A stretch of 64,000 nt of DNA from a virus: the IMG/VR virus record IMGVR_UViG_3300009165_000006, one strand, 5' to 3'. Each line of letters starts with the position of its first letter. The first letter of the stretch is position 1. This document shows, in pieces, positions 1 through 64,000 of the stretch. Both the position numbers and the translations under genes were made by a program. Under the pieces are notes generated by a model. The model did not search any database, was not told where the DNA came from, and saw nothing but the letters and a program-made list of their open reading frames with translations.

Positions 1-1572
1 AAGATCAACTTCAGGAAGGGCAGGATTCGACGGTCTTACACAGCTCTCTATGCGAAGAGGGACTCTCGTAGGGTTAGGCAAGGTAAGCTAGCTCTACCCT
101 CTTACCGTCATCACATGATGCGATTGAACAGTAATGCCGAGAGTGCCATCCTGGCAGTGATTTTCTTCGGTAAGGATTGGGTAGTGTTCGATCTTCGGGG
201 TCTACTTCGAAACGTTCGATGGCGTAACTTGTTTGTTGATGGGTCAACCCCCAGCACCTTGCTCGGCATGTTCGGGGATCCAGTGATTGACCCCAAGCGT
301 GGAGTTGTGGCCTTCTGCTACAAGGAGCAGATAGTCCCAGTTGTTTCGAAGTCGATCACGAAGATGGTCAAAGCACCGGAGTTATTGAACAAGCTCTACC
401 TAAAAAGTGAGGATCCCTTAGTTCTAGTGGCTATAGATCTAGGTCAAACTAACCCTGTGGGGGTTGGAGTCTATCGAGTGATGAATGCTAGCCTCGACTA
501 TGAGGTTGTTACTCGGTTCGCCTTGGAGTCGGAACTACTCCGTGAAATTGAGTCCTACCGACAGAGAACGAATGCATTCGAGGCTCAGATCAGAGCTGAG
601 ACTTTTGATGCAATGACTTCAGAAGAACAAGAGGAGATTACCCGGGTTAGGGCGTTCTCAGCATCGAAGGCGAAGGAGAATGTGTGCCATCGATTCGGAA
701 TGCCTGTTGATGCCGTGGATTGGGCTACAATGGGATCAAATACCATTCACATAGCCAAATGGGTGATGCGTCACGGTGACCCAAGTTTAGTTGAGGTGCT
801 CGAGTACAGAAAAGACAACGAGATCAAGCTAGATAAGAATGGGGTACCCAAGAAAGTCAAGTTGACGGACAAGAGGATTGCCAACCTGACCAGTATTAGA
901 TTGAGGTTCTCCCAAGAGACCAGCAAGCATTACAACGATACGATGTGGGAGCTGAGACGTAAGCATCCGGTCTACCAGAAGTTGTCCAAGAGCAAGGCAG
1001 ACTTCTCTCGTCGAGTGGTGAACTCCATTATTAGGAGGGTCAATCACCTAGTTCCACGAGCGAGGATTGTATTTATCATCGAGGATCTGAAGAACCTCGG
1101 CAAAGTGTTTCATGGAAGTGGAAAACGCGAGCTCGGTTGGGATTCCTACTTTGAACCAAAGAGTGAAAACCGATGGTTCATCCAGGTGCTTCATAAGGCT
1201 TTCAGCGAGACTGGTAAGCATAAGGGGTACTACATCATAGAGTGTTGGCCAAACTGGACTAGCTGCACATGCCCTAAGTGCAGTTGCTGTGACTCTGAGA
1301 ATCGCCATGGTGAGGTATTCCGGTGCTTAGCCTGCGGATATACTTGCAATACGGATTTTGGTACAGCCCCAGACAACCTAGTCAAAATTGCTACTACAGG
1401 TAAGGGTCTGCCCGGGCCGAAAAAGAGATGCAAAGGGTCCAGTAAGGGGAAAAACCCTAAGATCGCTCGATCGAGCGAAACCGGTGTATCTGTTACCGAA
1501 TCAGGTGCACCAAAGGTCAAAAAGAGTAGCCCAACTCAAACGAGTCAGAGCTCCTCGCAATCTGCGCCCTAA
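1..1572 (+). CDS. cas12j: Cas12j (CasPhi)-like RNA-guided nuclease, 5'-truncated by window edge
   Basis: Frame is open from nt 1. Colinear with CasPhi-2 as I recall it: DWVVFDLRGLLRNVRWR, LVAIDLGQTNP (RuvC-I D), IIEDL (RuvC-II E), GSGKRELGWD..ENRWFIQVLHKAFS, CPKC...CLACG..CNTD (Zn ribbon/RuvC-III). CRISPR array starts 33 nt downstream. Confidence 0.9.
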   Translation, partial: KINFRKGRIRRSYTALYAKRDSRRVRQGKLALPSYRHHMMRLNSNAESAILAVIFFGKDWVVFDLRGLLRNVRWRNLFVDGSTPSTLLGMFGDPVIDPKRGVVAFCYKEQIVPVVSKSITKMVKAPELLNKLYLKSEDPLVLVAIDLGQTNPVGVGVYRVMNASLDYEVVTRFALESELLREIESYRQRTNAFEAQIRAETFDAMTSEEQEEITRVRAFSASKAKENVCHRFGMPVDAVDWATMGSNTIHIAKWVMRHGDPSLVEVLEYRKDNEIKLDKNGVPKKVKLTDKRIANLTSIRLRFSQETSKHYNDTMWELRRKHPVYQKLSKSKADFSRRVVNSIIRRVNHLVPRARIVFIIEDLKNLGKVFHGSGKRELGWDSYFEPKSENRWFIQVLHKAFSETGKHKGYYIIECWPNWTSCTCPKCSCCDSENRHGEVFRCLACGYTCNTDFGTAPDNLVKIATTGKGLPGPKKRCKGSSKGKNPKIARSSETGVSVTESGAPKVKKSSPTQTSQSSSQSAP

Positions 1573-1604
1573 GTCACCTAGATCATTGATAACTCCAGGA
1601 GCTA

Positions 1605-1936
1605 GGATCCAATCCTTTTTGATTGCCCAATTCGTTGGGACTACCCCAAAAAGATCCACGAGGCCCGAGTGATCGACGGATCCAATCCTTTTTGATTGCC
1701 CAATTCGTTGGGACGATGACACTCTGGGTTCCCCAAGCCGGCCACGTTTTCCAAGGATCCAATCCTTTTTGATTGCCCAATTCGTTGGGACTAGGCACCT
1801 TCGGAGAGGTTCGACTGGGCAGCCTTGGATCCAATCCTTTTTGATTGCCCAATTCGTTGGGACATATCGCTTTGTCGGACGCTGAGTTCGAGATGATTAG
1901 GGATCCAACCCTTTTGATTGCCCAATTCGTTGGGAC
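1605..1936 (+). CRISPR. CRISPR array, 5 repeats / 4 spacers, CasPhi-type repeat
   Basis: 37-nt repeat GGATCCAATCCTTTTTGATTGCCCAATTCGTTGGGAC at 1605, 1678, 1755 and 1827. Degenerate 36-nt copy at 1901. Spacers are 36, 40, 35 and 37 nt. The 3' part (GATTGCCC..hairpin CCCAA/TTGGG..GGGAC) resembles the CasPhi-2 repeat end. Same strand as cas12j. Confidence 0.95.
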
Positions 1937-2452
1937 CAGTCTTATTCCTCCTACGAGCATTACACGGTCCTCGAGAACGTGGCCCTCGGTCTGAGGTACC
2001 GAGGGATCCCAAAGAAAGAACGAGAAGCCAAAGCCATGGAGATGATCGTCAAGGTCGGTCTCGAGGGGCATGAGCACAAGTTCGCCAAGTACCCGGACCT
2101 CTCAGGCGGGCAACTCCAACGTGTAGCCATTGCTCGAAGCATCGCCTACGACAGCCGGATCCTCCTAATGGACGAACCCTTTGGAGCCCTTGACCTCGAG
2201 ACTCGTAGCCAGATGCAGGAGATGATCGCTCAATTGTGGTTGAGCATCACCCCTACCATCATCATGGTGACCCATGACATTTCGGAGGCGGTCTACTTGG
2301 GTGATACCATCTATGTGATGGGTAGAAACCCTGGAAACCTCAAGAGGAGTTTCATCTCGCCTTTGCCTCTTGAGCGGAACAAAAGTATGAAACGTAGCCC
2401 TGAATTCACTCGAACTGTTCAAGATATCGAAGACTACATGTCCTCGATATGA
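1937..2452 (+). pseudogene. ABC transporter ATP-binding protein fragment (C-terminal ~170 aa, Walker A missing)
   Basis: In-frame translation starts directly after the last repeat at the Q-loop: QSYSSYEHYTVLENVALGL. Then the signature LSGGQLQRVAIARS, Walker B/D-loop ILLMDEPFGALD and H-loop MVTHD. No N-terminal P-loop region is present. Confidence 0.8.
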
Positions 2453-2484
2453 CTCTTTGCTCACCGAGGAAACGGCAAGACGAT

Positions 2485-3015
2485 TCAGACTTTCCTTCTC
2501 AAGTATTCAATTCGCTCTTGCGTTTTTTGGAGCTCTTCAGGTGAGTACATGTCGAGGTTGACTCTGAGATTGGTTTCGAGAGCTTCCAACTCTCTGCGAG
2601 CCTGGTATTTGGCTTCCGCGGCACGACTTCTGGGTTTAATCAGATACTGGATTTTCCCTTTTAGCTTACGCTTAGCTACGATAGTACCGATAGGGGTTTC
2701 GGTACCAATAGGGATAGATCTAAGAGTAAACGTGGGTCCGAAGTCACTATCGAAACCATGTCCCTCGATTTTGGCGTTTTCCTCTTGGATGAAGCATCCA
2801 TCTTTCCAAGGTTTGTCTGCCTCATCCTTTGGGATCCGCTCTGGTTTGCCAGGTCTACCGCTCTTTGAGAAGTACTGAACCTCTACGGTAGAGTCCAGGT
2901 AGCGCTGTTTAACCTTTTGCGCTTCAGCGTGTTTGTAATCCGACTCCCACTGCTGGTAAACCTTTTTGAGGTTTACCGGGCCTTTTTGGAGTGGACCGGC
3001 TTCGATGGAGATCAA
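2485..3015 (-). CDS. hypothetical protein (start uncertain)
   Basis: 176-aa ORF with TTG start, Lys/Glu-rich, no motif recognised. The upstream in-frame stretch lacks ATG. Lies between the two copies of the 63-nt ABC 3'-end repeat. Confidence 0.5.
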   Translation of the reverse strand: MISIEAGPLQKGPVNLKKVYQQWESDYKHAEAQKVKQRYLDSTVEVQYFSKSGRPGKPERIPKDEADKPWKDGCFIQEENAKIEGHGFDSDFGPTFTLRSIPIGTETPIGTIVAKRKLKGKIQYLIKPRSRAAEAKYQARRELEALETNLRVNLDMYSPEELQKTQERIEYLRRKV

Positions 3016-3211
3016 TCTTTGGATGCTTCCTGGGGCACCCTGTCCGAACTTCCCGTTATCATCAAACTCTGTATTCTCTAACTCCTATGAAAGTGGTCCA
3101 GTACTCACCTTGAGATGGGAGTGACTTAGCCTTGTCGACCAGAGCTTGGATAACTTCGCTTTTCACCTCCTAGTTGTAGTATAAGAACAAAAACTAGGTA
3201 CGTTCAAGGGC

Positions 3212-3274
3212 GAATTCACTCAAACTGTTCAAACCATCGAGGACTATGTGTCCTCGATGTAGTCCTTTGTTCAC
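3212..3274 (+). repeat. Second, diverged copy of the ABC-ATPase 3' end (direct repeat of 2402-2464)
   Basis: GAATTCACTCAAACTGTTCAAACCATCGAGGACTATGTGTCCTCGATGTAG... aligns with 2402-2464. It translates to EFTQTVQTIEDYVSSM*, versus EFTRTVQDIEDYMSSI* for copy 1. Confidence 0.8.
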
Positions 3275-3408
3275 ACATCGGAACGTTATCGAGAGCCACA
3301 GATCTTCAATCCAACTTTCAGTATGCCCCTTAGGCAAATTCTACTTATAATTGTTTCCGTTTGTCCTACTTAGAGGGACGGACACACTATAAGTCTAGAA
3401 AGGAAAGT

Positions 3409-4029
3409 ATGGGACTAGCTCATTTGAACATTTGGGTCCGGAATCGAAACTGTGACCTACTAACCGATATGTGGCGTACTGATTTGGTCATTCAAGCCTG
3501 TACCGGCACGTACCTGGTTGACATTTGGCCGGAGATCTTAAGCCAATTGCAGACTCGGTATCCTACTTACACGATACTGAGTCACTTCTACCAAGGGGCT
3601 CAACGGATCATGATGATGCCGCCGTCAGGGACCTTCTTCAATCACATTGAGGTTGATATCCCTCCTGGCTGTTACAAGGTGTGGACTCGTTGCTGTCACG
3701 GACAGAACGAGGAGACCTCAGTTCAGTTGATCTCTCCACGATGCGGGGAGGAAGCTTGCGTGAATCTGTTGCTGCCGTCTCTCAAGGTATGTGCCCAACA
3801 GATTGTGCACCCGCTCATCGACCATATCGCTGTTCAGGGGGCCTTCCCGGCGGTGGCTGATAGGCTCGTCATTCTGAAAGGGGTGATGTACGCAGGGGAC
3901 ATTGGTCGAGCCCTTTTGCTTGAGCAGTTGCAGTACCGCTTGTCTGAGGCTGTGGCGAAGGGAGACACGGCTCTGCAGGCTCGTGTCAATGCCGTGATAG
4001 CTCTTGCCGATCAGCTTCCAGCTTGCTGA
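3409..4029 (+). CDS. hypothetical protein
   Basis: ORF track 3361..4029. I prefer the ATG at 3409, preceded by AGGAAAG. Cys-rich middle, no family recognised. Confidence 0.6.
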   Translation: MGLAHLNIWVRNRNCDLLTDMWRTDLVIQACTGTYLVDIWPEILSQLQTRYPTYTILSHFYQGAQRIMMMPPSGTFFNHIEVDIPPGCYKVWTRCCHGQNEETSVQLISPRCGEEACVNLLLPSLKVCAQQIVHPLIDHIAVQGAFPAVADRLVILKGVMYAGDIGRALLLEQLQYRLSEAVAKGDTALQARVNAVIALADQLPAC

Positions 4030-4048
4030 TAGTTTGCATCGGAATGTT

Positions 4049-4078
4049 GAAGGGGTCCCTCTGAGTGGGGTCCCCTTC
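4049..4078 (+). terminator. stem-loop downstream of 3409..4029
   Basis: GAAGGGG (4049-4055) pairs with CCCCTTC (4072-4078), 16-nt loop, followed by GCATTT. Weak U-tract. Confidence 0.35.
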
Positions 4079-4281
4079 GCATTTAACACGCTGGCTGTAC
4101 AGTGGTTCGGGACGATATCTCGGGGACTGCGAAGGAGCTACGGGAGTCAGCGGCATCATCTTTGAGCGAGTAGCCTCGATCTCGATCTCGACTGGTCATT
4201 GACTTTACCAGGTCAGAGAAAGCGTGCTACGGTGCGAAGACGTCAAGGGCCGAATATCCTGAACTCACCCTGTAAAACATC

Positions 4282-4569
4282 ATGATCGAAGTACATATTG
4301 ACTTAAACTTATTCGAGATCACTCGAACAGAGGGGGTTCCAGACAACCCTCACGAAAATATCTACTTGGAATTGATCTCTATCCTCTGGAGTGTCAAGGA
4401 ACAAGCTTCAAACTCCTTGGTACTTTTAGCCCTCGGCTCTTACCTGACTCAGAAGTACCCATCAATCCCATGGAAGGTCGTAGCCTTCGTTGACAATGTT
4501 GAGGTGAGTCGACTCGAGTTCCAAAGCTTGGATGAGAGTGCTCCAATCTCCCGCCTAAGATCCGGTTAG
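4282..4569 (+). CDS. hypothetical protein
   Basis: 95-aa ORF, ATG start, no motif recognised. Confidence 0.5.
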   Translation: MIEVHIDLNLFEITRTEGVPDNPHENIYLELISILWSVKEQASNSLVLLALGSYLTQKYPSIPWKVVAFVDNVEVSRLEFQSLDESAPISRLRSG

Positions 4570-4599
4570 GTCTAAACAGATCGGTGTATTTAGACCACT

Positions 4600-5082
4600 A
4601 TGCCAGAAAGTACCATTCCAACTCTCGCAGTACTCGAAGTTGTGGGTTTTGACCAATTCCGTGAGGTAGTAGCCGTCAAGGAATCAGGTTCAAATCGAGT
4701 AAAGTACCTCACCGCTGTGAGTGGTTCTCAGAAGTCATTCGTCGATGTTAGGACTAAGAATGGTCAGATCTTTCGACTTCCAGTAGATCAAGATAGCTAT
4801 GAAGCTATCTGCGAGGATACAATGTCCAACAAAGGTAGTCGTCAAATCAAGAACGTATCTGGGCACCCGCTTCCTAGCTCCTATGCGCGAGATCGAGCTA
4901 AGGAGTATCAAGAGAGGTATGGGTCTCTTGATTCTATCGACTTCAAACGAGCGTGGGCTGAGGCTCAGATGCTCGACTCCACACTACCCCCGAACCCTCC
5001 CAAATATGTCCCTGAGGAAGCTCAGAAGGCCATCACTCTACTGGCTCGGAGAATTCTCAAACTCGAATCGGAGTGGTCATGA
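4600..5082 (+). CDS. hypothetical protein
   Basis: 160-aa ORF, ATG start, protein-like composition. Confidence 0.6.
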   Translation: MPESTIPTLAVLEVVGFDQFREVVAVKESGSNRVKYLTAVSGSQKSFVDVRTKNGQIFRLPVDQDSYEAICEDTMSNKGSRQIKNVSGHPLPSSYARDRAKEYQERYGSLDSIDFKRAWAEAQMLDSTLPPNPPKYVPEEAQKAITLLARRILKLESEWS

Positions 5083-5127
5083 TAGAGACTGCGTGTACTT
5101 GAATGCCAAGTTTGGCCCAGGAAATTC

Positions 5128-5553
5128 ATGCTCCTCTCAAGCCCCCAACGTTTGACTTGGATTTACCTCGTGTTCCAGGATACTCCACCAACATGTGGGG
5201 AGTACGTCGACCCAAAGGGAATCCACTGGCATGTTCGAAACGTGATCCGGGAGCCTGGAGTTGTCCTGCGAGAACCAGCCCCACCGGCATGGTATGTCGA
5301 GATAGCTGCGGACCACCCAGCTTACCAGCTCGAACCCGGATGGGAGCTCCGAAGGTTCTTTAGGCCCGACGAGATTGCTCTTCACCGAGAGCACCTGACG
5401 AACAGCATTCGAAGGATGAGGATCCCAGGATTCGAGTTCGTTGGAGTCTCAGAGGATGAACTCACTCTCGTGGCCAACTTTCAAGGAGTCACTAAGGCTT
5501 CAGGAGTCCCTGATGAGATCGATGGAATGCCGGTTACCATCAATTTCAGGTGA
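5128..5553 (+). CDS. hypothetical protein
   Basis: 141-aa ORF. The competing frame 5103..5363 is Pro/Arg-rich and looks spurious. Confidence 0.5.
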   Translation: MLLSSPQRLTWIYLVFQDTPPTCGEYVDPKGIHWHVRNVIREPGVVLREPAPPAWYVEIAADHPAYQLEPGWELRRFFRPDEIALHREHLTNSIRRMRIPGFEFVGVSEDELTLVANFQGVTKASGVPDEIDGMPVTINFR

Positions 5554-5557
5554 AATC

Positions 5558-5797
5558 ATGAGCTGCAAGTACGAGATAACCATCCTACACCCCAAGTATC
5601 GTGATGATGTAATGGTGTGGAACACAGTATTTAGGTCCGATACATTAACATTGACTGTTCTCAAGCGAAAGATTGATATTGCTCATGAGCTTGGTTTACC
5701 GACGACTGCAGCATATAGTAAAGGTAGTCTAGGTACTGGGAAAATCGTTGAGATGTTTGGTGAGCCTCAGTTCTTCGAGGTGGTAAAGGTTTCCTAG
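5558..5797 (+). CDS. hypothetical protein
   Basis: ATG at 5558, 5 nt after the previous stop (track ORF 5441..5797, internal start MSCKYEITIL). Confidence 0.5.
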   Translation: MSCKYEITILHPKYRDDVMVWNTVFRSDTLTLTVLKRKIDIAHELGLPTTAAYSKGSLGTGKIVEMFGEPQFFEVVKVS

Positions 5798-5825
5798 GTT
5801 ATACAAGCGTCCGGATCTGTCAGCT

Positions 5826-6221
5826 CTACGGTAATACGCTCTGGGGGACTTTAGAGGTATCGTTACGCACCTCCCAGGATACCTCTCCCTCGTCTAACCA
5901 CTTGTAGAAGACCTGGCCTCTTCCGACTTGGTTTCGAACAAGATTTGGCTCACCAAGGTGCACCAAGGCCAAGCAATCATCGGGTACCCCTCTGGACATA
6001 TAGATCTTGGCTCCACGGAAGGTTCCCATGAATCCGATCTTCAGCGAAGCAGGATTCGATTCGGACTCAATCGTGTAGATGTCTCTTCCCCATTTGCGGA
6101 TGTCAGCATATGTACAAGGAGACACCCAGACGTATTCAATCTCAGGAGTTAGCATTCCTCCGAGGATATCAGGAGTTAGCACGTAGGCTCGTTTGACTTC
6201 TTCTCTTTCGATGATGACCAT
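5826..6221 (-). CDS. hypothetical protein
   Basis: 131-aa ORF, ATG start. Confidence 0.6.
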   Translation of the reverse strand: MVIIEREEVKRAYVLTPDILGGMLTPEIEYVWVSPCTYADIRKWGRDIYTIESESNPASLKIGFMGTFRGAKIYMSRGVPDDCLALVHLGEPNLVRNQVGRGQVFYKWLDEGEVSWEVRNDTSKVPQSVLP

Positions 6222-6273
6222 AAGTAGTACCTACACTGATTCAGATGACCCGTTCACAATAATGGCAAGGGCA

Positions 6274-6819
6274 TCACTTCCGTTCTCCAGGTTGACCACA
6301 GACTAAGCACTCATCGGGACATCGATCCTCATCATGATTGTACAAACAACTTCGAGTTGGACTCTTGACGCACTTATGAGTGCCTTCAACTAAGACTGTA
6401 CCTTCAGGCAAACCAAGCTGCTCAGCAGCATACTTCATCAAGTCCGCGTGTACAGATTCGTACCTCGAGAGGGCTTCTTTGAAGTTCTCCCAGGTTCTCC
6501 GACTCTCCCAGTAGACCTCAGGGAGCCGAGATTCTCCCCCCAAGAGGTCGATGGCATAGAGGATCTCTCGGCGAACTCTCTTGTTGATCCTAAGGTTCTG
6601 GCAATCTATTTCGTCCAAAGCCTCAATCAGTGCAGCCTCAGTAGCCCCTACAGGTTTTCTCCCGAGTCGGACAACGGGTATCCCTTTGTCAGCAAAGACT
6701 TTGGCCACGTCCTCACTGATGGTGAATGAGCGGATGACTCGTGGGGCTCCCTCAGGGTACTCTGCACGAAGGCGCCAGTTGGTCTCTTGATTCGGGACTG
6801 GTGGGATGAGGTAGATCAT
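6274..6819 (-). CDS. hypothetical protein with C-terminal Cys cluster
   Basis: Track ORF 6274..6870. ATG at 6819 preferred (MIYLIPP...). C-terminus CPDECLVCG. Confidence 0.55.
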   Translation of the reverse strand: MIYLIPPVPNQETNWRLRAEYPEGAPRVIRSFTISEDVAKVFADKGIPVVRLGRKPVGATEAALIEALDEIDCQNLRINKRVRREILYAIDLLGGESRLPEVYWESRRTWENFKEALSRYESVHADLMKYAAEQLGLPEGTVLVEGTHKCVKSPTRSCLYNHDEDRCPDECLVCGQPGERK

Positions 6820-6910
6820 AAAAGTAGGCTGAGTGCTCAATAACCCTTGGCACCAGAGAGCATACACCAAGAACTTGCTGTTTCCTAGTCATTCAAGTAC
6901 ATTCCGGGGC

Positions 6911-7297
6911 ATGCCAGAATTCAGTGCCGGAGATATTGTTCGAGTAGTCCGTCAGCCAGAGCACCTGATTGTTCAGGTCGTGGGTAAAGTCGGGTTCCTT
7001 ACTAGCTTGACCGCAACCCATGCTGAGTTTACAGGTTTGAATTTAGATGGGTCCTACTCAGGGGGCATTACAACCCAACTTGATTGCCTGGAGCCTGAGA
7101 CCTCCCCTCAGTGGGTTGAAGCCAAAAGGCTTCGAGATGAGGCTTTCAAAAAGACCATAGCCGAGAGTATAGCTCGTGCTGAAAGATACAATGCCAGGAT
7201 GTTCGAACTGTCGGTCAAGTACGGAATCTCGGTGGAGCATGTGAAGGCATTGTTTTCTGACCTAACGTACCTCAATCGTCAGGGTTGGTGGCCGTAA
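6911..7297 (+). CDS. hypothetical protein
   Basis: Track ORF 6833..7297. ATG at 6911 (MPEFSAGDIV...). Confidence 0.55.
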   Translation: MPEFSAGDIVRVVRQPEHLIVQVVGKVGFLTSLTATHAEFTGLNLDGSYSGGITTQLDCLEPETSPQWVEAKRLRDEAFKKTIAESIARAERYNARMFELSVKYGISVEHVKALFSDLTYLNRQGWWP

Positions 7298-7392
7298 GTT
7301 CAGATTTTCAGTTGAACATCAGACCGCTTGTACGTAATAGGAGTTGGCCTGACCAGGTTTTGAGCAAAGCTCAGTCATTCGAGGAGAAGAGT

Positions 7393-7737
7393 ATGAGGAA
7401 TCGAGTATCGCGTGGGTTTACCGTTATAGAGGTGATCATCTGCGTGGCTCTGCTTGGGGTTTTCGCGGTCTTAATTGGGATGCAAGTCATCACGTGGTCA
7501 TCATCTCAGGGCTTGGCCGAAGAAGAAGCCCGAAACTACGCCGCGAAGATGGATAGGACTCTCAAGGGCGTCTCCTGTATGAACCGTGACATAGACGGGG
7601 ATGGTTACGTCTCGTGTACTCTCAACGTGGTCGAGAAAGACGGCTCCCTCTCCCGGGTTCCGATCGAATGCGCGGCCAAATGGACCTACAACAACGAAGG
7701 TTGCAAGGAAGCCTTCGTGAATGTGCTACGAAAGTAA
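7393..7737 (+). CDS. prepilin-type N-terminal cleavage/methylation domain protein (type IV pilin / pseudopilin-like)
   Basis: ATG at 7393 after GAGGAGAAGAGT. N-terminus MRNRVSRG/FTVIEVIICVALLGVFAVLIGM matches the class III signal (G|FT.IE plus hydrophobic helix). Confidence 0.65.
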   Translation: MRNRVSRGFTVIEVIICVALLGVFAVLIGMQVITWSSSQGLAEEEARNYAAKMDRTLKGVSCMNRDIDGDGYVSCTLNVVEKDGSLSRVPIECAAKWTYNNEGCKEAFVNVLRK

Positions 7738-7740
7738 CCC

Positions 7741-8190
7741 ATGGTCGTCAAGTTGGGTTCGGAAAGTGGGTTTGACCTCATCCAAGTACCGGTTTCACGT
7801 CTTTCTGAGATGTGTGACGTTACTCACGGGATAACCCCATGGGGTTATCCGATAAACCCCGAAGAGATTCGGGAAGCTGTAAGTGCCGGTCGAGTAGCGC
7901 CTAAACCCAGAAGGGGATTCCCCGGGTGGCCTACAGAGAGGAAGCGGCAGTATCACATCAAACGCGTGGCCTACTTGGTAATGAACGGATGGTATGATCC
8001 GATTGAGATCGACGTAGGGGTACCAAGCCTGAATTGTTACATTGACTGGCCTATCGTGGACGGAAATCACAGGTTCTATGCGTCTATCGTCCGAGAAGAT
8101 CCTTTCATTCTAGCGGTAATCAGCGGTGAGCTTGACTATGCTGAGGAGGTTCTTGGAGTTAAGTCAAGGGCGACATTGTCGCCCTTGTAG
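7741..8190 (+). CDS. ParB N-terminal/sulfiredoxin-fold nuclease-like protein
   Basis: 149-aa ORF containing WPIVDGNHRFYA (DG.HR motif typical of ParB-like nuclease domains). Confidence 0.45.
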   Translation: MVVKLGSESGFDLIQVPVSRLSEMCDVTHGITPWGYPINPEEIREAVSAGRVAPKPRRGFPGWPTERKRQYHIKRVAYLVMNGWYDPIEIDVGVPSLNCYIDWPIVDGNHRFYASIVREDPFILAVISGELDYAEEVLGVKSRATLSPL

Positions 8191-8272
8191 GTCCCTCATG
8201 CTCTAGGACGGTCGGACTTAAGTTCAAACTTCGATATTTATTGGCATCCCAGTTGAGTTTTGAGTAGGCTTA

Positions 8273-8282
8273 CGCGTAATAC
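8273..8282 (+). promoter_or_regulatory. CGCGTAATAC start-proximal motif
   Basis: CGCGTAATAC, then a 5-nt spacer (TGGGC), then the ATG at 8288. Member of the TGCGTAATA(G/C) motif family. Confidence 0.45.
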
Positions 8283-8287
8283 TGGGC

Positions 8288-9223
8288 ATGGCAAGCAACA
8301 TCAACTACAAGCAACTTCGGGATGGCACGTGGGGAGTTCAGGGGCGCAATCTTGTGACAGGCCGGACCGTGACGGTCACGAAGAAATCTGGTGAGACCAA
8401 GCAAGAAATAGTGGGAGAGATTGTTTGGAAAGGTACTGACGGCTTCTGCTACGCTAGAATTGCCGAACAGGGTGTTTCCTCTAAGTCTTCGACCCGTAGC
8501 AGCTCTACTCGAGGTAGTTCTACTCGTACCACTTCTACCCGGCGAAGCAGCCGGAAAAGCGGTAAGAAAGAGGGCGCCCAAGAGGGCAAATACTCATCAT
8601 CCCGCGAGGGCGATACGGGGGACGAGATCGGGAGAGTCTGCTTCCTCCGTGCGGGTGGAAACCGCATTCCAGTTGTTGTAGTGGGGTGGCAGACGGGCTA
8701 CTGTAGTGAAGATGGTCTCTCCTTTGGGTTACCAATGGATGATGGGTACTACACGGTTTCGTATTACAGAGACGCAACCGAGGAAGAGGCTACTGCACTT
8801 GCCTCCAAGGAAGCTGCTGCGAAGGCTGCGAAGGACTCAGCGGCCCAACAGGCCAAGGATGCTCGGATGGCAGCGGAGACGGCTGCTCGGGCACCTCTCG
8901 CAGGCCTTACGCGAAGTGATAGCTTGAGCACCCCTGCAGGTACCAAGACCTCGGTTGGTACCTACAAGAGTGAGCACGGGTGGGACATTAGCATCACCCG
9001 GGTCGAGATGGGTGATGCTAATGTGGTCTACATCGAGAGTGCCTACGGCTTCGACGACAGCCGAGAGTACCTCTGGGGCACTCCCGAGGTTCTTGCCACC
9101 CTCTACGAAGCCAGACTTGCTGAGCGTTCAATCAGCAAAGAAGAGGCTCAAGAGTACTTGTCCAAGTACTCGGGTTGCTATGGAGCAGACATCTACAAGT
9201 ACGTAGTCGCGCGAGGTGAGTGA
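8288..9223 (+). CDS. hypothetical protein with Ser/Thr/Arg-rich linker
   Basis: 311-aa ORF. Low-complexity SSTRSSSTRGSSTRTTSTRRSSRKS segment between two globular-looking halves. Confidence 0.7.
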   Translation: MASNINYKQLRDGTWGVQGRNLVTGRTVTVTKKSGETKQEIVGEIVWKGTDGFCYARIAEQGVSSKSSTRSSSTRGSSTRTTSTRRSSRKSGKKEGAQEGKYSSSREGDTGDEIGRVCFLRAGGNRIPVVVVGWQTGYCSEDGLSFGLPMDDGYYTVSYYRDATEEEATALASKEAAAKAAKDSAAQQAKDARMAAETAARAPLAGLTRSDSLSTPAGTKTSVGTYKSEHGWDISITRVEMGDANVVYIESAYGFDDSREYLWGTPEVLATLYEARLAERSISKEEAQEYLSKYSGCYGADIYKYVVARGE

Positions 9224-9275
9224 GAAGCTGCTCGATGCCTTGACTCCGCCCAGCACAACGGTGTAGCTGACTTCC

Positions 9276-9740
9276 ATGAAATCCACTGATCTTCTGAAGT
9301 TGGCTTGGAGCAAGATCGATCGACCTCATTCGATGTGTCCTGACATCGAGATTGGCTACGTTCGACGGGTGCTGGGTGAGGTAATGGCGGCCGAGATCAA
9401 GGACCGCGAGATCCTCGCCGAGGAATCCTATCGGTGGGTTTTTGGTCAACTCCTCGTGAGCCCCATGTCCCAGAGTAGTTTGGAGGATGATTGGTACGAG
9501 ACCAATCGAGTGTATCGGGAATGCATTCAACCACCCAACGACAATTACGAGGACGAGGGGTATCAGAAGGCCCTCAGCGACCAGTTCGAGGCTGAGGATC
9601 GGGAGAAGGAGCAACGGGCTGAGGAGGTCTCTGAAGCCCTCAGGTACCTCCTCACACGTGGACTAGTGGGTAGAGATCACGAAAGATACTTCGGCGATCC
9701 GGCAGCCTACCAGATGATGGTCAAGATGTCCTCGGTGTAG
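9276..9740 (+). CDS. hypothetical protein
   Basis: 154-aa acidic ORF. The antisense 9132..9614 ORF looks like a shadow. Confidence 0.6.
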   Translation: MKSTDLLKLAWSKIDRPHSMCPDIEIGYVRRVLGEVMAAEIKDREILAEESYRWVFGQLLVSPMSQSSLEDDWYETNRVYRECIQPPNDNYEDEGYQKALSDQFEAEDREKEQRAEEVSEALRYLLTRGLVGRDHERYFGDPAAYQMMVKMSSV

Positions 9741-9750
9741 CTAACTCGAT

Positions 9751-10338
9751 ATGAAGACCTATCGAGTTGAGTTATCTTCAGATGAAGGGCCTATTCGAAT
9801 TGAGTTACTAATTCGAGATTCGAATTCTACCCTTGAGCCACCTATCAGGAGATGCTTGATACTGAAGGCAAATGGGGTACCCGCATTGGAATACTGTGAC
9901 CAATTACAAGCTGGGGAGCAGCCCAACAGTTTTCGAGTGTTACTTACCCCTAACCCCATCGACTTGACTATGACCGTCGAGGACGAGGTGCTTGAATCCC
10001 AGGACCCCGTTGTCATAGATGGGCTTTATGGTAGGCGTGCGAGAATTAGTGGGGGAATACCTGCTGTTAGAAGAACTCGTGAGGAGTTTCTGGCCTCAAT
10101 GAGCGACGAGTATCGAGAGGCATACCTTACTAAAATTGCACAGAAAAGAGCTCAATATGTAAACCTTGAGGGTCAGTCCCTTTATCGAGTTAACTTAAAC
10201 GAGCTATGGTCCATTCCGGAAGGGATTCCAAGACCCCTTGACTCAAAGTTATTATTGGTTGCTCCGGCTGAGCTACCTCCAGTTGAAGATGGGCCTATCG
10301 TAGTCGAATTTGAATCATGGGAGGGTTCCGATGATTAA
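9751..10338 (+). CDS. hypothetical protein
   Basis: 195-aa ORF, ATG start. Confidence 0.6.
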   Translation: MKTYRVELSSDEGPIRIELLIRDSNSTLEPPIRRCLILKANGVPALEYCDQLQAGEQPNSFRVLLTPNPIDLTMTVEDEVLESQDPVVIDGLYGRRARISGGIPAVRRTREEFLASMSDEYREAYLTKIAQKRAQYVNLEGQSLYRVNLNELWSIPEGIPRPLDSKLLLVAPAELPPVEDGPIVVEFESWEGSDD

Positions 10339-10468
10339 CGGACAAGGCACGGGACTACGCCCCGAAACAGGGCCAATGTGTTTCGAAAGCGATTGGCGTG
10401 GAGTGTTCATCCGCGGGGACAACGCCTTTGGTGTAGCAAATACCCATGGCAAAAGAAGCTTCCTCTGA
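10331..10468 (+). CDS. small hypothetical protein (45 aa)
   Basis: ATG at 10331 overlaps the end of the previous gene (GATGATTAA). MINGQGTGLRPETGPMCFESDWRGVFIRGDNAFG... looks protein-like. Below the track length cut-off. Confidence 0.3.
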   Translation: MINGQGTGLRPETGPMCFESDWRGVFIRGDNAFGVANTHGKRSFL

Positions 10469-10661
10469 ATCCCTTGGGCACGGCAAAGTAGTCAGGGCGT
10501 CGGACAAGGCCCTGCAGATTGAGCTATCCGACATTGGTGAGACCAAGTGGATCCCACGTTCTATTATCCATGACGACTCCGAAGTCTACGATGATGGCGA
10601 GAACAAGGAGGGGGAAGTAGTGGTCAAGCAATGGTGGGCTGTGCAGGAAGGATTGGTCTGA
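10446..10661 (+). CDS. hypothetical protein
   Basis: 71-aa ORF, ATG start. Confidence 0.45.
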   Translation: MAKEASSESLGHGKVVRASDKALQIELSDIGETKWIPRSIIHDDSEVYDDGENKEGEVVVKQWWAVQEGLV

Positions 10662-10699
10662 TGTTGACTATTACCTTCGTGCAGGTGTAGGTTTTTGCT

Positions 10700-10933
10700 A
10701 TGGCTACGCACGAAGAAGAACTCAGGAAGATCGTCGACAACATCGAACTACTCGAGGCCGAGCAAGAGTCCAACACTGAGGAGATGCAGCGAATCGTCCC
10801 TTTGGAGGGCCGTGACAAACGCTTGACGTACCTCAACAAGAGGAATGTGCACATCGAGAACGGCCTCAAGGAATTACACGAGAAGCGTAAGAGCAAGATC
10901 GAAGTTATCGAATGGGAACATCGAACTGGTTAA
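10700..10933 (+). CDS. hypothetical coiled-coil protein
   Basis: 77-aa Glu/Lys-rich ORF. Confidence 0.5.
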   Translation: MATHEEELRKIVDNIELLEAEQESNTEEMQRIVPLEGRDKRLTYLNKRNVHIENGLKELHEKRKSKIEVIEWEHRTG

Positions 10934-11193
10934 GTAACAGACCACCCGCGCTCGAGCGATCGTAGAACCCGGCGAACAGCCCGATCGGCTCCGACAAATT
11001 GGTCCGATCGGAACTTGAGGTTCGGGTGAAGTTCGTGCTCTGAGGTGAAGAACGGATTGCTCGCCCCATCCTGGAAGTACTCAGCGAACCACTCGGTGGT
11101 ATAGCTGTAAGAAAGGGTGGCTCGGTAAGGTGGTATCGAGTATTCCCATGTGTTGTCGGGCTTCAAGTCCCGGGCGATGGCCTTCGGTCTCAT
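10930..11193 (-). CDS. hypothetical protein
   Basis: 87-aa ORF. 4-nt overlap with the upstream gene 11190..11411. Confidence 0.5.
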   Translation of the reverse strand: MRPKAIARDLKPDNTWEYSIPPYRATLSYSYTTEWFAEYFQDGASNPFFTSEHELHPNLKFRSDQFVGADRAVRRVLRSLERGWSVT

Positions 11194-11411
11194 GGATCCT
11201 CAACAACCCAAGCTAGAATCTCAGAGGCTGAGATGAAAGAAAATAGTTGACTCTCTGTCTCTAGCAGAACTTTTGGCTTTCCAGTAGAGGCTACTGAACA
11301 GAAACCTAGGGTGTAGACGTCCCATAGGGTACCTAGTTTGCTGATCGTGCCACAGTATGTTCTACAGTGACATTCGCTCTCTTTCCCTTGGACATTAACT
11401 AACGTTGCCAT
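11190..11411 (-). CDS. hypothetical protein
   Basis: 73-aa ORF, ATG start. Confidence 0.4.
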   Translation of the reverse strand: MATLVNVQGKESECHCRTYCGTISKLGTLWDVYTLGFCSVASTGKPKVLLETESQLFSFISASEILAWVVEDP

Positions 11412-11448
11412 GTGTTGCCCTGACTTCGATGGTTTTGTCTCACTTAGC

Positions 11449-11916
11449 TCACGTTTCTACATGAAACCTACGAAGGCCTATGACGAACGTCATACCGCAC
11501 CCCATTTTTCTACCTTGCTCGTACCAACACCCATTCTTTCGAAGAGTTATGATTCTGACCTCACCCTTCGCATCCCGAATGGCCTCGAGCCCCCCATCCT
11601 TTTCTGAGTGAACGACCAGATCTTGTTGAATGATGAGGGTCTTGTAGCTCAAGAATCTAATGATCGTGTACGGATAGTAATCCGTACCCCAATGGAAGGT
11701 CACCCCCATGCCTATTGCCGGCTCTGGGGTCTGTTTTGCCCACTGTGCCACCAAATCGAGAACGGATGTTTCGGTGTTTGGGCTGTCAATTTCTCCAGGC
11801 CCCCTAAGGTAGAGGCGAATTCCATCCAAACTAACCCAACTCACTTTGGTCATCCGTCCATCAACGTTACAATAGACGGTACCTTCGGAGTCGATTGATA
11901 GGCTTTCTGTTGCCAT
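11449..11916 (-). CDS. hypothetical protein
   Basis: 155-aa ORF, ATG start. Confidence 0.6.
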   Translation of the reverse strand: MATESLSIDSEGTVYCNVDGRMTKVSWVSLDGIRLYLRGPGEIDSPNTETSVLDLVAQWAKQTPEPAIGMGVTFHWGTDYYPYTIIRFLSYKTLIIQQDLVVHSEKDGGLEAIRDAKGEVRIITLRKNGCWYEQGRKMGCGMTFVIGLRRFHVET

Positions 11917-11952
11917 ATCGAATATTGCATGCCAAAGGTGGCGAAATCAACC

Positions 11953-12312
11953 CTAAAATGGCTCGGCAGTGGTTAAAATGATGATGCCTTCCAGCACCTG
12001 AGCCTCGGTGAGCTCCCAATCAACTTCTCGAGGGAGTCCAGCGATAACAGCTACCTTGAACTTCTGGTAGACCTCCAGGGCTTTCTCGTCGTCCCTTAGG
12101 ACGTCTGCGCAGATAGCCAGGGCGAGCTGGGCAGGCCCGCTTCCGGAATAGCCACACTCGAAACCGATCGAATGGTTCCGAAGATCGGAGCGTGGATCGA
12201 TCTTGTTTTCGACCTCACCAATTCGGACGAAAACTGACAGGATATCATCCTCATCACGTTCCCCTATGTAGACTTTCATGAGGTTAACCCCCCCTCCACT
12301 TGCAGGTTTCAT
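11953..12312 (-). CDS. hypothetical protein
   Basis: 119-aa ORF. The start is preceded by the TGCGTAATAC motif. Confidence 0.65.
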   Translation of the reverse strand: MKPASGGGVNLMKVYIGERDEDDILSVFVRIGEVENKIDPRSDLRNHSIGFECGYSGSGPAQLALAICADVLRDDEKALEVYQKFKVAVIAGLPREVDWELTEAQVLEGIIILTTAEPF

Positions 12313-12317
12313 ACTCT

Positions 12318-12327
12318 GTATTACGCA
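12318..12327 (-). promoter_or_regulatory. TGCGTAATAC start-proximal motif
   Basis: Minus strand reads TGCGTAATAC AGAGT ATG (ATG at 12312). Confidence 0.45.
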
Positions 12328-12426
12328 CTAGTCACGACAATCTCAATGACTTTTCAAGCTGCCAGTGCTTTTTTGTTGACTGCTAGGGTGATTCGAGTGC
12401 AATGAGGTGAAATCAGGCAGGTTTCT

Positions 12427-13404
12427 ATGGGCTCATTCAATCAAGTTTGCATGCTTTCTGGGATCCCAATCACCTATCGGGATCCGGTACGGGCTATCCT
12501 CGTGACGGAGCATCCCCGGGCTACCCTTGGTACCGCTGCGCGTGGTTACTCCTCGAAATACATCCCGAGGACCTTTCCAATTCGTGGTACTTACAACGAT
12601 TACGGGTCGTTAGAGAACGTCCCAGACGACGTATTCAAGCGTCTGTGGGTCAAGGGATTGCAGGATGACCTAATCGAGCTTTCGCAAGGTGCGAACCCAA
12701 GAGATGAAGCTGTCACGAAAGACTTGGACTTCGATGACTTGTGGGTGGCTATTTTGCAAGAAAGGCTACTAGTTCCTGGTCACGTTTCGAGGGGAATTGG
12801 CTTTTGTGAGCCGATGCCCTTGGAGGTTGTAGACCATCCGGTTGTTTCGCGACATATACGGAACGTTCGCGTTCAAGTAGCTATGATCCGCGAGGATGTC
12901 TGGCAGTCCATCATGGCTACCCCTCTCAAAACCAGGGCTTTCTTCGAGCTACCTGAGACGTTGGAAGCTCTTCAAGGGGCGGTTCAAGCTTACTGGGGGG
13001 AGTGCTCCACCCTGTTGAACAAGCCCATTAGCAAGTTTGACAAGCAGTTACTTCGAAACACTATTCGTTGTATCCAGCTAGAAGGACCCGTGGCGAACCT
13101 GCCAAGTTATACACTTCGAGACGAATGGGTCTTCGGACTCGGATCGCATTGGCTCATGGCTCTCGAGGGCGAGATTCAAACCCAGGAGTTGAACGACTTC
13201 TACCAAGGCGTAGCCGAGATGGTCTGGTTCATCTGGGTCAACTCCTATCGCAATCGAGAAGGAAGTCTTTGGAAACCCTCCTACGCAGGTGGTGAGGATC
13301 TTCCTTGGAATGACCATCTCCGGTTCCATAAAGACATGGTGCGGATTCTCGAAGGTTTGATTGCCAAGGACAAGGAAGAATACGAAGAATCATGCACACC
13401 ATAA
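12427..13404 (+). CDS. hypothetical protein
   Basis: 325-aa ORF, ATG start. Confidence 0.7.
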   Translation: MGSFNQVCMLSGIPITYRDPVRAILVTEHPRATLGTAARGYSSKYIPRTFPIRGTYNDYGSLENVPDDVFKRLWVKGLQDDLIELSQGANPRDEAVTKDLDFDDLWVAILQERLLVPGHVSRGIGFCEPMPLEVVDHPVVSRHIRNVRVQVAMIREDVWQSIMATPLKTRAFFELPETLEALQGAVQAYWGECSTLLNKPISKFDKQLLRNTIRCIQLEGPVANLPSYTLRDEWVFGLGSHWLMALEGEIQTQELNDFYQGVAEMVWFIWVNSYRNREGSLWKPSYAGGEDLPWNDHLRFHKDMVRILEGLIAKDKEEYEESCTP

Positions 13405-13736
13405 GTCTTGAGCAGGCGCTATCCATATGGTCGGAACTTGAGCAAGCGTATCACAGGCCTGAGACTCATCGTACTATCGAGCTCTACCTGTACCGATTGG
13501 TTACCGGGTCCCCTTCTGCTTATCGAGTTGAACTCATAGAAAGTCCAGGACCTATCGGCGATAACGTTCGGGAAATCTACCGAAAGGCAAATCGAGCTCT
13601 CTATGCTCTATTGAAGCACTTCTGTGACATCAGAGAGGCCTCAATCACTGTGGAGGGCCAAGAGCTTGGACCTTGGTTGGCTGATTCCCTTCAATGTCAC
13701 AGAGTCCAAGTCACTGTGAATCCAAGAAGAAAGTGA
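13392..13736 (+). CDS. hypothetical protein
   Basis: 114-aa ORF overlapping the previous gene by 13 nt. Confidence 0.55.
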   Translation: MHTISLEQALSIWSELEQAYHRPETHRTIELYLYRLVTGSPSAYRVELIESPGPIGDNVREIYRKANRALYALLKHFCDIREASITVEGQELGPWLADSLQCHRVQVTVNPRRK

Positions 13737-13960
13737 TGACTAATAAGCCCGTGATCCAGGTTTCTCACGCTGATCTCGAACGATGGGATGATGGACCTTA
13801 CAAGTCCAAGTGCCCAACCTGCAAGGATGGGATCCTCATGATCTGCCGCGATTCATCTACGTTCAAGCTACAACGTCGAGATCGATGCATCAGTTGTGGT
13901 CAACAATTCAACTACACGGACGCGGAGATCAATGGAGAACGGTTCGAGGGGGACAAGTAA
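13736..13960 (+). CDS. zinc-ribbon protein
   Basis: ATG at 13736 overlaps the previous TGA (GTGATGA). CPTC...CISC four-Cys ribbon. Confidence 0.6.
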   Translation: MTNKPVIQVSHADLERWDDGPYKSKCPTCKDGILMICRDSSTFKLQRRDRCISCGQQFNYTDAEINGERFEGDK

Positions 13961-14104
13961 GCACAAGTAGGTTCTCTGCGGCATTCTGGTTACAAGAACT
14001 CTTGCGGATACTCGCTTGACACGTTGCCTAGATCCTGCTCTCCTTCTTGGTGACTCAATTGTTGAGTTCTAGCCTAGAAGGAATTCGGGGCGGGAAGGAA
14101 CACC

Positions 14105-15250
14105 ATGAAACCTACAGTAGCAGTTATCTCCTTAGTTCTCCAAGCCACAGCCCTAACAGCCTATGCACATCCGGCTTGTCACGGACAGTTACAGGGGGCC
14201 ATCAACACTCCGGCAGATGATTCCGTACATTGCCCGACGGTATGTGATCCGACTGGATGCCAATGTGATCCCACTCAGCTCTCCCCCTATAGCCTCGAGT
14301 GGTGGTACTGGACGGGCCACCTGAAGACACTGAGTGGTCGCAAGTTTGGGTTCTCGAACATCGTCTACACGGGGATCGACCTCGTCACCTACCTTCCACT
14401 CACATGGTCGGACAGTACGGTGGCCGACCTTCGTAACGGCACGTTCAACTATGGTGGACGAGAAGCTATTCTCGGGTTGCCGACGAAGGTCCCCAACGGA
14501 TTCGAGTTCACTTTCCCTCACTCGCAGGTCTTTGGGGGTAATGGAACTGATGCGATCCACTCAGTGATCGTCGACCAAACCTCGGGCAAGCGGTACGAAG
14601 TGGATCTGGCGATTCACTCGGTGAAAAAGCCGGTTCAACAGCGTGCCGATGGACTCGTTTACTACTATTCCCGCGAGCAAATGCTTGCAGTCGGAGCCAT
14701 CGTTATCGATGGGATACCCCAGATCGTAACGGGAACCGTCTGGTTCGACCATCAGTTTGGGGATCAACGAGACGCTTACCAGAATGTCACCACGTGGCAG
14801 TGGTTCGGGATCCAACTCTCGGGCAACCGGCAGCTCGTCCTCTACGACGTCCAGGTGAACGAGAACGAGACTCGCCCCGAGTACGCCTCCGGAGTCATCG
14901 AAGGGACCTTCACGGATCCCAACTGCGGAGTCACTCACCTGACCCGGAACGACTTCACCATCACGCCCCTTGGTAGCTGGCAGTCGGCTTGGATGCCCCC
15001 AGGCTGGGGTGACTTCCAGTGCATCTACCCGATGGGGTGGAGCATCCAAGTCCCCAGCAAGGGGATTGACATCACCGTGGATCCCTACTTCGATGCCCAG
15101 GAGATCATCGCCCCCTTGCCGGCTCCTGAAGGCACATTGACCGTTGGTGACCGGTATTGGGAAGGGGATGCCGCGGTGACGGGTAGCGATACCGGTGAGG
15201 CCTTCGTGGAACTCACCGGCTTCTGCCCATTTGCCCCAGGATCTAACTAG
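14105..15250 (+). CDS. secreted AttH/CrtC-like (lipocalin-like) protein
   Basis: GGAAGGAA RBS. Signal peptide MKPTVAVISLVLQATALTAYA. Blocks EWWYWTGHL, VWFDHQFG and WQWFGIQL resemble the hydroxyneurosporene synthase/AttH family. Confidence 0.6.
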   Translation: MKPTVAVISLVLQATALTAYAHPACHGQLQGAINTPADDSVHCPTVCDPTGCQCDPTQLSPYSLEWWYWTGHLKTLSGRKFGFSNIVYTGIDLVTYLPLTWSDSTVADLRNGTFNYGGREAILGLPTKVPNGFEFTFPHSQVFGGNGTDAIHSVIVDQTSGKRYEVDLAIHSVKKPVQQRADGLVYYYSREQMLAVGAIVIDGIPQIVTGTVWFDHQFGDQRDAYQNVTTWQWFGIQLSGNRQLVLYDVQVNENETRPEYASGVIEGTFTDPNCGVTHLTRNDFTITPLGSWQSAWMPPGWGDFQCIYPMGWSIQVPSKGIDITVDPYFDAQEIIAPLPAPEGTLTVGDRYWEGDAAVTGSDTGEAFVELTGFCPFAPGSN

Positions 15251-15255
15251 TTTGG

Positions 15256-15519
15256 TCAGGTCACGGTACCTGCAATTTCTTTCTTGGCTACAGCTTGCAG
15301 GTACCGTATGACCAACCAATCGTCGACAACGTCCCCTGCTCTTAAGTATTGGGGGGCATCGGGTGGCACGTACTTAGTAAGTTCATCCTTGAAATTTTCA
15401 AGTTCCTCGGGTGTGAGGCCTTGTTTGGTTAGGTCAAAATCATTGTACCCATGAAGACAGAATTCACTAGCTGCATCATTCAGGATAGTCACTAAAACTT
15501 TCAATTGAGCACGATTCAT
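15256..15519 (-). CDS. hypothetical protein
   Basis: 87-aa ORF, ATG start. Confidence 0.55.
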   Translation of the reverse strand: MNRAQLKVLVTILNDAASEFCLHGYNDFDLTKQGLTPEELENFKDELTKYVPPDAPQYLRAGDVVDDWLVIRYLQAVAKKEIAGTVT

Positions 15520-15539
15520 TCCCCGGTGTACACCAGTTC

Positions 15540-15668
15540 ATGCACTTTTGTGGAGACCTATTTCACGATCTGCCGTTTTATTTGGTGACGGCGTTGCCGT
15601 TCTTAGGTACTCTCGTCGCCTGGTGTCGATCCATGGTCAAAAGGCTTCGTGTGGATAGAAGACGATGA
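15540..15668 (+). CDS. small putative membrane peptide (42 aa)
   Basis: ATG ORF in an otherwise empty gap. Hydrophobic core LPFYLVTALPFLGTLVAWC followed by a basic tail. ORF evidence only. Confidence 0.25.
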   Translation: MHFCGDLFHDLPFYLVTALPFLGTLVAWCRSMVKRLRVDRRR

Positions 15669-15705
15669 CTGAGGCTCTTAGGCGAGGCAGAGGTTAAGCT
15701 CACGG

Positions 15706-15912
15706 TCAGCTCTTCATGAAATTCGCTGGGCTATCTTTCCGGACTCGATGCTTGATCTCGTCCCGCACCTTGCATCCCTCGGCTGACTTCGTAGGCTCAA
15801 GTGGGGTAGCAGGGGCTCCACAGTTCTTGCACTTGCCGCCCTTCACATAGAGCGGGTTGTGACAGTAGTGGCACTTCGGCCTTCTCTTCGGCGTGTGCTT
15901 CATAACTACCAC
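15706..15912 (-). CDS. zinc-ribbon protein (paralog of 17357..17551)
   Basis: KCHYCHNPLYVKGGKCKNCGAPATPLEP versus KCYYCHRPLYLSDGKCTNCGAPATPLDP in the paralog. GTG start overlaps the upstream stop (GTGGTAG). Alternative ATG at 15903. Confidence 0.6.
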   Translation of the reverse strand: MVVMKHTPKRRPKCHYCHNPLYVKGGKCKNCGAPATPLEPTKSAEGCKVRDEIKHRVRKDSPANFMKS

Positions 15913-16167
15913 CGGACATCCTCCGGGAGCCTCCCATAGGCCAGCTCACAGGCTTCCTCGTACTTCGTAGCCCGCTCAACCTCACCTTCGAGCCGGAGGC
16001 TCATGGCACACGACTTGTTGATGGCGTAGCAAGCTAGCGTCTCCATGATCCGGCGAGCGCCCTTCCGCTTCCCAGTGACAACGACGGCTTCCTTCTGGGT
16101 GGCGATGTGCCACCCAGAAGTCTCGGAGTTCTTCCCGGCTCATTGCGTCGAAGTTTGGGATTTCCAT
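15906..16167 (-). pseudogene. frameshifted paralog of 17545..17811
   Basis: MEIPNFDAMSREELRDFW matches MELTNLEAMTQDELRAFW. After FW, homology (WHIATQKEAVVVTGKRKGARRIMETLACYAINKSC...LPEDVRW*) continues in the +1 frame, and 5 nt are missing relative to the paralog. Confidence 0.6.
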
Positions 16168-16172
16168 GCCTT

Positions 16173-16182
16173 CTATTACGCA
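16173..16182 (-). promoter_or_regulatory. TGCGTAATAG start-proximal motif
   Basis: Minus strand reads TGCGTAATAG AAGGC ATG (ATG at 16167). Confidence 0.45.
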
Positions 16183-16382
16183 CCACCAGCAGAGAATTCA
16201 ACTGAATCTTTGCTACCCACCTCTCCCCATGGTATCATCTGGCTATGGATACTCGACGAAAAGACCACATCCAAAGAGGAGGTCGTGTATTCCTTCCCCT
16301 TTGGCGTATGAGACAGATTAAGTTCGAAGAGGCTGTACTCAATTCGATAGCCAAGCGCGAGGGATTGACTGGTAGTCTTCAT
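16176..16382 (-). CDS. possible ThiS/MoaD-like ubiquitin-fold protein (C-terminal ..AGGA)
   Basis: 68-aa ORF divergent from the E1-like gene. Its C-terminus IPWGEVGSKDSVEFSAGGA* resembles the ThiS/MoaD ending (..gD.V.f....GG). The stop lies inside the downstream TGCGTAATAG motif. It competes with + ORF 16245..16520. Confidence 0.3.
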   Translation of the reverse strand: MKTTSQSLALGYRIEYSLFELNLSHTPKGKEYTTSSLDVVFSSSIHSQMIPWGEVGSKDSVEFSAGGA

Positions 16383-16598
16383 CACATGGATTGCCGGTGC
16401 GGCTCTATCTACTGCAAGGCGACGCCCTACCTCTCCACGACTAAAGACGCTCGACCCGAAGGATGCACTGAGGAGCCCAAGATGCGGAGCGGTTTCCAGC
16501 CCGGTCGACCTAAGTACTAGGAGTCAAGAGAACGACAAGCGAGTGTTCAATACTGAGGACAAGCAAGTAATCCCCCTCCATCTTTTGTGCTCTGATCT

Positions 16599-17345
16599 AT
16601 GCCTCAGCTAACAATTGAACAGCAAATCCGATATGAGCGTCACGTTAGGCTGCCTGAAGTCAAGGAAGCTGGGCAGATCAAACTGCTTCAGAGCAAGGTC
16701 CTGCTCATAGGGGCGGGCGGGTTAGGATCCCCAGTAGCGCTCTACTTAGCCGCCGCAGGGGTCGGTACCTTGGGGGTCGTGGACTTTGATTCGGTTAGCC
16801 TCTCGAACCTCCAGAGGCAGATCATCCACTCCACCGTCGGAAAACTCAAGGTCCCAAGTGTCACAGAGGCGGTGACCCGGTTGACCCCTGACGTATCCAC
16901 CGTTGAGTATGTCGGTCGCGTGGATGCCTCGACCATAGATCAGATCTTCGAGATTGGTTGGCACGTGGTCATTGACGCCGTGGATAACCTGGAAACTCGG
17001 TACCTCATCAACGAAGCTTGCGTAAAACGTAAGCTCCCATGGATCCACGGGGCCGTTTTCTCGTATGAGGGTCAAGTGACAACCTTCACCCGGGGCGGCC
17101 CCTGCTATCGATGCCTCTATCCAGATGTGCCCCCCAAAGGGGCTGACAAGCCCGGTGGCGTCCTTGGAGTTGTCCCAGGCGTGATAGGTACTATCCAAGC
17201 AACAGAGGCGCTCAAGGTCATCCTGGGGCTCGGACAGACGTTGGAAGGGACGATGCTCAACTACAACGCTCTCTACATGTCCTTCGACCGAATGCCGCTT
17301 GGAGCTCGCAACCCAAACTGCTCAGTTTGCTCGATGACTTACTGA
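16599..17345 (+). CDS. ThiF/MoeB/HesA-family E1-like adenylyltransferase
   Basis: RY.RH..L...G...Q..L..S.VLLIGAGGLGSPVALYLAAAGVG (nucleotide-binding loop), SNLQRQ, Zn motifs CYRC and CSVC. No Cys in the crossover loop (DVPPKGADKPGGVLG). Confidence 0.9.
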   Translation: MPQLTIEQQIRYERHVRLPEVKEAGQIKLLQSKVLLIGAGGLGSPVALYLAAAGVGTLGVVDFDSVSLSNLQRQIIHSTVGKLKVPSVTEAVTRLTPDVSTVEYVGRVDASTIDQIFEIGWHVVIDAVDNLETRYLINEACVKRKLPWIHGAVFSYEGQVTTFTRGGPCYRCLYPDVPPKGADKPGGVLGVVPGVIGTIQATEALKVILGLGQTLEGTMLNYNALYMSFDRMPLGARNPNCSVCSMTY

Positions 17346-17356
17346 GCATAGGTTCA

Positions 17357-17551
17357 TCACTTGAAAAACATGGCTGGTGTGTCCCGACGAAGAGGGTGCT
17401 TGATTTCGTCCTGCACCTTGGGATCTTCAGTGGGCTTCAGCGGGTCAAGTGGAGTAGCGGGGGCACCACAGTTCGTGCACTTGCCATCGCTCAAGTAAAG
17501 CGGACGGTGGCAGTAGTAGCACTTGGGGCGGCCCGTAAGATTACCTACCAC
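17357..17551 (-). CDS. zinc-ribbon protein (paralog of 15706..15912)
   Basis: Track ORF 17357..17590. I prefer the GTG at 17551 overlapping the upstream stop (GTGGTAG), as in the paralog. Confidence 0.6.
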   Translation of the reverse strand: MVGNLTGRPKCYYCHRPLYLSDGKCTNCGAPATPLDPLKPTEDPKVQDEIKHPLRRDTPAMFFK

Positions 17552-17811
17552 CGGACGTCCTCCGGGAGCTTCTCGTACTGGATCTCGCAAGCCTGCTCAT
17601 AGGTCAGGGCAGGTTCAATCTGGCCTTCGAGACGAAGGCCGATAGTACACGATTTGTTGATGGCGTAGCAGGCTAGACTCTCCATGACCTTGCGAGCGTC
17701 TTTCCGGTCACCAAGGAAGAGGCCGGCCTCTTCCTTGGTGGTAACGTGCCACTTCGACCAAAAAGCTCGAAGCTCGTCTTGAGTCATGGCCTCGAGGTTT
17801 GTGAGTTCCAT
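17545..17811 (-). CDS. hypothetical protein (intact copy of duplicated module)
   Basis: 88-aa ORF preceded by the TGCGTAATAG motif. Paralog of 15906..16167. Confidence 0.65.
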   Translation of the reverse strand: MELTNLEAMTQDELRAFWSKWHVTTKEEAGLFLGDRKDARKVMESLACYAINKSCTIGLRLEGQIEPALTYEQACEIQYEKLPEDVRW

Positions 17812-17816
17812 ACGTT

Positions 17817-17826
17817 CTATTACGCA
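17817..17826 (-). promoter_or_regulatory. TGCGTAATAG start-proximal motif
   Basis: Minus strand reads TGCGTAATAG AACGT ATG (ATG at 17811). Confidence 0.45.
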
Positions 17827-17887
17827 CGATTGGGGTGAAACTCAACAAGCAATTGTCTGATTCCTAGGATTGGTGTAGGGTTGAAGC

Positions 17888-18202
17888 ATGGAATGTATTG
17901 ACCAGTCAACTTTGAACTCTGAACCAGATCTCGGAACTATCGCGCAGTTGAATCACGAGGGGGATACGACGTACACGTGGGACAAAACGAATGAAAACGA
18001 GTGCCGGGCCGCCGAGGCACACTTCAACCTGTTGAAGTCGAAAGGATTTCTCACCTTTAAGGTGAAACGTAGTAGACGTAAAAGTCCGGAAGAAGCATTT
18101 GATCCGAAAGCAGGCAAGTACGTCTACGTGGCCCCCGAAATAGCGACCACCCTTGACCCCAAGGCGGACTACGTAGTGACACCACAGATGCGAGGCGGGT
18201 GA
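17888..18202 (+). CDS. hypothetical protein
   Basis: 104-aa ORF, ATG start. Confidence 0.55.
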   Translation: MECIDQSTLNSEPDLGTIAQLNHEGDTTYTWDKTNENECRAAEAHFNLLKSKGFLTFKVKRSRRKSPEEAFDPKAGKYVYVAPEIATTLDPKADYVVTPQMRGG

Positions 18203-18264
18203 TGGGTAGTAGAACTACCCAGTGGATTCCTGAATCAGAACTTAGCCTTAGCAGGAGATAACTT

Positions 18265-18612
18265 GTGCATCTCCTCGTAGGCGTTCTTGATCCAGGTGAG
18301 ATCCCCATTTATGAGTTAGAAGGGGCAGAGCATAGCTATCAGTGGGATGGGGCCTCCAATTTTGCCAATGGAGGAATCTGGGACATCAGGCCCTTAACAG
18401 TCAACCATAGAGTCATAATCAGCTTAGGGCTTGATGAACCACTGACCGTTCTCGTTGCCCAACTTTCAGATCGCCTTCAAGCGTTACCTCAACCACTGGA
18501 TGGTTCCTTGATTCTGTCTATCAGGTCCGTCTATTCTGTTGATGGGGTTACTAATTGGGAATCAGGTCCAGATCAGCATGGGATCTGGATCGTGGGGGTT
18601 TGGCCTTTGTAG
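18265..18612 (+). CDS. hypothetical protein
   Basis: 115-aa ORF with non-ATG start. Weak. Confidence 0.35.
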   Translation: MHLLVGVLDPGEIPIYELEGAEHSYQWDGASNFANGGIWDIRPLTVNHRVIISLGLDEPLTVLVAQLSDRLQALPQPLDGSLILSIRSVYSVDGVTNWESGPDQHGIWIVGVWPL

Positions 18613-19220
18613 AACGAGCCTACACGGGCATAGATCTCGATGGGCAAGATCCAAGCTATTTGATTGAGCAGACGTGCTTGCTTATCGCCGGCAAGGATTA
18701 CGATAGAAACATACCTAGACTTGAAGCTTGGAGGGTTCGTCTCGAAGAAGAAAGGCGCGAGAGGAAAGCCAAGCGTGATAGTGTTGAAGCAAAAGCTCGA
18801 GCTATCCTAATGGCCCATCTCGATGAAACCCAAGTGTCTGAGTTCGAATCCTCTGGATCCTTCCACGTCCTTGGTGCCGATGGTTACACCTATCTCATCA
18901 CCTCCAGGGAACAACACAATGTGTTTCGAATCGAGGAGGGACGTCGAACCTTCGAGTACTGCATCGTGACAAGGGATTTCGTACCCCTTCAGGATCAGAT
19001 GCTGACTCAAATGCTTCTCTTGACGACCCATCCTGCGATGTTTCATCAAATCGCGAACACCTGGGAAATTAGAGAAGATGGGACCCGCATCCGCATAGCA
19101 GGGCGACTAGTTGACGTTCTTGAGAACCCAGCCGCCCAAGTCGGCTGGGTTCTCAAATCTCCTTACCGGCAAGTATCTCTCTGTACATCGGGCCTAGCAC
19201 TTTTGAGACACTCCCCTTGA
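18555..19220 (+). CDS. hypothetical protein (start uncertain)
   Basis: 221-aa ORF with TTG start. The 3' end runs through the 19120-19156 stem-loop and overlaps the ligase gene end. Confidence 0.45.
   Translation: MGIRSRSAWDLDRGGLAFVERAYTGIDLDGQDPSYLIEQTCLLIAGKDYDRNIPRLEAWRVRLEEERRERKAKRDSVEAKARAILMAHLDETQVSEFESSGSFHVLGADGYTYLITSREQHNVFRIEEGRRTFEYCIVTRDFVPLQDQMLTQMLLLTTHPAMFHQIANTWEIREDGTRIRIAGRLVDVLENPAAQVGWVLKSPYRQVSLCTSGLALLRHSP
19120..19156. terminator. perfect 15-bp stem-loop at the convergent gene junction
   Basis: TTGAGAACCCAGCCG (19120-19134), loop CCCAAGT, CGGCTGGGTTCTCAA (19142-19156). It includes the ligase stop codon. No U-tract on either strand. Confidence 0.4.
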
Positions 19221-20094
19221 TGCTCTGCTCGGTAGCCCCGAGTTCGGTCATCTCCCGTTGGCAATCCTTGGCCAGGTCTGCGCAAACCGTGGTCAAGATC
19301 AATGGCATGTCCTTCATGGTATGGGTTAATTCAACCCCTCGGTCGTTAAGGCGTCCGACGGCGTTGATGACTCGCCCCTTCGTGACGTACTTGACGATGA
19401 AGTCATCAATCGGAGAAGGACCCCTTGGAGTTTTCTCTTTGGCGGCGGATGCAACTTCAGCGAACTTGGCGCATTTATGCTTACAGATTAGCCAGTTTCC
19501 AAACACGTTTCGGAGAAGAGGATTCGATCGGATGACCACCCCCTCAGCGATGTTGTCATCCCCAAAACCATTGATCTTCCCAACCGTGCTGGGTTTTTCT
19601 AAGAGCGCATCGAAGTTTGCCTGAGTCGGCTCCCCTCGCCACACCTCGGGTATTACAGGTAGCTCCATCTTGGAGCAAAGCTCGATGAACAGGTCGTAGG
19701 TGACAAAGTTCTTGGCCACCATGATGTCGAAGGCTCTGAAAAGAGGCTCCTGACCACTTGAGTATTGAACTCCCTTGGTTTTGATGCCGGGACCGTGAGC
19801 TTCACCAAAAACGGTGACTTCAGAGAACCCGTAGGACTTGATGACCTCCATCATCCTTGTTAGAAGGTCCTTCTGGGCTTTGAACTTGTTAAGCATGCTC
19901 CCGAGCGGGAAGTTCTGCCCAAGTTGATATTCGACGTCACGTGAACCATAACCAATCTCTTCGATGCTTTTCATCCCGAGTGGGAAAAAGAGACGAAAAT
20001 TCGAACCGTGGATTTTCTCGAGGGCAACTACTTCCCTGACAGAAAAGATCTCTGGGCAGTCGGAGAGTTGAACGATTGAAGGGTACTTTTCCAT
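19153..20094 (-). CDS. Rnl2-family RNA ligase
   Basis: Motif I EKIHGSNF (T4 Rnl2 has EKIHGTNF), VFGEAHGPGIK (T4: VFGEFAGPGIQK), AEGVVIRS, ICKHKCAKFAE (T4: IKCKNSKFSE), plus a C-terminal Rnl2-like domain. Confidence 0.88.
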   Translation of the reverse strand: MEKYPSIVQLSDCPEIFSVREVVALEKIHGSNFRLFFPLGMKSIEEIGYGSRDVEYQLGQNFPLGSMLNKFKAQKDLLTRMMEVIKSYGFSEVTVFGEAHGPGIKTKGVQYSSGQEPLFRAFDIMVAKNFVTYDLFIELCSKMELPVIPEVWRGEPTQANFDALLEKPSTVGKINGFGDDNIAEGVVIRSNPLLRNVFGNWLICKHKCAKFAEVASAAKEKTPRGPSPIDDFIVKYVTKGRVINAVGRLNDRGVELTHTMKDMPLILTTVCADLAKDCQREMTELGATEQSIKGSVSKVLGPMYREILAGKEI

Positions 20095-20193
20095 TGGATC
20101 CTGTATAAATCCACGGATAGGTACTCCAATCCCTTGGCCAAGTCAACATAATGTTGACTTTCTTGATATACCCTGACACCTTGGACTACTACT

Positions 20194-20529
20194 ATGTCAA
20201 AAGACGAATGTCCGGCTGAGGATAGACTGATAATAGGTCCAGATCTTGGGGATGGGTCGCATTCGTGCGTGAGGCATACTCCAGATCACAAGATCCACGT
20301 GGGTAGAGTCCAACCTTTGAGAGATGGGCAATCGATCATTGGGGACCAAGAGATTCTGATGGTGAAGTACGATTCCCAGCAAGGAGACTTTTTGGTACGA
20401 ACTGTATACAATCCTCGTCATCAAGGAGAAGAGTCCAACACCTCGAAGGGCCCAGCCAAGGTCACCAGCGACGCTTATCGAGCCGGCTACGACCGTATCT
20501 TCGGCAAGACTTCGATCGGAACAGCTTGA
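20194..20529 (+). CDS. hypothetical protein
   Basis: 111-aa ORF, ATG start. TACCCT box about 21 nt upstream. Confidence 0.55.
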   Translation: MSKDECPAEDRLIIGPDLGDGSHSCVRHTPDHKIHVGRVQPLRDGQSIIGDQEILMVKYDSQQGDFLVRTVYNPRHQGEESNTSKGPAKVTSDAYRAGYDRIFGKTSIGTA

Positions 20530-20598
20530 TGAGCTGGTTCGGTGTAATCACCGATAGTGTCTCAGGAGTTCAAAAACCCCAATGGGTTTGATCGGTTT

Positions 20599-20639
20599 GA
20601 TCAACTTTGACTAGCTTTGGAGTCAACTGCTACTACCCT
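20599..20639 (+). repeat. 41-nt element, copy A (second copy at 46707..46747)
   Basis: GATCAACTTTGACTAGCTTTGGAGTCAACTGCTACTACCCT versus GATCAACTTTGATCAGGTTTGGAGTCAACTGCTGCGACCCT: 5 mismatches in 41 nt, counted by eye. Confidence 0.7.
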
Positions 20640-20665
20640 GATCGATACAAGCGAGAACCCATGAT

Positions 20666-20869
20666 ATGACTTTCTCCGAAGCCCTTGTTCACCTCAAAGC
20701 TGGTCGACAGATTAAGCGCAAGGGGAGTGTTGTTTGGCTGCATATCGACAAGTACGGGCACATCCGGGAATTGGACTTTGCCTTTGGATTTCCAGACTCC
20801 ACACTCTGGGTACCAACCGAAGAGGACATCTTAGCCGAGGACTGGGAAATGCGCGAAGTTACCAGCTAA
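20666..20869 (+). CDS. DUF2829-like small protein (Tad2-like fold candidate)
   Basis: MTFSEALVHLKAGRQIKRKG...LWVPTEEDILAEDWEM matches the DUF2829 pattern (M.F.EAl..lk.G..v.R.gW ... p...DllA.DWe). Confidence 0.6.
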   Translation: MTFSEALVHLKAGRQIKRKGSVVWLHIDKYGHIRELDFAFGFPDSTLWVPTEEDILAEDWEMREVTS

Positions 20870-20931
20870 ATAGCTCATTGACACATAGTACTTAAATTAA
20901 CACTACCCTCAATTTACACAAAAGGTATCGT

Positions 20932-21561
20932 ATGTTCTTCTGGTTCGGATTGGCCCCTTGGATCTGGGGGTTTGAATTTGTACTGTTTGTAGGGCTTATT
21001 GTGCTAGTCGAATTCGAGTTCTACAAGTGGTCCACCGCAACCCTCATAGGAGCTCTCGTACTGAGTCACTTCCTGCATGCGTTCTCAGTAGTGGATCTAG
21101 TAAGGCATAACCCTGGAACCTCCTTTATCGTAGTCCTGAGCTATTTCCCTGCGGGCACCATATGGGCAACCTTCAAGTGGTTCTTGTTCCTCTATCGGTT
21201 CAAGGACGCCAGGATGGATGCCTTGGATGAGTTCCATGATATTCAGGAAGCGGCTCGAGCTCGAATCGCTTCGGGTGCTGTCTACACAATGGATGAGGAG
21301 TTGGTCAATAAGACGGATTACCAGTATTTGCGTAGCCAATACTTCAAGAAGACCAACCTTTCGAAGATCCCACGTGTCCGTGACTACAAGAGGAAGGTTA
21401 TCGGTTGGATTGCGTTCTGCGTGTTTTCGATAGTTGGCACTATCTTCCACGACCTGGTTCGTAGGATCGCACTCTGGATCTACAATCGAGTCAGCAGTTT
21501 CCTTCAGTGGATGTCAAATCGGATTATCTCCGAGGTGGAAGAAATACCTGAAAAGACCTAG
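20932..21561 (+). CDS. membrane protein
   Basis: 209-aa ORF with several hydrophobic helices (FFWFGLAPWIWGFEFVLFVGLIVLV, ...). Confidence 0.65.
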   Translation: MFFWFGLAPWIWGFEFVLFVGLIVLVEFEFYKWSTATLIGALVLSHFLHAFSVVDLVRHNPGTSFIVVLSYFPAGTIWATFKWFLFLYRFKDARMDALDEFHDIQEAARARIASGAVYTMDEELVNKTDYQYLRSQYFKKTNLSKIPRVRDYKRKVIGWIAFCVFSIVGTIFHDLVRRIALWIYNRVSSFLQWMSNRIISEVEEIPEKT

Positions 21562-22451
21562 TGAACCAAGGTTCGCTCGAAGGCCTCGTTGTTGAGCACA
21601 ATCATGATGGAGGGTGGATCCGGAGCGTTCGCTTGACGAGTTGACTCATCGTACTCGTGGCAACCCCACTCACCCTTCTCCATGTAAGGTTGAACTCTTA
21701 CCCATGTTCCGATACTTGGATCAATGGCTGCAGCAGCCGCTATTGTGTCGTGAAGGGCCTTCCCCTCTGGGCGCTTTTTGAAGTAAAAAGCCATCCCTTC
21801 CTTGATGAGGTCAAGCCCAGCATGGGCTCCGGAAGGGATTCTCTCATTGACCATAGGACCCCAGAAGACACCGTGACAAACGTTCTTGGAAACCATCCGT
21901 CGAGTCCAGATAGGTGAGTTTTTACCCAGTAAACCGAGGGCTGCTTTCGAGTCGCCCCCAAGGTTGAAGGTCGGACAGGTGAGCTTGCCGGCGAACTTGG
22001 GTAGCCGGTGTTCGGGTGGGACGATGTTGTCTCCGGCGAAGCCACCCTGGCAAGTCCACGTACGGAAAAACGGCCACACCTCACTGCTAGCCTTCCAGAT
22101 GTTGGTGAGGGCCGCTCCAGTGATTAGGTGGGTGGTTGGAAAGTCCAGTAGTACCTGCTTAATGACCTCAGTGGCGCTTCCCTGGGGCTGACAGGGGGAG
22201 ATCTTCCCAAGCCAATCATAGTGGAACTGGGACACCTTAGAAGTTTGCTTCTTGAGGCTCCCAATTCCGATAGGCACGTCCGTCCGCCCAAGACGATCGA
22301 GGACATGACGAACTATCCCGACCTGGTCGAAACCTCCTGGATGGATCGTAGCCCCAACGAGTTTGGCTCGGGGATGAGTAGCAAGGAGCGCTAGAGTGAA
22401 CACGTCATCTGGGTCACTCGTTTCCATGTCGAACAGATATTCTTGAGTCAC
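21558..22451 (-). CDS. nucleoside hydrolase-like (IU-NH family) protein
   Basis: N-terminal DMETSDPDDVFTLALL resembles the D.D...DD motif. ALHDTIAAAAAIDPSI resembles the family's LHD..A...a.dP block. GTG start. Confidence 0.6.
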   Translation of the reverse strand: MTQEYLFDMETSDPDDVFTLALLATHPRAKLVGATIHPGGFDQVGIVRHVLDRLGRTDVPIGIGSLKKQTSKVSQFHYDWLGKISPCQPQGSATEVIKQVLLDFPTTHLITGAALTNIWKASSEVWPFFRTWTCQGGFAGDNIVPPEHRLPKFAGKLTCPTFNLGGDSKAALGLLGKNSPIWTRRMVSKNVCHGVFWGPMVNERIPSGAHAGLDLIKEGMAFYFKKRPEGKALHDTIAAAAAIDPSIGTWVRVQPYMEKGEWGCHEYDESTRQANAPDPPSIMIVLNNEAFERTLVH

Positions 22452-22514
22452 TTGAAATCAATCTCAGGTTATAGGAGTGGCTGCCACCTAAATTTCGATG
22501 GTGTATCAGCTACC

Positions 22515-23456
22515 ATGCCCTCTTCGTTGAGTAAAGCCCAAGCTTGTCTGCTGTGTCATGTGGTCGGAGACTCCCTTGGGAGCCTCGTAGAGTTCGAGTC
22601 CGAGGAGACCATCCTTCAGGAGCACCAAGGAGAAAAAGTGCGCTACCTCGCTGATGGGGGCACCTGGGAGACCTTGGCGGGGCAAGGCACAGACGATTCC
22701 GAAATGGCCATCACCCTAGCTAGGACTCTCATTCACCATGGTTTTTACAGCTCAACCATTATGCGGAGTATGTATTGCTATTGGCTCAATAGCCAACCAT
22801 TTGACGTTGGCAGGACCACTCAAAATGGACTCCTGGATATGCCTGACTTCCACAGCCAAGCCAATGGGGCTTTGATGCGTGTCGCCCCCTTGGGGATCTT
22901 TGGAGCGAAGAAGAAGGACTGGAGAAAGACCATGATCTGGGCGATGGAGGATGCCCTTATTACGCACCCAAATCAAATATGCTTACAAATCAATGCACTT
23001 TATGTATCGATGATCGATCAAGCAATCGGAAGTGATGCAAGCCCAGATCAACTCTACGGTGCGCTGGCCGCAACAGCAGTGGATATGGAAGCCCATCCAG
23101 TTATCCTCGAAGCTATCGACCGAGCTAGAACTGCCCCACCGGAAAACTACATGGTGAATATGGGTTGGGTTGTCCTCGCTTTCCAGAATGCGCTCTATCA
23201 ACTACTACACGCCCCGTCATTGACTGAAGGAATTGTCGATACCGTCAATCGCGGAGGTGATACCGATACCAACGGAGCAATTGCCGGTGCTCTGCTTGGG
23301 GCTGTTTACGGGATGGAGCAAGTCCCCAAGGATTGGATCGATGGAGTAACCCAATGTTGCCCATCGGTGACCAACCCCTACTCTAGAAAGCCACGTACAG
23401 GCTTCTTTTGGACTAATGATGTGCTAGAAGTAGCCAAAAAACTACTTGATAGTTGA
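22515..23456 (+). CDS. ADP-ribosylglycohydrolase family protein
   Basis: GDSLGSLVEF, GTDDSEMAITLA and GGDTDTNGAIAGALLGAVYG are classic DraG/ARH motifs. ATG at 22515 within track ORF 22443..23456. Confidence 0.85.
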   Translation: MPSSLSKAQACLLCHVVGDSLGSLVEFESEETILQEHQGEKVRYLADGGTWETLAGQGTDDSEMAITLARTLIHHGFYSSTIMRSMYCYWLNSQPFDVGRTTQNGLLDMPDFHSQANGALMRVAPLGIFGAKKKDWRKTMIWAMEDALITHPNQICLQINALYVSMIDQAIGSDASPDQLYGALAATAVDMEAHPVILEAIDRARTAPPENYMVNMGWVVLAFQNALYQLLHAPSLTEGIVDTVNRGGDTDTNGAIAGALLGAVYGMEQVPKDWIDGVTQCCPSVTNPYSRKPRTGFFWTNDVLEVAKKLLDS

Positions 23457-23488
23457 CACCTGCGCTACTTTAGGGCAAGCATCCGCCC

Positions 23489-23941
23489 ATGAGTGAACAA
23501 ACCCCTGGTAGAGACGAGAAAGGCCTTACGATATCCGGAAGGACGATGCTCCGGATACTCTTGGAGTTTGCGAGGTTACTCGCAGCTTCGAGAAAAGTCG
23601 GAAGTAAGATGACTTATGAGGTTCTCCAGACTCCAACCATTCTCGTTGAGATTCGGACCCTCCTGTGGATTGCATCTGGGATGGCCAAGAGATTGGGTTC
23701 GCTTGTGGAGGTAGAAGACTACTTGGCCGAGCATGCTGAGGAAGACGAGAGGACTGTTTTAGCTGGAACTACTGAACTAGAGAAGACCTTGATAGCGGAA
23801 GCTCTGGCGCGTAGCGGGGTTCCAAGATGCCCCAAGTGTCACGAACCTACCTGCCCAATGTGTAGGGAGTGTCACTCTTGTGAAAAGCGAGAGTCGCACT
23901 CTAGCCCTTTCGATTTCTCAGGTGGTGGAGCGGCTAACTAA
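23489..23941 (+). CDS. hypothetical protein with C-terminal Cys cluster
   Basis: 150-aa ORF. CPKCHEPTCPMCRECHSC near the C-terminus. Confidence 0.55.
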   Translation: MSEQTPGRDEKGLTISGRTMLRILLEFARLLAASRKVGSKMTYEVLQTPTILVEIRTLLWIASGMAKRLGSLVEVEDYLAEHAEEDERTVLAGTTELEKTLIAEALARSGVPRCPKCHEPTCPMCRECHSCEKRESHSSPFDFSGGGAAN

Positions 23942-23948
23942 TGTTGAT

Positions 23949-24221
23949 ATGGAGGCTACGAAGATGATCCGTGCAGTAGGTACTCAGAAAGACGGGCGTA
24001 AGTTACTGATCCTTGGGGTTGATGCGATCAACCTCGAGAACTTGAAGGCCAAGAATGCCATTCTCGTCCGAGGAACTCAGTTCGGTATTAATCTGCCAGT
24101 GGACGTATTGATCATGTATGGGGACACCTTGGAGGAGGTAGCGGAAGACCTTCGTAAGAGTGGGGTTGGATCCATTCCAACCCCACTACCAGATCCCGTA
24201 GAAGGAGGTTCCAATGTCTGA
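23949..24221 (+). CDS. hypothetical protein
   Basis: ATG at 23949 within track ORF 23880..24221. Confidence 0.5.
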   Translation: MEATKMIRAVGTQKDGRKLLILGVDAINLENLKAKNAILVRGTQFGINLPVDVLIMYGDTLEEVAEDLRKSGVGSIPTPLPDPVEGGSNV

Positions 24222-24516
24222 AGTCCGAGCTGTCACCTATGTCTCATTCGCTATCCCTAGAAGAAACCTAGGGGTGCTCATTTTAGAGGGGGAGCTGAAC
24301 GTATCTGAGGCAATCCTTGAAGCTAACCGTCTCAAGTTGAACCCTGGTGGAGAAGTAATCGCGGTCTCATGCAAAGAGACCGATACGGATGTACCAAAGG
24401 AACTCTTTGAAGCCATGTGGAACAATCGGAACCGTCTCATCCCTGAGGTAGAAGCTCGAATTCTATTTGAAGCAGCTTCAATCAGAGATTGGGATGGGAC
24501 TGCGGTTCAATCTTGA
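24214..24516 (+). CDS. hypothetical protein
   Basis: 100-aa ORF. 8-nt overlap with the previous gene. Confidence 0.55.
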   Translation: MSEVRAVTYVSFAIPRRNLGVLILEGELNVSEAILEANRLKLNPGGEVIAVSCKETDTDVPKELFEAMWNNRNRLIPEVEARILFEAASIRDWDGTAVQS

Positions 24517-24791
24517 GTACGTTATCCGGAAGAAGAAATATCGTGGCTGATGATCAAAATCTAGTGCAGTGGTCGAATGCTGATCCCCGAGACACCATTT
24601 ACAAGCGAGCTAACATCATCATTTTGAGACCCAATACCCAAGGTCAATTCGGCAATGAAGTAGGTGAGGGTTGGGTTGAAACTAAAGAAGGATACCACAT
24701 TCATACAACATTTGAGGACCACCGACATATCAGTGCGGACGATAAGTGGGATCCCATATGGTGGTGGGTTAGGGGCCCCATGCAACCGTAG
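24489..24791 (+). CDS. hypothetical protein
   Basis: 100-aa Trp-rich ORF. Start uncertain. Confidence 0.45.
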   Translation: MGWDCGSILSTLSGRRNIVADDQNLVQWSNADPRDTIYKRANIIILRPNTQGQFGNEVGEGWVETKEGYHIHTTFEDHRHISADDKWDPIWWWVRGPMQP

Positions 24792-24843
24792 TTGGTAGGT
24801 TTTGTCATCCAGCTTCCACTTTGTAATCGGTGTAATTTTCAGA

Positions 24844-25092
24844 ATGAACAAAGAAAAGTACGGGTCCCCAGCTGAGGAACAAGCTACCAAGATCCTCGCA
24901 GGCATAAAGATCATTCAGAAGTATTACGCCAAGGTCTCACTGATAGGACTGGATAAGGGAGTGTTCGTCGGTCCCTGCTACGGCCCCAAGGACGCCCCGT
25001 ATCTAGATGCGGACGTGAAGGAGCTTCAGTCCCTAGGATGGAGTTGGAGTCAAGAACAAGGCGCCTGGGAGTTCTATACAGGTCATGGCTAA
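24844..25092 (+). CDS. hypothetical protein
   Basis: ATG at 24844 within track ORF 24802..25092. Confidence 0.5.
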   Translation: MNKEKYGSPAEEQATKILAGIKIIQKYYAKVSLIGLDKGVFVGPCYGPKDAPYLDADVKELQSLGWSWSQEQGAWEFYTGHG

Positions 25093-25441
25093 CGAATCGA
25101 ACCTATTCACGTTTGCCGCTAATTGTGGCTACGAGGTGTGTAAGGTTACACTAACCTCTTTTGGTCCCAACCCCAATCGGATCCGCCAGTACCTTCGTCA
25201 ACGATTCGTCTACACTCTAGCCGAAGTCCTTCGAGTTCGACCACCAGTCCCATTGCTAGAGACCATCTTTTGCGAGGAGGTTCAGCTGATTAAGAATGAG
25301 CTCGAATCCCGTGGTGCGAGAACCAAACTAGATTACGGGTGCAAATCTGCAAGTGAGGATTACCCTAAGGTTAGAATTTCACTCTTCGAATCCATTCCCA
25401 ACCCAACTACCCAAACCTGTAGGGGGTCCAATGGAGGCTAA
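25085..25441 (+). CDS. hypothetical protein
   Basis: 118-aa ORF. 8-nt overlap with the previous gene. Confidence 0.5.
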   Translation: MANESNLFTFAANCGYEVCKVTLTSFGPNPNRIRQYLRQRFVYTLAEVLRVRPPVPLLETIFCEEVQLIKNELESRGARTKLDYGCKSASEDYPKVRISLFESIPNPTTQTCRGSNGG

Positions 25442-25470
25442 TTTCAGTGCCAAGCACGTGTAACTTTCTT

Positions 25471-26094
25471 ATGAATGGCGTTACTAGGTGTAAAATGAAG
25501 AAACCGTCCTGGCTTCGTTGGATCGATGTTGTTACCTTTGGTGGTCTTACGGCCGTCTCTTCTTCAGCGTTCTTCTACGCTCTTACGCACAAGATCGAGA
25601 CCCCTCATGCTACTGAAGGACTGTGTCTGCTTGGTACTGTAGCTCTATGCTTTGGTTTGATCTGGCTCCGTTTTACCCTACTCTACAAAAAGTGGTGGGA
25701 TGCCTTCACTTGGTACCCAGAATATGGATTCATGATCAACCCTGGGAAGTACAAGCTCCCTGATTCCAAGGAGCTGAACAGGCTCGTCAAGAAGACCATC
25801 GACGCTTGGTCACCCTACCACCCAACAGCTTACTTCATTGTTCGATCTGAGGTCAACTGGGTTTGGTTTGAGGAAGGTCTCAACATTAGGGTTCGAGACG
25901 TTGTTGGAAAGCTCTGCAAAGGGTACACTGTGCCCTTTAGTCACTTGATGGGGGTTGACTACGATACCCCGAATGACGTGCTAGAGCTGACAGCCTTTGA
26001 GCATGAGCTAGGCCATGTTATCAGGGGAAATGCCACTGGCATTTGGGACGAAGATGAACACCACAAGTTCATGCGTGAGCACGGACTCAAGTAA
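25471..26094 (+). CDS. membrane-anchored HExxH metallopeptidase-like protein
   Basis: Two N-terminal hydrophobic helices. C-terminal FEHELGHVIRG (HExxH). Start is ATG 25471 or 25495. Confidence 0.55.
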   Translation: MNGVTRCKMKKPSWLRWIDVVTFGGLTAVSSSAFFYALTHKIETPHATEGLCLLGTVALCFGLIWLRFTLLYKKWWDAFTWYPEYGFMINPGKYKLPDSKELNRLVKKTIDAWSPYHPTAYFIVRSEVNWVWFEEGLNIRVRDVVGKLCKGYTVPFSHLMGVDYDTPNDVLELTAFEHELGHVIRGNATGIWDEDEHHKFMREHGLK

Positions 26095-26134
26095 TTTACA
26101 TTCAGACCAGTGTGTGAGCTTCGTAAGCACCATC

Positions 26135-26281
26135 ATGGAACAAGTTGAACGTGAATACTCAGCCCGATTAGGTATTTGTTTGGAACTTCTCCGCAAGATC
26201 AACCAAGCTCGAAGACTTGGGGAATGGGACTTAGCTGAGAACTTGCTGAGAAAGTTGCGTCGAGTTGAAGGCAAAGTGTGA
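26135..26281 (+). CDS. small hypothetical protein
   Basis: 48-aa helical ORF from ATG 26135 (track ORF 26015..26281). Confidence 0.3.
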   Translation: MEQVEREYSARLGICLELLRKINQARRLGEWDLAENLLRKLRRVEGKV

Positions 26282-26297
26282 GGGTATCGGGGGCTAC

Positions 26298-26819
26298 ATG
26301 AAGATCGATACCAAGTTATGGACCTTGAATCAAAGTAGCGGTCCAGTGCTCTTGGTTTGTATTGAGGGCGCTGAGACTTTCTTACTTCGAGACAATGGTG
26401 AGTTAGGGCATCAGGTTGGGAGTAAGATTAAGTGGTATTTCAATAACCGGTTGTCATCAACTCAGGCACTACTTGAGGTAAGGCTTGTTCTTGTACCAGT
26501 ACCTAGGCTAACCCTCTTCGGTGGTCAATTTACAACTAATGAATGGGTTGGGTGGCAAGCTCGGAAGCTAATACAGTTTGCTCAAGAGATGAAAGGATCT
26601 TCGATTGCTGGCACTTTGCACCTGATAGATCTCTGGTCTGAAATCCAGGATGGAATGCCACGAAGGGATCTGGCCCTGCTGTTCTCGTCCTCCAAGTTCG
26701 ATACCTCGGCGCTAACTCCGATACCAGAGTACTGCGGTTGGACTGGAATCTTCAATAGCGATGGAAAAGAAGAGAGCCTTCCTCGAAAGAACCGGTACTC
26801 TAGACCATGGGTTATCTGA
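26298..26819 (+). CDS. hypothetical protein with C-terminal RYxR tail
   Basis: ATG at 26298. Ends ...PRKNRYSRPWVI*. Confidence 0.55.
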   Translation: MKIDTKLWTLNQSSGPVLLVCIEGAETFLLRDNGELGHQVGSKIKWYFNNRLSSTQALLEVRLVLVPVPRLTLFGGQFTTNEWVGWQARKLIQFAQEMKGSSIAGTLHLIDLWSEIQDGMPRRDLALLFSSSKFDTSALTPIPEYCGWTGIFNSDGKEESLPRKNRYSRPWVI

Positions 26820-26898
26820 CCCTCTAGCCGAATTACTAGTCCTCGAACTAATTGGTTGAGAATGTAGAAGCCTGTGCGTAGTACATCGACATAAGTCT

Positions 26899-27291
26899 AT
26901 GCCGATACCTATCCACCAAGAATCAGATCCTGAGATTCCTCGAAACTCGGACCTGGAACGGTGCTGCATCTGCCGAGAACGAACGTCTTGGTGGACTTCC
27001 CTTCCAGACCGTAAACCCGGAGAGCAGGTGGCGATCTGCCCTCATTGTGCATCTCGAGGAAATCCCGAGGACGTCCCCTCGAAGTTGGTTTGGTGCCGGC
27101 GAGAAGACATCGCGTACCACCCGACTTTTGGTGACATCAGTCAAGGTCACGACCGAGAATACCCACCCGCGCCAATAGTTCAACCAGAGGCCAAGAATGA
27201 CCTACTACAGCGACCCAGTCAAAGACAGCGAAGCCCAAAGCATCGTAACTCAAATTCAGGCTCGACTCGCCGAAGTCGGACTCAAGTCTGA
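26899..27291 (+). CDS. Cys-rich hypothetical protein
   Basis: CCICR...CPHC motifs. The basic tail overlaps the next gene by 95 nt. Confidence 0.45.
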   Translation: MPIPIHQESDPEIPRNSDLERCCICRERTSWWTSLPDRKPGEQVAICPHCASRGNPEDVPSKLVWCRREDIAYHPTFGDISQGHDREYPPAPIVQPEAKNDLLQRPSQRQRSPKHRNSNSGSTRRSRTQV

Positions 27292-27997
27292 GATTACCAC
27301 CAACTGGTATCACTATCAGTTAACGGTAAAAGAGCCTCAAGATTACGTAGCATTTCAGGTTTTGGAGGGCGGACTTGAGAGTTTGGAGGGCGGACTTGAC
27401 CGCAAACTAATTGTGGTCTTTAGTACCATTAGGCTAAGTAATGACGGGGAGACCTTATACCATGGGGTCAACCTCAGAGAAGACCTGGAGAACTTCCATG
27501 AGAAGATATTCGATGAAGCCAAGCGCCAGAACGATTGGGTTAAGCAGAAGATACAACGGGAAGTTGAGAGCGCCGAAGCAATCCAAAGTTGCAATCGGAT
27601 CCTTCAACAACTAAAAAACGACTTCCCAACCTATGCCAAGTCCATATTGATTGGGCTGTCGTCTCCTGAGGGGCCTAAGTTCAGCTTGGGGCTCCACGGA
27701 CTTACGGAAGATCGGATCCGTCAAATTCTAAACCTGATCGGGTCACCTTCGATGTACGCAATAATTGGAATTTACTCTGATAAACCTACCATTTGGGGTA
27801 TCGGAGGCACTCCAGATGAGGCCCTAGCTGATGCTCAGAGTAACGGCTTCCAGATATCCAACTGGAGCATCATCCCAATCACCGACGATCAAGTTCGAAT
27901 GATCACCAAGAAGGGGGCCGAGGGTACGGATCCTAGAGCCATTGGAATCGAGCTAGCTGAAAAAGATTGGTTGAACTTAGGATACCGTCGCGCGTAA
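27197..27997 (+). CDS. hypothetical protein
   Basis: 266-aa ORF, ATG start. Confidence 0.65.
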   Translation: MTYYSDPVKDSEAQSIVTQIQARLAEVGLKSEITTNWYHYQLTVKEPQDYVAFQVLEGGLESLEGGLDRKLIVVFSTIRLSNDGETLYHGVNLREDLENFHEKIFDEAKRQNDWVKQKIQREVESAEAIQSCNRILQQLKNDFPTYAKSILIGLSSPEGPKFSLGLHGLTEDRIRQILNLIGSPSMYAIIGIYSDKPTIWGIGGTPDEALADAQSNGFQISNWSIIPITDDQVRMITKKGAEGTDPRAIGIELAEKDWLNLGYRRA

Positions 27998-28169
27998 TAG
28001 GTCCCATACCACTTCACGAACGCATTGCGAAAGCTCTAGGTTGGACGGTCAATGAGACCCAGAGCTTCTCGTTGGCTTCGTTAAGGGATCTGGTTCGTCC
28101 AATCTCTTTGAAGTTGGCCGCTGAGATCACTCAAGCCATCGAGACTGGATCCTACCTTGTAAGCTAATC

Positions 28170-28682
28170 ATGGTCCTTTTCCGCGATATCCCCCTGTTCC
28201 CTCGGGCTCACTACGAGATCGACGTGGATTGGAACTTCCTCGAAAAGTTCATTAGCAATGCCATCAAAGAGGACGGGCTCAACCTTGACCCCGACTTCCA
28301 ACGAGCCCACGTGTGGACTCGGGAACAACAGGTGGCCTACGTCGAGTACATCTTGAAGGGTGGCGAGGTAGGCCGTAATCTAACCTTCAACGCAAAGGGT
28401 TGGGGGTACGATCTTGTAACCGGGTCGTATGAGATCGTGGATGGAAAGCAAAGGCTCGAAGCGGCTCGAGCCTTCCTTCGGGATGACTTTCCAGTCTTTG
28501 GGCACTACCGATCGGAGTATACGGATCGGATGCGGCTCCACGCTGGCTTCAAGTGGCGGATTTGCTCCCTCGAAACTCGAGAGGAAGTCCTCCAACTCTA
28601 CCTCAATATCAATGCCGGTGGGACCCCTCATACGCAAGAGGAACTTGACCGAGTTCGCCACATGCTGCGTTCACGTTCATAG
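28170..28682 (+). CDS. DUF262 (ParB-like/GmrSD N-terminal type) domain protein
   Basis: DPDFQRAHVWTREQQVAYVEYIL and IVDGKQRLEA match the DUF262 FQR..vW / DGQQR blocks. No DUF1524-type nuclease half is present. Confidence 0.6.
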   Translation: MVLFRDIPLFPRAHYEIDVDWNFLEKFISNAIKEDGLNLDPDFQRAHVWTREQQVAYVEYILKGGEVGRNLTFNAKGWGYDLVTGSYEIVDGKQRLEAARAFLRDDFPVFGHYRSEYTDRMRLHAGFKWRICSLETREEVLQLYLNINAGGTPHTQEELDRVRHMLRSRS

Positions 28683-28837
28683 AAGACTCTGGCATCACCG
28701 TCGGACTCATCGAGGCGGTAAGGCACAGAACTCCCGTGCCTCGGCTCCTAAGGGGCTGTTGCCGAGGGTATCTCTTACCTGGATCGCCTCCTGACCCTTC
28801 TCGCGCCCCAGGAAGTACTCGACAAACGTAAAGACCA

Positions 28838-29098
28838 ATGATCTCTCAACTAGCTAATCAACTGTCCTATGCCTTCCTGGGGCTCTCGTTCCTCGTCCTA
28901 TGCACTTGCTTCTGGATGCTCCGGAAAGCTCATAAGCATTTGACCAGAGTCACCAAGATGGCTGCTCCTTGGTGGTTTCTTGAAAGTAAGAAAACTCGGA
29001 TGCTTCCAGATGGGTACCACGAGTTGGCCAATACCCCTGTCGGCGATGCAAGAAAAACCCGAATACTTCCAGTCGGATGCTATGAGAGATCTTCTTGA
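28838..29098 (+). CDS. hypothetical membrane protein
   Basis: 86-aa ORF with N-terminal helix LSYAFLGLSFLVLCTCFWML. Confidence 0.4.
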   Translation: MISQLANQLSYAFLGLSFLVLCTCFWMLRKAHKHLTRVTKMAAPWWFLESKKTRMLPDGYHELANTPVGDARKTRILPVGCYERSS

Positions 29099-29161
29099 GT
29101 CAGAGCTCAGGTAGTGCAGGTGTATGGGATAACGAATCGTCGTAGTCTTGAAGGCAGGCCT

Positions 29162-29497
29162 ATGTGGGCATTATTCAGAAGGAAGCCGAATGAGGATCCC
29201 GTTGAGTACCCTCGCATAGCTAAGATCAAGATCCACCCTCTACGCTGCCACACCTGTGGGGAGTCTTTGAAAGATGGGGACTTAGCTGTATGGTCCGAGA
29301 AGAAGAATGGGTGGAAGGGGGAAATGTCTCACGCTCGATGTGTAGTTTTCATCAGGCACCCTGACTCTTCAACTACCAGACTCGATGGGAGATCAATCAG
29401 AACCGATGGGAGAGGGGGCATCCTAGAACCACTTCCGAAAGGATCTCTGCTCCTGACCGTATCCGAGTGGGAGCATTGGTCGAATATGGCTGACTAG
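29162..29497 (+). CDS. hypothetical protein
   Basis: ATG at 29162 within track ORF 29114..29497. Confidence 0.5.
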   Translation: MWALFRRKPNEDPVEYPRIAKIKIHPLRCHTCGESLKDGDLAVWSEKKNGWKGEMSHARCVVFIRHPDSSTTRLDGRSIRTDGRGGILEPLPKGSLLLTVSEWEHWSNMAD

Positions 29498-29690
29498 ACG
29501 CCTCGCCCGCGCCTTGAAGACTCGAGGTGAGGGCCAACCCCAGAAGGCCAGTGGTTGGACGGTTGGTACTCGGAGCAAGAGGTCTCGTAAGTCAACCTAA
29601 TTACTTGCGAAACTAGGTTGTTAAGGTGTCTTGACTTTTCCACCTCATTCAGGCAACGGTAAGATCTGCTCGAGGAGTCCACCAGGTCAA

Positions 29691-29963
29691 ATGCCAAACT
29701 CACCAAATGATTCTAAGCTAACCATCGGGCAGCCGCGTTCGGAATCCCTCAGCATCCTGACAATCTTCGAGCATCCACTGGACTACCCTACCAAGTACGT
29801 AGTCCGAGAGTTCATTGTGGATGTCGACGGGAAGCTCTATGCTCGAAAGGCGTGCAATCTCGCTGATACTTTAGAGGGCGCCCGCCTACTGATCCCTCCA
29901 GGACGTGTTTGCGTTCAAGAACCAAACACCAAAGAGTTACCAGCCGTGGAGTCCTGGATATGA
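29691..29963 (+). CDS. hypothetical protein
   Basis: ATG at 29691 within track ORF 29631..29963. Confidence 0.5.
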   Translation: MPNSPNDSKLTIGQPRSESLSILTIFEHPLDYPTKYVVREFIVDVDGKLYARKACNLADTLEGARLLIPPGRVCVQEPNTKELPAVESWI

Positions 29964-30376
29964 AATTCGATGCACCTTACGAAGCTCTATTCCTTCTTCC
30001 AGAGCCTATTTGCAAGTCCTGTGGGACCAAGATTCCACGAGACTCTGAGAAGTGCCCCAAGTGTGGATCCCTCTTCGAGTGGTCCCTTCGTGAGAAGCTA
30101 GCTACTGCAGCGATCTTGTCCTACGTTGCTGCTGAGGTTGTCAAAGAAGAGGCGGACCGAGTTCTTCGTGAGTTCAAGGCTCGTAAGTGGTGCAAGCAGC
30201 ATGGATTTCAACGCACTCTTACTTTGCCAAAAGATGGTAGGGAAATCGTGGTCTGCATTCACTGTCTTGCTCATGCGATGATGCAACCGGCTCGGATCTC
30301 TACTGTCCCCGCGTCCCAAAGTGACACGCGAGCAACTCATGGCGAAGAGCAAGACCCGAACAAGTCTCAAGCCTGA
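29960..30376 (+). CDS. zinc-ribbon protein
   Basis: ATGA overlap with the previous stop. CKSCG...CPKCG ribbon. Confidence 0.55.
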   Translation: MKFDAPYEALFLLPEPICKSCGTKIPRDSEKCPKCGSLFEWSLREKLATAAILSYVAAEVVKEEADRVLREFKARKWCKQHGFQRTLTLPKDGREIVVCIHCLAHAMMQPARISTVPASQSDTRATHGEEQDPNKSQA

Positions 30377-30542
30377 ACCCACTCCCAAGCAACTCAAAAC
30401 TCTTTGGGATGCCATCGTCGCTTGGCGGAACGAGCACGAAGTGAGTTGCCCGGAGGCCCTTGTACAAATTGATTCCGTCAACGAGGGCCTACCGATCCTT
30501 GCTGAGAATGCACTGAATATCGTGGGCTATTGGGGCGAGTAG
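30321..30542 (+). CDS. hypothetical protein
   Basis: 73-aa ORF overlapping the previous gene. Start uncertain. Confidence 0.4.
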   Translation: MTREQLMAKSKTRTSLKPEPTPKQLKTLWDAIVAWRNEHEVSCPEALVQIDSVNEGLPILAENALNIVGYWGE

Positions 30543-30669
30543 TCTGATTGTCTTGACCGGGGAGCTGAACTCGTTCGAAAGTTTCACTTTACTGGCTATC
30601 TCGAATAGTGTAGACCCGAACCCCACAAAAAGGGCAGGGTGTCTAGGATTCGAGTAGAAAGGAACGAGC

Positions 30670-33301
30670 ATGGCCGAAGGTAAGAAGGAACTAGTACTAG
30701 TAAACAACGAGTTTGCATGGGTGAAGGATCTGTCAGGGGGTATGATTTGTGTATTGCGGTCCCCACAAGGAGCCGCTATCCGTAGACTCTGTGATTGTGA
30801 TCCAGAATGCGAATAGAGAGTTCGTTCCGATCGGTGGGGACCAACTGAAGGGGCAGACTTTCGTCCAAGCTCTGGAATCCCAGTACATCATCCTACACAA
30901 TCCCGAGACTCCCGGTGCTCGACTGATGACTCGAGGGAAGAACGAAGCCATAGCTCTCCAAACCGGTAAGTGCATCGTCAAACGTGGTCCATGCGAGTTC
31001 CCTCTTTGGCCTGGTCAGCAAGCGGAGGTTGTTGACGGCCATCGCATGACTTCGGACCAGTTCCTTCGAATTCGAGTAGTGGGGGAAGTGGCTCCTGACG
31101 ACGTCAAGGCTCTTCAGTTGTTACTCAAGGAGGACTGGCTCACCTCAAAGCCCATGCCTCAGCCCGTCAAAGCCGAGGAGCCTGCGGGTCTTTTCATCAT
31201 GGCCAGTGCATCCAAGGATCCGGAACCCGTAGAGGATGAGGTCAAGCTACCCGAGCTAACCATCGGCTCTGAGTGGATTGTCCGCGGAATGAAGACCAAG
31301 TTCTTCATTCCTCCTACTGGGGTTACGGTCCTCCCTGCTAATGACCGTGTGACCATAGGGGAAGACCCTTATGTGATGAATGGCGTTCCGCTCGATGCTG
31401 ATGAGTACGTCATTCTGAAGAACCGCAGTGGTCGAATCAGCTACGTTCTAGGCCCAACAACAGTCACCCCCTGCGAAGACCAAGAGTTTCAAGAATCTAA
31501 CAGTGGGTCTCACAACCCAGTCTTCAAGGCCCAAAGTATCGACGAAAACAGCGGTGTTCTACTCCGAACCCTGTTCCCGATGACTCGCAAGACGATCCAA
31601 GAACGTATGGGCTTGGATGTTCAAGTCCAATTTACTCCAATTGCCAACCCCAATGAGGACGGAGAGGAAAGCGATAGGAGAACACCTTCCTCTGATGAGG
31701 TATTACCTCCAGGGACTCAACTTGTCGTTTGGCGGGAGAAGCGATTGGTCTTCCCGGCGGATGGTATCCAGATCATCAAGAAGTTTGAGGCCATCCACAT
31801 TCTAGCGGGTACTGCTCGGTACGTGAAGAACTCGCTGACGGGTAGAACTCGAATCGTGCAAGGGGAATGTCTATACCTAGCTGATCCCCGATGTGAGGAG
31901 TTCACCAGCCGTCGTCTGACCAAAGAGATGATCGGACTCTGGCTTCCGGGGCAAACCTTCGAGACTTACAACCCCGAACTGGTTCCCTGCATTACCGTTC
32001 CTCAGGGTACGGCCGCCATGATCCTCAAGCGAGGAATTGGCTCAAACACTCGCAAGACCATCATTGGTTATGCCACTTACTTTCTGGAGTGGGACGAGAC
32101 CCTCTGCGAGATGAAGCTCTCGACCTCGCGGGGTGGAGAAGCCAAGACCTATCAGAATGCAATCAAGATCTGCTACCTCTGGATGAAGTCCAATCGAATT
32201 AACGATGCTCTACTGGATGGACGTACCCGGGAGGATTGTGAGTTCTCGATCCAATACACCCTGACGGTTGACTTCGAGGAGGAGCACAATGACTCCTGGT
32301 TCAACGTCGATGACTATGTGTTTCTCGTCTGTGAAGAGGTTCGCTCACGTCTACGCGGAGGTCTCCTTGCTACCTCCATCAGCGAATTGTCCACAAACTA
32401 CGTCGAGATCATCCGAGACATAGTTCTCGGCATGAAGCCCAGTGTACCGCTTAAGAGTGAAGACCCACTAGCCAGGCTAGAAGCCTATACCATACCTCAC
32501 CGCCCAGGAATCGAGTTCCCGAGGTTCGGAGCTCGACTGGTCGACATCAACATCAATGCCTTCAGTATTCGAGATCCAGAACTGCAGGGGCAGCTCCGCC
32601 AACTTCAGATGGCGGGGATCAACGAGTCTGTTCGAACTCGAACAGCTCAGATCATCTTAGATGGGGCTCGAATTCGAGCGGAGATTGAGAGGAACCAAGC
32701 CACCCTTGCCACGGAGACCACCAAGTTCAAGAAGGGTCAGGAGCTTATAAACACTGAGGTGGCTGAAGAGACCACTCGTAAGAAAGGTCAGCAAGAGCAT
32801 CAAACGGCCCTTGCTTACTTGGAAGCGGAAAAGGCTCGGTTATTGGCTGAAGCAAGTAAGAACCTTGAGGTAGCTGCGAAGAATGACGAGCTATCGAAAT
32901 CTCAGCTAACTACTCAAGCTACTCTTGCAGATCTTGGACTCAAGATCACCGAGCTCAAGAAGCTGACTGATCTTGCAGTTCTCGAAGTAACTAGCAAGAA
33001 TATGGAGCTCAAACGTCAAGACGAAACCGAAAAGGTGAAGGCAACTGCCGAGGCCGCTGCTATCGTCAACAACTCGGTCTTACCGACTCTCGGGGCACAC
33101 CTGGCGGAGATTCGAGACTCCCTCGTTGCAGACAAGCTGGTTAGTGCCTTCGGTGCAGCGGCAAGCTTCCGAGGCGTGGAAGTCGTCGAGCTTGCTGCTC
33201 AGACCCTCAGCTCGTTACCCGGTTTGGGATCTGTTCTTGGTCGACTACGTCGGAATCCTTCACGGAATGAAGGCCAGGGTAGCCCTCAAGCGACTAGATA
33301 A
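30670..33301 (+). CDS. major vault protein (MVP)-like protein; N-terminal 26 codons in a different frame (+1 shift near 30746-30752)
   Basis: Track ORF 30749..33301 (GTG start). QYIILHNPE...CEFPLWPGQ parallels MVP [9 protein letters not shown]...DPFPLYPGE. The shoulder-like DDYVFLVCEEVRSRLRG and the long C-terminal coiled coil parallel the MVP shoulder and cap-helix. ATG 30670 ORF (MAEGKKELVLVNNEFAWVKDLSGGMI) aligns with the MVP N-terminus. Confidence 0.75.
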
Positions 33302-33304
33302 TCA

Positions 33305-33607
33305 CTACTCGGTGGGCTGAATCATAGCCCCTTCGGTATTCAGTACTGAGGGGGCTGTTGGTCTCTTACCTCTACAACACTTGCAACCCTTCTGCTTAAC
33401 TAGGTTGTTCGTCTGACGTACACTGACCGTCACGATGGCCCCACAGACGAGACAGAGAGCCTTCCAGAAGGACCAGTCAGCATTCGGTCCCTCTCCAGCG
33501 ATCTTGATCAGCTCGTAGGGGCCGAACACTTCCCCCTTGTGACGTTTCCTCGGGTCATAGTTTCTCTTGAGAATAAGGGGTTTTCTCTCATCTGTGGACA
33601 TCGACAT
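33305..33607 (-). CDS. Cys-rich hypothetical protein
   Basis: 100-aa ORF. CLVCG...CKCC motifs. Confidence 0.55.
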   Translation of the reverse strand: MSMSTDERKPLILKRNYDPRKRHKGEVFGPYELIKIAGEGPNADWSFWKALCLVCGAIVTVSVRQTNNLVKQKGCKCCRGKRPTAPSVLNTEGAMIQPTE

Positions 33608-33652
33608 GTGTGCTTACTACACCAATTGATGTGATGTCGAATCCGGAGACCT

Positions 33653-34033
33653 ATGTCCGAAAAACTAGTAATCCCTGCTAAAACTGAACTGATTGTTCTC
33701 CCCGCGGATGCCCACGAGAAAAGGACCTTTGGGTTCGTTGTGCACGAATGGAATGGAGTTCCTCTTCATTCCATTCTCGACGGCAAGATTGTGAAAAAGC
33801 CCGTACCCACAACCGAAGATCTGGTTGTAGGTCATGACTATGCAGCCTGCGGCCTCAGTGGCTATCTGCTCTGGACCGTTGGCAAGGATGCCGATGGAGA
33901 GCTCCACATCACCTGTGGGCCCTACCTGATTGGGTGCCTTGAACGTGGCAGGGATGAGCGCAATTGCTGGGTGGTCACCGGGATGATCAATACTCGGGGG
34001 CTCACGAAGATTAAGAAGGCTTATTCAACTTAG
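33653..34033 (+). CDS. hypothetical protein
   Basis: 126-aa ORF, ATG start. Confidence 0.6.
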   Translation: MSEKLVIPAKTELIVLPADAHEKRTFGFVVHEWNGVPLHSILDGKIVKKPVPTTEDLVVGHDYAACGLSGYLLWTVGKDADGELHITCGPYLIGCLERGRDERNCWVVTGMINTRGLTKIKKAYST

Positions 34034-34245
34034 ACTGTTGGTTTCTTCCAGCCTTCTTGTGCTCGGATCTGTAAGACCTGCGCAATCGAAAGCTTCCCAA
34101 GTTCGGTAGGCCAGCCTTGATCTTGACAATACTTCAGGGCGAAAGCATGACGAGCATCGAGGATTACTTTCGCCCGGTCAGCATCTTCTTGAGTCCCGTG
34201 AGTGGTTACAGATCCAAGGTTACCAGGAAGCTTTATGGTCGGCAT
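34030..34245 (-). CDS. hypothetical protein
   Basis: 71-aa ORF, convergent with the previous gene. Confidence 0.5.
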   Translation of the reverse strand: MPTIKLPGNLGSVTTHGTQEDADRAKVILDARHAFALKYCQDQGWPTELGKLSIAQVLQIRAQEGWKKPTV

Positions 34246-34248
34246 AGT

Positions 34249-34548
34249 TCAGGTTTTCTTGATGTTAGCGTTGTCAAGCGCTTGCTGGACGATCAGCTCA
34301 GCCGCTTCGATCATCGAAAGTCCCGTTGCCCATGACGGTCGTGCATTTTCAGAACACCAGTCCTGTAGTGCTATCACTCCATCTCCCATGTCATGAGCTC
34401 CGTAAGGTGGAACCTCCATCGGTGGCTCCTTGCCTATGAGGACCTTGAGTGCCTCCCGGAAGTAGTTGAGCGCCCCCTCAACATTGCGGCTCTGACCTTT
34501 TCGACCTGAATTCATATGTGTCCTCGAGCTCGACCCCAATCCAACCAT
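34249..34548 (-). CDS. hypothetical protein
   Basis: 99-aa ORF. Confidence 0.5.
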   Translation of the reverse strand: MVGLGSSSRTHMNSGRKGQSRNVEGALNYFREALKVLIGKEPPMEVPPYGAHDMGDGVIALQDWCSENARPSWATGLSMIEAAELIVQQALDNANIKKT

Positions 34549-35486
34549 GCCTGAGTAATCAAATCAAGCTTCCCCTCCATCTCTTCCGTACAAGGATTCT
34601 CTTTTGTAATAGCCTGTAAGGCTGGACCCCACCAGTCTGGGTTATCTCGTAGCTCCTCCAGAATGATTGGGACCACAGGCATGCCCATCTGGATGACTTT
34701 TTGATAGGCTTTGTGGTTCAGGTCAATGGCGGACAATACTTGGGCGTCTTTCTTCCAACTGTCTCTGAGAGCTCTGAAGGAAAGACGCAACGTGATCTTG
34801 GTCTGCAGAGCTTCGAACCTGTTAGCTACCTCCTTTAAACCAAGAGCTCTCCACAGAAGCTGGCGAGTATTTGCCCCCTCGACCCCAGTAGCAAGCTTCG
34901 GGCAGTCATAGAGCAGCCTAGCCATCTCGAGCAGGTCATTGTCGTCCTTAGCTTGACTGAAATGAGCCTCGAGAGATCCATTAGGCGCTCTCGATTCAGA
35001 ATAAGGTTTCTCCTCCCGAAGGTACAAAAGATCTGCCCACAGGTCCTCCAAGAGCCTTCTCTCAGTGTTGTTGAGTCCTGGCCAAAGTCTCTCATCTCGA
35101 CTTACGAGCTTAACACTCTCAGGTTTCTCCAGATTCGGATCTGTTCTAAAAGCATCCCCCAACTTGATGAGGTTGGCAGCACTCTCATAGAAAATTGGTG
35201 AGAGTAGTATTGGCATCTTGGAGTTAGACGTAGGGGTTTTGGGAAGATTCTGGATGACTCTCATCTTACCTTCCTTGGTCAGCTTCCACGCTGACCAAGG
35301 ATAGACAACTCGTTCAACGTACCCATTCAAAATCAGATAGTTCAAGTATGTTTCCGTCTTACCCTCATCTTGAGGGCTTACGACTATGAAGATGGTGTCT
35401 GGATCCATCCTTTTTTGAATCCAATCAGCACCAATCTGGTCTAGTAGGTTAGTAGCGCCCTCACGGATCTCCTCGATCGTCATCAT
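34512..35486 (-). CDS. hypothetical protein
   Basis: 324-aa ORF, ATG start. Confidence 0.7.
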   Translation of the reverse strand: MMTIEEIREGATNLLDQIGADWIQKRMDPDTIFIVVSPQDEGKTETYLNYLILNGYVERVVYPWSAWKLTKEGKMRVIQNLPKTPTSNSKMPILLSPIFYESAANLIKLGDAFRTDPNLEKPESVKLVSRDERLWPGLNNTERRLLEDLWADLLYLREEKPYSESRAPNGSLEAHFSQAKDDNDLLEMARLLYDCPKLATGVEGANTRQLLWRALGLKEVANRFEALQTKITLRLSFRALRDSWKKDAQVLSAIDLNHKAYQKVIQMGMPVVPIILEELRDNPDWWGPALQAITKENPCTEEMEGKLDLITQAWLDWGRARGHI

Positions 35487-35549
35487 TGTGCGCTTTTACT
35501 TCATGTGGTAAGATGTTTCAAGCTGAGAAGTAAAGGTTTGGCGCATAAT

Positions 35550-35831
35550 ATGGCAACCATCAATTTGACCACGCAGTTGTTCGAGGGTTTGACCGACCAA
35601 GAGGTCAATGAGCTTCAGGCATGGGCTGAAGGCGTAGTGCTTCGAGGAGAGTTCCCGCCCAAGCACCCAGACACGATCGAACAATGGTTTGTAAGTTTCG
35701 GTTATGACGCGGATCATCGGCTACTAGTATTCTCCACTGCGCTGCCCCAACGGGTCCTCTTGTCCCTGCTGAAGCGGAAGGATGAGCAGATCTCCAAACT
35801 CTGTGAGTTAATTCACATGCCTATCGAGTAG
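35550..35831 (+). CDS. hypothetical protein
   Basis: ATG at 35550 directly preceded by GCATAAT. Track ORF 35505..35831. Confidence 0.5.
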   Translation: MATINLTTQLFEGLTDQEVNELQAWAEGVVLRGEFPPKHPDTIEQWFVSFGYDADHRLLVFSTALPQRVLLSLLKRKDEQISKLCELIHMPIE

Positions 35832-35902
35832 TGTCACCAAGGTGTAGTGAGTGCCGTCCAATCACTGGTCGACGCACTCGACTTGGCAACAGGAGTACCG
35901 AC

Positions 35903-36223
35903 ATGAGAAATCAAGATCTGATGAAGCGAGTTAAAGGACCCGTCGATGTCCCCAATGAGCCTCACTTCGCAATCCTCATCTATGCAACCCGGAGCATCTA
36001 TCACGAGGGAGATGAACGCTCACGCACTTGCCCAGGTCACGGATACCCAGCTCATACGGAAACGCTCGATGCGTTTGAGCACTGGGTGACGACCGAAAAG
36101 TCCTACCTCGAAGAGTTCATCACCGAACTTGATGCCCGAACCGGGTACGACAAGAAGCCTTACGTCATTCTGGAGGTGACCAAGAAAGGTAGCGTGGCTA
36201 GGAGCACCACGGTTCAGTTCTAA
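35903..36223 (+). CDS. hypothetical protein
   Basis: ATG at 35903 with AGGAG 7 nt upstream. Track ORF 35831..36223. Confidence 0.6.
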   Translation: MRNQDLMKRVKGPVDVPNEPHFAILIYATRSIYHEGDERSRTCPGHGYPAHTETLDAFEHWVTTEKSYLEEFITELDARTGYDKKPYVILEVTKKGSVARSTTVQF

Positions 36224-36636
36224 TGGTCCGCCCAGGTTGGCTCCAAGTAGGGCTTCATCTTCGATCGAAAGAAACGCCGAACGACCTCTTCCGAGTCACG
36301 AAGATCGTTCAGGAGTTCGTCGAGCTCGAGGGGATCAACCACCCAGAGGACAATAAACACAGAACGAAAATCGACTACCTCCATGCCTTCTATTGGGCTC
36401 CGGACTACTTCGAATGTGATGACTGTCGACGCAAGCCTGGGGCCCCTACTCTATGTTCTGATTGCCTCAGACGAAGAGAGGAGTTTTACAGTAATGGTAG
36501 GCTTAAATGTGAGCTACCTCGCTTCTGTTCTAAACCTTACAATGGGTACCCGGCGGTTTACCTCCCAATGGGGCTTTCTAATGATGACGTACCAGTTGTG
36601 AGATTGTCTAGATATCAGAGAAAGTGGGTAGTCTAG
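36223..36636 (+). CDS. hypothetical protein with C-terminal RYxR tail
   Basis: TAATG overlap with the previous gene. Ends ...VVRLSRYQRKWVV*. Confidence 0.6.
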   Translation: MVRPGWLQVGLHLRSKETPNDLFRVTKIVQEFVELEGINHPEDNKHRTKIDYLHAFYWAPDYFECDDCRRKPGAPTLCSDCLRRREEFYSNGRLKCELPRFCSKPYNGYPAVYLPMGLSNDDVPVVRLSRYQRKWVV

Positions 36637-36654
36637 CTGTGGTGTATTCAATGA

Positions 36655-37135
36655 GTGCCGTTCAACAACATCTTGGACTTCGTTGAAGGCCCGATGGGGC
36701 TGAACTGGACTCTCCTGCCGGTCCAGCGCTTCATTTTGAAGCTATACTACGGGATTGAACTCAATACCTCCGAGCGTCGGATCCAGATCTTTGATCCATT
36801 TCAGGAGACGCTTCGATACAGTCTTTCTGAAGACGACTACTTGAGCTACCTCTTTGAAGAAGGTCGGTGCAACGTCCAGGACCAGTCATTGCTGCCCCGT
36901 CCTGGCCTTGTCCTAGCTGCTGGGCGCAGGACGGGGAAGAGCACCTTGGCAGAGCTAACCGCCAGCTACACGGTCATCCAGCTGCTTCAATTGGGGAACG
37001 CTCATGAGGCCTTTGGTGCTTCGAATCCCAACCTGGGAGGTTCAAGTTCTCCCCAGTGGGTTCCTACGCGAGGAGTTCATGCGGGATCCTCATCGATTCT
37101 GGACTGAGTATGGGGCTGAGTTCGCTCCCAGGTAG
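36655..37135 (+). pseudogene. terminase large subunit-like fragment (N-terminal Walker A segment plus frame-shifted short tail)
   Basis: LLPVQRFILKLYYG and Walker A LAAGRRTGKST are typical of TerL N-termini. After about 120 aa the sense continues in the +1 frame (...LPSGFLREEFMRDPHRFWTEYGAEFAPR*). No Walker B or nuclease domain is present. Confidence 0.45.
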
Positions 37136-37151
37136 CTCAGACACGTTAGGA

Positions 37152-37475
37152 TCAATCTCCGGGTTTAATAGCCTCTCTGATGCCTTCAAGAATCTGAGAC
37201 AGAATGCTGTCTTCTAAGCTTTCGAGGGCTATGAGCAACGATCCGGCGCGTTGGGCTATCAAGTGGATCATATCCTTGGCGTATCTCGCAGTCCATCCAT
37301 GCTTACCCCAAGCATCCATCGCTTCTTTAGTTCGATAGACGAAGATCTCAGACGGTTCCCCTCTATCCAATATGGCGGAACCCCATACTCTCTGTATGAC
37401 AACAACCGCGTGAGTTAGAGTGTCATTTGCACCGAATCTCGTTTGAAGAGCTACGTCACAGCCACCTGGAAGCAT
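37152..37475 (-). CDS. hypothetical protein
   Basis: 107-aa ORF, ATG start. Confidence 0.55.
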   Translation of the reverse strand: MLPGGCDVALQTRFGANDTLTHAVVVIQRVWGSAILDRGEPSEIFVYRTKEAMDAWGKHGWTARYAKDMIHLIAQRAGSLLIALESLEDSILSQILEGIREAIKPGD

Positions 37476-37573
37476 GTCACGTTCCTTGGGTCTACGGGAA
37501 TAGTTAGGACAAAAGACGACTTGTGACAGGCTGCTTAACCAAATACGTCAAGGAACCGGATAACCATTGGTTC

Positions 37574-37777
37574 TTAACACCTGTATGGATTGCCACCCTC
37601 CCCCATGTCGTCAAAACCAAGACCACAATCCGGGCAACGCCAATGCCCGCACCCACGGTGGCACTCCCGCATACGCCGATGATCACATTGCCGTAAGACG
37701 GACCAACTCTTACGTGGTCGTAGTATTCTACGTTCGTTCCCACCGAGGTCCCGAACACCTTGCTTGGTCAGCTTCAT
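37574..37777 (-). CDS. Cys/His-rich small protein (alternative: 37504..37758 in another frame)
   Basis: 67-aa ORF with CHRGCGHWRCPDCG. Overlaps an 84-aa Gly/Val-rich ORF on the same strand. I cannot decide between them. Confidence 0.3.
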   Translation of the reverse strand: MKLTKQGVRDLGGNERRILRPRKSWSVLRQCDHRRMRECHRGCGHWRCPDCGLGFDDMGEGGNPYRC

Positions 37778-37792
37778 TCCGATTGGGCTGAC

Positions 37793-38170
37793 CTATGCCA
37801 AGCCAACGAAGGGAGTCGTGAGACGATAGTTGTTTAGGGTCAGCACTTGGGCCTTTACCCCTTCCGGTTCCGCCACTACAAACCAGAATGCAACGACATC
37901 CTTGGTGAGAGGCATACTCCTGGATGCTTTCACTTGAGCCGGCTCGTCAAGGGCCTGCTTGAGTGTATCCCCACATGAACTCGTGATAGACAGGAACTTA
38001 TTTCTGTCCGTTACCAGGAAATCCCCCTTGGCGTCGGAGTCAACGTAGATAACCAAGTCGTTGCTCACCGTCTCTAGCCCTCGCTTCGCTGCTCTCAAGA
38101 GGCGGGCATTCACGTACGGTTTCAGTTCTGTTAGGTTATCTTGAGTCATTTGTCTGGCTGTTCTCCACAC
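37793..38170 (-). CDS. hypothetical protein
   Basis: 125-aa ORF, ATG start. Confidence 0.6.
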   Translation of the reverse strand: MWRTARQMTQDNLTELKPYVNARLLRAAKRGLETVSNDLVIYVDSDAKGDFLVTDRNKFLSITSSCGDTLKQALDEPAQVKASRSMPLTKDVVAFWFVVAEPEGVKAQVLTLNNYRLTTPFVGLA

Positions 38171-38222
38171 TCTGGATTATATAGGTATCCACTCCTACAG
38201 ATCAATACTTTTCAAGTCGTTC

Positions 38223-38765
38223 TCAGATCACCGGGCTACGCTTGTAGCGGCTTGGGATGGTCGTTCGGTCTTTTTTCATGGGCTCCTTCTTCCTCGAAGA
38301 TGAAGGTTCCGGTTCAGACCGTCCTCGCACCCGTTCGACAACAACCTCAAGCCTCTCTCTGATAGGCTCCGTCAGGATGGCGTCAATCAGAGTTCTTCGC
38401 TGAGGGAGATTCAATTCAGTGAGTTCTGTGCGAACCGGCATGAGCCCGACGGACTCTGGCTCAGAATTGAAATAGATATGACCTATGGCGGGGCGAATCC
38501 TTTCCCAGGGCGTCTCTTCAATTAGGTTCTGATTCCTCCTTACTACGACCTGAATGTCATTAGGATTGAATACGACGATCCCACTCTCTATTTGGTTTCG
38601 AAGGCTATTCCAGAAGGTGGCACCCAACTCGCGAGCCAGGTCGAACGGATCCTCGAGTTCACCAGCGCTCCAGGATCGCATAACCTCATCGGTCATTGTG
38701 AATTCAGAGGAGGCTAGGTCCCCACCTTCCCCAATGACTCGAACAAGAACCTGTACCGTTGGCAT
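38223..38765 (-). CDS. hypothetical protein with C-terminal RYxR tail
   Basis: Track ORF 38223..38792 (TTG start). ATG at 38765 preferred. Ends ...TIPSRYKRSPVI*. Confidence 0.6.
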   Translation of the reverse strand: MPTVQVLVRVIGEGGDLASSEFTMTDEVMRSWSAGELEDPFDLARELGATFWNSLRNQIESGIVVFNPNDIQVVVRRNQNLIEETPWERIRPAIGHIYFNSEPESVGLMPVRTELTELNLPQRRTLIDAILTEPIRERLEVVVERVRGRSEPEPSSSRKKEPMKKDRTTIPSRYKRSPVI

Positions 38766-38785
38766 AATCTTAATGAAGCTTACTT

Positions 38786-38833
38786 CAATCAACTTCCGGT
38801 GTAAAGACCTTCATGGATAGGCTGAGCTGATCG
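38786..38833 (+). repeat. 48-nt duplicated 5' region, copy 1 (copy 2 at 42978..43026)
   Basis: CAATCAACTTCCGGTGTAAAGACC..CATGGATA(A)GGCTGAGCTGATCG. This copy lacks one A, so its ATG opens only a 5-codon ORF. Confidence 0.7.
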
Positions 38834-39009
38834 AGTATCGATCTATACGACGATAGACGAGTAGCGGTTCATCGATTGGGGGATGGTGTTCAGTGACCGG
38901 CATCCAGCCTTTTCTTTCGGGTTCAGGCTTCTCTTTCATGGGGGATCCTCCGGTGGCAGGGATACACCGGTTGACTTTTGGAGGTGATCCCCGGATAATG
39001 GGGGTCATT

Positions 39010-39204
39010 ATGGTCACCATTACGAAAGAACACCTTGAGAATTGGAAGACTTCCGGCTTTATCCTAAGTGAACTTTTCCCGATGGGAGTGATGGGAGTGT
39101 TTGATGCTCCGATTTCTTCTGAAATCAAGGTTCGGATTCTCCTACGGGAGGAGATTCTTGGTAGCAGGGGTTTGATCTATGTAACGGCGAGGGCGGTACG
39201 CTGA
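39010..39204 (+). pseudogene. unit A, N-terminal part (interrupted)
   Basis: MVTITKEHLENWKTSGF...GLIYVTARAVR*. Homology to the other units resumes in the +1 frame (YAEGGEIPKEELEKAAEAA) and again in the frame of 39267..40016. Confidence 0.55.
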
Positions 39205-39266
39205 AGGGGGAGAGATCCCGAAGGAAGAGTTAGAGAAGGCTGCTGAGGCTGCTTCTATGGCAGCCG

Positions 39267-40016
39267 TTGAAGCTGTTAGGGGGAATGCTTGGGCTTCTTC
39301 TATTGACTGCTTGGGCTGCTTCTATGGCTGCTTGGGCTAATGCTAGAGTTACTTGGGATGCTACTAATGCCTGGAATAATGCTATCACTGCTGCCCGAGC
39401 CACTGCTTGGATGGATTTTTCTAGTGAGGAGGAAGAGAAAGAAGCCCAACTCACTGATTGCCGAGAGTGGTTGCTGAGGGTTCCTGTACCAACGAATAAT
39501 GGGGGTGATATGATAGCCAATAAGAAAGAGATCATTCCGATGGGGCTTATGGGATTGTTTGAAATCCCTATCTCCCCTATTAATACCCTATTGATACTCT
39601 TACACGAGGAGGTTCTTGGGAGGAGGGGAATGGTCTATGTGGCGGCGAAGGCTGCCCGTCGGGCCTGTACGAAGACAGAATTGTCTCATTCTGATAGCCT
39701 TCGAGCTCTAGATCTATGCGACCGATACGTTGAAGGGGAAGAGATCCCGAAAGAAGAGCTAGCGAGAGCTGCTAATGTGGCTGATGTGGCGGCTCTGTCT
39801 GCTTGTGATGCTACTTGGGGGGCGGCATGGGCTACTTGTAAGGCGGTAAGGGCTGCTAATGCCGCTTCGTCTTTGTCCCCTGTCAGGACTGATGCTTGGG
39901 CCGCTGTGGAGGCAGCTGCTGTTAGAGCCACTTCTAATGAGGAAGGAGAAAGGGAAGAGGAGAGAAAGTCCCAACTCGCTGATTGTCGAGAGTGGTTGCT
40001 GAAAGGGAACACATAA
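39267..40016 (+). CDS. unit A C-terminal part fused in frame to unit B
   Basis: Contains two ..QL(T/A)DCREWLL.. ends. Unit B could start independently at ATG 39510 (MIANKKEIIPMGLMGLFE...). Unit B ends LLKGNT* and lacks the RYQRIMRSL tail (deletion). Confidence 0.5.
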   Translation: MKLLGGMLGLLLLTAWAASMAAWANARVTWDATNAWNNAITAARATAWMDFSSEEEEKEAQLTDCREWLLRVPVPTNNGGDMIANKKEIIPMGLMGLFEIPISPINTLLILLHEEVLGRRGMVYVAAKAARRACTKTELSHSDSLRALDLCDRYVEGEEIPKEELARAANVADVAALSACDATWGAAWATCKAVRAANAASSLSPVRTDAWAAVEAAAVRATSNEEGEREEERKSQLADCREWLLKGNT

Positions 40017-40028
40017 GATGAGGTCGTT

Positions 40029-40565
40029 GTGATTACAATTACGAGTGAACTTCTCGAAAGTTGGGAGGTTTCCGACTTTATCCCAAAAGAACTACTTCCG
40101 ATGGAGGTGATGAGGTTGTTCGAAGCCCCGATTCCCTCTAGGGACAAGGTTCGGGTTCTTTTACGTGAGGAAGTTCTTGGGCGGAGGGGTTTGGTCTATG
40201 TAGCGGCCAGGGCGGCACGCCGAGCCCGTACAGTGACAGGTTGGTACCATTCTGATAGTCTTCGAGCTCTAGATCTATGTGATCGGTACGCTGCTGGAGA
40301 AGATATCCAGAAAGAAGAGTTAGAGAGAGCTATTAAGGCGGCTGAGGTGGCTTCTTCTGAAGCTGCTTCTTCTTGGGCTGCTAGGGCTGCTGCTAATGCT
40401 GCTAGAGCGATTGCTGTTCCTAGGGCTGCTTGGACTGCTACTTCTAATGAAGAGATAGAGAGAAGGTCCCAACTTACTGATTGCCGAGATTGGCTTCTAA
40501 GGGGAAACCCACAAGAAAGAGCCCCCATACTCACAAGGTATCAGCGGATAATGAGGTCCTTGTGA
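40029..40565 (+). CDS. unit C, apparently intact family member
   Basis: 178-aa ORF with GTG start. Full set of family blocks and the TRYQRIMRSL* tail. Confidence 0.65.
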   Translation: MITITSELLESWEVSDFIPKELLPMEVMRLFEAPIPSRDKVRVLLREEVLGRRGLVYVAARAARRARTVTGWYHSDSLRALDLCDRYAAGEDIQKEELERAIKAAEVASSEAASSWAARAAANAARAIAVPRAAWTATSNEEIERRSQLTDCRDWLLRGNPQERAPILTRYQRIMRSL

Positions 40566-41185
40566 TAACCATTACGAGTGAACTCCTTGAGAGGTGGGAA
40601 AATTCTGACCTTATCCCGAACGAACAACTCCCGATGGGGGTGATGGATGTGTTCGGAGCATCGATCCCCTCTAAGAACAAGGTTCGGCTTCTCCTACACG
40701 AGGAGGTTCTTGGGAGGAGGGGAATGGTCTATGTGGCGGCTCGGGCTGCGCGCCGGGCCTGTACGAAGACAGAAGGGTCTCATCCTGGTAGCCTTCAAGC
40801 CTTAGATCTATGCGACCGATACGCTGAGGGGGAAGAGATCCCGAAAGAAGAGCTAGAGAGCGCTTCTAATGCGGCTGACGAAGCGGCTAGGGTTGTTTCT
40901 GAGGCTGCTTCTACTTGAGCTGCTTTTGACGCTTCTGTTTCTGATGTTAGAGATGTTTGGCCAGCGAGAGCTGCTGCTTTTGCTGCTGGAGCTGCTTTGG
41001 GTACTTGGACTGTTTCTGATGCTTGGGATGCTACTACTTGGGCTTGGGATACTACTGATGGGGTTAGTGATGAAGAAAGAAACTCCCAACTCGCCGATTG
41101 CCGCGAGTGGTTGCTGAGGAATTCCCCACAAGAAAAGGCTCCAGTACTTACTCGGTACCAACGGATAATGAGGTCGCTATCCTAA
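40562..41185 (+). pseudogene. unit D, interrupted by a single in-frame TGA (40916-40918)
   Basis: GTG at 40562 overlaps unit C's stop. ORFs 40481..40918 and 40997..41185 are in the same frame. The TGA aligns with a TGG (Trp) codon of unit C (TCT TCT TGG GCT GCT versus TCT ACT TGA GCT GCT). Confidence 0.6.
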
Positions 41186-41353
41186 CCGTAGGACGGGAGC
41201 ACCTTCAAGGCCAGACTCGAGCTAGTCCAGCCCAGATCAGGTTCAGTAGAGTGACCACAATGAGGCACTCAATAGCCGCTTCTTTCGGGAACTTGAGGAC
41301 GGCACAGGTCATCAAGCAGATGACCCAGGAGGTGAGGATCCTCGTGACCACGG

Positions 41354-41650
41354 TCATCCTACGAGTCTGAAGGTCTTCCAGCACCTGACGCAACCGTTGC
41401 TCTCAACGTCATCAAGCTGGTCGAGGGCATTGACCTCAACCTGGACGGCTCGGCCCAGGATAAGTTGCACGACGGATTGGACCTCAAGGATTGAGAGGTC
41501 TTGGTAGCTCGTAAGAGGCGTTCCTACCTTGACGAGGTCAGCCACGACCTCTACGCGAGTGATGTGCCAGCCCAGAGTTGGATCGTTCGGGAGCGTGTAC
41601 TGCACCCTCGCACGTTGGAAACCCTCCATCCTGACGACCTCGATGGTCAT
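41354..41650 (-). CDS. hypothetical protein
   Basis: 98-aa ORF. ATG overlaps the stop of a 14-codon upstream ORF (ATGA). Confidence 0.55.
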   Translation of the reverse strand: MTIEVVRMEGFQRARVQYTLPNDPTLGWHITRVEVVADLVKVGTPLTSYQDLSILEVQSVVQLILGRAVQVEVNALDQLDDVESNGCVRCWKTFRLVG

Positions 41651-41691
41651 GGGGACTCACCTATCAGGATGAGAGAGTACGTCTTTGTCAT
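41647..41691 (-). CDS. 14-codon upstream ORF (MTKTYSLILIGESP)
   Basis: ATG at 41691 sits 5 nt downstream of the CGCGTAATAC motif, the same architecture as full-length genes. TGA overlaps the ATG of 41354..41650. Confidence 0.3.
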   Translation of the reverse strand: MTKTYSLILIGESP

Positions 41692-41696
41692 ACTGG

Positions 41697-41706
41697 GTAT
41701 TACGCG
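41697..41706 (-). promoter_or_regulatory. CGCGTAATAC start-proximal motif
   Basis: Minus strand reads CGCGTAATAC CCAGT ATG (ATG at 41691). The motif contains the TAA stop of 41700..41942. Confidence 0.4.
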
Positions 41707-41942
41707 GCAGGCTTGGATTTCTCAACCACTCTCTTGGGCACCTTGGGGGCGTTCGCGAGCCAAGCCTCAACCTTAATCCGGAAGTCAATCCAAGCCTCAG
41801 TGTTACCCAGAGTCCAATTCTCGGTAGCGTGGTCAATGGTGCGTGCCATATGGATCAGGTCGATGACCGTTGGAAGGAGGAGCTTTCTATTGAGCTTGGC
41901 TGAGATCTCCTCAGCGGGCTTCAATCGTTTTAGGCGTTTCAT
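41700..41942 (-). CDS. hypothetical protein
   Basis: 80-aa ORF. Overlapping + strand ORFs look weaker. Confidence 0.5.
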   Translation of the reverse strand: MKRLKRLKPAEEISAKLNRKLLLPTVIDLIHMARTIDHATENWTLGNTEAWIDFRIKVEAWLANAPKVPKRVVEKSKPAA

Positions 41943-41945
41943 TCG

Positions 41946-42170
41946 TTACTTTTTCAGTAGCTCGGGGGGAATGTTCTCGCAGGAGACTTGGAAGGCCGAT
42001 TGATTCCATAGGCCCATGCAAATCTTTGGGGCTCGCGGATCTCGAAAGTACGTGGGTTGATTCCAAGTCGTTCTCTGCCGGTGCCCAACCCAAAGAAGCA
42101 ACGAAGTTGACCACAAGATCGCTGCTACGACCAGAGCTATGCAACCTATCTGCTTGGAACTTAGAGCCAT
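41946..42170 (-). CDS. small membrane protein
   Basis: 74-aa ORF with helix IGCIALVVAAILWSTSLLLWV. Confidence 0.45.
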   Translation of the reverse strand: MALSSKQIGCIALVVAAILWSTSLLLWVGHRQRTTWNQPTYFRDPRAPKICMGLWNQSAFQVSCENIPPELLKK

Positions 42171-42736
42171 TGGTTTACCTCAGGATCCCAGTACTTCTTC
42201 GACACTGGGCATACTTTGGACACTAGCTGACGCATCTTGGTGTGGTCAACTTTATTCAGCGTTTCGATCCCTATGCAAAGAGCCGCAGTCATCACTCGAC
42301 GATGGCTGACGGCCCCAAAGGTCTGCCTCCACACGTAGTCAACCCCCTCGAGCAACCCCTGCGTGGAAGTACACTCGAGCACCAGGACGAAGTTGGAACA
42401 GATTCGACCCCTCACCTTTCGGGGCGCCCACTTCTCGATTAGCTGCTTAAGTGTACTCTGGGGCTTCCTCTTGAGTATTTGAATGCCTATAACTATCGCG
42501 GTTTTAGCCAACCTGTGTTTGGTAACGGTGCATTTGATTCTACCCTCACCCTTGTCCTTAGTTGAGGCCAAAAGTGCCATCATGATCTCAGCACTCTCTG
42601 GACTACCAACCAAGTTGAGTACCGAATTGCGACGAATTGCCAAAAGAAACCCCTCGAGATGCCAAATCCCCGAAGCAACGTAGGTTATGGCATTTGACTG
42701 TGCGAGAGGGTACACGAGCTTTTTGGCCCATGACAA
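42161..42736 (-). CDS. hypothetical protein
   Basis: 191-aa ORF, ATG start. Confidence 0.6.
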   Translation of the reverse strand: MSWAKKLVYPLAQSNAITYVASGIWHLEGFLLAIRRNSVLNLVGSPESAEIMMALLASTKDKGEGRIKCTVTKHRLAKTAIVIGIQILKRKPQSTLKQLIEKWAPRKVRGRICSNFVLVLECTSTQGLLEGVDYVWRQTFGAVSHRRVMTAALCIGIETLNKVDHTKMRQLVSKVCPVSKKYWDPEVNQWL

Positions 42737-42977
42737 GGAAGAAATGCTAAAAAGAACGTGGATTTATCGGCGGTGCTGGGTCAAGCAGAATGAGGTGGTT
42801 GAGTTTTTAGGGGCTTTCAGCTACGAGGCTCGATTACTGCTCGAAAAACTCGTTACAATCGTTCGTTGTGCGTCCCGGATTAGGGACTTCGTTCCGACGA
42901 GGACCCGCAAGATGGGTTGTCTACCGGGCCGGTAAAAGGGCCAGGGTCACTTTTGGCATGATCTTGATGGTTTACCC

Positions 42978-43026
42978 CAATCAACTTCCGGTGTAAAGAC
43001 CCACATGGATAAGGCTGAGCTGATCG
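42978..43026 (+). repeat. 48-nt duplicated 5' region, copy 2
   Basis: Same sequence as 38786..38833. Here it carries the functional ATG of 43005..43244. Confidence 0.7.
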
Positions 43027-43244
43027 CAAGCTACAAGTTCGAGAAGGGTCGTCAAGTCATGGTTGAGAAGGCCCAAGAGATTCAGAAGCGAAAGCTCTCT
43101 AGTATCTGCAAAGAACTACTCGAGAAATACGGCAAAGGTCCACATGACCTTGGAGATGGGAACTCCGAAGGGTACAACATCATCCAAAAAGGCGATACTT
43201 GTTACTTGAGTCAAGTTCGAGCCAAGAAGGCTGCTTCCGGTTGA
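43005..43244 (+). CDS. hypothetical protein
   Basis: 79-aa ORF, ATG start inside the duplicated block. Confidence 0.55.
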   Translation: MDKAELIASYKFEKGRQVMVEKAQEIQKRKLSSICKELLEKYGKGPHDLGDGNSEGYNIIQKGDTCYLSQVRAKKAASG

Positions 43245-43265
43245 ATCCTATGACCCAGGCTGGCG

Positions 43266-43637
43266 TTATGGTTTCCAACCAGCAGGTGGTTGGAAACCAG
43301 CATCCTTAGCTTTCACGGCCCAATCAGGCCATGGACGTTCAACTCCCAGCAATGCAACGTTGGCAGCATCTAGCGCTTGCTGAGCGCGTTTCTTCGAGTT
43401 GAACTCGAAGACATCCTCTTTCGGGTCAATCGCGTAGGACCTAACAGCCTTCTGTGCTATCGTGAAATCGCGATCGTAGGTTTTAAAATCCCCCAAGGGG
43501 GCATCGGCCGGATCCGATCCTTCCTCTGCTTGAGGATAGTACCATCCGATGGCATATGCATGCCTCGTTTCAAAGAGAGCAAGAACCGCGCCATCCGAGG
43601 TGGTGTACTTTGGTTGCTTAGTAGCTTGCTTTGGCAT
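43266..43637 (-). CDS. hypothetical protein
   Basis: 123-aa ORF. TGCGTAATAG motif 11 nt upstream. Confidence 0.65.
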   Translation of the reverse strand: MPKQATKQPKYTTSDGAVLALFETRHAYAIGWYYPQAEEGSDPADAPLGDFKTYDRDFTIAQKAVRSYAIDPKEDVFEFNSKKRAQQALDAANVALLGVERPWPDWAVKAKDAGFQPPAGWKP

Positions 43638-43648
43638 ATGACGAAACC

Positions 43649-43658
43649 CTATTACGCA
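43649..43658 (-). promoter_or_regulatory. TGCGTAATAG start-proximal motif
   Basis: Minus strand reads TGCGTAATAG, then 11 nt, then ATG (43637). Confidence 0.4.
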
Positions 43659-43764
43659 CGAGATCTGGGGAACTCAATGAGAAAGTATACCGTTTAGCAA
43701 TGCCTACCGCTGCTTGGAGCTGGGGGCTGAACATCGTGGGATCGCTCGGTTTGGTAGGGGCTAA

Positions 43765-44484
43765 TCATCGCTCACTGCGTTGTATTAGCGGGCGAGAGCT
43801 CTCATTCCACAAGCCATCCAACCTTTGGATCTCTCGCCTGATAAGGGATACATTCTCATCGATCTCGGGCTTCAAGTACTTGAGGTACACTTCGCGTCTC
43901 TTACTGAGCCAGACCTCTTGGGCATCCTCATCATCCATGGGCCTCTTCCCGAAGGCACTCACCTCTTCTAGGATCTTGTCCCGATCAGGACCATACACCC
44001 AAAACAAAACATCCCCTTGATGGTCCACAGAGGAAGGGCCGATTCGAACACCCCATGGATCCACAGCCCAATGACGACGTCTCTTACTGAGGGACGCCTC
44101 CTGTTCTTCAGTGACTACTAGTACAGGAATGTTGTGAGCATCACAGTCATAGTTGTAGTAGGGGACCGCCTCTTGAAAGAGAACCAACTCTGAGCTGATA
44201 TCAGTTGACATCCTACTCTCTCGGTCCCCAACCTTAATCGCAATCCAACGAGTAACACTGTAGATGTAGTCTCGTTCGAATCCGAACATCCCCGATTGGT
44301 AATCAAATCCAATGGAAGTCGGACGTTTGAAGATGTCGTCGGTGGGGGGACTTGCCGATCCGTGCCATTCGTCAGGATTCTTTCCTGACACCTTGTCCCA
44401 AGACAAGAAGTTCTCCTCCATGAAACAGAAGAACTTCATCCTGAGTTTCTTATCCCCAATTGGAACGGATATTGAATAACCCAT
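43765..44484 (-). CDS. hypothetical protein
   Basis: 239-aa ORF, ATG start. Confidence 0.65.
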   Translation of the reverse strand: MGYSISVPIGDKKLRMKFFCFMEENFLSWDKVSGKNPDEWHGSASPPTDDIFKRPTSIGFDYQSGMFGFERDYIYSVTRWIAIKVGDRESRMSTDISSELVLFQEAVPYYNYDCDAHNIPVLVVTEEQEASLSKRRRHWAVDPWGVRIGPSSVDHQGDVLFWVYGPDRDKILEEVSAFGKRPMDDEDAQEVWLSKRREVYLKYLKPEIDENVSLIRREIQRLDGLWNESSRPLIQRSER

Positions 44485-44600
44485 CGAGGCAACTACACCA
44501 GGCTTTGGTGACTCCCCTTAGGATCGTAATGGTAGCCCACTTGTACCCCTATGTTATCTACCTCTTGACCAAGATAGTAAGACAGAGTACACCTACCTAC

Positions 44601-44792
44601 ATGGAATCAGACCAAGCAATCCACTACCTTCTCCATACCTTGTGGACGAAGGCCGTAGGGACTGAGAACTACGACAAATCCGAGTGGAAACGCATGAGCG
44701 CCTTTATCTACGCTCACTTGGACAGAAACAAGATCTACACAAGAAGTCCCCGAAACGATCAACAAGAGGTCGAGCGAAAGCCCGTGATCTAA
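44601..44792 (+). CDS. small hypothetical protein ending ..EVERKPVI
   Basis: ATG at 44601 within track ORF 44460..44792. The C-terminus resembles the RYERKPVI tail but lacks RY. Confidence 0.4.
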   Translation: MESDQAIHYLLHTLWTKAVGTENYDKSEWKRMSAFIYAHLDRNKIYTRSPRNDQQEVERKPVI

Positions 44793-45244
44793 GAGATGGG
44801 CTTGGTGTGAGTGTACCTGGGTTCAACTTCTTTGACCACCTTGTTCAAAAAGTCAGCCAAATGCTTTGCTACCTGAGCCGGAGTACCAGTTTTCCCTCGG
44901 AGTCGATACTCTCGGGGCATAGCCGATAACCTATGCTCGACCTGGACCTTACCTGTTGGTGGGGGGCTGTGTGGAGTCTCCTTTCCGAAGCCTTTGATCG
45001 AGAAGGCCATGCGGTTGTTCTCGGCTTCTGCTCCTCCGCCGGCACTCCCCACACCTTTGGGCAGATTGATGAAATTGACAAACACCGTGTCGTATCGGAC
45101 TCCAGCGAGTTTACTCACGTTGTCGAATTTAATCTGGCGGCCCTGAAGATTGAGATGGGACTCAACCATCTTGATGAACTCTTCGGATCCTCCACTCTCA
45201 GCAGCGAATCTTGTGGCAACTCTCTTGGTTAGATCTTGGGTCAT
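44789..45244 (-). CDS. hypothetical protein
   Basis: 151-aa ORF, ATG start. Confidence 0.6.
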   Translation of the reverse strand: MTQDLTKRVATRFAAESGGSEEFIKMVESHLNLQGRQIKFDNVSKLAGVRYDTVFVNFINLPKGVGSAGGGAEAENNRMAFSIKGFGKETPHSPPPTGKVQVEHRLSAMPREYRLRGKTGTPAQVAKHLADFLNKVVKEVEPRYTHTKPIS

Positions 45245-45249
45245 ACCCT

Positions 45250-45520
45250 TGAACCTCGATAAGAACTATCGCACGCCTTGACTCCAGTGACGAACTGTGA
45301 ACCGCTTCAACCACTCTTACGCGCGAGCTTGTCTGAATCTCAACTAAATTGAGTATAGCCTTCCAAAAGACCGTTCTGTGAAACTTATTCAAAGTTGCTC
45401 ATAGGAGAACTCCGATGTTCACTTCCTGCTTCAACGAGACATGACTCGTAGGCCGAAGGGTTCTCCTTCGTTCCGCCGCTAGAGGACTCTCCACAGGCTT
45501 TTTAGCGCCGAAGGCGCCTA
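45250..45520 (-). ncRNA. predicted omega RNA (reRNA) region of the TnpB element
   Basis: By analogy with IS200/605 TnpB loci, the guide RNA scaffold overlaps the tnpB 3' end and the right end. The 154-nt non-coding stretch after the stop contains the hairpin CTCAA-CTAAA-TTGAG (45339-45353). Boundaries are not determinable by eye. Confidence 0.35.
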
Positions 45521-46643
45521 GGTTCCTCGGGAACTCCGAGTACCTTTCCAAATTCTTCGCCGCATTCTCATCTCGATCATGAATAGCTCCACATCCTTCA
45601 CAAACCCACTCTCTCACAGAAAGAGCCAGCTGCGGCCGTTTAAGGCCGCAGCTGGTACATATCTTCGAGGATGGGAACCATCGATCAGCTACTTCTAGCT
45701 TAGATCCATACCAAGTGGTCTTGTAGGAAAGTAGCCTCTTACTTTCAAACCACCCTTGGTCCAAGATCGACCGAGAAAGGTGAGGATTCTTACTCATTCC
45801 ACGAATACCAAGGTCTTCCACAACGATGGCTGACTTGGTTTTCGCCAGCCCCGTTGTGAACTTATGAAGGAAATCCCTTCGAACGTTTGCTACTCGTGAG
45901 TGAATCCTCGCTAATCTTTGAGCTGATTTCCTCCTATTTGACGAACCCTTACGCTTCCTCGAATGAGAGCGTTGAGCCCTTCTTAACCGACTTAACGCTT
46001 GTTTCAATGGATTCGGGGCATGTATCTTCGTACAGGCCCCGTCCGAAGAGACCGTAGCGAAAGTAAGAATCCCTAGATCTACCCCAGCTTTTGGTCCTTG
46101 GATAGGAATAGGATCCGTCACGACCTCAACGGTATTGACGGATACGAACCATCGATCTGCTACCCTCGAAATCGTAGCTGAAAGGATCTCCCCACTAATC
46201 CTGCCGTTGATCTTCTCTTTGGTTCGAATAGTCCCAAGCCTAGGGAGCTTAATATACCTAGTTTGTGGCTCAATTGAACCATAGAGACGGAAGGAATCCT
46301 TTGATTTATGCTTCTTTTTGAACTTTGGGAAGCCAACTCCTTCTGATCTTCTGGACCAGAAAGCTTTGAAAGCTTTGTCAAGATCACGAAGAGCTTCCTG
46401 AGGGGCACACTTGGAAACCTCGTACATCCAAGGGAAGTCAGGGCCCTTGCGGGCGTTGAGGTCCCGATGTTCAGCGATGGCGTTGGTGAACTTCTCCTTA
46501 CCTTCTTGGGTTCGGAAGCGTTCGATCCTCCTTTGGAGGGACCAATTCCAAGCGAAGCGAGCCGTTCCGGCATGCTTCGCCAAGAACGTCCGAACCCGAT
46601 TGTTCGGATCTAACTCGAACTTATACGCCTTCCGAAGTTCCAT
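45399..46643 (-). CDS. tnpB: TnpB (IS200/IS605 OrfB-family RNA-guided endonuclease)
   Basis: MELRKAYKFELDPN...FLAKHAGTARFAWNW (OrfB N-terminus), RuvC-I GVDLGILTFAT, RuvC-II AIVVEDLGIRGM, Zn finger CTSCG...CEGCG, RuvC-III HDRDENAAKNL. Confidence 0.92.
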   Translation of the reverse strand: MELRKAYKFELDPNNRVRTFLAKHAGTARFAWNWSLQRRIERFRTQEGKEKFTNAIAEHRDLNARKGPDFPWMYEVSKCAPQEALRDLDKAFKAFWSRRSEGVGFPKFKKKHKSKDSFRLYGSIEPQTRYIKLPRLGTIRTKEKINGRISGEILSATISRVADRWFVSVNTVEVVTDPIPIQGPKAGVDLGILTFATVSSDGACTKIHAPNPLKQALSRLRRAQRSHSRKRKGSSNRRKSAQRLARIHSRVANVRRDFLHKFTTGLAKTKSAIVVEDLGIRGMSKNPHLSRSILDQGWFESKRLLSYKTTWYGSKLEVADRWFPSSKICTSCGLKRPQLALSVREWVCEGCGAIHDRDENAAKNLERYSEFPRNLGAFGAKKPVESPLAAERRRTLRPTSHVSLKQEVNIGVLL

Positions 46644-46706
46644 GAAGAATGGGTATCTTACACCAAGTTCAGAAAAAGTTATCGAAATTCAAGTTTGAAT
46701 AGGGTC

Positions 46707-46747
46707 GATCAACTTTGATCAGGTTTGGAGTCAACTGCTGCGACCCT
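46707..46747 (+). repeat. 41-nt element, copy B (copy A at 20599..20639)
   Basis: See copy A. Here it lies on the + strand between two minus-strand genes, just upstream of tnpB. Confidence 0.7.
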
Positions 46748-46842
46748 CGGAGGAGCCCCCAGCTCCTCCAGCTCCATTTGCTCGATAGGTTTTTCAGGAT
46801 CCCGCCTCCAAACTACATGGAATCGGAGGCTAGGAGTCAGAC

Positions 46843-47340
46843 CTAGGTCCGAGCAGCCAAAGCCCGAGCGATAAACCGTCGAGCCTCGGGGTCCGAGGGA
46901 TCGAAGGCAATCGAGGCGCGTCCGGTGATTGGCACCGGGGGTTGTACGGATTTTGAACCGCCATCAATAGCAGGCTTCTTGGCGGACTTCCCCTCCGCCT
47001 TCTTGTCAGCACTCCGGAGAGTGTAAATCGTATTCGGGGTAATTACGGCTCCAAGTGCAGCTGCCTTCTCGACGATCTGCGCAGCCGAGAGCTTGGGATA
47101 CTTTCGAATAAACGCAGACTTATTGAGGGGGTTCCCCTCAACTTTCTTGGCAGCCTTGGCGGTCTTCTTGGCAGCCTTGCCAACCTTCCCCTCCGCCTTG
47201 CGCTTGTCCGCACTTCGGAGAGTCCAGATCGTTCCTGGACTTATTTCTTCCCCCAGTTTAGCCGCTTCCTCGACGACTTCTGCAGGCTTGAGGTTGGGAA
47301 ACCTGCGGATGAACTCTGATTTGTTGAATCTTTCTCCCAT
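46843..47340 (-). CDS. Lys/Ala-rich protein with internal tandem duplication (putative DNA-binding, histone-like)
   Basis: NKSEFIRRFPNLKPAEVVEEAAKLGEEISPGTIWTLRSADKRKAEGK is repeated as NKSAFIRKYPKLSAAQIVEKAAALGAVITPNTIYTLRSADKKAEGK. K/A-rich linkers. The function is inferred only. Confidence 0.6.
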   Translation of the reverse strand: MGERFNKSEFIRRFPNLKPAEVVEEAAKLGEEISPGTIWTLRSADKRKAEGKVGKAAKKTAKAAKKVEGNPLNKSAFIRKYPKLSAAQIVEKAAALGAVITPNTIYTLRSADKKAEGKSAKKPAIDGGSKSVQPPVPITGRASIAFDPSDPEARRFIARALAART

Positions 47341-47839
47341 GTGCTTATTACTTTCTAGCCATTTAGGCTGTGGCCATCAATAGTGGATCAAAGTAGATCG
47401 AGGTACAACCTGAAAAGTACGTGCAGAGCTTGACTATCGTCAAAACCTGTAACTTCAGCCATAAGGCCCGTGAGGGATCTGTATATAAAATGAGGCATTT
47501 CGACCAAGGTAGTAGATGATAACTGTATGATAGAGCTAAGAAATGAAGCTAGTAAGGCGGACTTAAGGGTAGTTCGTTGGGGCCTACTGACTGAGAATCC
47601 TTGGACTCGGCGATGCTAGTGCGTCTAATCTCGGAAGAATTGGGTTTCAAGCGACGGCAGAGTACCTACGCAGTCAAAGCAATCGAGGGCTTCGAGACGG
47701 GCAAGCGAATACGCTCCCCCAAGGATGATTGGAGTCCATTGGTTCTAGGACTAACTTGGCCAAGCACACCTACCGCAATGAACTCACCCTGTCAGACACC
47801 AAGCGTGGTTTGCGGGTCTTGCCGATGCCACGACAGCCT

Positions 47840-47901
47840 AAAAAAGCAAAAAGCCCATCCAGCTCCGCTCTGTGGGACTGGATGGGCTTTTTGCTTTTTT
47901 T
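47840..47901. terminator. bidirectional intrinsic terminator
   Basis: A6 run, then GCAAAAAGCCCATCCAG (47846-47862), a 15-nt loop, CTGGATGGGCTTTTTGC (47878-47894), then a T7 run. Perfect 17-bp stem. Lies 3 nt after the stop of 47904..48941. Confidence 0.85.
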
Positions 47902-47903
47902 GG

Positions 47904-48941
47904 TCAACAACCCAAAGTGTCGACGATTCGGCTAATCTTCTGGACCTTGGACCGGAGCTGATCTTCGGCAGCCATTCGGGCCACGGATCGATCCTCATCG
48001 TTACCCTCGCACCACAGTTCAAGACCGTGCACGAAGATTTCGGTGTGCCACTTCCCACCTGTTTGCTTCTCGGAAAGAACAACATCCTCGTTCTGGTAGT
48101 GGCAATGAGTTGGGTTTACCGAGTGCATGGGTTGGTTCATCCATGTCGAGAACTCTGACTGTACTTTGGCTTTGCTCTTAGCGAGATCAGCATCGTCCTC
48201 ATCATCGTCATCGGACTCGTCACCCTCCTCGTCATCATCGTTCTCAGACTCATCATTCTTCCCCTCATCCTCATCAGACTCGTCGCTCATAGCTTGAAGA
48301 GCTTCTCCAAGATCTAGGGTATCATTTGAGGGGTCATCTCCGAGGATTGGGCTAATCTTCGCTTTGGTTGCTAGAGAGTACCTGCCCCTCACGGGGCAGA
48401 TGAACCGATTCTTGTGTGCCGAAAGTATATTACTTACTGAACTCCTTCGCTTGGGCATCCAACATCTCTTCTCCAGCCTAGTGCAAATCTCGCCGACGCT
48501 GAGAGTCTCAGTTCCAATGACATAGATTACCCTATCGAGTAACTTTTGAGGTTTTTCATCTTCCGACATCACAACTTCCTCCTCCACCGATACTGACACC
48601 TCTACCACAGGTGCCCGAGTATCGGAACTACTTACTGAGGTGGCGGGGCTCGTCGGGGTTAGCCCTGTCCCATTAAGCAGTTTCTTATGTTCAATCACGG
48701 CTATAGCGGTTGCCCTCCTTTCTTTCTCTTGCAACCGCCTCGCTTCAACGATTGCCAGCCTGCGGTCCGTGAACAAGCAGCTCTCGCTGGCCACGAATTC
48801 GTAATGGTCTTCAACTGAACGTACGGTCACAGGATCAGGAGGGGCATTCGTCGGCGAATGCCCTTCAGTACCAGCTTTTATGATGAAAACTGGTATGATC
48901 TGCCCCGTTCCCGCTATCCAGCGCATAGGGTGGGTAGTCAT
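47904..48941 (-). CDS. hypothetical protein with poly-acidic segment
   Basis: Track ORF 47904..48968 uses TTG. ATG at 48941 preferred, 8 nt after the TGCGTAATAA motif. Contains DESDEDEGKNDESENDDDEEGDESDDDDEDD. Confidence 0.7.
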   Translation of the reverse strand: MTTHPMRWIAGTGQIIPVFIIKAGTEGHSPTNAPPDPVTVRSVEDHYEFVASESCLFTDRRLAIVEARRLQEKERRATAIAVIEHKKLLNGTGLTPTSPATSVSSSDTRAPVVEVSVSVEEEVVMSEDEKPQKLLDRVIYVIGTETLSVGEICTRLEKRCWMPKRRSSVSNILSAHKNRFICPVRGRYSLATKAKISPILGDDPSNDTLDLGEALQAMSDESDEDEGKNDESENDDDEEGDESDDDDEDDADLAKSKAKVQSEFSTWMNQPMHSVNPTHCHYQNEDVVLSEKQTGGKWHTEIFVHGLELWCEGNDEDRSVARMAAEDQLRSKVQKISRIVDTLGC

Positions 48942-48949
48942 GCCCCGTG

Positions 48950-48959
48950 TTATTACGCA
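48950..48959 (-). promoter_or_regulatory. TGCGTAATAA start-proximal motif
   Basis: Minus strand reads TGCGTAATAA CACGGGGC ATG (ATG at 48941). Confidence 0.4.
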
Positions 48960-49055
48960 TAGATGCAAGAAAATTCAACAGAAATTGTCGAGTGGTGAAA
49001 TCTCCTACCTTGTACCCAATCGTGACCAGGCGCATCCTCGGTGTAGCCCATCTGA

Positions 49056-49541
49056 ATGGCACTCCTAGACTTCGTTCTCAGTGAAAATGAGAGCTACATC
49101 AACCGATCCTACTACCATTCGCACTGCGAAGAGCACGAAGCCTCCCGAGAGGAAGTCCTTCTGTGGCGTAAAGTGAAGGAGCTGGAAGCTATCCTTCAGA
49201 GCCTCCGACCTCAGGTTGTCAATGAGCTCCTAGCGGCTATCCCTAGGGATACTGAAAAGGTGTGGGTAAATGTCAGAAGCATGGAACTCCTGAAGAAGTA
49301 CGCTGGAGACCTAATCAGACAAGAGATCCTCTCTAGTATTGACAGCACCTACCAAGAGATCTGGGGATCAATTCAGGTCCTCTCCGACTATGACGAGGAG
49401 CCGCATACCATCTGGCTCGCGGTGGACCCAAACTTACCAGATGATGGGGTCAGCACTGAGAGAGCTTCCACGTACCTGACCCCGGTAATCGAAACTCTCC
49501 GATCTGCAATTGACCATCAGCCTGTTGAGGTGGATTCATAA
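49056..49541 (+). CDS. hypothetical protein
   Basis: 161-aa ORF, ATG start. Confidence 0.6.
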   Translation: MALLDFVLSENESYINRSYYHSHCEEHEASREEVLLWRKVKELEAILQSLRPQVVNELLAAIPRDTEKVWVNVRSMELLKKYAGDLIRQEILSSIDSTYQEIWGSIQVLSDYDEEPHTIWLAVDPNLPDDGVSTERASTYLTPVIETLRSAIDHQPVEVDS

Positions 49542-49803
49542 TTACAGTGATATTGCTCCCTTTAAAGCTCTCCAGGAAATCACTGCCCACTATGATCCTC
49601 TTCACCTCATATTGAAAGACCTTCGCCCTCAACAGGAATAGTCGAAGCTCGTTCAAGTTACTGAAGCAAGGTAGGTAGTAGCGACCTGGTGTAGTCGATT
49701 GAATGTAGATCGGCGACCCGTTTGCCCAAGGGAGTAATGCCCCGGAGAGGCTACCTCGCACTGATTTAGGTCCTTCAGTCACGCAGCAGCACCCTAGCAC
49801 CAA
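49450..49803 (-). CDS. hypothetical protein
   Basis: 117-aa ORF. Convergent 92-nt overlap with 49056..49541. Confidence 0.45.
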   Translation of the reverse strand: MVLGCCCVTEGPKSVRGSLSGALLPWANGSPIYIQSTTPGRYYLPCFSNLNELRLFLLRAKVFQYEVKRIIVGSDFLESFKGSNITVIMNPPQQADGQLQIGEFRLPGSGTWKLSQC

Positions 49804-49805
49804 TT

Positions 49806-50108
49806 ATGGATACAACGCAAATCCTAAAAGTATCGGAGAGATACAGATCAATATTTCAGCTTGCAGGAGCTACTCCTCGAAAGTGGGATACCTCTCTGAA
49901 CACTTGTCCAGGAAACCTCTGCGCTTATGATCACTGCTTTTGGATGTGCGAGGAGATTCGGAAGATGATACCAGCGAATCCGGAAAAGGCTGTTCGTTGG
50001 TTGTGCTTCGTTCAGGGCATCCTCTGGGTTTCTGGAAAATCTAGTATCGATTCTATGCGGGAGGATAATCGACTCATCCTCGGTAGTCAAGCCGACTGCC
50101 GAGGATGA
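49806..50108 (+). CDS. hypothetical protein
   Basis: 100-aa ORF, ATG start. Confidence 0.55.
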   Translation: MDTTQILKVSERYRSIFQLAGATPRKWDTSLNTCPGNLCAYDHCFWMCEEIRKMIPANPEKAVRWLCFVQGILWVSGKSSIDSMREDNRLILGSQADCRG

Positions 50109-50233
50109 GGGGGCGCATGACCCCGAAGTGGCTCAGCGTCGCTCATCACTTCGACTCCGACACAGTCCGTTCAAGGCGGTTAGCAGCCTCTGAGAGGTCT
50201 CCGTTAATGAGTTGGGCACCCGCCACGCTTCTT

Positions 50234-50269
50234 CACTACACCAAACTCAAACACGATTCTGGTGTAGTG
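50234..50269 (+). promoter_or_regulatory. 10-bp-stem hairpin upstream of the Cas-like operon
   Basis: CACTACACCA (50234-50243), a 16-nt loop, TGGTGTAGTG (50260-50269). Ends 22 nt before the GTG at 50292. Single copy in the window. Confidence 0.35.
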
Positions 50270-50291
50270 TACTGCGACGAATGAGGTGTGA

Positions 50292-51218
50292 GTGCTAGCA
50301 ACAAGAAAATGCGCATTCGACTCATGCGAGATAGAGTTCGAACCAACACATCCATACCAACAATACTGCTGTACTAGGTGCAAGGAGCGCGCTCGTTGGC
50401 ATCGTTCAGAACAGATTGAAAAATCCAAGAAACGCAGCCAAAAGTGGTACTCCGATCCGGAAAATAAGCTCAACCACAGGGTAGCTCGAAGGGGTAGACG
50501 CATGTCAGTAAAAACTGGTAGAGGTGAATGGGAGATGCCAGCCCCAATGATCGAATACCTACCGGGCGGATGCGTCCCGATTGCTATTGAGTGTGGGTAT
50601 AAGTTCGAACATTGGCAACTTGCATCACTTCACGGAATGATGAGTACGATCACTGGACCTCACTCAGCCAACAACCCAGTATTTACACTGTTTCCGTGGC
50701 ACATAGGGTGCGGATGGGCCGCGTACATTCGAGATATTGAGTTAGCCAGATCGATTGCCATGCGTACACACGTGGTCAACTTCAATGACCGTGAGCAGGA
50801 ACTCGCTCTAGGATGGCTCGTACGTGTCAAAGCACCACAGATCAAGCCAGGTGCTTGGAAACTTCGAATCACAACTATTACACCTGTGTGTTGTCGCGCA
50901 ACTGGAGGGACTTATTACATGGCTCCAACTGCGAACAACATCAAAGGGACTCTTGAGGTAAACGTTGCACGAAGGCTTGGAATAAAGACTGAGAAACACG
51001 ACGTTCAGGTCAGATTGCTTGACTCAAAAGCCTTCTTAGACAAGCTTCGACTATCTGGCAATGGCAGCAAGCTTGGTGACATTTGTGGGTGGTCTGGAAG
51101 CATCGACATTGAAGTGAATGCGCTTGGTAGGCTTCTGCTTGAATGTGCCGCCCTCGGCATGGGATTGGGAGGCAAGTTGGCGTTTGGATTTGGGCGAATC
51201 AAGGTAGAGACAATATGA
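50292..51218 (+). CDS. Cas6-like RAMP protein with N-terminal zinc-ribbon extension
   Basis: The C-terminus GMGLGGKLAFGFGRIKVETI is the glycine-rich loop typical of Cas6/RAMP C-termini. N-terminus CAFDSC...CCTRC. GTG start. First gene of a 6-gene operon. Confidence 0.55.
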   Translation: MLATRKCAFDSCEIEFEPTHPYQQYCCTRCKERARWHRSEQIEKSKKRSQKWYSDPENKLNHRVARRGRRMSVKTGRGEWEMPAPMIEYLPGGCVPIAIECGYKFEHWQLASLHGMMSTITGPHSANNPVFTLFPWHIGCGWAAYIRDIELARSIAMRTHVVNFNDREQELALGWLVRVKAPQIKPGAWKLRITTITPVCCRATGGTYYMAPTANNIKGTLEVNVARRLGIKTEKHDVQVRLLDSKAFLDKLRLSGNGSKLGDICGWSGSIDIEVNALGRLLLECAALGMGLGGKLAFGFGRIKVETI

Positions 51219-52387
51219 GGCCCTCGCCAAGTCAGCTGCTTCACAAAGCAATAGGAAGCCCGCGGGTTGACGGGTGCTCGGAGGCAAACGGTCTTTGCTA
51301 CGTTTGCGCAGGTCCTGTAGTTCGAGGAAAACCCGTTGTCGACTGGTGTACTTCAAGTTACACAGATCAGAATCGTGCGCGTTGTCCTGCAGCAATTTAC
51401 GTCTGTGAGGCATGTTGCATGCTTGCTGCACGTACTTTTCCAGTCCCTGGGCGCCCGCCAGGACAGTGTTCGGTTTGCGAGGGAACCGGAACTGTGAAAA
51501 AGATTCCTCCCAAGGGCAAAGGAAAGGCGTCCAAGATCGGAGACGCTTGCCCTAAGTGTGGTGGTACGGGCGAAGCGTCGTTCGGTGGCAACTTCCGCAA
51601 TTACAGCCACCTATATGAGGAGGGGTGGGATTCACCGTCACTTCCGGATGGAACCGTGATCCCAGGCTACCTGAACGCATCAAAGGGAGAAAAACCGATC
51701 GTGCTTAACTTCCTAAGGCGTGACCACCACGGCATGTGGTTCGCTGCAATCGCAGACAGTGGACAGAAGCATGTGGTGCATCATACACCACCGAACCTGC
51801 TCGGTCCAGGCGGAACGGTGCTGTTCGAGGAGACGCTTGTTAGCATCCCACCAGGTCTCTCGCTGGTAGACGAAATGACAGCACTTCTCACCGCTGGAGC
51901 AACAAAGGAAGAGATTCTCATCGGAGAATATAGCCAGTTCACATGGCTGCGCTTGGAGACAGCAATCCGTGAATTTGAGGGTCGTAACGCGAAGCGGCGG
52001 CATACTGGGTGGTTTCGTTTGGCGCTATGGCTATCTCAACGAGATGAGGCAGCAGTAGCTATAAGGATTGAAGCCGAGAAGGCAGCAGAGAAAGAACGTA
52101 AGGCACGGACCAAACAGAGAACCAAGGAGACTCAAAGTGTTGAAACAGGAAGAAAGAAAGCATCTCGAAACACTTCTTGTCGAGATGCTGTTATCGATCC
52201 GAGACCGGTATGTGAAGGACAAAGGGGGGAAGGTAAAGCCGGACTACCTCGAACAGATCCAAAACCGAGCCAGAACAAGTGCAGAAATGTCACCGACCAT
52301 CAATCGGTGGGTGAACGAGCTTCAAATAGACCTACAAATGCAGAGCATCGACACGTGGGGCAGCTCAGCCTCTTCAACGCTCCTTGA
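51215..52387 (+). CDS. Csf1-like (type IV Cas8-like) zinc-finger large subunit candidate
   Basis: ATGA overlap with the upstream stop. N-terminus CYVCAG...SSYTDQN...VCEACC has the Csf1-like CxxC..FTD-like..CxxC layout. Inserted DnaJ-type CSVCEGTG...CPKCGGTG. The last ~85 codons are low-complexity and overlap the next ORF. Confidence 0.45.
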   Translation: MRPSPSQLLHKAIGSPRVDGCSEANGLCYVCAGPVVRGKPVVDWCTSSYTDQNRARCPAAIYVCEACCMLAARTFPVPGRPPGQCSVCEGTGTVKKIPPKGKGKASKIGDACPKCGGTGEASFGGNFRNYSHLYEEGWDSPSLPDGTVIPGYLNASKGEKPIVLNFLRRDHHGMWFAAIADSGQKHVVHHTPPNLLGPGGTVLFEETLVSIPPGLSLVDEMTALLTAGATKEEILIGEYSQFTWLRLETAIREFEGRNAKRRHTGWFRLALWLSQRDEAAVAIRIEAEKAAEKERKARTKQRTKETQSVETGRKKASRNTSCRDAVIDPRPVCEGQRGEGKAGLPRTDPKPSQNKCRNVTDHQSVGERASNRPTNAEHRHVGQLSLFNAP

Positions 52388-52607
52388 TCTAGTAAGCTTC
52401 TGCGACGAACACTCGTGCCACAGAGAAGCGAAAATGATGGTAATTCGCGATGGTGCGTTCTTGTTTGCATTGCTCCGCAAACAGATCGAACTTCGCAAAG
52501 AAGAACGGGAGCGAGAGAAGCAGGAGCGAATCCTTGGGAAACTTACCAAGGAAGACATGTTGGCAGCAGCAGAAGAGAATGGATTGTTAGTTGAGGAAAC
52601 GGCATAA
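52137..52607 (+). CDS. Cas11-like small subunit candidate
   Basis: GTG at 52137 preceded by AAGGAGA (6-nt spacer). About 156 aa, helical and charged. Sits between the large-subunit-like and Cas7-like genes. Frame is +1 relative to the upstream ORF. Track ORF 52068..52607. Confidence 0.4.
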   Translation: MLKQEERKHLETLLVEMLLSIRDRYVKDKGGKVKPDYLEQIQNRARTSAEMSPTINRWVNELQIDLQMQSIDTWGSSASSTLLDLVSFCDEHSCHREAKMMVIRDGAFLFALLRKQIELRKEEREREKQERILGKLTKEDMLAAAEENGLLVEETA

Positions 52608-53590
52608 TGGAGACAACTCGATACATTTCGGTGGTCAGGGCAGTTCAACCGATCGCGCATCACAAGGGTAGTATCGGAAATCACGCAACGATCATGCGTG
52701 CAGCTGTAAGGCTTCCTGGCGGAGAGATCGCAGACGTGCCAGAGGGCACTGGTAACGCAGTTAGAAATCGATTACGCCGAGCTGCCGCGATCTGTTCATT
52801 GGACGCAGCTGGAATTCTGGGGGATCCCCAACTCGAACGTGGAGCGATGCGGCTGCTGTTCAACGGCGGAATGCTCACTGGAAAGGGTGATGGGACCACG
52901 ATCAACATCGATCGATGGCGCGAGCTTGTGACGCTATTCCCGTTTCTTGGGATCCTTGGGGGTTGCATCGACAATCGTACCCAAGGCGGACAACTCAATG
53001 TTGACGCACTGAAGCTCATCTGCGAGGAAAACATGCACTCGCTAAATCCATGGACGCGACAGTGGCTCAAGGATAACAATGAAGGGATCTGCGAAAGCTC
53101 CTACCTACTTGAGAAAGTTCAACGGGTGAATATGGACCCGGAGATCCTTCCCGAGAACCTGAAACTGCTTTCGGAGGGTGCGAGGTTACAAGTCTATAAC
53201 AAGCTACTAGCACAGGGTAAAGCTCACGAGGAGGGGAACGCGATCGAGGCCGCAAAAGTCAAGAGCGACATGATGCCGCATACGTTCGAGCGAATCATTC
53301 GCGGGTCATTGTTTCAACTGTCGTTCTTGTTGAGGTCTTATAACGAGCTTGAGCGAGACGCTTTCGAGTACGCCTACTCCTGCCTATTGAACAACTTCCG
53401 TTTCGGAGGAAAACAAGCATCAGAACACGGGGAACTCGAATTCCTTGCGGGTGCCAGGGTTCACTTCAAACAATACACAGGAGAGCTCGACATCGGTGAG
53501 CGAAAAGGAACCGGTGATCTGTTCCGAGCGCACGTTACCGATCACAAGGAACAGCTGGTGAACTGGTTACGGCACGAGGTAGCAGCGTGA
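52607..53590 (+). CDS. Csf2/Cas7-like RAMP backbone subunit
   Basis: Three blocks as in Csf2/Cas7: VPEGTGNAVRNRLRR (..GNslRg.lR), LLFNGGMLTGKG (L.sGG.l) and LFPFLGILGG (..P...LFGG). TAATG overlap with the upstream gene. Confidence 0.6.
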   Translation: METTRYISVVRAVQPIAHHKGSIGNHATIMRAAVRLPGGEIADVPEGTGNAVRNRLRRAAAICSLDAAGILGDPQLERGAMRLLFNGGMLTGKGDGTTINIDRWRELVTLFPFLGILGGCIDNRTQGGQLNVDALKLICEENMHSLNPWTRQWLKDNNEGICESSYLLEKVQRVNMDPEILPENLKLLSEGARLQVYNKLLAQGKAHEEGNAIEAAKVKSDMMPHTFERIIRGSLFQLSFLLRSYNELERDAFEYAYSCLLNNFRFGGKQASEHGELEFLAGARVHFKQYTGELDIGERKGTGDLFRAHVTDHKEQLVNWLRHEVAA

Positions 53591-54240
53591 ACTACGAGCC
53601 AATCAAGGTCAGCTGCAAGCTTGCCGAGGGGTTCGTAATGCGAACCCCTACCGTGTTGGATTCACTATTGGCCGCAGTGATAGCAATGCGTGAGCAGTTG
53701 CCTACTCCGATATCCGAGGACGAAATCAAAGAGATCCCAGTACCCATTGACGAAGCTGCTGGGATTCGACTGTGCTCATCGGCCATGTTTGAGATAGAGG
53801 AGACATTCGGCTCATTTCGAACACGACGCCCACCAATCGAAGAATACTGCCACTTTGGAAAGCGTGGTGGTTCCGTATCGATTGCTAGTGGCCCCGACAA
53901 GCTCTATATGATGGAGTATGACTACCAGTTCGCAGTTGACGACAAAGTGACATGGTTTGCATTGGGAGACATTGTCAGTGTACACAACTTACTGACGGAT
54001 GTATTCTACCTCGGCAAACATCGCTCAATCGGCAAAGGGCGGATCATTGAAGGCTCATGGAAGGTTGAAAGCTGTAAACCCTGGGGTGAAGGGTTTCCGG
54101 TGGTTCATAACGGCACTCCGAAGCGTCCCTTGCCGTTAGGTTGGCCTGGCGTGGCCACGACAACCAGGACCGGTTACGCAACGTTACGACCCCCCTATTG
54201 GATGTACTCTCGTGAGGAAGCCTGCTTCCTCCCAGGATAG
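53587..54240 (+). CDS. Csf3/Cas5-like RAMP subunit
   Basis: N-terminus ..RTPTVLDSLLAAVIA (LDgLL-type block) and glycine-rich loop LGKHRSIGKGRI. 217 aa. GTGA overlap with the Cas7-like gene. Confidence 0.5.
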   Translation: MNYEPIKVSCKLAEGFVMRTPTVLDSLLAAVIAMREQLPTPISEDEIKEIPVPIDEAAGIRLCSSAMFEIEETFGSFRTRRPPIEEYCHFGKRGGSVSIASGPDKLYMMEYDYQFAVDDKVTWFALGDIVSVHNLLTDVFYLGKHRSIGKGRIIEGSWKVESCKPWGEGFPVVHNGTPKRPLPLGWPGVATTTRTGYATLRPPYWMYSREEACFLPG

Positions 54241-55701
54241 ATGAAAGCTCTAGCTTGCACGCTCGACACATGGGATGCCTTCGCAAGGGCCACCGGAAGA
54301 ACTGAGACCACCGGTCTCACGTTTCCCCTACGAATACTCGAGATTATCGGAAAGCCCTACGGACTAGAGCTCGAATACGCGAACAAACTGAACCGCCATG
54401 ACGCAGTGTTCATAGCGGTTCACGACTTTAGTTCGATGCTGTCCCTTGGAAAGGCGATGCAGAAGCTGAAATTGCCGCTACTTGCCAAAGACCGCGACCG
54501 AAGTCACCCGCTCGTATGGATGGGCGGACAAGGTACACGCAATCCGCTACCTATTGCCGATATTGCTGACTTGATAGTGCTTGGGGATGCAGAGCTCTCG
54601 CTGCCTCAATTACTCCAAATATGGGAGCGAAATGGGAACAGTAGAGAGTTCCTGGTGGGAGCGTCTACTGTCTCTGGGGTATTCGTTCCTTCGATCCACA
54701 ACGAAAATGAGGTGACCCTGAAAATGGGTTGGTCACCGGATATACGAACTTCACTTCAAAGCAGAAGCCTACCAATGGAACAGCATGCCAGAATCGAGCT
54801 CTCGCGTGGATGCAAGAGCAAGTGCTCATTCTGCGGACTCGGATGGATGGGTCCAGTTCGACATAACACCTTGGACGACGTACGGGATGCTATCCGAGGA
54901 GTGCCTTCGGTCCACCTGCAGGCTTGCGATGCCGAAGCTTACCCGGACATCGTTCGGTTGCGTGAGTGGATGCGCGAGAGAGGAATCAAAGACACCGGGT
55001 GTACCTCACGTCTCGATTCTAATTACGATGCTAGGAGCGAATTTCTATTCGACAAGTTGTTCAATTTCGGAATCGAGGCTGTGACCGAGCGTGTCCGCCG
55101 CAAAATCGGCAAGGCCAGACTAACGAACGACTTCATCGTTGAGGCTATGTGCGGGCTATACGAGAGACAGAAAACGCGGAAGGGTGAAGCCTGTGAGAAG
55201 ACCAATTGGCACATGATCTCTGGACTTCCGGGGGAGTTGGTATCTGAAACCGCGGAACTGGCGCAGACAATCCGAAGGCTCGATGCGACAATGCTGGAAC
55301 GGAGAATCACCGGGCAGCTAACGATCCGATGGCAACCGTTACTACCCTGTCCTGGGACACCACTGCAGTGGTGTCCCATTGGGCCGGATTGCGAGCCGTG
55401 GAGTAAGGCCTTGGCCAGAAACATCCGCAAAACGTACTGTCTGAAGCTAGAACATGGTTCCGGGAGACAGGAACGAAAGCACGCCCTGACCTGTATACTG
55501 ATGCGGTCAGGGCGTGTGGGGGCAAAGCTGATCGCACTTGAGTCAAAGTCTGCGGTTACCCCAGTTGCCGCGGTCGAGCTTACCGGGACGACTACCGGTA
55601 AGCTCGACCTTAGTGGTCCGCTTCCATGGGATTTCGTGCATGGTTACTACCCGCGAGGGGTGCTCGAAAAGGCCTACAAAAAGACCATACAATGCACGTA
55701 G
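54241..55701 (+). CDS. radical SAM enzyme with N-terminal B12-binding-like domain
   Basis: IELSRGCKSKCSFCGLGW gives CX3CX2C at 54811-54834 (aa 191-198). N-terminal VWMGGQGTRNP...DLIVLGDAELSLPQLL resembles the class B (cobalamin-domain) rSAM fold. The start abuts the Cas5-like stop. Confidence 0.8.
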   Translation: MKALACTLDTWDAFARATGRTETTGLTFPLRILEIIGKPYGLELEYANKLNRHDAVFIAVHDFSSMLSLGKAMQKLKLPLLAKDRDRSHPLVWMGGQGTRNPLPIADIADLIVLGDAELSLPQLLQIWERNGNSREFLVGASTVSGVFVPSIHNENEVTLKMGWSPDIRTSLQSRSLPMEQHARIELSRGCKSKCSFCGLGWMGPVRHNTLDDVRDAIRGVPSVHLQACDAEAYPDIVRLREWMRERGIKDTGCTSRLDSNYDARSEFLFDKLFNFGIEAVTERVRRKIGKARLTNDFIVEAMCGLYERQKTRKGEACEKTNWHMISGLPGELVSETAELAQTIRRLDATMLERRITGQLTIRWQPLLPCPGTPLQWCPIGPDCEPWSKALARNIRKTYCLKLEHGSGRQERKHALTCILMRSGRVGAKLIALESKSAVTPVAAVELTGTTTGKLDLSGPLPWDFVHGYYPRGVLEKAYKKTIQCT

Positions 55702-55715
55702 ACTGGAACGAGGAA

Positions 55716-55958
55716 TCAGTTAGATCGTTTTGGCGGAAGAAGCTCGTGAAAAACGAATCCATCCGTAGACTCTGTAAGAAACAGACGCATCCCCGGCTTC
55801 AATTCCGGGTACTTCGCCACATCCTCAGCGGTAATAGTGAACTTGAAAATCGTATCATCCACTTCGTCTGCCATACCCTTTTGGGCGCGTTCCCAAAAGT
55901 CAAGAACAAACTTGGGCTCTCCTTGAAACTTGTCAGTCAATCGATCTCCATTCAGCAT
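55716..55958 (-). CDS. hypothetical protein
   Basis: 80-aa ORF preceded by the TGCGTAATAG motif. Confidence 0.6.
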   Translation of the reverse strand: MLNGDRLTDKFQGEPKFVLDFWERAQKGMADEVDDTIFKFTITAEDVAKYPELKPGMRLFLTESTDGFVFHELLPPKRSN

Positions 55959-55963
55959 ACCCT

Positions 55964-55973
55964 CTATTACGCA
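55964..55973 (-). promoter_or_regulatory. TGCGTAATAG start-proximal motif
   Basis: Minus strand reads TGCGTAATAG AGGGT ATG (ATG at 55958). Confidence 0.45.
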
Positions 55974-56025
55974 TGAAGAACCAATAACTAAACCAAGAAT
56001 CCGAATTTTGGTGTATTAGCACCCC

Positions 56026-56481
56026 ATGGAATACTCAATTCTGGTTGAAGGTGGGTCTATCACATTGGACGAAAAGGTGGATTGTCGAAAGATTATCGAC
56101 GGTTGCATCTACTTAGGCCTTCTCGCCAATTCCAAAAGTGAAGTCAAAACCGAGTCAAAACCCATCTACCTGAAGGTCAGTGCGTACTACTTCCTCAACC
56201 TTGGGTGCCTCGTCATGCTTCGAAACATCAAAGACGACACCGTCCTCGAACACCGATCTGCCATCATCGCTTGGCAGGGTGGTCTCGTAACGCACATGGA
56301 GGTGGACCGTTTCTTGGCCCAGTCCATTCATTGGTCTGCTGTTCGGATAAGAGATGCGGACTTCCTTGGCGGGAGGTTCGCCAAGGGCTACTTCGAACCA
56401 GCATCATCTCTCGCCGAAATCTTCAACCCATCTGAGCCCAGGGTGCCCACTCCAATGAGCGCGGCTCCGGTTCCTAGTTGA
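56026..56481 (+). CDS. hypothetical protein
   Basis: 151-aa ORF, ATG start. Confidence 0.55.
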   Translation: MEYSILVEGGSITLDEKVDCRKIIDGCIYLGLLANSKSEVKTESKPIYLKVSAYYFLNLGCLVMLRNIKDDTVLEHRSAIIAWQGGLVTHMEVDRFLAQSIHWSAVRIRDADFLGGRFAKGYFEPASSLAEIFNPSEPRVPTPMSAAPVPS

Positions 56482-56523
56482 GGATTGACATAGTATTGAA
56501 GCTTGAGCACTGTTCCGCATTGT

Positions 56524-56754
56524 ATGGAACCCAAGAAACTCCGGCAATACGGTAAGGTAATTAACTTCAACCCTATTATAATGGGCTACCCAATCCGTTC
56601 GGTTGCTCCTGCCAAGGGACTTCGTTCAGGTCCCCACCGGGATGGGGACCTGAACAGTGCTCTAGCTATACAGTCTCCTCAGGCACCTCCAACTTCAATG
56701 GTACGAGTAAGTCGATACCAAAGGGTCTTGAATCGGGGGAAATGGTTAATCTAG
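56524..56754 (+). CDS. small protein with extended RYxR tail
   Basis: ATG at 56524 within track ORF 56503..56754. Ends ...VRVSRYQRVLNRGKWLI*. Confidence 0.4.
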   Translation: MEPKKLRQYGKVINFNPIIMGYPIRSVAPAKGLRSGPHRDGDLNSALAIQSPQAPPTSMVRVSRYQRVLNRGKWLI

Positions 56755-56790
56755 TGACATCAGAACCGAGAGCAGTGAACGGGACAACCC

Positions 56791-57069
56791 ATGAGTCAGC
56801 GTAGGTTGGAAGTAAAGGTCCTCCCCGCGAATGGGTCAAGTCCTGAGGTTGTCGAGATCCCACTAGACAATCCGTCAGCCAGCAAGCTCAACTTGTTCGT
56901 CTTTCGACGCCCGACCTCTATGGGCGAACGGGACATCGAAGAGCTCGTTCAGATCTCAACTCAGGTATCTGGGCATCCAGGTGCTGCGATAATTCTCGGA
57001 GAAGAAGACAAGTTTGAAGTGTATGAAGTAGAGATCCCAACCCGGTACGAAAGAAAGCCGGTCATCTAG
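56791..57069 (+). CDS. hypothetical protein with C-terminal RYxR tail
   Basis: 92-aa ORF. Ends ...EIPTRYERKPVI*. Confidence 0.55.
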   Translation: MSQRRLEVKVLPANGSSPEVVEIPLDNPSASKLNLFVFRRPTSMGERDIEELVQISTQVSGHPGAAIILGEEDKFEVYEVEIPTRYERKPVI

Positions 57070-57088
57070 TTTCGGTGTACTTGATTGA

Positions 57089-57727
57089 ATGCGACCGCGC
57101 TACGGAGATTGGGTGCAAACCCTGACAGGACATAGATTCTATGTCCTAGACCCAGAACCAGAGGACATACAAATCGCAGATATCTCTGGTTCCTTGGGGA
57201 AAATCTGCCGATTCAACGGGCACCCCCGAATCCCATACTATGTCGGCCAACATTGTGTCTTGGGCTCTCACGTTGTCGAGGAGCAGACTCACAACTTGAT
57301 CCTAGCCTTGGCGTTTCTCCTTCATGACTCGGGAGAAGCCTATTTGATGGACATGGTCCGTCCGTTGAAAGTGATGCCTGAGTTGGAAGCCTACCGTTTG
57401 GCTTCCAAGAGACTGGATAGGGTGATCGAGAAGCGGTTCAACTTACCAGAGGGGATCCTGGACCACCAAGTCATCAAGGAAACGGACAATCGAATGCTCT
57501 TCACTGAGAAGAGAGACCTGCTCGTTGCTCTTCAGTGGGATCAATCAGCCCAACCTTACGACTTCAAGATCAAACCTTGGAGCTGGCAGAAAGCTCAGAA
57601 GAGGTACTTGTTTCGATATCACGAGTTGTGCCTAAGGCTTGATGGTTATCCAGAGATGGCTACCAAAGCACTCTCCTTGACTCGATTGCTACCAGTTGTC
57701 GGCAAGTTCTCGACTAGAGAACGGTAG
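57089..57727 (+). CDS. HD-domain phosphohydrolase
   Basis: ..YYVGQHCVLGS.. (H) and FLLHDSGEAYLMDMV (HD...E..D) match the HD metal-binding pattern. Confidence 0.7.
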   Translation: MRPRYGDWVQTLTGHRFYVLDPEPEDIQIADISGSLGKICRFNGHPRIPYYVGQHCVLGSHVVEEQTHNLILALAFLLHDSGEAYLMDMVRPLKVMPELEAYRLASKRLDRVIEKRFNLPEGILDHQVIKETDNRMLFTEKRDLLVALQWDQSAQPYDFKIKPWSWQKAQKRYLFRYHELCLRLDGYPEMATKALSLTRLLPVVGKFSTRER

Positions 57728-58088
57728 CCACTCCATCGTCCACAGGATGATCACTTAGCACCAGCTTGATGGTGGAGACCAGCTCGGTCAAGTGAAAGGG
57801 CTTGGACAGAAAGTAAGGAAAACCCTCAAGATCCGGCCATCCTGAGACCACGATGAACCTGTCCTTCAGCTGGAGGTCTTTATCGACGAGCCATTGATAC
57901 AATTCCGTTGCTGTACCGGCACCCAACTTGAAGTCAGCCACGATTACTTCGACTAATCCCGTAGCTATGATACGCTTAGCCCCCTCTACGGAGTCAGTCT
58001 CCTCAACAATGTAGTTTTCGGCTTTCAGAAAAGTCCGTATCAGCTTCCTGAGAGCAGACTCATCCTCCACCAGCAAAACGCGGTTCAT
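57714..58088 (-). CDS. stand-alone response-regulator receiver (CheY-like) domain
   Basis: VLLVEDE acidic pocket, VIVADFKL (phospho-acceptor Asp position), IVVSG (Ser/Thr position), LSKPF (Lys-Pro). No output domain. Confidence 0.8.
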   Translation of the reverse strand: MNRVLLVEDESALRKLIRTFLKAENYIVEETDSVEGAKRIIATGLVEVIVADFKLGAGTATELYQWLVDKDLQLKDRFIVVSGWPDLEGFPYFLSKPFHLTELVSTIKLVLSDHPVDDGVATVL

Positions 58089-58122
58089 TCCTTACCTATT
58101 CAAAAGTAGAATCCTACGTGCC

Positions 58123-59478
58123 ATGAAAGTCCCTGAAAGAGTCCGTTTTATCTGCAGTATCTTGAATCAAGCAGGCTTTGAAGCCTGGGTTGTTGGTGGC
58201 GCAGTGCGCGACTCTATACTTGGCCGAGAAGCTCACGACTTCGATGTGGCCACTAATGCTCTCCCTGATAGAGTCGTCAGGCTGTTCAGTCGTGTCATTG
58301 AGACCGGTATCCAACATGGAACGGTCACGGTCATGATTGAAAACGAGGGCTTCGAGGTCACCACCTTCCGTGGTGAAGGTACCTACTCGGATGGGCGCCA
58401 CCCAGATAGTGTCAGGTTCTTGGACTCTATCATCGAGGACTTGGCTCGTCGAGACTTCACAATGAATGCGGTCGCGTACGACCCCTTGACAGGGAAGTTC
58501 TGTGACCCCTTCGGTGGGGTGCAGGATATCGAATGCATGCTCATCCGAGCTGTAGGATCTCCTGAAGAAAGATTCCAAGAAGACGGCTTGAGAGTCATGC
58601 GAGCTATTCGTTTCATGAGTACTCTGGGATTCTCCATTGAACCACGTACTCTCGAAGGTATGGCGAAGATTGATTCCCTAGCCTCCCTAGCCAAGGTCAG
58701 CGTTGAACGGGTCAGGGACGAGCTCTTTAGGATCATGGGCTCGAAAGCACCCTCTCGTTCAATGAATGCCATAGTTCATACCGGAGTCTTGGACGTGATC
58801 CTACTAGAGATGCGCCCGATGGTTGGGTGTACTCAAAATCGGTACCATTCCTACGACGTTTGGACCCACACGATGGTTACTCTCGACCATTGTCCGGATG
58901 ACAACCCTATCCTCAGGTTTGGGGCTCTCTTTCACGATATCGCAAAGCCCGAGGTGAAAGGGGTTCACCCAGTCCATGGGGATGCCACTTTCTACGATCA
59001 TGAGCTGGTGGGGGCAAAGAAGACCGATGAGATCTTGACTCGGTTGAGGTTCTCAACCGAAGATCGGGAGAAGATTGTTCACTTGGTTGAGCACCACTTC
59101 ATCCGGTACGAACACGAGTGGTCGAATTCAGCGCTTCGTCGTTGGGTTCGGAAGGTTGGATTGGAGAGCGTCCCCACTTTCTGCACTCTCGCCCGGGCGG
59201 ACATCGCCGGGAAAGGGCCTATAGCCACAGTTGAATCCGAGAATTCAGTCATTGATGACCTGGAGAATCGGGTATCCAGACTGCAATTGACCGAAGTGAT
59301 CCCAACGTCAATCAAGGTGCTTGCCATCGACGGGAACGACGTGATGGCTCACTTGGGTATAGGACCAGGCCCTAGGATAGGAAGAGTGCTAGAAAGCCTT
59401 CTAGACGCCGTAACGGAGGACCCAGAACTCAACACCCGGGAGAAGCTCTTGGAGCTTGCCAGGGAAGTTCAAGTGTGA
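58123..59478 (+). CDS. cca: CCA-adding enzyme / tRNA nucleotidyltransferase with HD domain
   Basis: VVGGAVRDSILGREAHDFDVAT (GG.vRD...G....D.D), ERV.DEL, and a C-terminal HD domain (LFHDIAKP...HH). Confidence 0.9.
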   Translation: MKVPERVRFICSILNQAGFEAWVVGGAVRDSILGREAHDFDVATNALPDRVVRLFSRVIETGIQHGTVTVMIENEGFEVTTFRGEGTYSDGRHPDSVRFLDSIIEDLARRDFTMNAVAYDPLTGKFCDPFGGVQDIECMLIRAVGSPEERFQEDGLRVMRAIRFMSTLGFSIEPRTLEGMAKIDSLASLAKVSVERVRDELFRIMGSKAPSRSMNAIVHTGVLDVILLEMRPMVGCTQNRYHSYDVWTHTMVTLDHCPDDNPILRFGALFHDIAKPEVKGVHPVHGDATFYDHELVGAKKTDEILTRLRFSTEDREKIVHLVEHHFIRYEHEWSNSALRRWVRKVGLESVPTFCTLARADIAGKGPIATVESENSVIDDLENRVSRLQLTEVIPTSIKVLAIDGNDVMAHLGIGPGPRIGRVLESLLDAVTEDPELNTREKLLELAREVQV

Positions 59479-59496
59479 GAAAAAGTGCAAAACGAG

Positions 59497-59586
59497 ATGC
59501 TACTAGTACTCGGCTTGTCCTTCTTGGCTATACTCGTAATAACCACGGTCATCATCACGCTAATCGTGGTCAACCTCCGTGACTGA
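59497..59586 (+). CDS. 29-aa hydrophobic peptide
   Basis: MLLVLGLSFLAILVITTVIITLIVVNLRD*: a single TM-like helix, 18 nt after the cca stop. ORF evidence only. Confidence 0.3.
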   Translation: MLLVLGLSFLAILVITTVIITLIVVNLRD

Positions 59587-59658
59587 AAAAACCGCGGATA
59601 CAGCTGAAAGAGCTGCAGGCCGAAACGAAATCAGTGTGAACAGTTCGTATGTAGCCTT

Positions 59659-59697
59659 AAAAAGCGAGACCCCAAGTCGGAGGAAATGGGGTCTCGC
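59659..59697 (-). terminator. intrinsic terminator for the 59766..62007 minus-strand genes
   Basis: GCGAGACCCCA (59664-59674), a 12-nt loop, TGGGGTCTCGC (59687-59697). On the minus strand the stem is followed by TTTTT (59659-59663). Confidence 0.7.
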
Positions 59698-59765
59698 CGA
59701 AGAACGGCATCAAATGGCAATTTACGATGAGCAACAATACATCATTGATCCCCAATAAAAGGATT

Positions 59766-60089
59766 CTACATTTCTCGGGGGCACGGGATCCCAGTTGCCA
59801 TTCTACCCGCTAGGTACTCTCTTTCGGCTTCTTCTACCTCTTCTGGCAAAAGCTCTCCCCCAAAAGTACTGTTCATGATGTCCTTGACTTTCATGTCTTC
59901 TGGGAGCAAGTCCTCAAGACAGAACAGTCCCTTAGTGGCTTCTCCGTTGTCGCCTTCGATATTGGACTCAACAAACAGATGCGGGTAGCCCTCGTTGTCA
60001 ATAACGAGTTGCCACTTGCCACTCTTGGGACGAATTACGCCTTGTGCCTGAGGATCACGGTCATAACGACCGACGATTATGTCTTCCAC
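59766..60089 (-). CDS. hypothetical protein
   Basis: 107-aa ORF, ATG start. Confidence 0.6.
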   Translation of the reverse strand: MEDIIVGRYDRDPQAQGVIRPKSGKWQLVIDNEGYPHLFVESNIEGDNGEATKGLFCLEDLLPEDMKVKDIMNSTFGGELLPEEVEEAEREYLAGRMATGIPCPREM

Positions 60090-60180
60090 GTCAATACCCT
60101 TTCGAGCTCCTCACGGAGCGGTTAGGGCCAGTGGTCATCCCCCATTGGCTCCCCAAGCCTAAGACACCAAGAACGGGAGG

Positions 60181-62007
60181 TCAAGAAAATTCTTGCAGGT
60201 ACCTTTGAGCCACTAAAGTCACGAGGTCGTCCATCGACGAGAAGACGGATCTGAAGGATTCAAGCTGATCTCGATCCATGTCCATCTCCAACACGTAGTG
60301 AGTGAAAGCTTCAGCGAAAGCCTCATCTATATTGGCTCCCCCATACTCGGAAACTGGGGCGACAGGGCGAGTATCCTCTCTGAATCTTCGATCCCAATCC
60401 TCTACGACTCTCTTCCCCTTAGTATTCTCGTACTCGTTGGTTGCCTCAACCGCAATCGTCACATAATGGTGCGCAGCCTTAACCGTACGATTGATCAAAT
60501 CTAGCGTCTTGTCTAGCCACTTACCTCGCTCGACTCGGAACACTTGATTGAAGTCAGTTCCATCTGGGTACTTGTTCACAGTGCTATTCAAGACTTCACT
60601 CATATTCGCACAAGTGGTGTGCACCTCAGCAACCAGATCTAAGACATCTAGTAGGGCTTTCCTGACTGTCTGATTAACTGGCGAGTCAGCGCTTGAAGAA
60701 TGAACCGCTGTGATCATTTCATTCTTGAAATCCCAGGCCGTATCGTTGATTGGTCGGGAGAAAGCATCCAAGATCTTCATGTACCAACGAAGCTTTGACT
60801 TGCGGAATAGTTCCAACTTCTGCTTGATAGGCTCGGCTACACTGTCAATCTTAGCCTGAGCTGCTTGTACCTTCTCTTCTGGGATTGTGTAGGTTGGGAT
60901 GTCACTCTCTGAAGGGCGAATTGCGGTTGGTCTTACCTTTATCAGACTGTTGAATTTGGCTCTCTGAGTTGAGGTCATCTGTTTGAACCAATAGCGATGA
61001 CCGAGTTCATGAACTAGAAGCTTCACAATAAACTTACCAGGCTTCGAGTAGCAGTTGATGGTATCTGGTCCGATTCGGTAATCCCCACCGGTCTCACCTG
61101 ATAGTGAGTTAGGATTTACTCCTCCACAATTATGGCACCTAACAAAGAACGTGCCATACCAAGCTTTCCCGAACCCCTTGGTTTTCATTCTCGTGTGAGC
61201 TTCGTCTATGTATTTGACATAATCCTCGGTGTCCATCTCAGTTACGGTTGAATCGTCAATGACGACCTTCATCCTGTACATGTCAAATTCACGAAAGATA
61301 TTACTATTCTGAACCGCTTGCTCAGTGTAGTTGGACTTCAGTACTTCACAGACCCAATCGAACCACTTGATGGGGTTGAAGTTGTCGATCCTAATTCGCT
61401 TGACGGTCTTGAGTGCTTCACGCTTGAACCCAACAGCAGCTAGAAAGGCGGTGACAACCCTGAAGTTCCGATCAATATCAGCGTCCACTAGAGCTTTAAT
61501 TTGGGTTGGAGTAGCCTTATTGATGGTTTGTTGCACGAGGCGCTCTATGGCAGCCTCATCAATGACCCAACCCCAAGTAAAAAACCCCCCAAAGGTTTTT
61601 GTTGTACTTGCAATCTTTTCTCGGATCTCTACGGCTGCCCGCCATGTTAGGTACTGTGTTGGATCACTAATGTCAACGTAATTTCCGTACCTTCCAACTG
61701 CGTCTAACGATTCCGTGATTACCTCCAGTTTGTCCTGGGCTTCCTTAACCCTACGATGAACAGACTCTAGGGCTGGTTCGAATGTAACCATGCTCTTGAA
61801 GTCTTTTTCAAATTTCGTTAGGAAACCCCCAACCTTGTCATCCAACAAGTGAGCCCACCACTTAGATTGATGGCCTTCAATTGGGGTCTTCAAGATAGCT
61901 ACGAGTTCCGCCCTCTTCGCTTTGAACCACTTGTCTGGGATGAAAGTAGCAACAATCCCTCTCTGGAAGCGGGCAGCTACTCGAAGGATGATAAGATCTT
62001 CTCGCAT
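60181..62007 (-). CDS. large hypothetical protein with HExxH zincin motif
   Basis: 608-aa ORF. KLLVHELGHRYWF, and a C-terminal EAFAEAFTHYVL that may supply a third ligand. Confidence 0.65.
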   Translation of the reverse strand: MREDLIILRVAARFQRGIVATFIPDKWFKAKRAELVAILKTPIEGHQSKWWAHLLDDKVGGFLTKFEKDFKSMVTFEPALESVHRRVKEAQDKLEVITESLDAVGRYGNYVDISDPTQYLTWRAAVEIREKIASTTKTFGGFFTWGWVIDEAAIERLVQQTINKATPTQIKALVDADIDRNFRVVTAFLAAVGFKREALKTVKRIRIDNFNPIKWFDWVCEVLKSNYTEQAVQNSNIFREFDMYRMKVVIDDSTVTEMDTEDYVKYIDEAHTRMKTKGFGKAWYGTFFVRCHNCGGVNPNSLSGETGGDYRIGPDTINCYSKPGKFIVKLLVHELGHRYWFKQMTSTQRAKFNSLIKVRPTAIRPSESDIPTYTIPEEKVQAAQAKIDSVAEPIKQKLELFRKSKLRWYMKILDAFSRPINDTAWDFKNEMITAVHSSSADSPVNQTVRKALLDVLDLVAEVHTTCANMSEVLNSTVNKYPDGTDFNQVFRVERGKWLDKTLDLINRTVKAAHHYVTIAVEATNEYENTKGKRVVEDWDRRFREDTRPVAPVSEYGGANIDEAFAEAFTHYVLEMDMDRDQLESFRSVFSSMDDLVTLVAQRYLQEFS

Positions 62008-62058
62008 CTTACGTAAGCGGGCCCAACAAGAGAAAACCGCTCGGTGTACTAACCCTTT

Positions 62059-62430
62059 GTGAAACCAGGTGATAATCTCGACGGGCCAGTACCTTACGTA
62101 GTGTGTGCGACTCTCAATGACTTGGACCAGTTTGTTACGATCCCCAAGTTCATTGTCGATGGGGTAGTCAAAGCTTCTGGGTTGACACCATGGTGGCCCC
62201 TAGGAGTGTTCGTCATCTTCACGGATGAGGGGGCTACTGTCTGCGTCTACGGGCATGACGAGAATCTGGTCTTCGGCTTCAGACGCAACACCATCCCTCT
62301 TAGCGACGATGAGTCCAAGAATCCACCGATCGGAGAAGCTGTTCTGAAAATGTGGAAGGAACTCCGGAGCACACCTGAGTCCGTCCTATCGGAAAACCTC
62401 AACAAATTGAGGTCCAAAAGTGACACATGA
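62059..62430 (+). CDS. hypothetical protein
   Basis: 123-aa ORF, GTG start. Confidence 0.5.
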   Translation: MKPGDNLDGPVPYVVCATLNDLDQFVTIPKFIVDGVVKASGLTPWWPLGVFVIFTDEGATVCVYGHDENLVFGFRRNTIPLSDDESKNPPIGEAVLKMWKELRSTPESVLSENLNKLRSKSDT

Positions 62431-63038
62431 TCACCTTCGACGATATCACACCTCTACCATTAGCCGGCCAGTACTGGGCAAATTTACTCGAATTATCTCT
62501 CATGCGAGTAATAGAGGGATACCCAAATCCGCTTGCATACGCATTCACACAATGGTGTCTAGGTCAAGAATCCGAAACTCTGTACAGTTTTATCCCACCA
62601 TTAAATAGGGAGTTTAAGCTACTGCGCTGGTCCTACCCCTACAGTGATGAGCGAATCTCCAATGATCTGGGATACAAGTTCAAATCTCGCATGGGCGACA
62701 TTCTAGAGCTCTCATCTGGGCTCCTAGCATTTGTCGTGATAGTTGATGAGGCAGTCTTTCTCTACACGGATGAGCAATTGCCTCTTGCAATTGACTATGT
62801 TGAACCGTCAGTTTACACTGTAGTTCAACGGGGTCCTGGTCCTCTTGAGGCCGCACCTCCCCCAAAGAAACCCCCCTACCTCAATCGTTACGAGAGAGTC
62901 CTCAATGCGATGTCCAATCGATCGATGCCACGACCTGAGGATCCTCTACGAAAAACAGACTTACCGTTCTATGACTCTCAGAATCATAGAACGGTTTTCA
63001 CAAACGCCAACCTAGTAGGGAGATGGCGACACCTCTAG
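62427..63038 (+). CDS. hypothetical protein (internal YLNRYERVLN motif)
   Basis: 203-aa ORF with ATGA overlap to the previous gene. Confidence 0.6.
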   Translation: MITFDDITPLPLAGQYWANLLELSLMRVIEGYPNPLAYAFTQWCLGQESETLYSFIPPLNREFKLLRWSYPYSDERISNDLGYKFKSRMGDILELSSGLLAFVVIVDEAVFLYTDEQLPLAIDYVEPSVYTVVQRGPGPLEAAPPPKKPPYLNRYERVLNAMSNRSMPRPEDPLRKTDLPFYDSQNHRTVFTNANLVGRWRHL

Positions 63039-63092
63039 TTAAGCCCTTTACAAGAAGGCCTACCTTGCTCAAAAGACGGGAAATCGAGTGCT

Positions 63093-63518
63093 TCAGCTAG
63101 AGGTCTTGGTTGGTAGCTTGATGTCGAAGTGATCGAGTAGTGCTTGGGACATTTCTTTCAGCTCTCGCACACAGGCATGCAAGCACTTCAACTCATTAGC
63201 GACGGAGTTGCTCTCATTCTCGTGTACTGCTGCAGACCCCTCGAAACGAGATATGGCAGTGTCCAATTTAGCCTGAACAATGCCCAATTGCTCGTGTACT
63301 TGCTGTTGCGACTCGTGAACTTCCTCGACTTTCTTGCCGTACCATACAGCTTGGACCAAAGCCGATTCTCCGATATCACTCAGGGTCAACAAACCTTGGG
63401 TGATGGTCTCCGGATCCAAGGGGTTTTCGTTGAATCGGTCTCTCCATTCCCGTAGGCTCGAGAGCACTACTACTTCCGATTGCACTCTTTCACTAGATCT
63501 CGTTTGATTTTCACCCAT
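63093..63518 (-). CDS. hypothetical coiled-coil protein
   Basis: 141-aa ORF, ATG start. Confidence 0.6.
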   Translation of the reverse strand: MGENQTRSSERVQSEVVVLSSLREWRDRFNENPLDPETITQGLLTLSDIGESALVQAVWYGKKVEEVHESQQQVHEQLGIVQAKLDTAISRFEGSAAVHENESNSVANELKCLHACVRELKEMSQALLDHFDIKLPTKTSS

Positions 63519-63618
63519 TGGACTAACTCCAGAAGCTTTTACCTAAGCTAGGGGAACCCATCAGGCATTTAATCACTAGACTTATAATCGCTAAGACCCC
63601 CTGAGCCCCAAAAAGCTC

Positions 63619-63897
63619 TTAAACTGGAATGCAGCAACAATTGGAGGTTTGGAGGGGTTGAGGTAGTACAAGCACCGATTCAAAAACTATCCTTGTGTGA
63701 TACCCAGCAGGCAAACCAAGTATGGGGGTAAGGTCCTTGGGGAAGACCCCTAGAGAGATAGTTCGGTAAGCAGGCTCTACAGTCCACCCAATACTGTCAG
63801 AGTACCAAAGAGCGGCGCCAGGCCCCTCCGCTACCAGGCTGACATAGTGACCGCTTCTCGGAGTTCCCATAACTAAGACTTCCAAAAGGACTTCCAA
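63619..63897 (-). CDS. hypothetical protein
   Basis: 92-aa ORF near the window end. Start uncertain. Confidence 0.35.
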   Translation of the reverse strand: MEVLLEVLVMGTPRSGHYVSLVAEGPGAALWYSDSIGWTVEPAYRTISLGVFPKDLTPILGLPAGYHTRIVFESVLVLPQPLQTSNCCCIPV

Positions 63898-64000
63898 CGG
63901 TGTAGTTAGGCCCCATGATCAGAGAAACGCTAACTAGCGTGGAAAGGCTCAGAATCCTCACCGGTCCAATGTTCTCCGACAAGACGGAAACGTTGATTCA

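What the first reader, a model, noticed from the sequence alone, without database searches (positions are those of the whole stretch)
51215..52607. Large-subunit-like ORF overlaps the Cas11-like ORF out of frame, and carries a DnaJ-type zinc-finger insertion
The Csf1-like ORF stays open to 52387. From about 52140 its translation becomes low-complexity (Arg/Pro/Ser/Lys-rich). Over the same stretch the +1 frame encodes a well-behaved helical protein that has its own AAGGAGA-N6-GTG start (52137). Two readings fit. Either Cas11 is initiated internally inside the large-subunit gene, echoing known internal Cas11 translation in cas8 genes but here out of frame, or a +1 frameshift makes a Cas8-Cas11 fusion. 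The same ORF contains CSVCEGTG...CPKCGGTG, two CxxCxGxG repeats as in the DnaJ cysteine-rich domain. I have not seen that in Csf1.
Basis: seen in the sequence. Interest (0 to 1): 0.5.

Follow-up and report, generated by a model that had tools for sequence, protein, structure and literature searches.

The report
Dual-coding csf1/cas11 overlap, clamp-motif tail
In this phage- or plasmid-borne type IV-B-like CRISPR operon, 251 bases are read in two frames: one gives the first half of the small subunit Cas11, the other a floppy tail on the large subunit Csf1 that ends in a conserved peptide matching the bacterial sliding-clamp-binding motif, which offers a testable lead to how this nuclease-free CRISPR type works.

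Summary
csf1 (51215-52387) and cas11 (52137-52607) overlap by 251 nt, with cas11 in the +1 frame. The same +1 overlap, usually 224-308 nt, occurs in about 40 related loci from MAGs and viral contigs. Canonical type IV-B operons have only 0-14 nt of overlap.

Cas11 is most likely made by independent internal initiation. A start codon preceded by a strong Shine-Dalgarno sequence sits at the homologous position in 41 of 42 loci, and it is ATG in the closest relatives. I found no support for a frameshift fusion.

The tail is predicted to be disordered, and the frame stays open against expectation. It ends in a conserved motif, Q-L-x-L-F(G) or Q-x-x-L-P-G-F (window: QLSLF). This motif is present in 103 of 120 homologs and is held in place by Cas11 codon choice. 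It matches the consensus for the β-sliding-clamp-binding motif; binding to the clamp is inferred, not shown.

The two CxxCxGxG repeats are real. They form a lineage-variable insertion amounting to half a DnaJ zinc module.

I rate this a new variant of a known kind, with interest about 0.65.

The parts
50292..51218 (+). Cas6-like gene. It has an N-terminal Cys-rich, NinG-like region and a Cas6 C-terminal domain. Its TGA overlaps the csf1 ATG (ATGA).
   Evidence: PADLOC Cas6b/Cas6 E=2.9e-5 to 9e-5 over aa 186-305. A homolog is present in 38 of 48 related loci.
51215..52387 (+). csf1 (type IV large subunit, Cas8-like), 390 aa. It consists of a folded core (aa 1-277), a long helix, a disordered tail and a C-terminal motif.
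   Evidence: PADLOC typeIV_Cas8 E=1.4e-13 over aa 6-279. The AF2 model has pLDDT 81.7. Foldseek matches type IV-A Csf1 7xg1_A (E=1.8e-5) and 8rc3_G.
51296..51415 (+). N-terminal CxxC...CxxC zinc-ribbon cysteines (C28, C31, C64, C67).
   Evidence: These columns are invariant in the 29-sequence alignment A1. NCBIfam cas8u_csf1 matches aa 4-74.
51467..51571 (+). Insertion with two CxxCxGxG repeats (CSVCEGTG ... CPKCGGTG), equivalent to half a DnaJ-type cysteine-rich module.
   Evidence: Pfam PF00684 E=0.012, below the cut-off. In alignment A1 the segment is present in some homologs and cleanly absent in others, where it is replaced by K-(E/D)GK-K. The insertion pattern is found in 42 of 120 homologs.
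52046..52165 (+). Long charged alpha-helix of Csf1 (aa 278-317). Its last part contains the cas11 ribosome-binding site.
   Evidence: AF2 secondary structure shows helix H278-317.
52124..52130 (+). Shine-Dalgarno sequence AAGGAGA for cas11, embedded in csf1 coding sequence.
   Evidence: Read directly from the sequence. AAGGAG/GGAGG lies 5-10 nt upstream of the aligned start codon in nearly all related loci.
52137..52607 (+). cas11 (type IV small subunit), 156 aa, with a GTG start, in the +1 frame relative to csf1. Its TAA overlaps the cas7 ATG.
   Evidence: tblastn finds homologs in the +1 frame in every locus where Cas11 is detected. 31 of 37 homologs hit PADLOC typeIV_Cas11. The family profile's best PDB hit is 7JHY Cas11, E=0.037. 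The model is all-helical.
52137..52387 (+). Dual-coding overlap of 251 nt: Cas11 aa 1-83 in one frame, Csf1 aa 308-390 in the other.
52172..52360 (+). Disordered, low-complexity Csf1 linker (aa 320-382).
   Evidence: AF2 pLDDT is below 50 for aa 320-390. The segment is poorly conserved in sequence, but its presence and length are conserved.
52361..52375 (+). QLSLF (Csf1 aa 383-387): conserved C-terminal short linear motif that matches the β-clamp-binding consensus.
   Evidence: The motif is in 103 of 120 homologs, against 0.01 expected after shuffling. It is maintained against synonymous drift of Cas11 codons. The consensus QL[S/D]LF / QxxLF comes from PMC12309361 and PMC4549789.
52607..53590 (+). 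csf2 (Cas7).
   Evidence: PADLOC typeIV_Cas7 E=9e-33. The best PDB sequence hit is 7JHY Csf2, type IV-B.
53587..54240 (+). csf3 (Cas5).
   Evidence: PADLOC typeIV_Cas5 E=1.3e-29.
54241..55701 (+). Radical SAM enzyme with a B12-binding-like N-terminal domain. It occupies the accessory-gene position that a CysH-like gene holds in most relatives.
   Evidence: Pfam Radical_SAM_N2 E=3e-18 and Radical_SAM E=1.4e-8. Orthologs lie next to cas5 in L011, L014, L016, L020, L050 and L052.

Best explanation
This is a true overlapping-gene (overprinted) arrangement inside a type IV-B-like CRISPR-Cas effector operon.

Shown:
- Ribosomes translating csf1 do not stop at the end of the conserved Csf1 core. They read a further 110 or so codons, and the last 83 lie over the 5' half of cas11 in a different frame.
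- That extension is a long helix followed by a disordered linker of about 65 residues, ending in a conserved pentapeptide (QLSLF).
- The overlap evolves mainly under Cas11 constraint. The Csf1 frame is additionally kept free of stops, and its terminal motif is kept by codon choice.

Strongly inferred:
- Cas11 is made separately from its own Shine-Dalgarno sequence and GTG at 52137, which lie inside the csf1 coding sequence. This allows Cas11 to be produced in a different amount from Csf1. In the solved IV-B complex, Cas11 is present in several copies.

Inferred, not shown:
- The terminal motif is a β-sliding-clamp (DnaN)-binding motif. Csf1 would then tether the RNA-guided Csf complex through a flexible leash to clamps loaded on replicating DNA.
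- The tether could deliver the complex to replication forks, or it could compete with polymerases for the clamp on targeted replicons. Either would suit a nuclease-free system carried by phages and plasmids.

The two CxxCxGxG repeats form a single extra zinc knuckle inserted in a surface loop of the Csf1 core. It is an optional, lineage-specific decoration.
For: Overlap conserved and phase-locked.
- In every related locus where Cas11 is detected, it is in the +1 frame relative to Csf1.
- The +1 ORF spans the Csf1 stop and ends at the cas7 start.
- The overlap is at least 191 nt in 37 of 41 loci.
- Canonical IV-B operons have Csf1 of 216-245 aa with 14-nt, 4-nt or no overlap and no tail: Skermania phage SPI1, Rhodococcus pREL1 and a Rhodovastum plasmid.

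Independent initiation of Cas11.
- A start codon preceded by AAGGAG/GGAGG sits at the aligned Cas11 N-terminus in 41 of 42 loci.
- It is ATG in L050-L053.

Which frame is constrained.
- Among five close relatives, substitutions in the overlap concentrate at Cas11 codon position 3 (0.398), against 0.154 at position 1 and 0.107 at position 2.

Selection on the tail.
- Synonymous recoding of Cas11 keeps the Csf1 frame open in only 0.5% of trials for the window, and in 2-72% for the other loci tested, which include its closest relative L050 and the more distant GC-rich loci.
- 104 of 118 diverse representatives have a tail of at least 60 aa.
- The motif Q[LIMFV]x[LIMF]F or Qxx[LIMF]PG[FILM] is present in 103 of 120 homologs, against 0.01 expected from shuffled tails.
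- Given the Cas11 protein sequence and random synonymous codons, the motif would survive with a median probability of 0.009 per locus, yet it is seen in 30 distinct loci.
- The first of the two Cas11 serines under the motif is serine in 27 of 35 loci. Because the Csf1 Gln is always CAR and the Leu is nearly always CTC, this serine is read as AGC or AGT and the next codon as TCN. That codon choice is dictated by the Csf1 frame.

Tail disorder. AF2 pLDDT is below 50 for aa 320-390.

Motif identity. The clamp-binding consensus is QL[S/D]LF or QxxLF. QLSLF is described as the full consensus, and the motif is typically C-terminal, including in transposases of mobile elements (PMC12309361, PMC4549789).

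Partner common to all loci. The motif occurs whether the accessory gene is radical SAM or CysH-like, and whether or not the zinc insertion is present. This points to a partner shared by all loci.

Stoichiometry. PDB entry 7JHY contains 5 Cas11 and 6 Csf2 chains.
Against: - No experiment or structure shows the motif binding DnaN. The assignment rests on sequence match, position and disorder.
- About a third of homologs carry the variant Q-x-R-L-P-G-F. This fits the hexapeptide class (compare QLSLPL) less exactly.
- Glycine at motif position 3, common in this family, weakens clamp binding in E. coli (PMC12309361).
- A small subclade (L021, L025, L031, L035) has a short tail with no motif, so the tail is not essential for the complex.
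- The window's own Cas11 does not hit any Cas11 model directly. Its identity is transitive through homologs. The Cas11 AF2 model is of low confidence.
- Translation of both frames has not been observed directly.
- The loci are related by descent, so the per-locus probabilities are not fully independent.
Confidence: 0.65

Rival explanations
1. The tail and its terminal motif are functional, but the partner is not the β-clamp. The motif could dock onto another Csf subunit, onto the accessory enzyme, or onto some other host or phage protein. The disordered basic linker could also bind nucleic acid.
For: - Tail and motif conservation says nothing about the partner.
- The Q-x-R-L-P-G-F variant is not a textbook clamp motif.
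- Csf1 was flexible and unresolved in the IV-B cryo-EM structure (PMC7937560), so intra-complex docking is conceivable.
Against: - The most common forms (QLSLF, QLGLF) match the published clamp-binding consensus exactly. They sit at the C-terminus after a disordered linker, as is typical of clamp ligands.
- The motif does not co-vary with accessory gene type.
- Canonical IV-B complexes assemble without any such tail.
Confidence: 0.22
2. A programmed +1 ribosomal frameshift, or a mixture of frameshifting and internal initiation, produces a Csf1-Cas11 fusion protein.
For: - The +1 phase relation is universal.
- A Shine-Dalgarno-like element lies within the csf1 coding sequence, and such elements stimulate +1 shifting in prfB.
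- The +1 frame is open 24 codons upstream of the GTG in the window.
Against: - No slippery or stop-codon shift site is conserved, even among 68-75% identical relatives.
- The spacing from the Shine-Dalgarno sequence to the start codon (5-10 nt) is that of initiation.
- In L001, L020, L023 and L027 the +1 frame is closed only 2-8 codons before the Cas11 start.
- Cas11 homology begins exactly at the conserved start codon.
- A fusion would discard the conserved C-terminal motif.
- Canonical IV-B operons encode separate Csf1 and Cas11 proteins.
Confidence: 0.05
3. The tail is a tolerated read-through by-product. The ancestral csf1 stop was lost, and the extension is neutral junk kept open by GC-rich composition.
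For: - In GC-rich relatives, 5-70% of synonymous recodings leave the frame open.
- The bulk of the tail is poorly conserved and evolves as a shadow of Cas11.
- Some loci lack the tail.
Against: - In the window, at about 50% GC, only 0.5% of recodings stay open.
- The Csf1 stop maps to the same Cas11 loop in most loci.
- The terminal motif is conserved in 86% of homologs and needs specific Cas11 codon choices.
Confidence: 0.06
4. A sequencing or assembly indel created an artificial extension of csf1.
For: None beyond the unusual length of the overlap.
Against: - An identical protein is found in independent assemblies (P0001).
- The same architecture occurs in about 40 loci and in 104 of 118 family representatives.
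Confidence: 0.01

Closest known systems
Type IV-B CRISPR-Cas (Csf1-Cas11-Csf2-Csf3 with a CysH-like accessory; e.g. Mycobacterium sp. JS623, PDB 7JHY; Rhodococcus pREL1; Skermania phage SPI1)
   Same: - Same gene order: csf1-cas11-csf2-csf3.
- The best solved-structure sequence hit for Cas7 is 7JHY Csf2.
- The Cas11 family profile hits 7JHY Cas11.
- 36 of 48 related loci carry the signature PAPS-reductase (CysH-like) gene.
- No nuclease or adaptation genes. The systems are carried on phages and plasmids.
   Different: - Csf1 carries an extra helix, a disordered tail and a QLxLF motif of about 110 aa in total. This extension overprints the first half of cas11 in another frame. Canonical IV-B has 0-14 nt of overlap and no tail.
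- A Cas6-like gene is present.
- In the window and six relatives, a radical SAM enzyme replaces or joins the CysH-like gene.
Internal translation of Cas11 from within the large-subunit gene in types I-B, I-C and I-D (bioRxiv 10.1101/2020.04.18.045682; PMC11899642)
   Same: The small subunit is initiated at an internal ribosome-binding site inside the large-subunit ORF. This gives separate control of Cas11 dosage from a compact operon.
   Different: In those systems the internal start is in frame, so Cas11 is identical to the C-terminal domain of Cas8. Here the start is out of frame (+1). The two proteins share DNA but no amino-acid sequence, and the large subunit's alternative reading encodes a different functional element.
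β-sliding-clamp-binding motifs at the C-termini of polymerases, Hda, and transposases of mobile elements
   Same: The pentapeptide QLSLF equals the full consensus QL[S/D]LF. It sits at the C-terminus after a disordered segment. The bearer is encoded by a mobile element.
   Different: - No CRISPR-Cas protein was found in the searched literature to carry such a motif.
- Binding is untested here.
- A third of the family has the variant QxxLPGF.
DnaJ cysteine-rich (CXXCXGXG) zinc-finger domain, PF00684
   Same: Two exact CxxCxGxG repeats separated by about 20 residues, as in one zinc centre of DnaJ. There are weak Pfam and PDB (1EXK) sequence matches.
   Different: - Only two of the four repeats are present, so one zinc centre.
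- The score is below the Pfam cut-off.
- It is inserted in a loop of a Csf1 core with no J-domain context.
- It is present in only about 40% of close homologs.
Overprinted (out-of-frame overlapping) genes of viruses
   Same: A younger reading frame laid over an older structured protein's gene encodes a disordered product. The arrangement is found on phage and plasmid genomes, where compactness is favoured.
   Different: Long out-of-frame overlaps are unusual in bacterial and phage cas operons. Here the new frame is a C-terminal extension of an existing protein, not a new gene.

Membership tests
[quoted passage not shown] | Csf1 large subunit: sequence and fold | tested here: met
   PADLOC typeIV_Cas8 E=1.4e-13. 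The AF2 model matches 7xg1_A and 8rc3_G with probability 1.0.
[quoted passage not shown] | Csf2 (Cas7) and Csf3 (Cas5) adjacent in the operon, with no Cas1, Cas2 or Cas3 | tested here: met
   PADLOC Cas7 E=9e-33 and Cas5 E=1.3e-29. No adaptation or nuclease genes were found among the ORFs of 46-60 kb.
Subtype IV-B | cas11 gene between csf1 and csf2 | tested here: met
   The window's protein gives no direct model hit. However, 31 of 37 clear homologs hit typeIV_Cas11, and the family profile hits 7JHY Cas11 at E=0.037.
Subtype IV-B | CysH-like (PAPS reductase) accessory gene | tested here: not met
   It is absent from window 44-62 kb, where a radical SAM gene takes its place. It is present in 36 of 48 related loci.
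Subtype IV-B | Lacks Cas6 and a CRISPR array | tested here: not met
   A Cas6-like gene lies directly upstream. No array is adjacent, but a 5-repeat array lies 50 kb away, next to a Cas12/TnpB-like ORF.
In-frame internal Cas11 translation (types I-B, I-C, I-D) | Cas11 start codon in frame with Cas8, so that Cas11 equals the Cas8 C-terminus | tested here: not met
   The start at 52137 is in the +1 frame relative to csf1. This holds in all related loci.
Programmed +1 frameshift (prfB-like) | Conserved shift site (slippery codon plus an in-frame stop or hungry codon) with a Shine-Dalgarno sequence about 3 nt upstream | tested here: not met
   No conserved site in the alignment of close relatives. 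The Shine-Dalgarno sequence is 5-10 nt from a conserved start codon.
β-clamp-binding motif (CBM) | Sequence QL[S/D]LF or QxxLF | tested here: met
   QLSLF at aa 383-387. Family consensus. Published consensus.
β-clamp-binding motif (CBM) | Located in an accessible, disordered or terminal segment | tested here: met
   pLDDT is below 50 for aa 320-390, and the motif ends 3 residues from the C-terminus.
β-clamp-binding motif (CBM) | Physical binding to the hydrophobic cleft of DnaN | not testable with these tools
   Needs a binding assay or a co-structure. No complex prediction was available.
DnaJ cysteine-rich domain (PF00684) | Four CxxCxGxG repeats forming two zinc centres, with a score above the gathering threshold | tested here: not met
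   Two repeats only. The score is 16.3 bits against a cut-off of 32.7.

The most novel reading that the evidence does not exclude
A large, so far uncharacterised clade of phage- and plasmid-borne type IV-B systems has evolved, by overprinting cas11, a flexible leash on Csf1 that ends in a β-clamp-binding motif. The RNA-guided complex would be physically coupled to the host replisome clamp. It would then interfere with, or survey, replicating target DNA without any nuclease or helicase. This would be the first mechanistic handle on type IV-B function and the first direct link between a CRISPR effector and the sliding clamp.
Probability: 0.4. Interest if true: 0.85.

Novelty: new variant of a known kind. 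Interest (0 to 1): 0.65.

Why it matters
Type IV-B is the CRISPR subtype whose target, effector activity and biological role are still listed as unknown (PMC11127173). A conserved C-terminal peptide on the large subunit matching the clamp-binding consensus gives a concrete partner to test, namely DnaN. It also suggests a plausible nuclease-free mode of action at replication forks, which fits the role of type IV systems in conflicts between mobile elements.

The locus is also a clean natural example of a long (about 250 nt) out-of-frame dual-coding region in a cas operon. It extends the known in-frame trick of producing Cas11 from inside the large-subunit gene.

There is a practical consequence for annotation. 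Gene callers mis-annotate these loci. They truncated Cas11 to 89 aa in L050 and did not list csf1 at all in L052 and L053. Automated surveys will therefore under-call one of the two genes.

Tried and rejected
- Cas11 fold. The AF2 model, built from a 6-sequence alignment, had low confidence (pLDDT 64.8). Its Foldseek search of the PDB gave only non-significant helical-bundle hits. I did not use it as evidence and replaced it with profile and family searches.\n- Direct Pfam, NCBIfam and PADLOC scans of the window's Cas11 found nothing meaningful. phmmer against PDB sequences also found nothing.\n- tblastn of the window's Cas7 against PLSDB plasmids found no match. I reached canonical IV-B plasmids only through the Skermania phage SPI1 Cas7.\n- The word-index homolog search with Cas11 returned only 5 proteins. 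This is probably because gene callers truncate or drop it.\n- I looked for CRISPR arrays next to the type IV genes in the window and in the related loci. None was convincing, so whether the Cas6-like protein has a cognate array remains open.\n- I considered that conserved tail positions other than the terminal motif (the RVP, LG and VG columns in A1) reflect selection on Csf1. I did not pursue this. The bulk of the overlap evolves with Cas11-frame periodicity, and in the window the RVP-column residues lie over the Cas11 R22/Y25 codons, so they are most simply shadows of conserved Cas11 residues.\n- In the short-tail loci I checked whether the Csf1 frame resumes after the stop and still carries the motif, which would indicate a recent nonsense mutation. 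No motif was found.\n- Literature searches for Csf1 or type IV-B together with clamp-binding or sliding clamp returned nothing.


Full report
**1. What is in the sequence**

The + strand of 50.3-55.7 kb carries a tightly packed operon.
- A Cas6-like gene lies at 50292-51218.
- A 390-codon ORF starts at ATG 51215. It overlaps the upstream stop as ATGA and ends at TGA 52385-52387.
- A second ORF lies in the +1 frame. It is open from 52065 and ends at TAA 52605-52607.
- Cas7 follows at 52607-53590, Cas5 at 53587-54240 and a radical SAM gene at 54241-55701.

PADLOC models identify the proteins as type IV Cas8/Csf1 (E=1.4e-13, aa 6-279), Cas7/Csf2 (9e-33), Cas5/Csf3 (1.3e-29) and Cas6 (about 1e-5). 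NCBIfam gives weaker hits to the same families.

AAGGAGA lies at 52124-52130, followed by 6 nt and GTG at 52137. The Csf1 frame stays open to 52387. The two zinc motifs are CSVCEGTG (aa 85-92) and CPKCGGTG (aa 112-119).

**2. The overlap is not an artefact**

The identical 390-aa protein occurs in independent JGI and Logan assemblies (P0001). The word-index search found 450 homologs, most of them 320-430 aa long and many covering the whole query.

I fetched 15 MAG contigs, 34 IMG/VR viral contigs and 4 contigs of close relatives. The findings were as follows.
- In every locus where tblastn detects Cas11, it is in the +1 frame relative to Csf1.
- The +1 ORF spans the Csf1 stop and ends at the cas7 start.
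- With the start codons assigned below, the overlap is 191-362 nt in 37 of 41 distinct loci (mode about 240 nt). It is 50-89 nt in four loci.

Canonical type IV-B operons differ. I checked Skermania phage SPI1, Rhodococcus erythropolis pREL1 and a Rhodovastum plasmid. Their Csf1 proteins are 216-245 aa. The overlap with cas11 is 14 nt, 4 nt or none, and there is no tail. The long overlap is therefore a derived feature of one clade.

That clade has 295 representatives at 50% identity in a library of 1.84 billion proteins. Of the 118 representatives with a recognisable core end, 104 have a tail of at least 60 aa.

**3. How Cas11 is made**

I aligned the +1 ORFs. Homology begins at one column, and 41 of 42 loci have ATG or GTG within a few codons of it. 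AAGGAG or GGAGG lies 5-10 nt upstream. In the closest relatives (68-75% Csf1 identity) the codon homologous to the window's GTG 52137 is ATG.

Upstream of that column the +1 frame is not conserved. In L001, L020, L023 and L027 it is closed only 2-8 codons before the start. No slippery or stop-codon shift site is conserved, even among close relatives.

Independent internal initiation is therefore the well-supported reading, and a +1 frameshift fusion is not supported. Separate initiation also fits the stoichiometry. The solved IV-B complex 7JHY has 5 Cas11 and 6 Csf2 chains.

Cas11 identity rests on three results.
- 31 of 37 homologs hit PADLOC typeIV_Cas11 models.
- The family profile's best PDB hit is 7JHY Cas11, E=0.037 over 90 residues.
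- The prediction is all-helical.

The window's own protein gives no direct hit, and the fold search on its low-confidence model was uninformative.

**4. Which frame is under selection**

Five close relatives were compared. In the overlap, pairwise differences are 0.398 at Cas11 codon position 3, 0.154 at position 1 and 0.107 at position 2. This is Cas11-type periodicity. The csf1-only region shows the opposite phase, with 0.523 at Csf1 position 3. Cas11 is therefore the dominant constraint, and most of the Csf1 tail changes freely.

The Csf1 frame is nevertheless not neutral, for four reasons.

(a) The frame stays open. Synonymous recoding of Cas11 keeps it open in only 0.5% of trials for the window. 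In the other loci tested (its closest relative L050 and the more distant, GC-rich loci) the figure is 2-72%, yet the frame is open in all of them.

(b) The stop is in a fixed place. The Csf1 stop maps to the same variable loop of Cas11 in most loci. In the rest it lies about 20 codons later, after a basic extension.

(c) The tail ends in a conserved motif. The forms are Q-L-[S/G]-L-F-(G) or Q-x-x-L-P-G-F-[D/G]. One of them is present in the last 30 residues of 103 of 120 homologs, against 0.01 expected from shuffled tails. The motif is also found in 85 of 104 long-tailed representatives.

(d) The motif depends on Cas11 codon choice. Given each locus's Cas11 amino-acid sequence and random synonymous codons, the motif would survive with a median probability of 0.009. 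It is present in 30 distinct loci. The Csf1 Gln is always CAR and the Leu is almost always CTC. The Cas11 serines beneath them are therefore read as AGC/AGT followed by TCN, a choice dictated by the Csf1 frame.

Both frames are thus constrained at the motif. The region is truly dual-coding.

**5. Structure of Csf1**

AF2 with 29 homologs gave pLDDT 81.7.
- Residues 1-317 are confident. They comprise the core and a long helix at 278-317.
- Residues 320-390 have pLDDT below 50 and are predicted to be disordered.

The model matches type IV-A Csf1 in 7XG1 and 8RC3 with probability 1.0. The part of Csf1 encoded in the overlap (aa 308-390) is essentially only the disordered leash and the motif. This is the usual outcome when a new frame is overprinted on an older structured gene.

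**6. What the motif probably does (inference)**

The published consensus for the bacterial β-clamp-binding motif is QL[S/D]LF, or more loosely QxxLF. QLSLF is described as the full consensus. The motif is usually at a protein terminus. Transposases of mobile elements use it at their C-termini to couple to the host replisome (PMC12309361, PMC4549789).

The window's Csf1 ends ...HVGQLSLFNAP. The motif occurs with either accessory enzyme (radical SAM or CysH-like) and with or without the zinc insertion. This argues for a partner common to all hosts.

I therefore propose that Csf1 tethers the Csf ribonucleoprotein to DNA-loaded clamps. The tether could give access to replicating, transiently single-stranded targets. 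Alternatively it could block polymerase access to the clamp on a targeted replicon.

This step is not shown. The QxxLPGF variant and the frequent Gly at position 3 are weaker matches. A small subclade lacks the tail. I put clamp binding at about 0.4-0.45 and another partner at about 0.2-0.25.

No paper in the searchable library links Csf1 or type IV-B to the sliding clamp. A 2024 review lists the function of type IV-B as unknown.

**7. The zinc-finger insertion**

The two CxxCxGxG repeats are real. They give a sub-threshold Pfam DnaJ_CXXCXGXG hit (E=0.012) and a marginal hit to the DnaJ structure 1EXK.

In the alignment the 33-residue or so segment sits between two conserved blocks, PVPGRPP and GGNFRNY. 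In many homologs it is cleanly missing. 42 of 120 homologs have the insertion pattern, and 25 have two perfect repeats.

It amounts to half a DnaJ cysteine-rich module, so one zinc centre. It is added to a Csf1 that already has an invariant CxxC...CxxC zinc ribbon (C28, C31, C64, C67). It is a lineage-variable decoration of unknown role and is unrelated to the overlap.

**8. Classification and novelty**

Several results place the family in or next to subtype IV-B.
- The gene order is csf1-cas11-csf2-csf3.
- The nearest solved structure for Cas7 is 7JHY.
- A PAPS-reductase (CysH-like) gene is present in 36 of 48 related loci.

The window departs from the textbook definition in three ways.
- It has a Cas6-like gene.
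- It has a radical SAM enzyme instead of a CysH-like gene.
- Csf1 carries the overprinted tail.

Internal translation of Cas11 from inside the large-subunit gene is known for types I-B, I-C and I-D, but there it is in frame. An out-of-frame version, in which the other frame encodes a separate functional peptide, is in my assessment a new variant of a known kind.

Gene callers handle these loci badly. Cas11 was truncated to 89 aa in L050, and csf1 was not listed at all in L052 and L053.

**9. Verdict**

Internal out-of-frame initiation holds. A frameshift fusion and an assembly error do not. The functional tail was missed.
- Interest is 0.65. The most novel reading still open is a clamp-tethered, nuclease-free type IV-B mechanism, with probability about 0.4.

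Noticed in passing
window 115-1936: A 485-aa ORF (115-1572, +) has a sub-threshold Cas12f1-like TNB domain and transposase PHROG hits. It is followed immediately by a 5-repeat CRISPR array (1583-1936; 37-nt repeat GGATCCAATCCTTTTTGATTGCCCAATTCGTTGGGAC, spacing 72-77). It looks like a compact type V or TnpB-derived locus. It is unclear whether this array also feeds the type IV Cas6-like protein 50 kb away.
   Followed up: partly
window 54241-55701: A radical SAM enzyme with a B12-binding-like N-terminal domain sits in the accessory position that a CysH-like PAPS reductase occupies in 36 of 48 related type IV-B loci. Six relatives share it, and L014 has both. This may be an uncharacterised accessory swap in type IV-B.
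   Followed up: partly
window 50292-51218 and related loci: A Cas6-like gene with an N-terminal Cys-rich (NinG-like) extension accompanies the operon in 38 of 48 loci, although type IV-B is described as lacking Cas6 and arrays. No convincing CRISPR array was found within about 6 kb in the related loci.
   Followed up: partly
window 45399-46643 (-): A complete IS605-family TnpB (OrfB_IS605, Cas12f1-like TNB and HTH domains) lies 3.6 kb upstream of the type IV operon.
   Followed up: no
window 16599-17345, 19153-20094, 22443-23456, 30749-33301, 58123-59478: The window carries accessory genes typical of large phages or plasmids: a ThiF-family E1-like enzyme, an RNA ligase, an ADP-ribosylglycohydrolase, an 850-aa protein with an MVP-shoulder domain, and a CCA-adding / poly(A) polymerase with an HD domain. 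Related type IV loci lie mostly on 40-100 kb IMG/VR viral contigs.
   Followed up: no
L050 1457-1726; L052 and L053 around 7076-8468: Automated gene calls mishandle the overlap. Cas11 is truncated to 89 aa in L050, and csf1 is missing from the called genes in L052 and L053 although it is intact there.
   Followed up: yes
L021, L025, L031, L035: A subclade has a short Csf1 tail (30-40 aa; 50-89 nt overlap) with no terminal motif. It could be an intermediate state or a secondary loss, and would be useful for dating the origin of the tail.
   Followed up: partly
window 46843-47340 (-) and 47904-48968 (-): Two ORFs with no family hits lie upstream of the operon. One is a 165-aa Lys/Ala-rich protein with an internal duplication. 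The other is a 354-aa protein with a long acidic Asp/Glu/Ser repeat (tandem repeat at 48197-48281).
   Followed up: no
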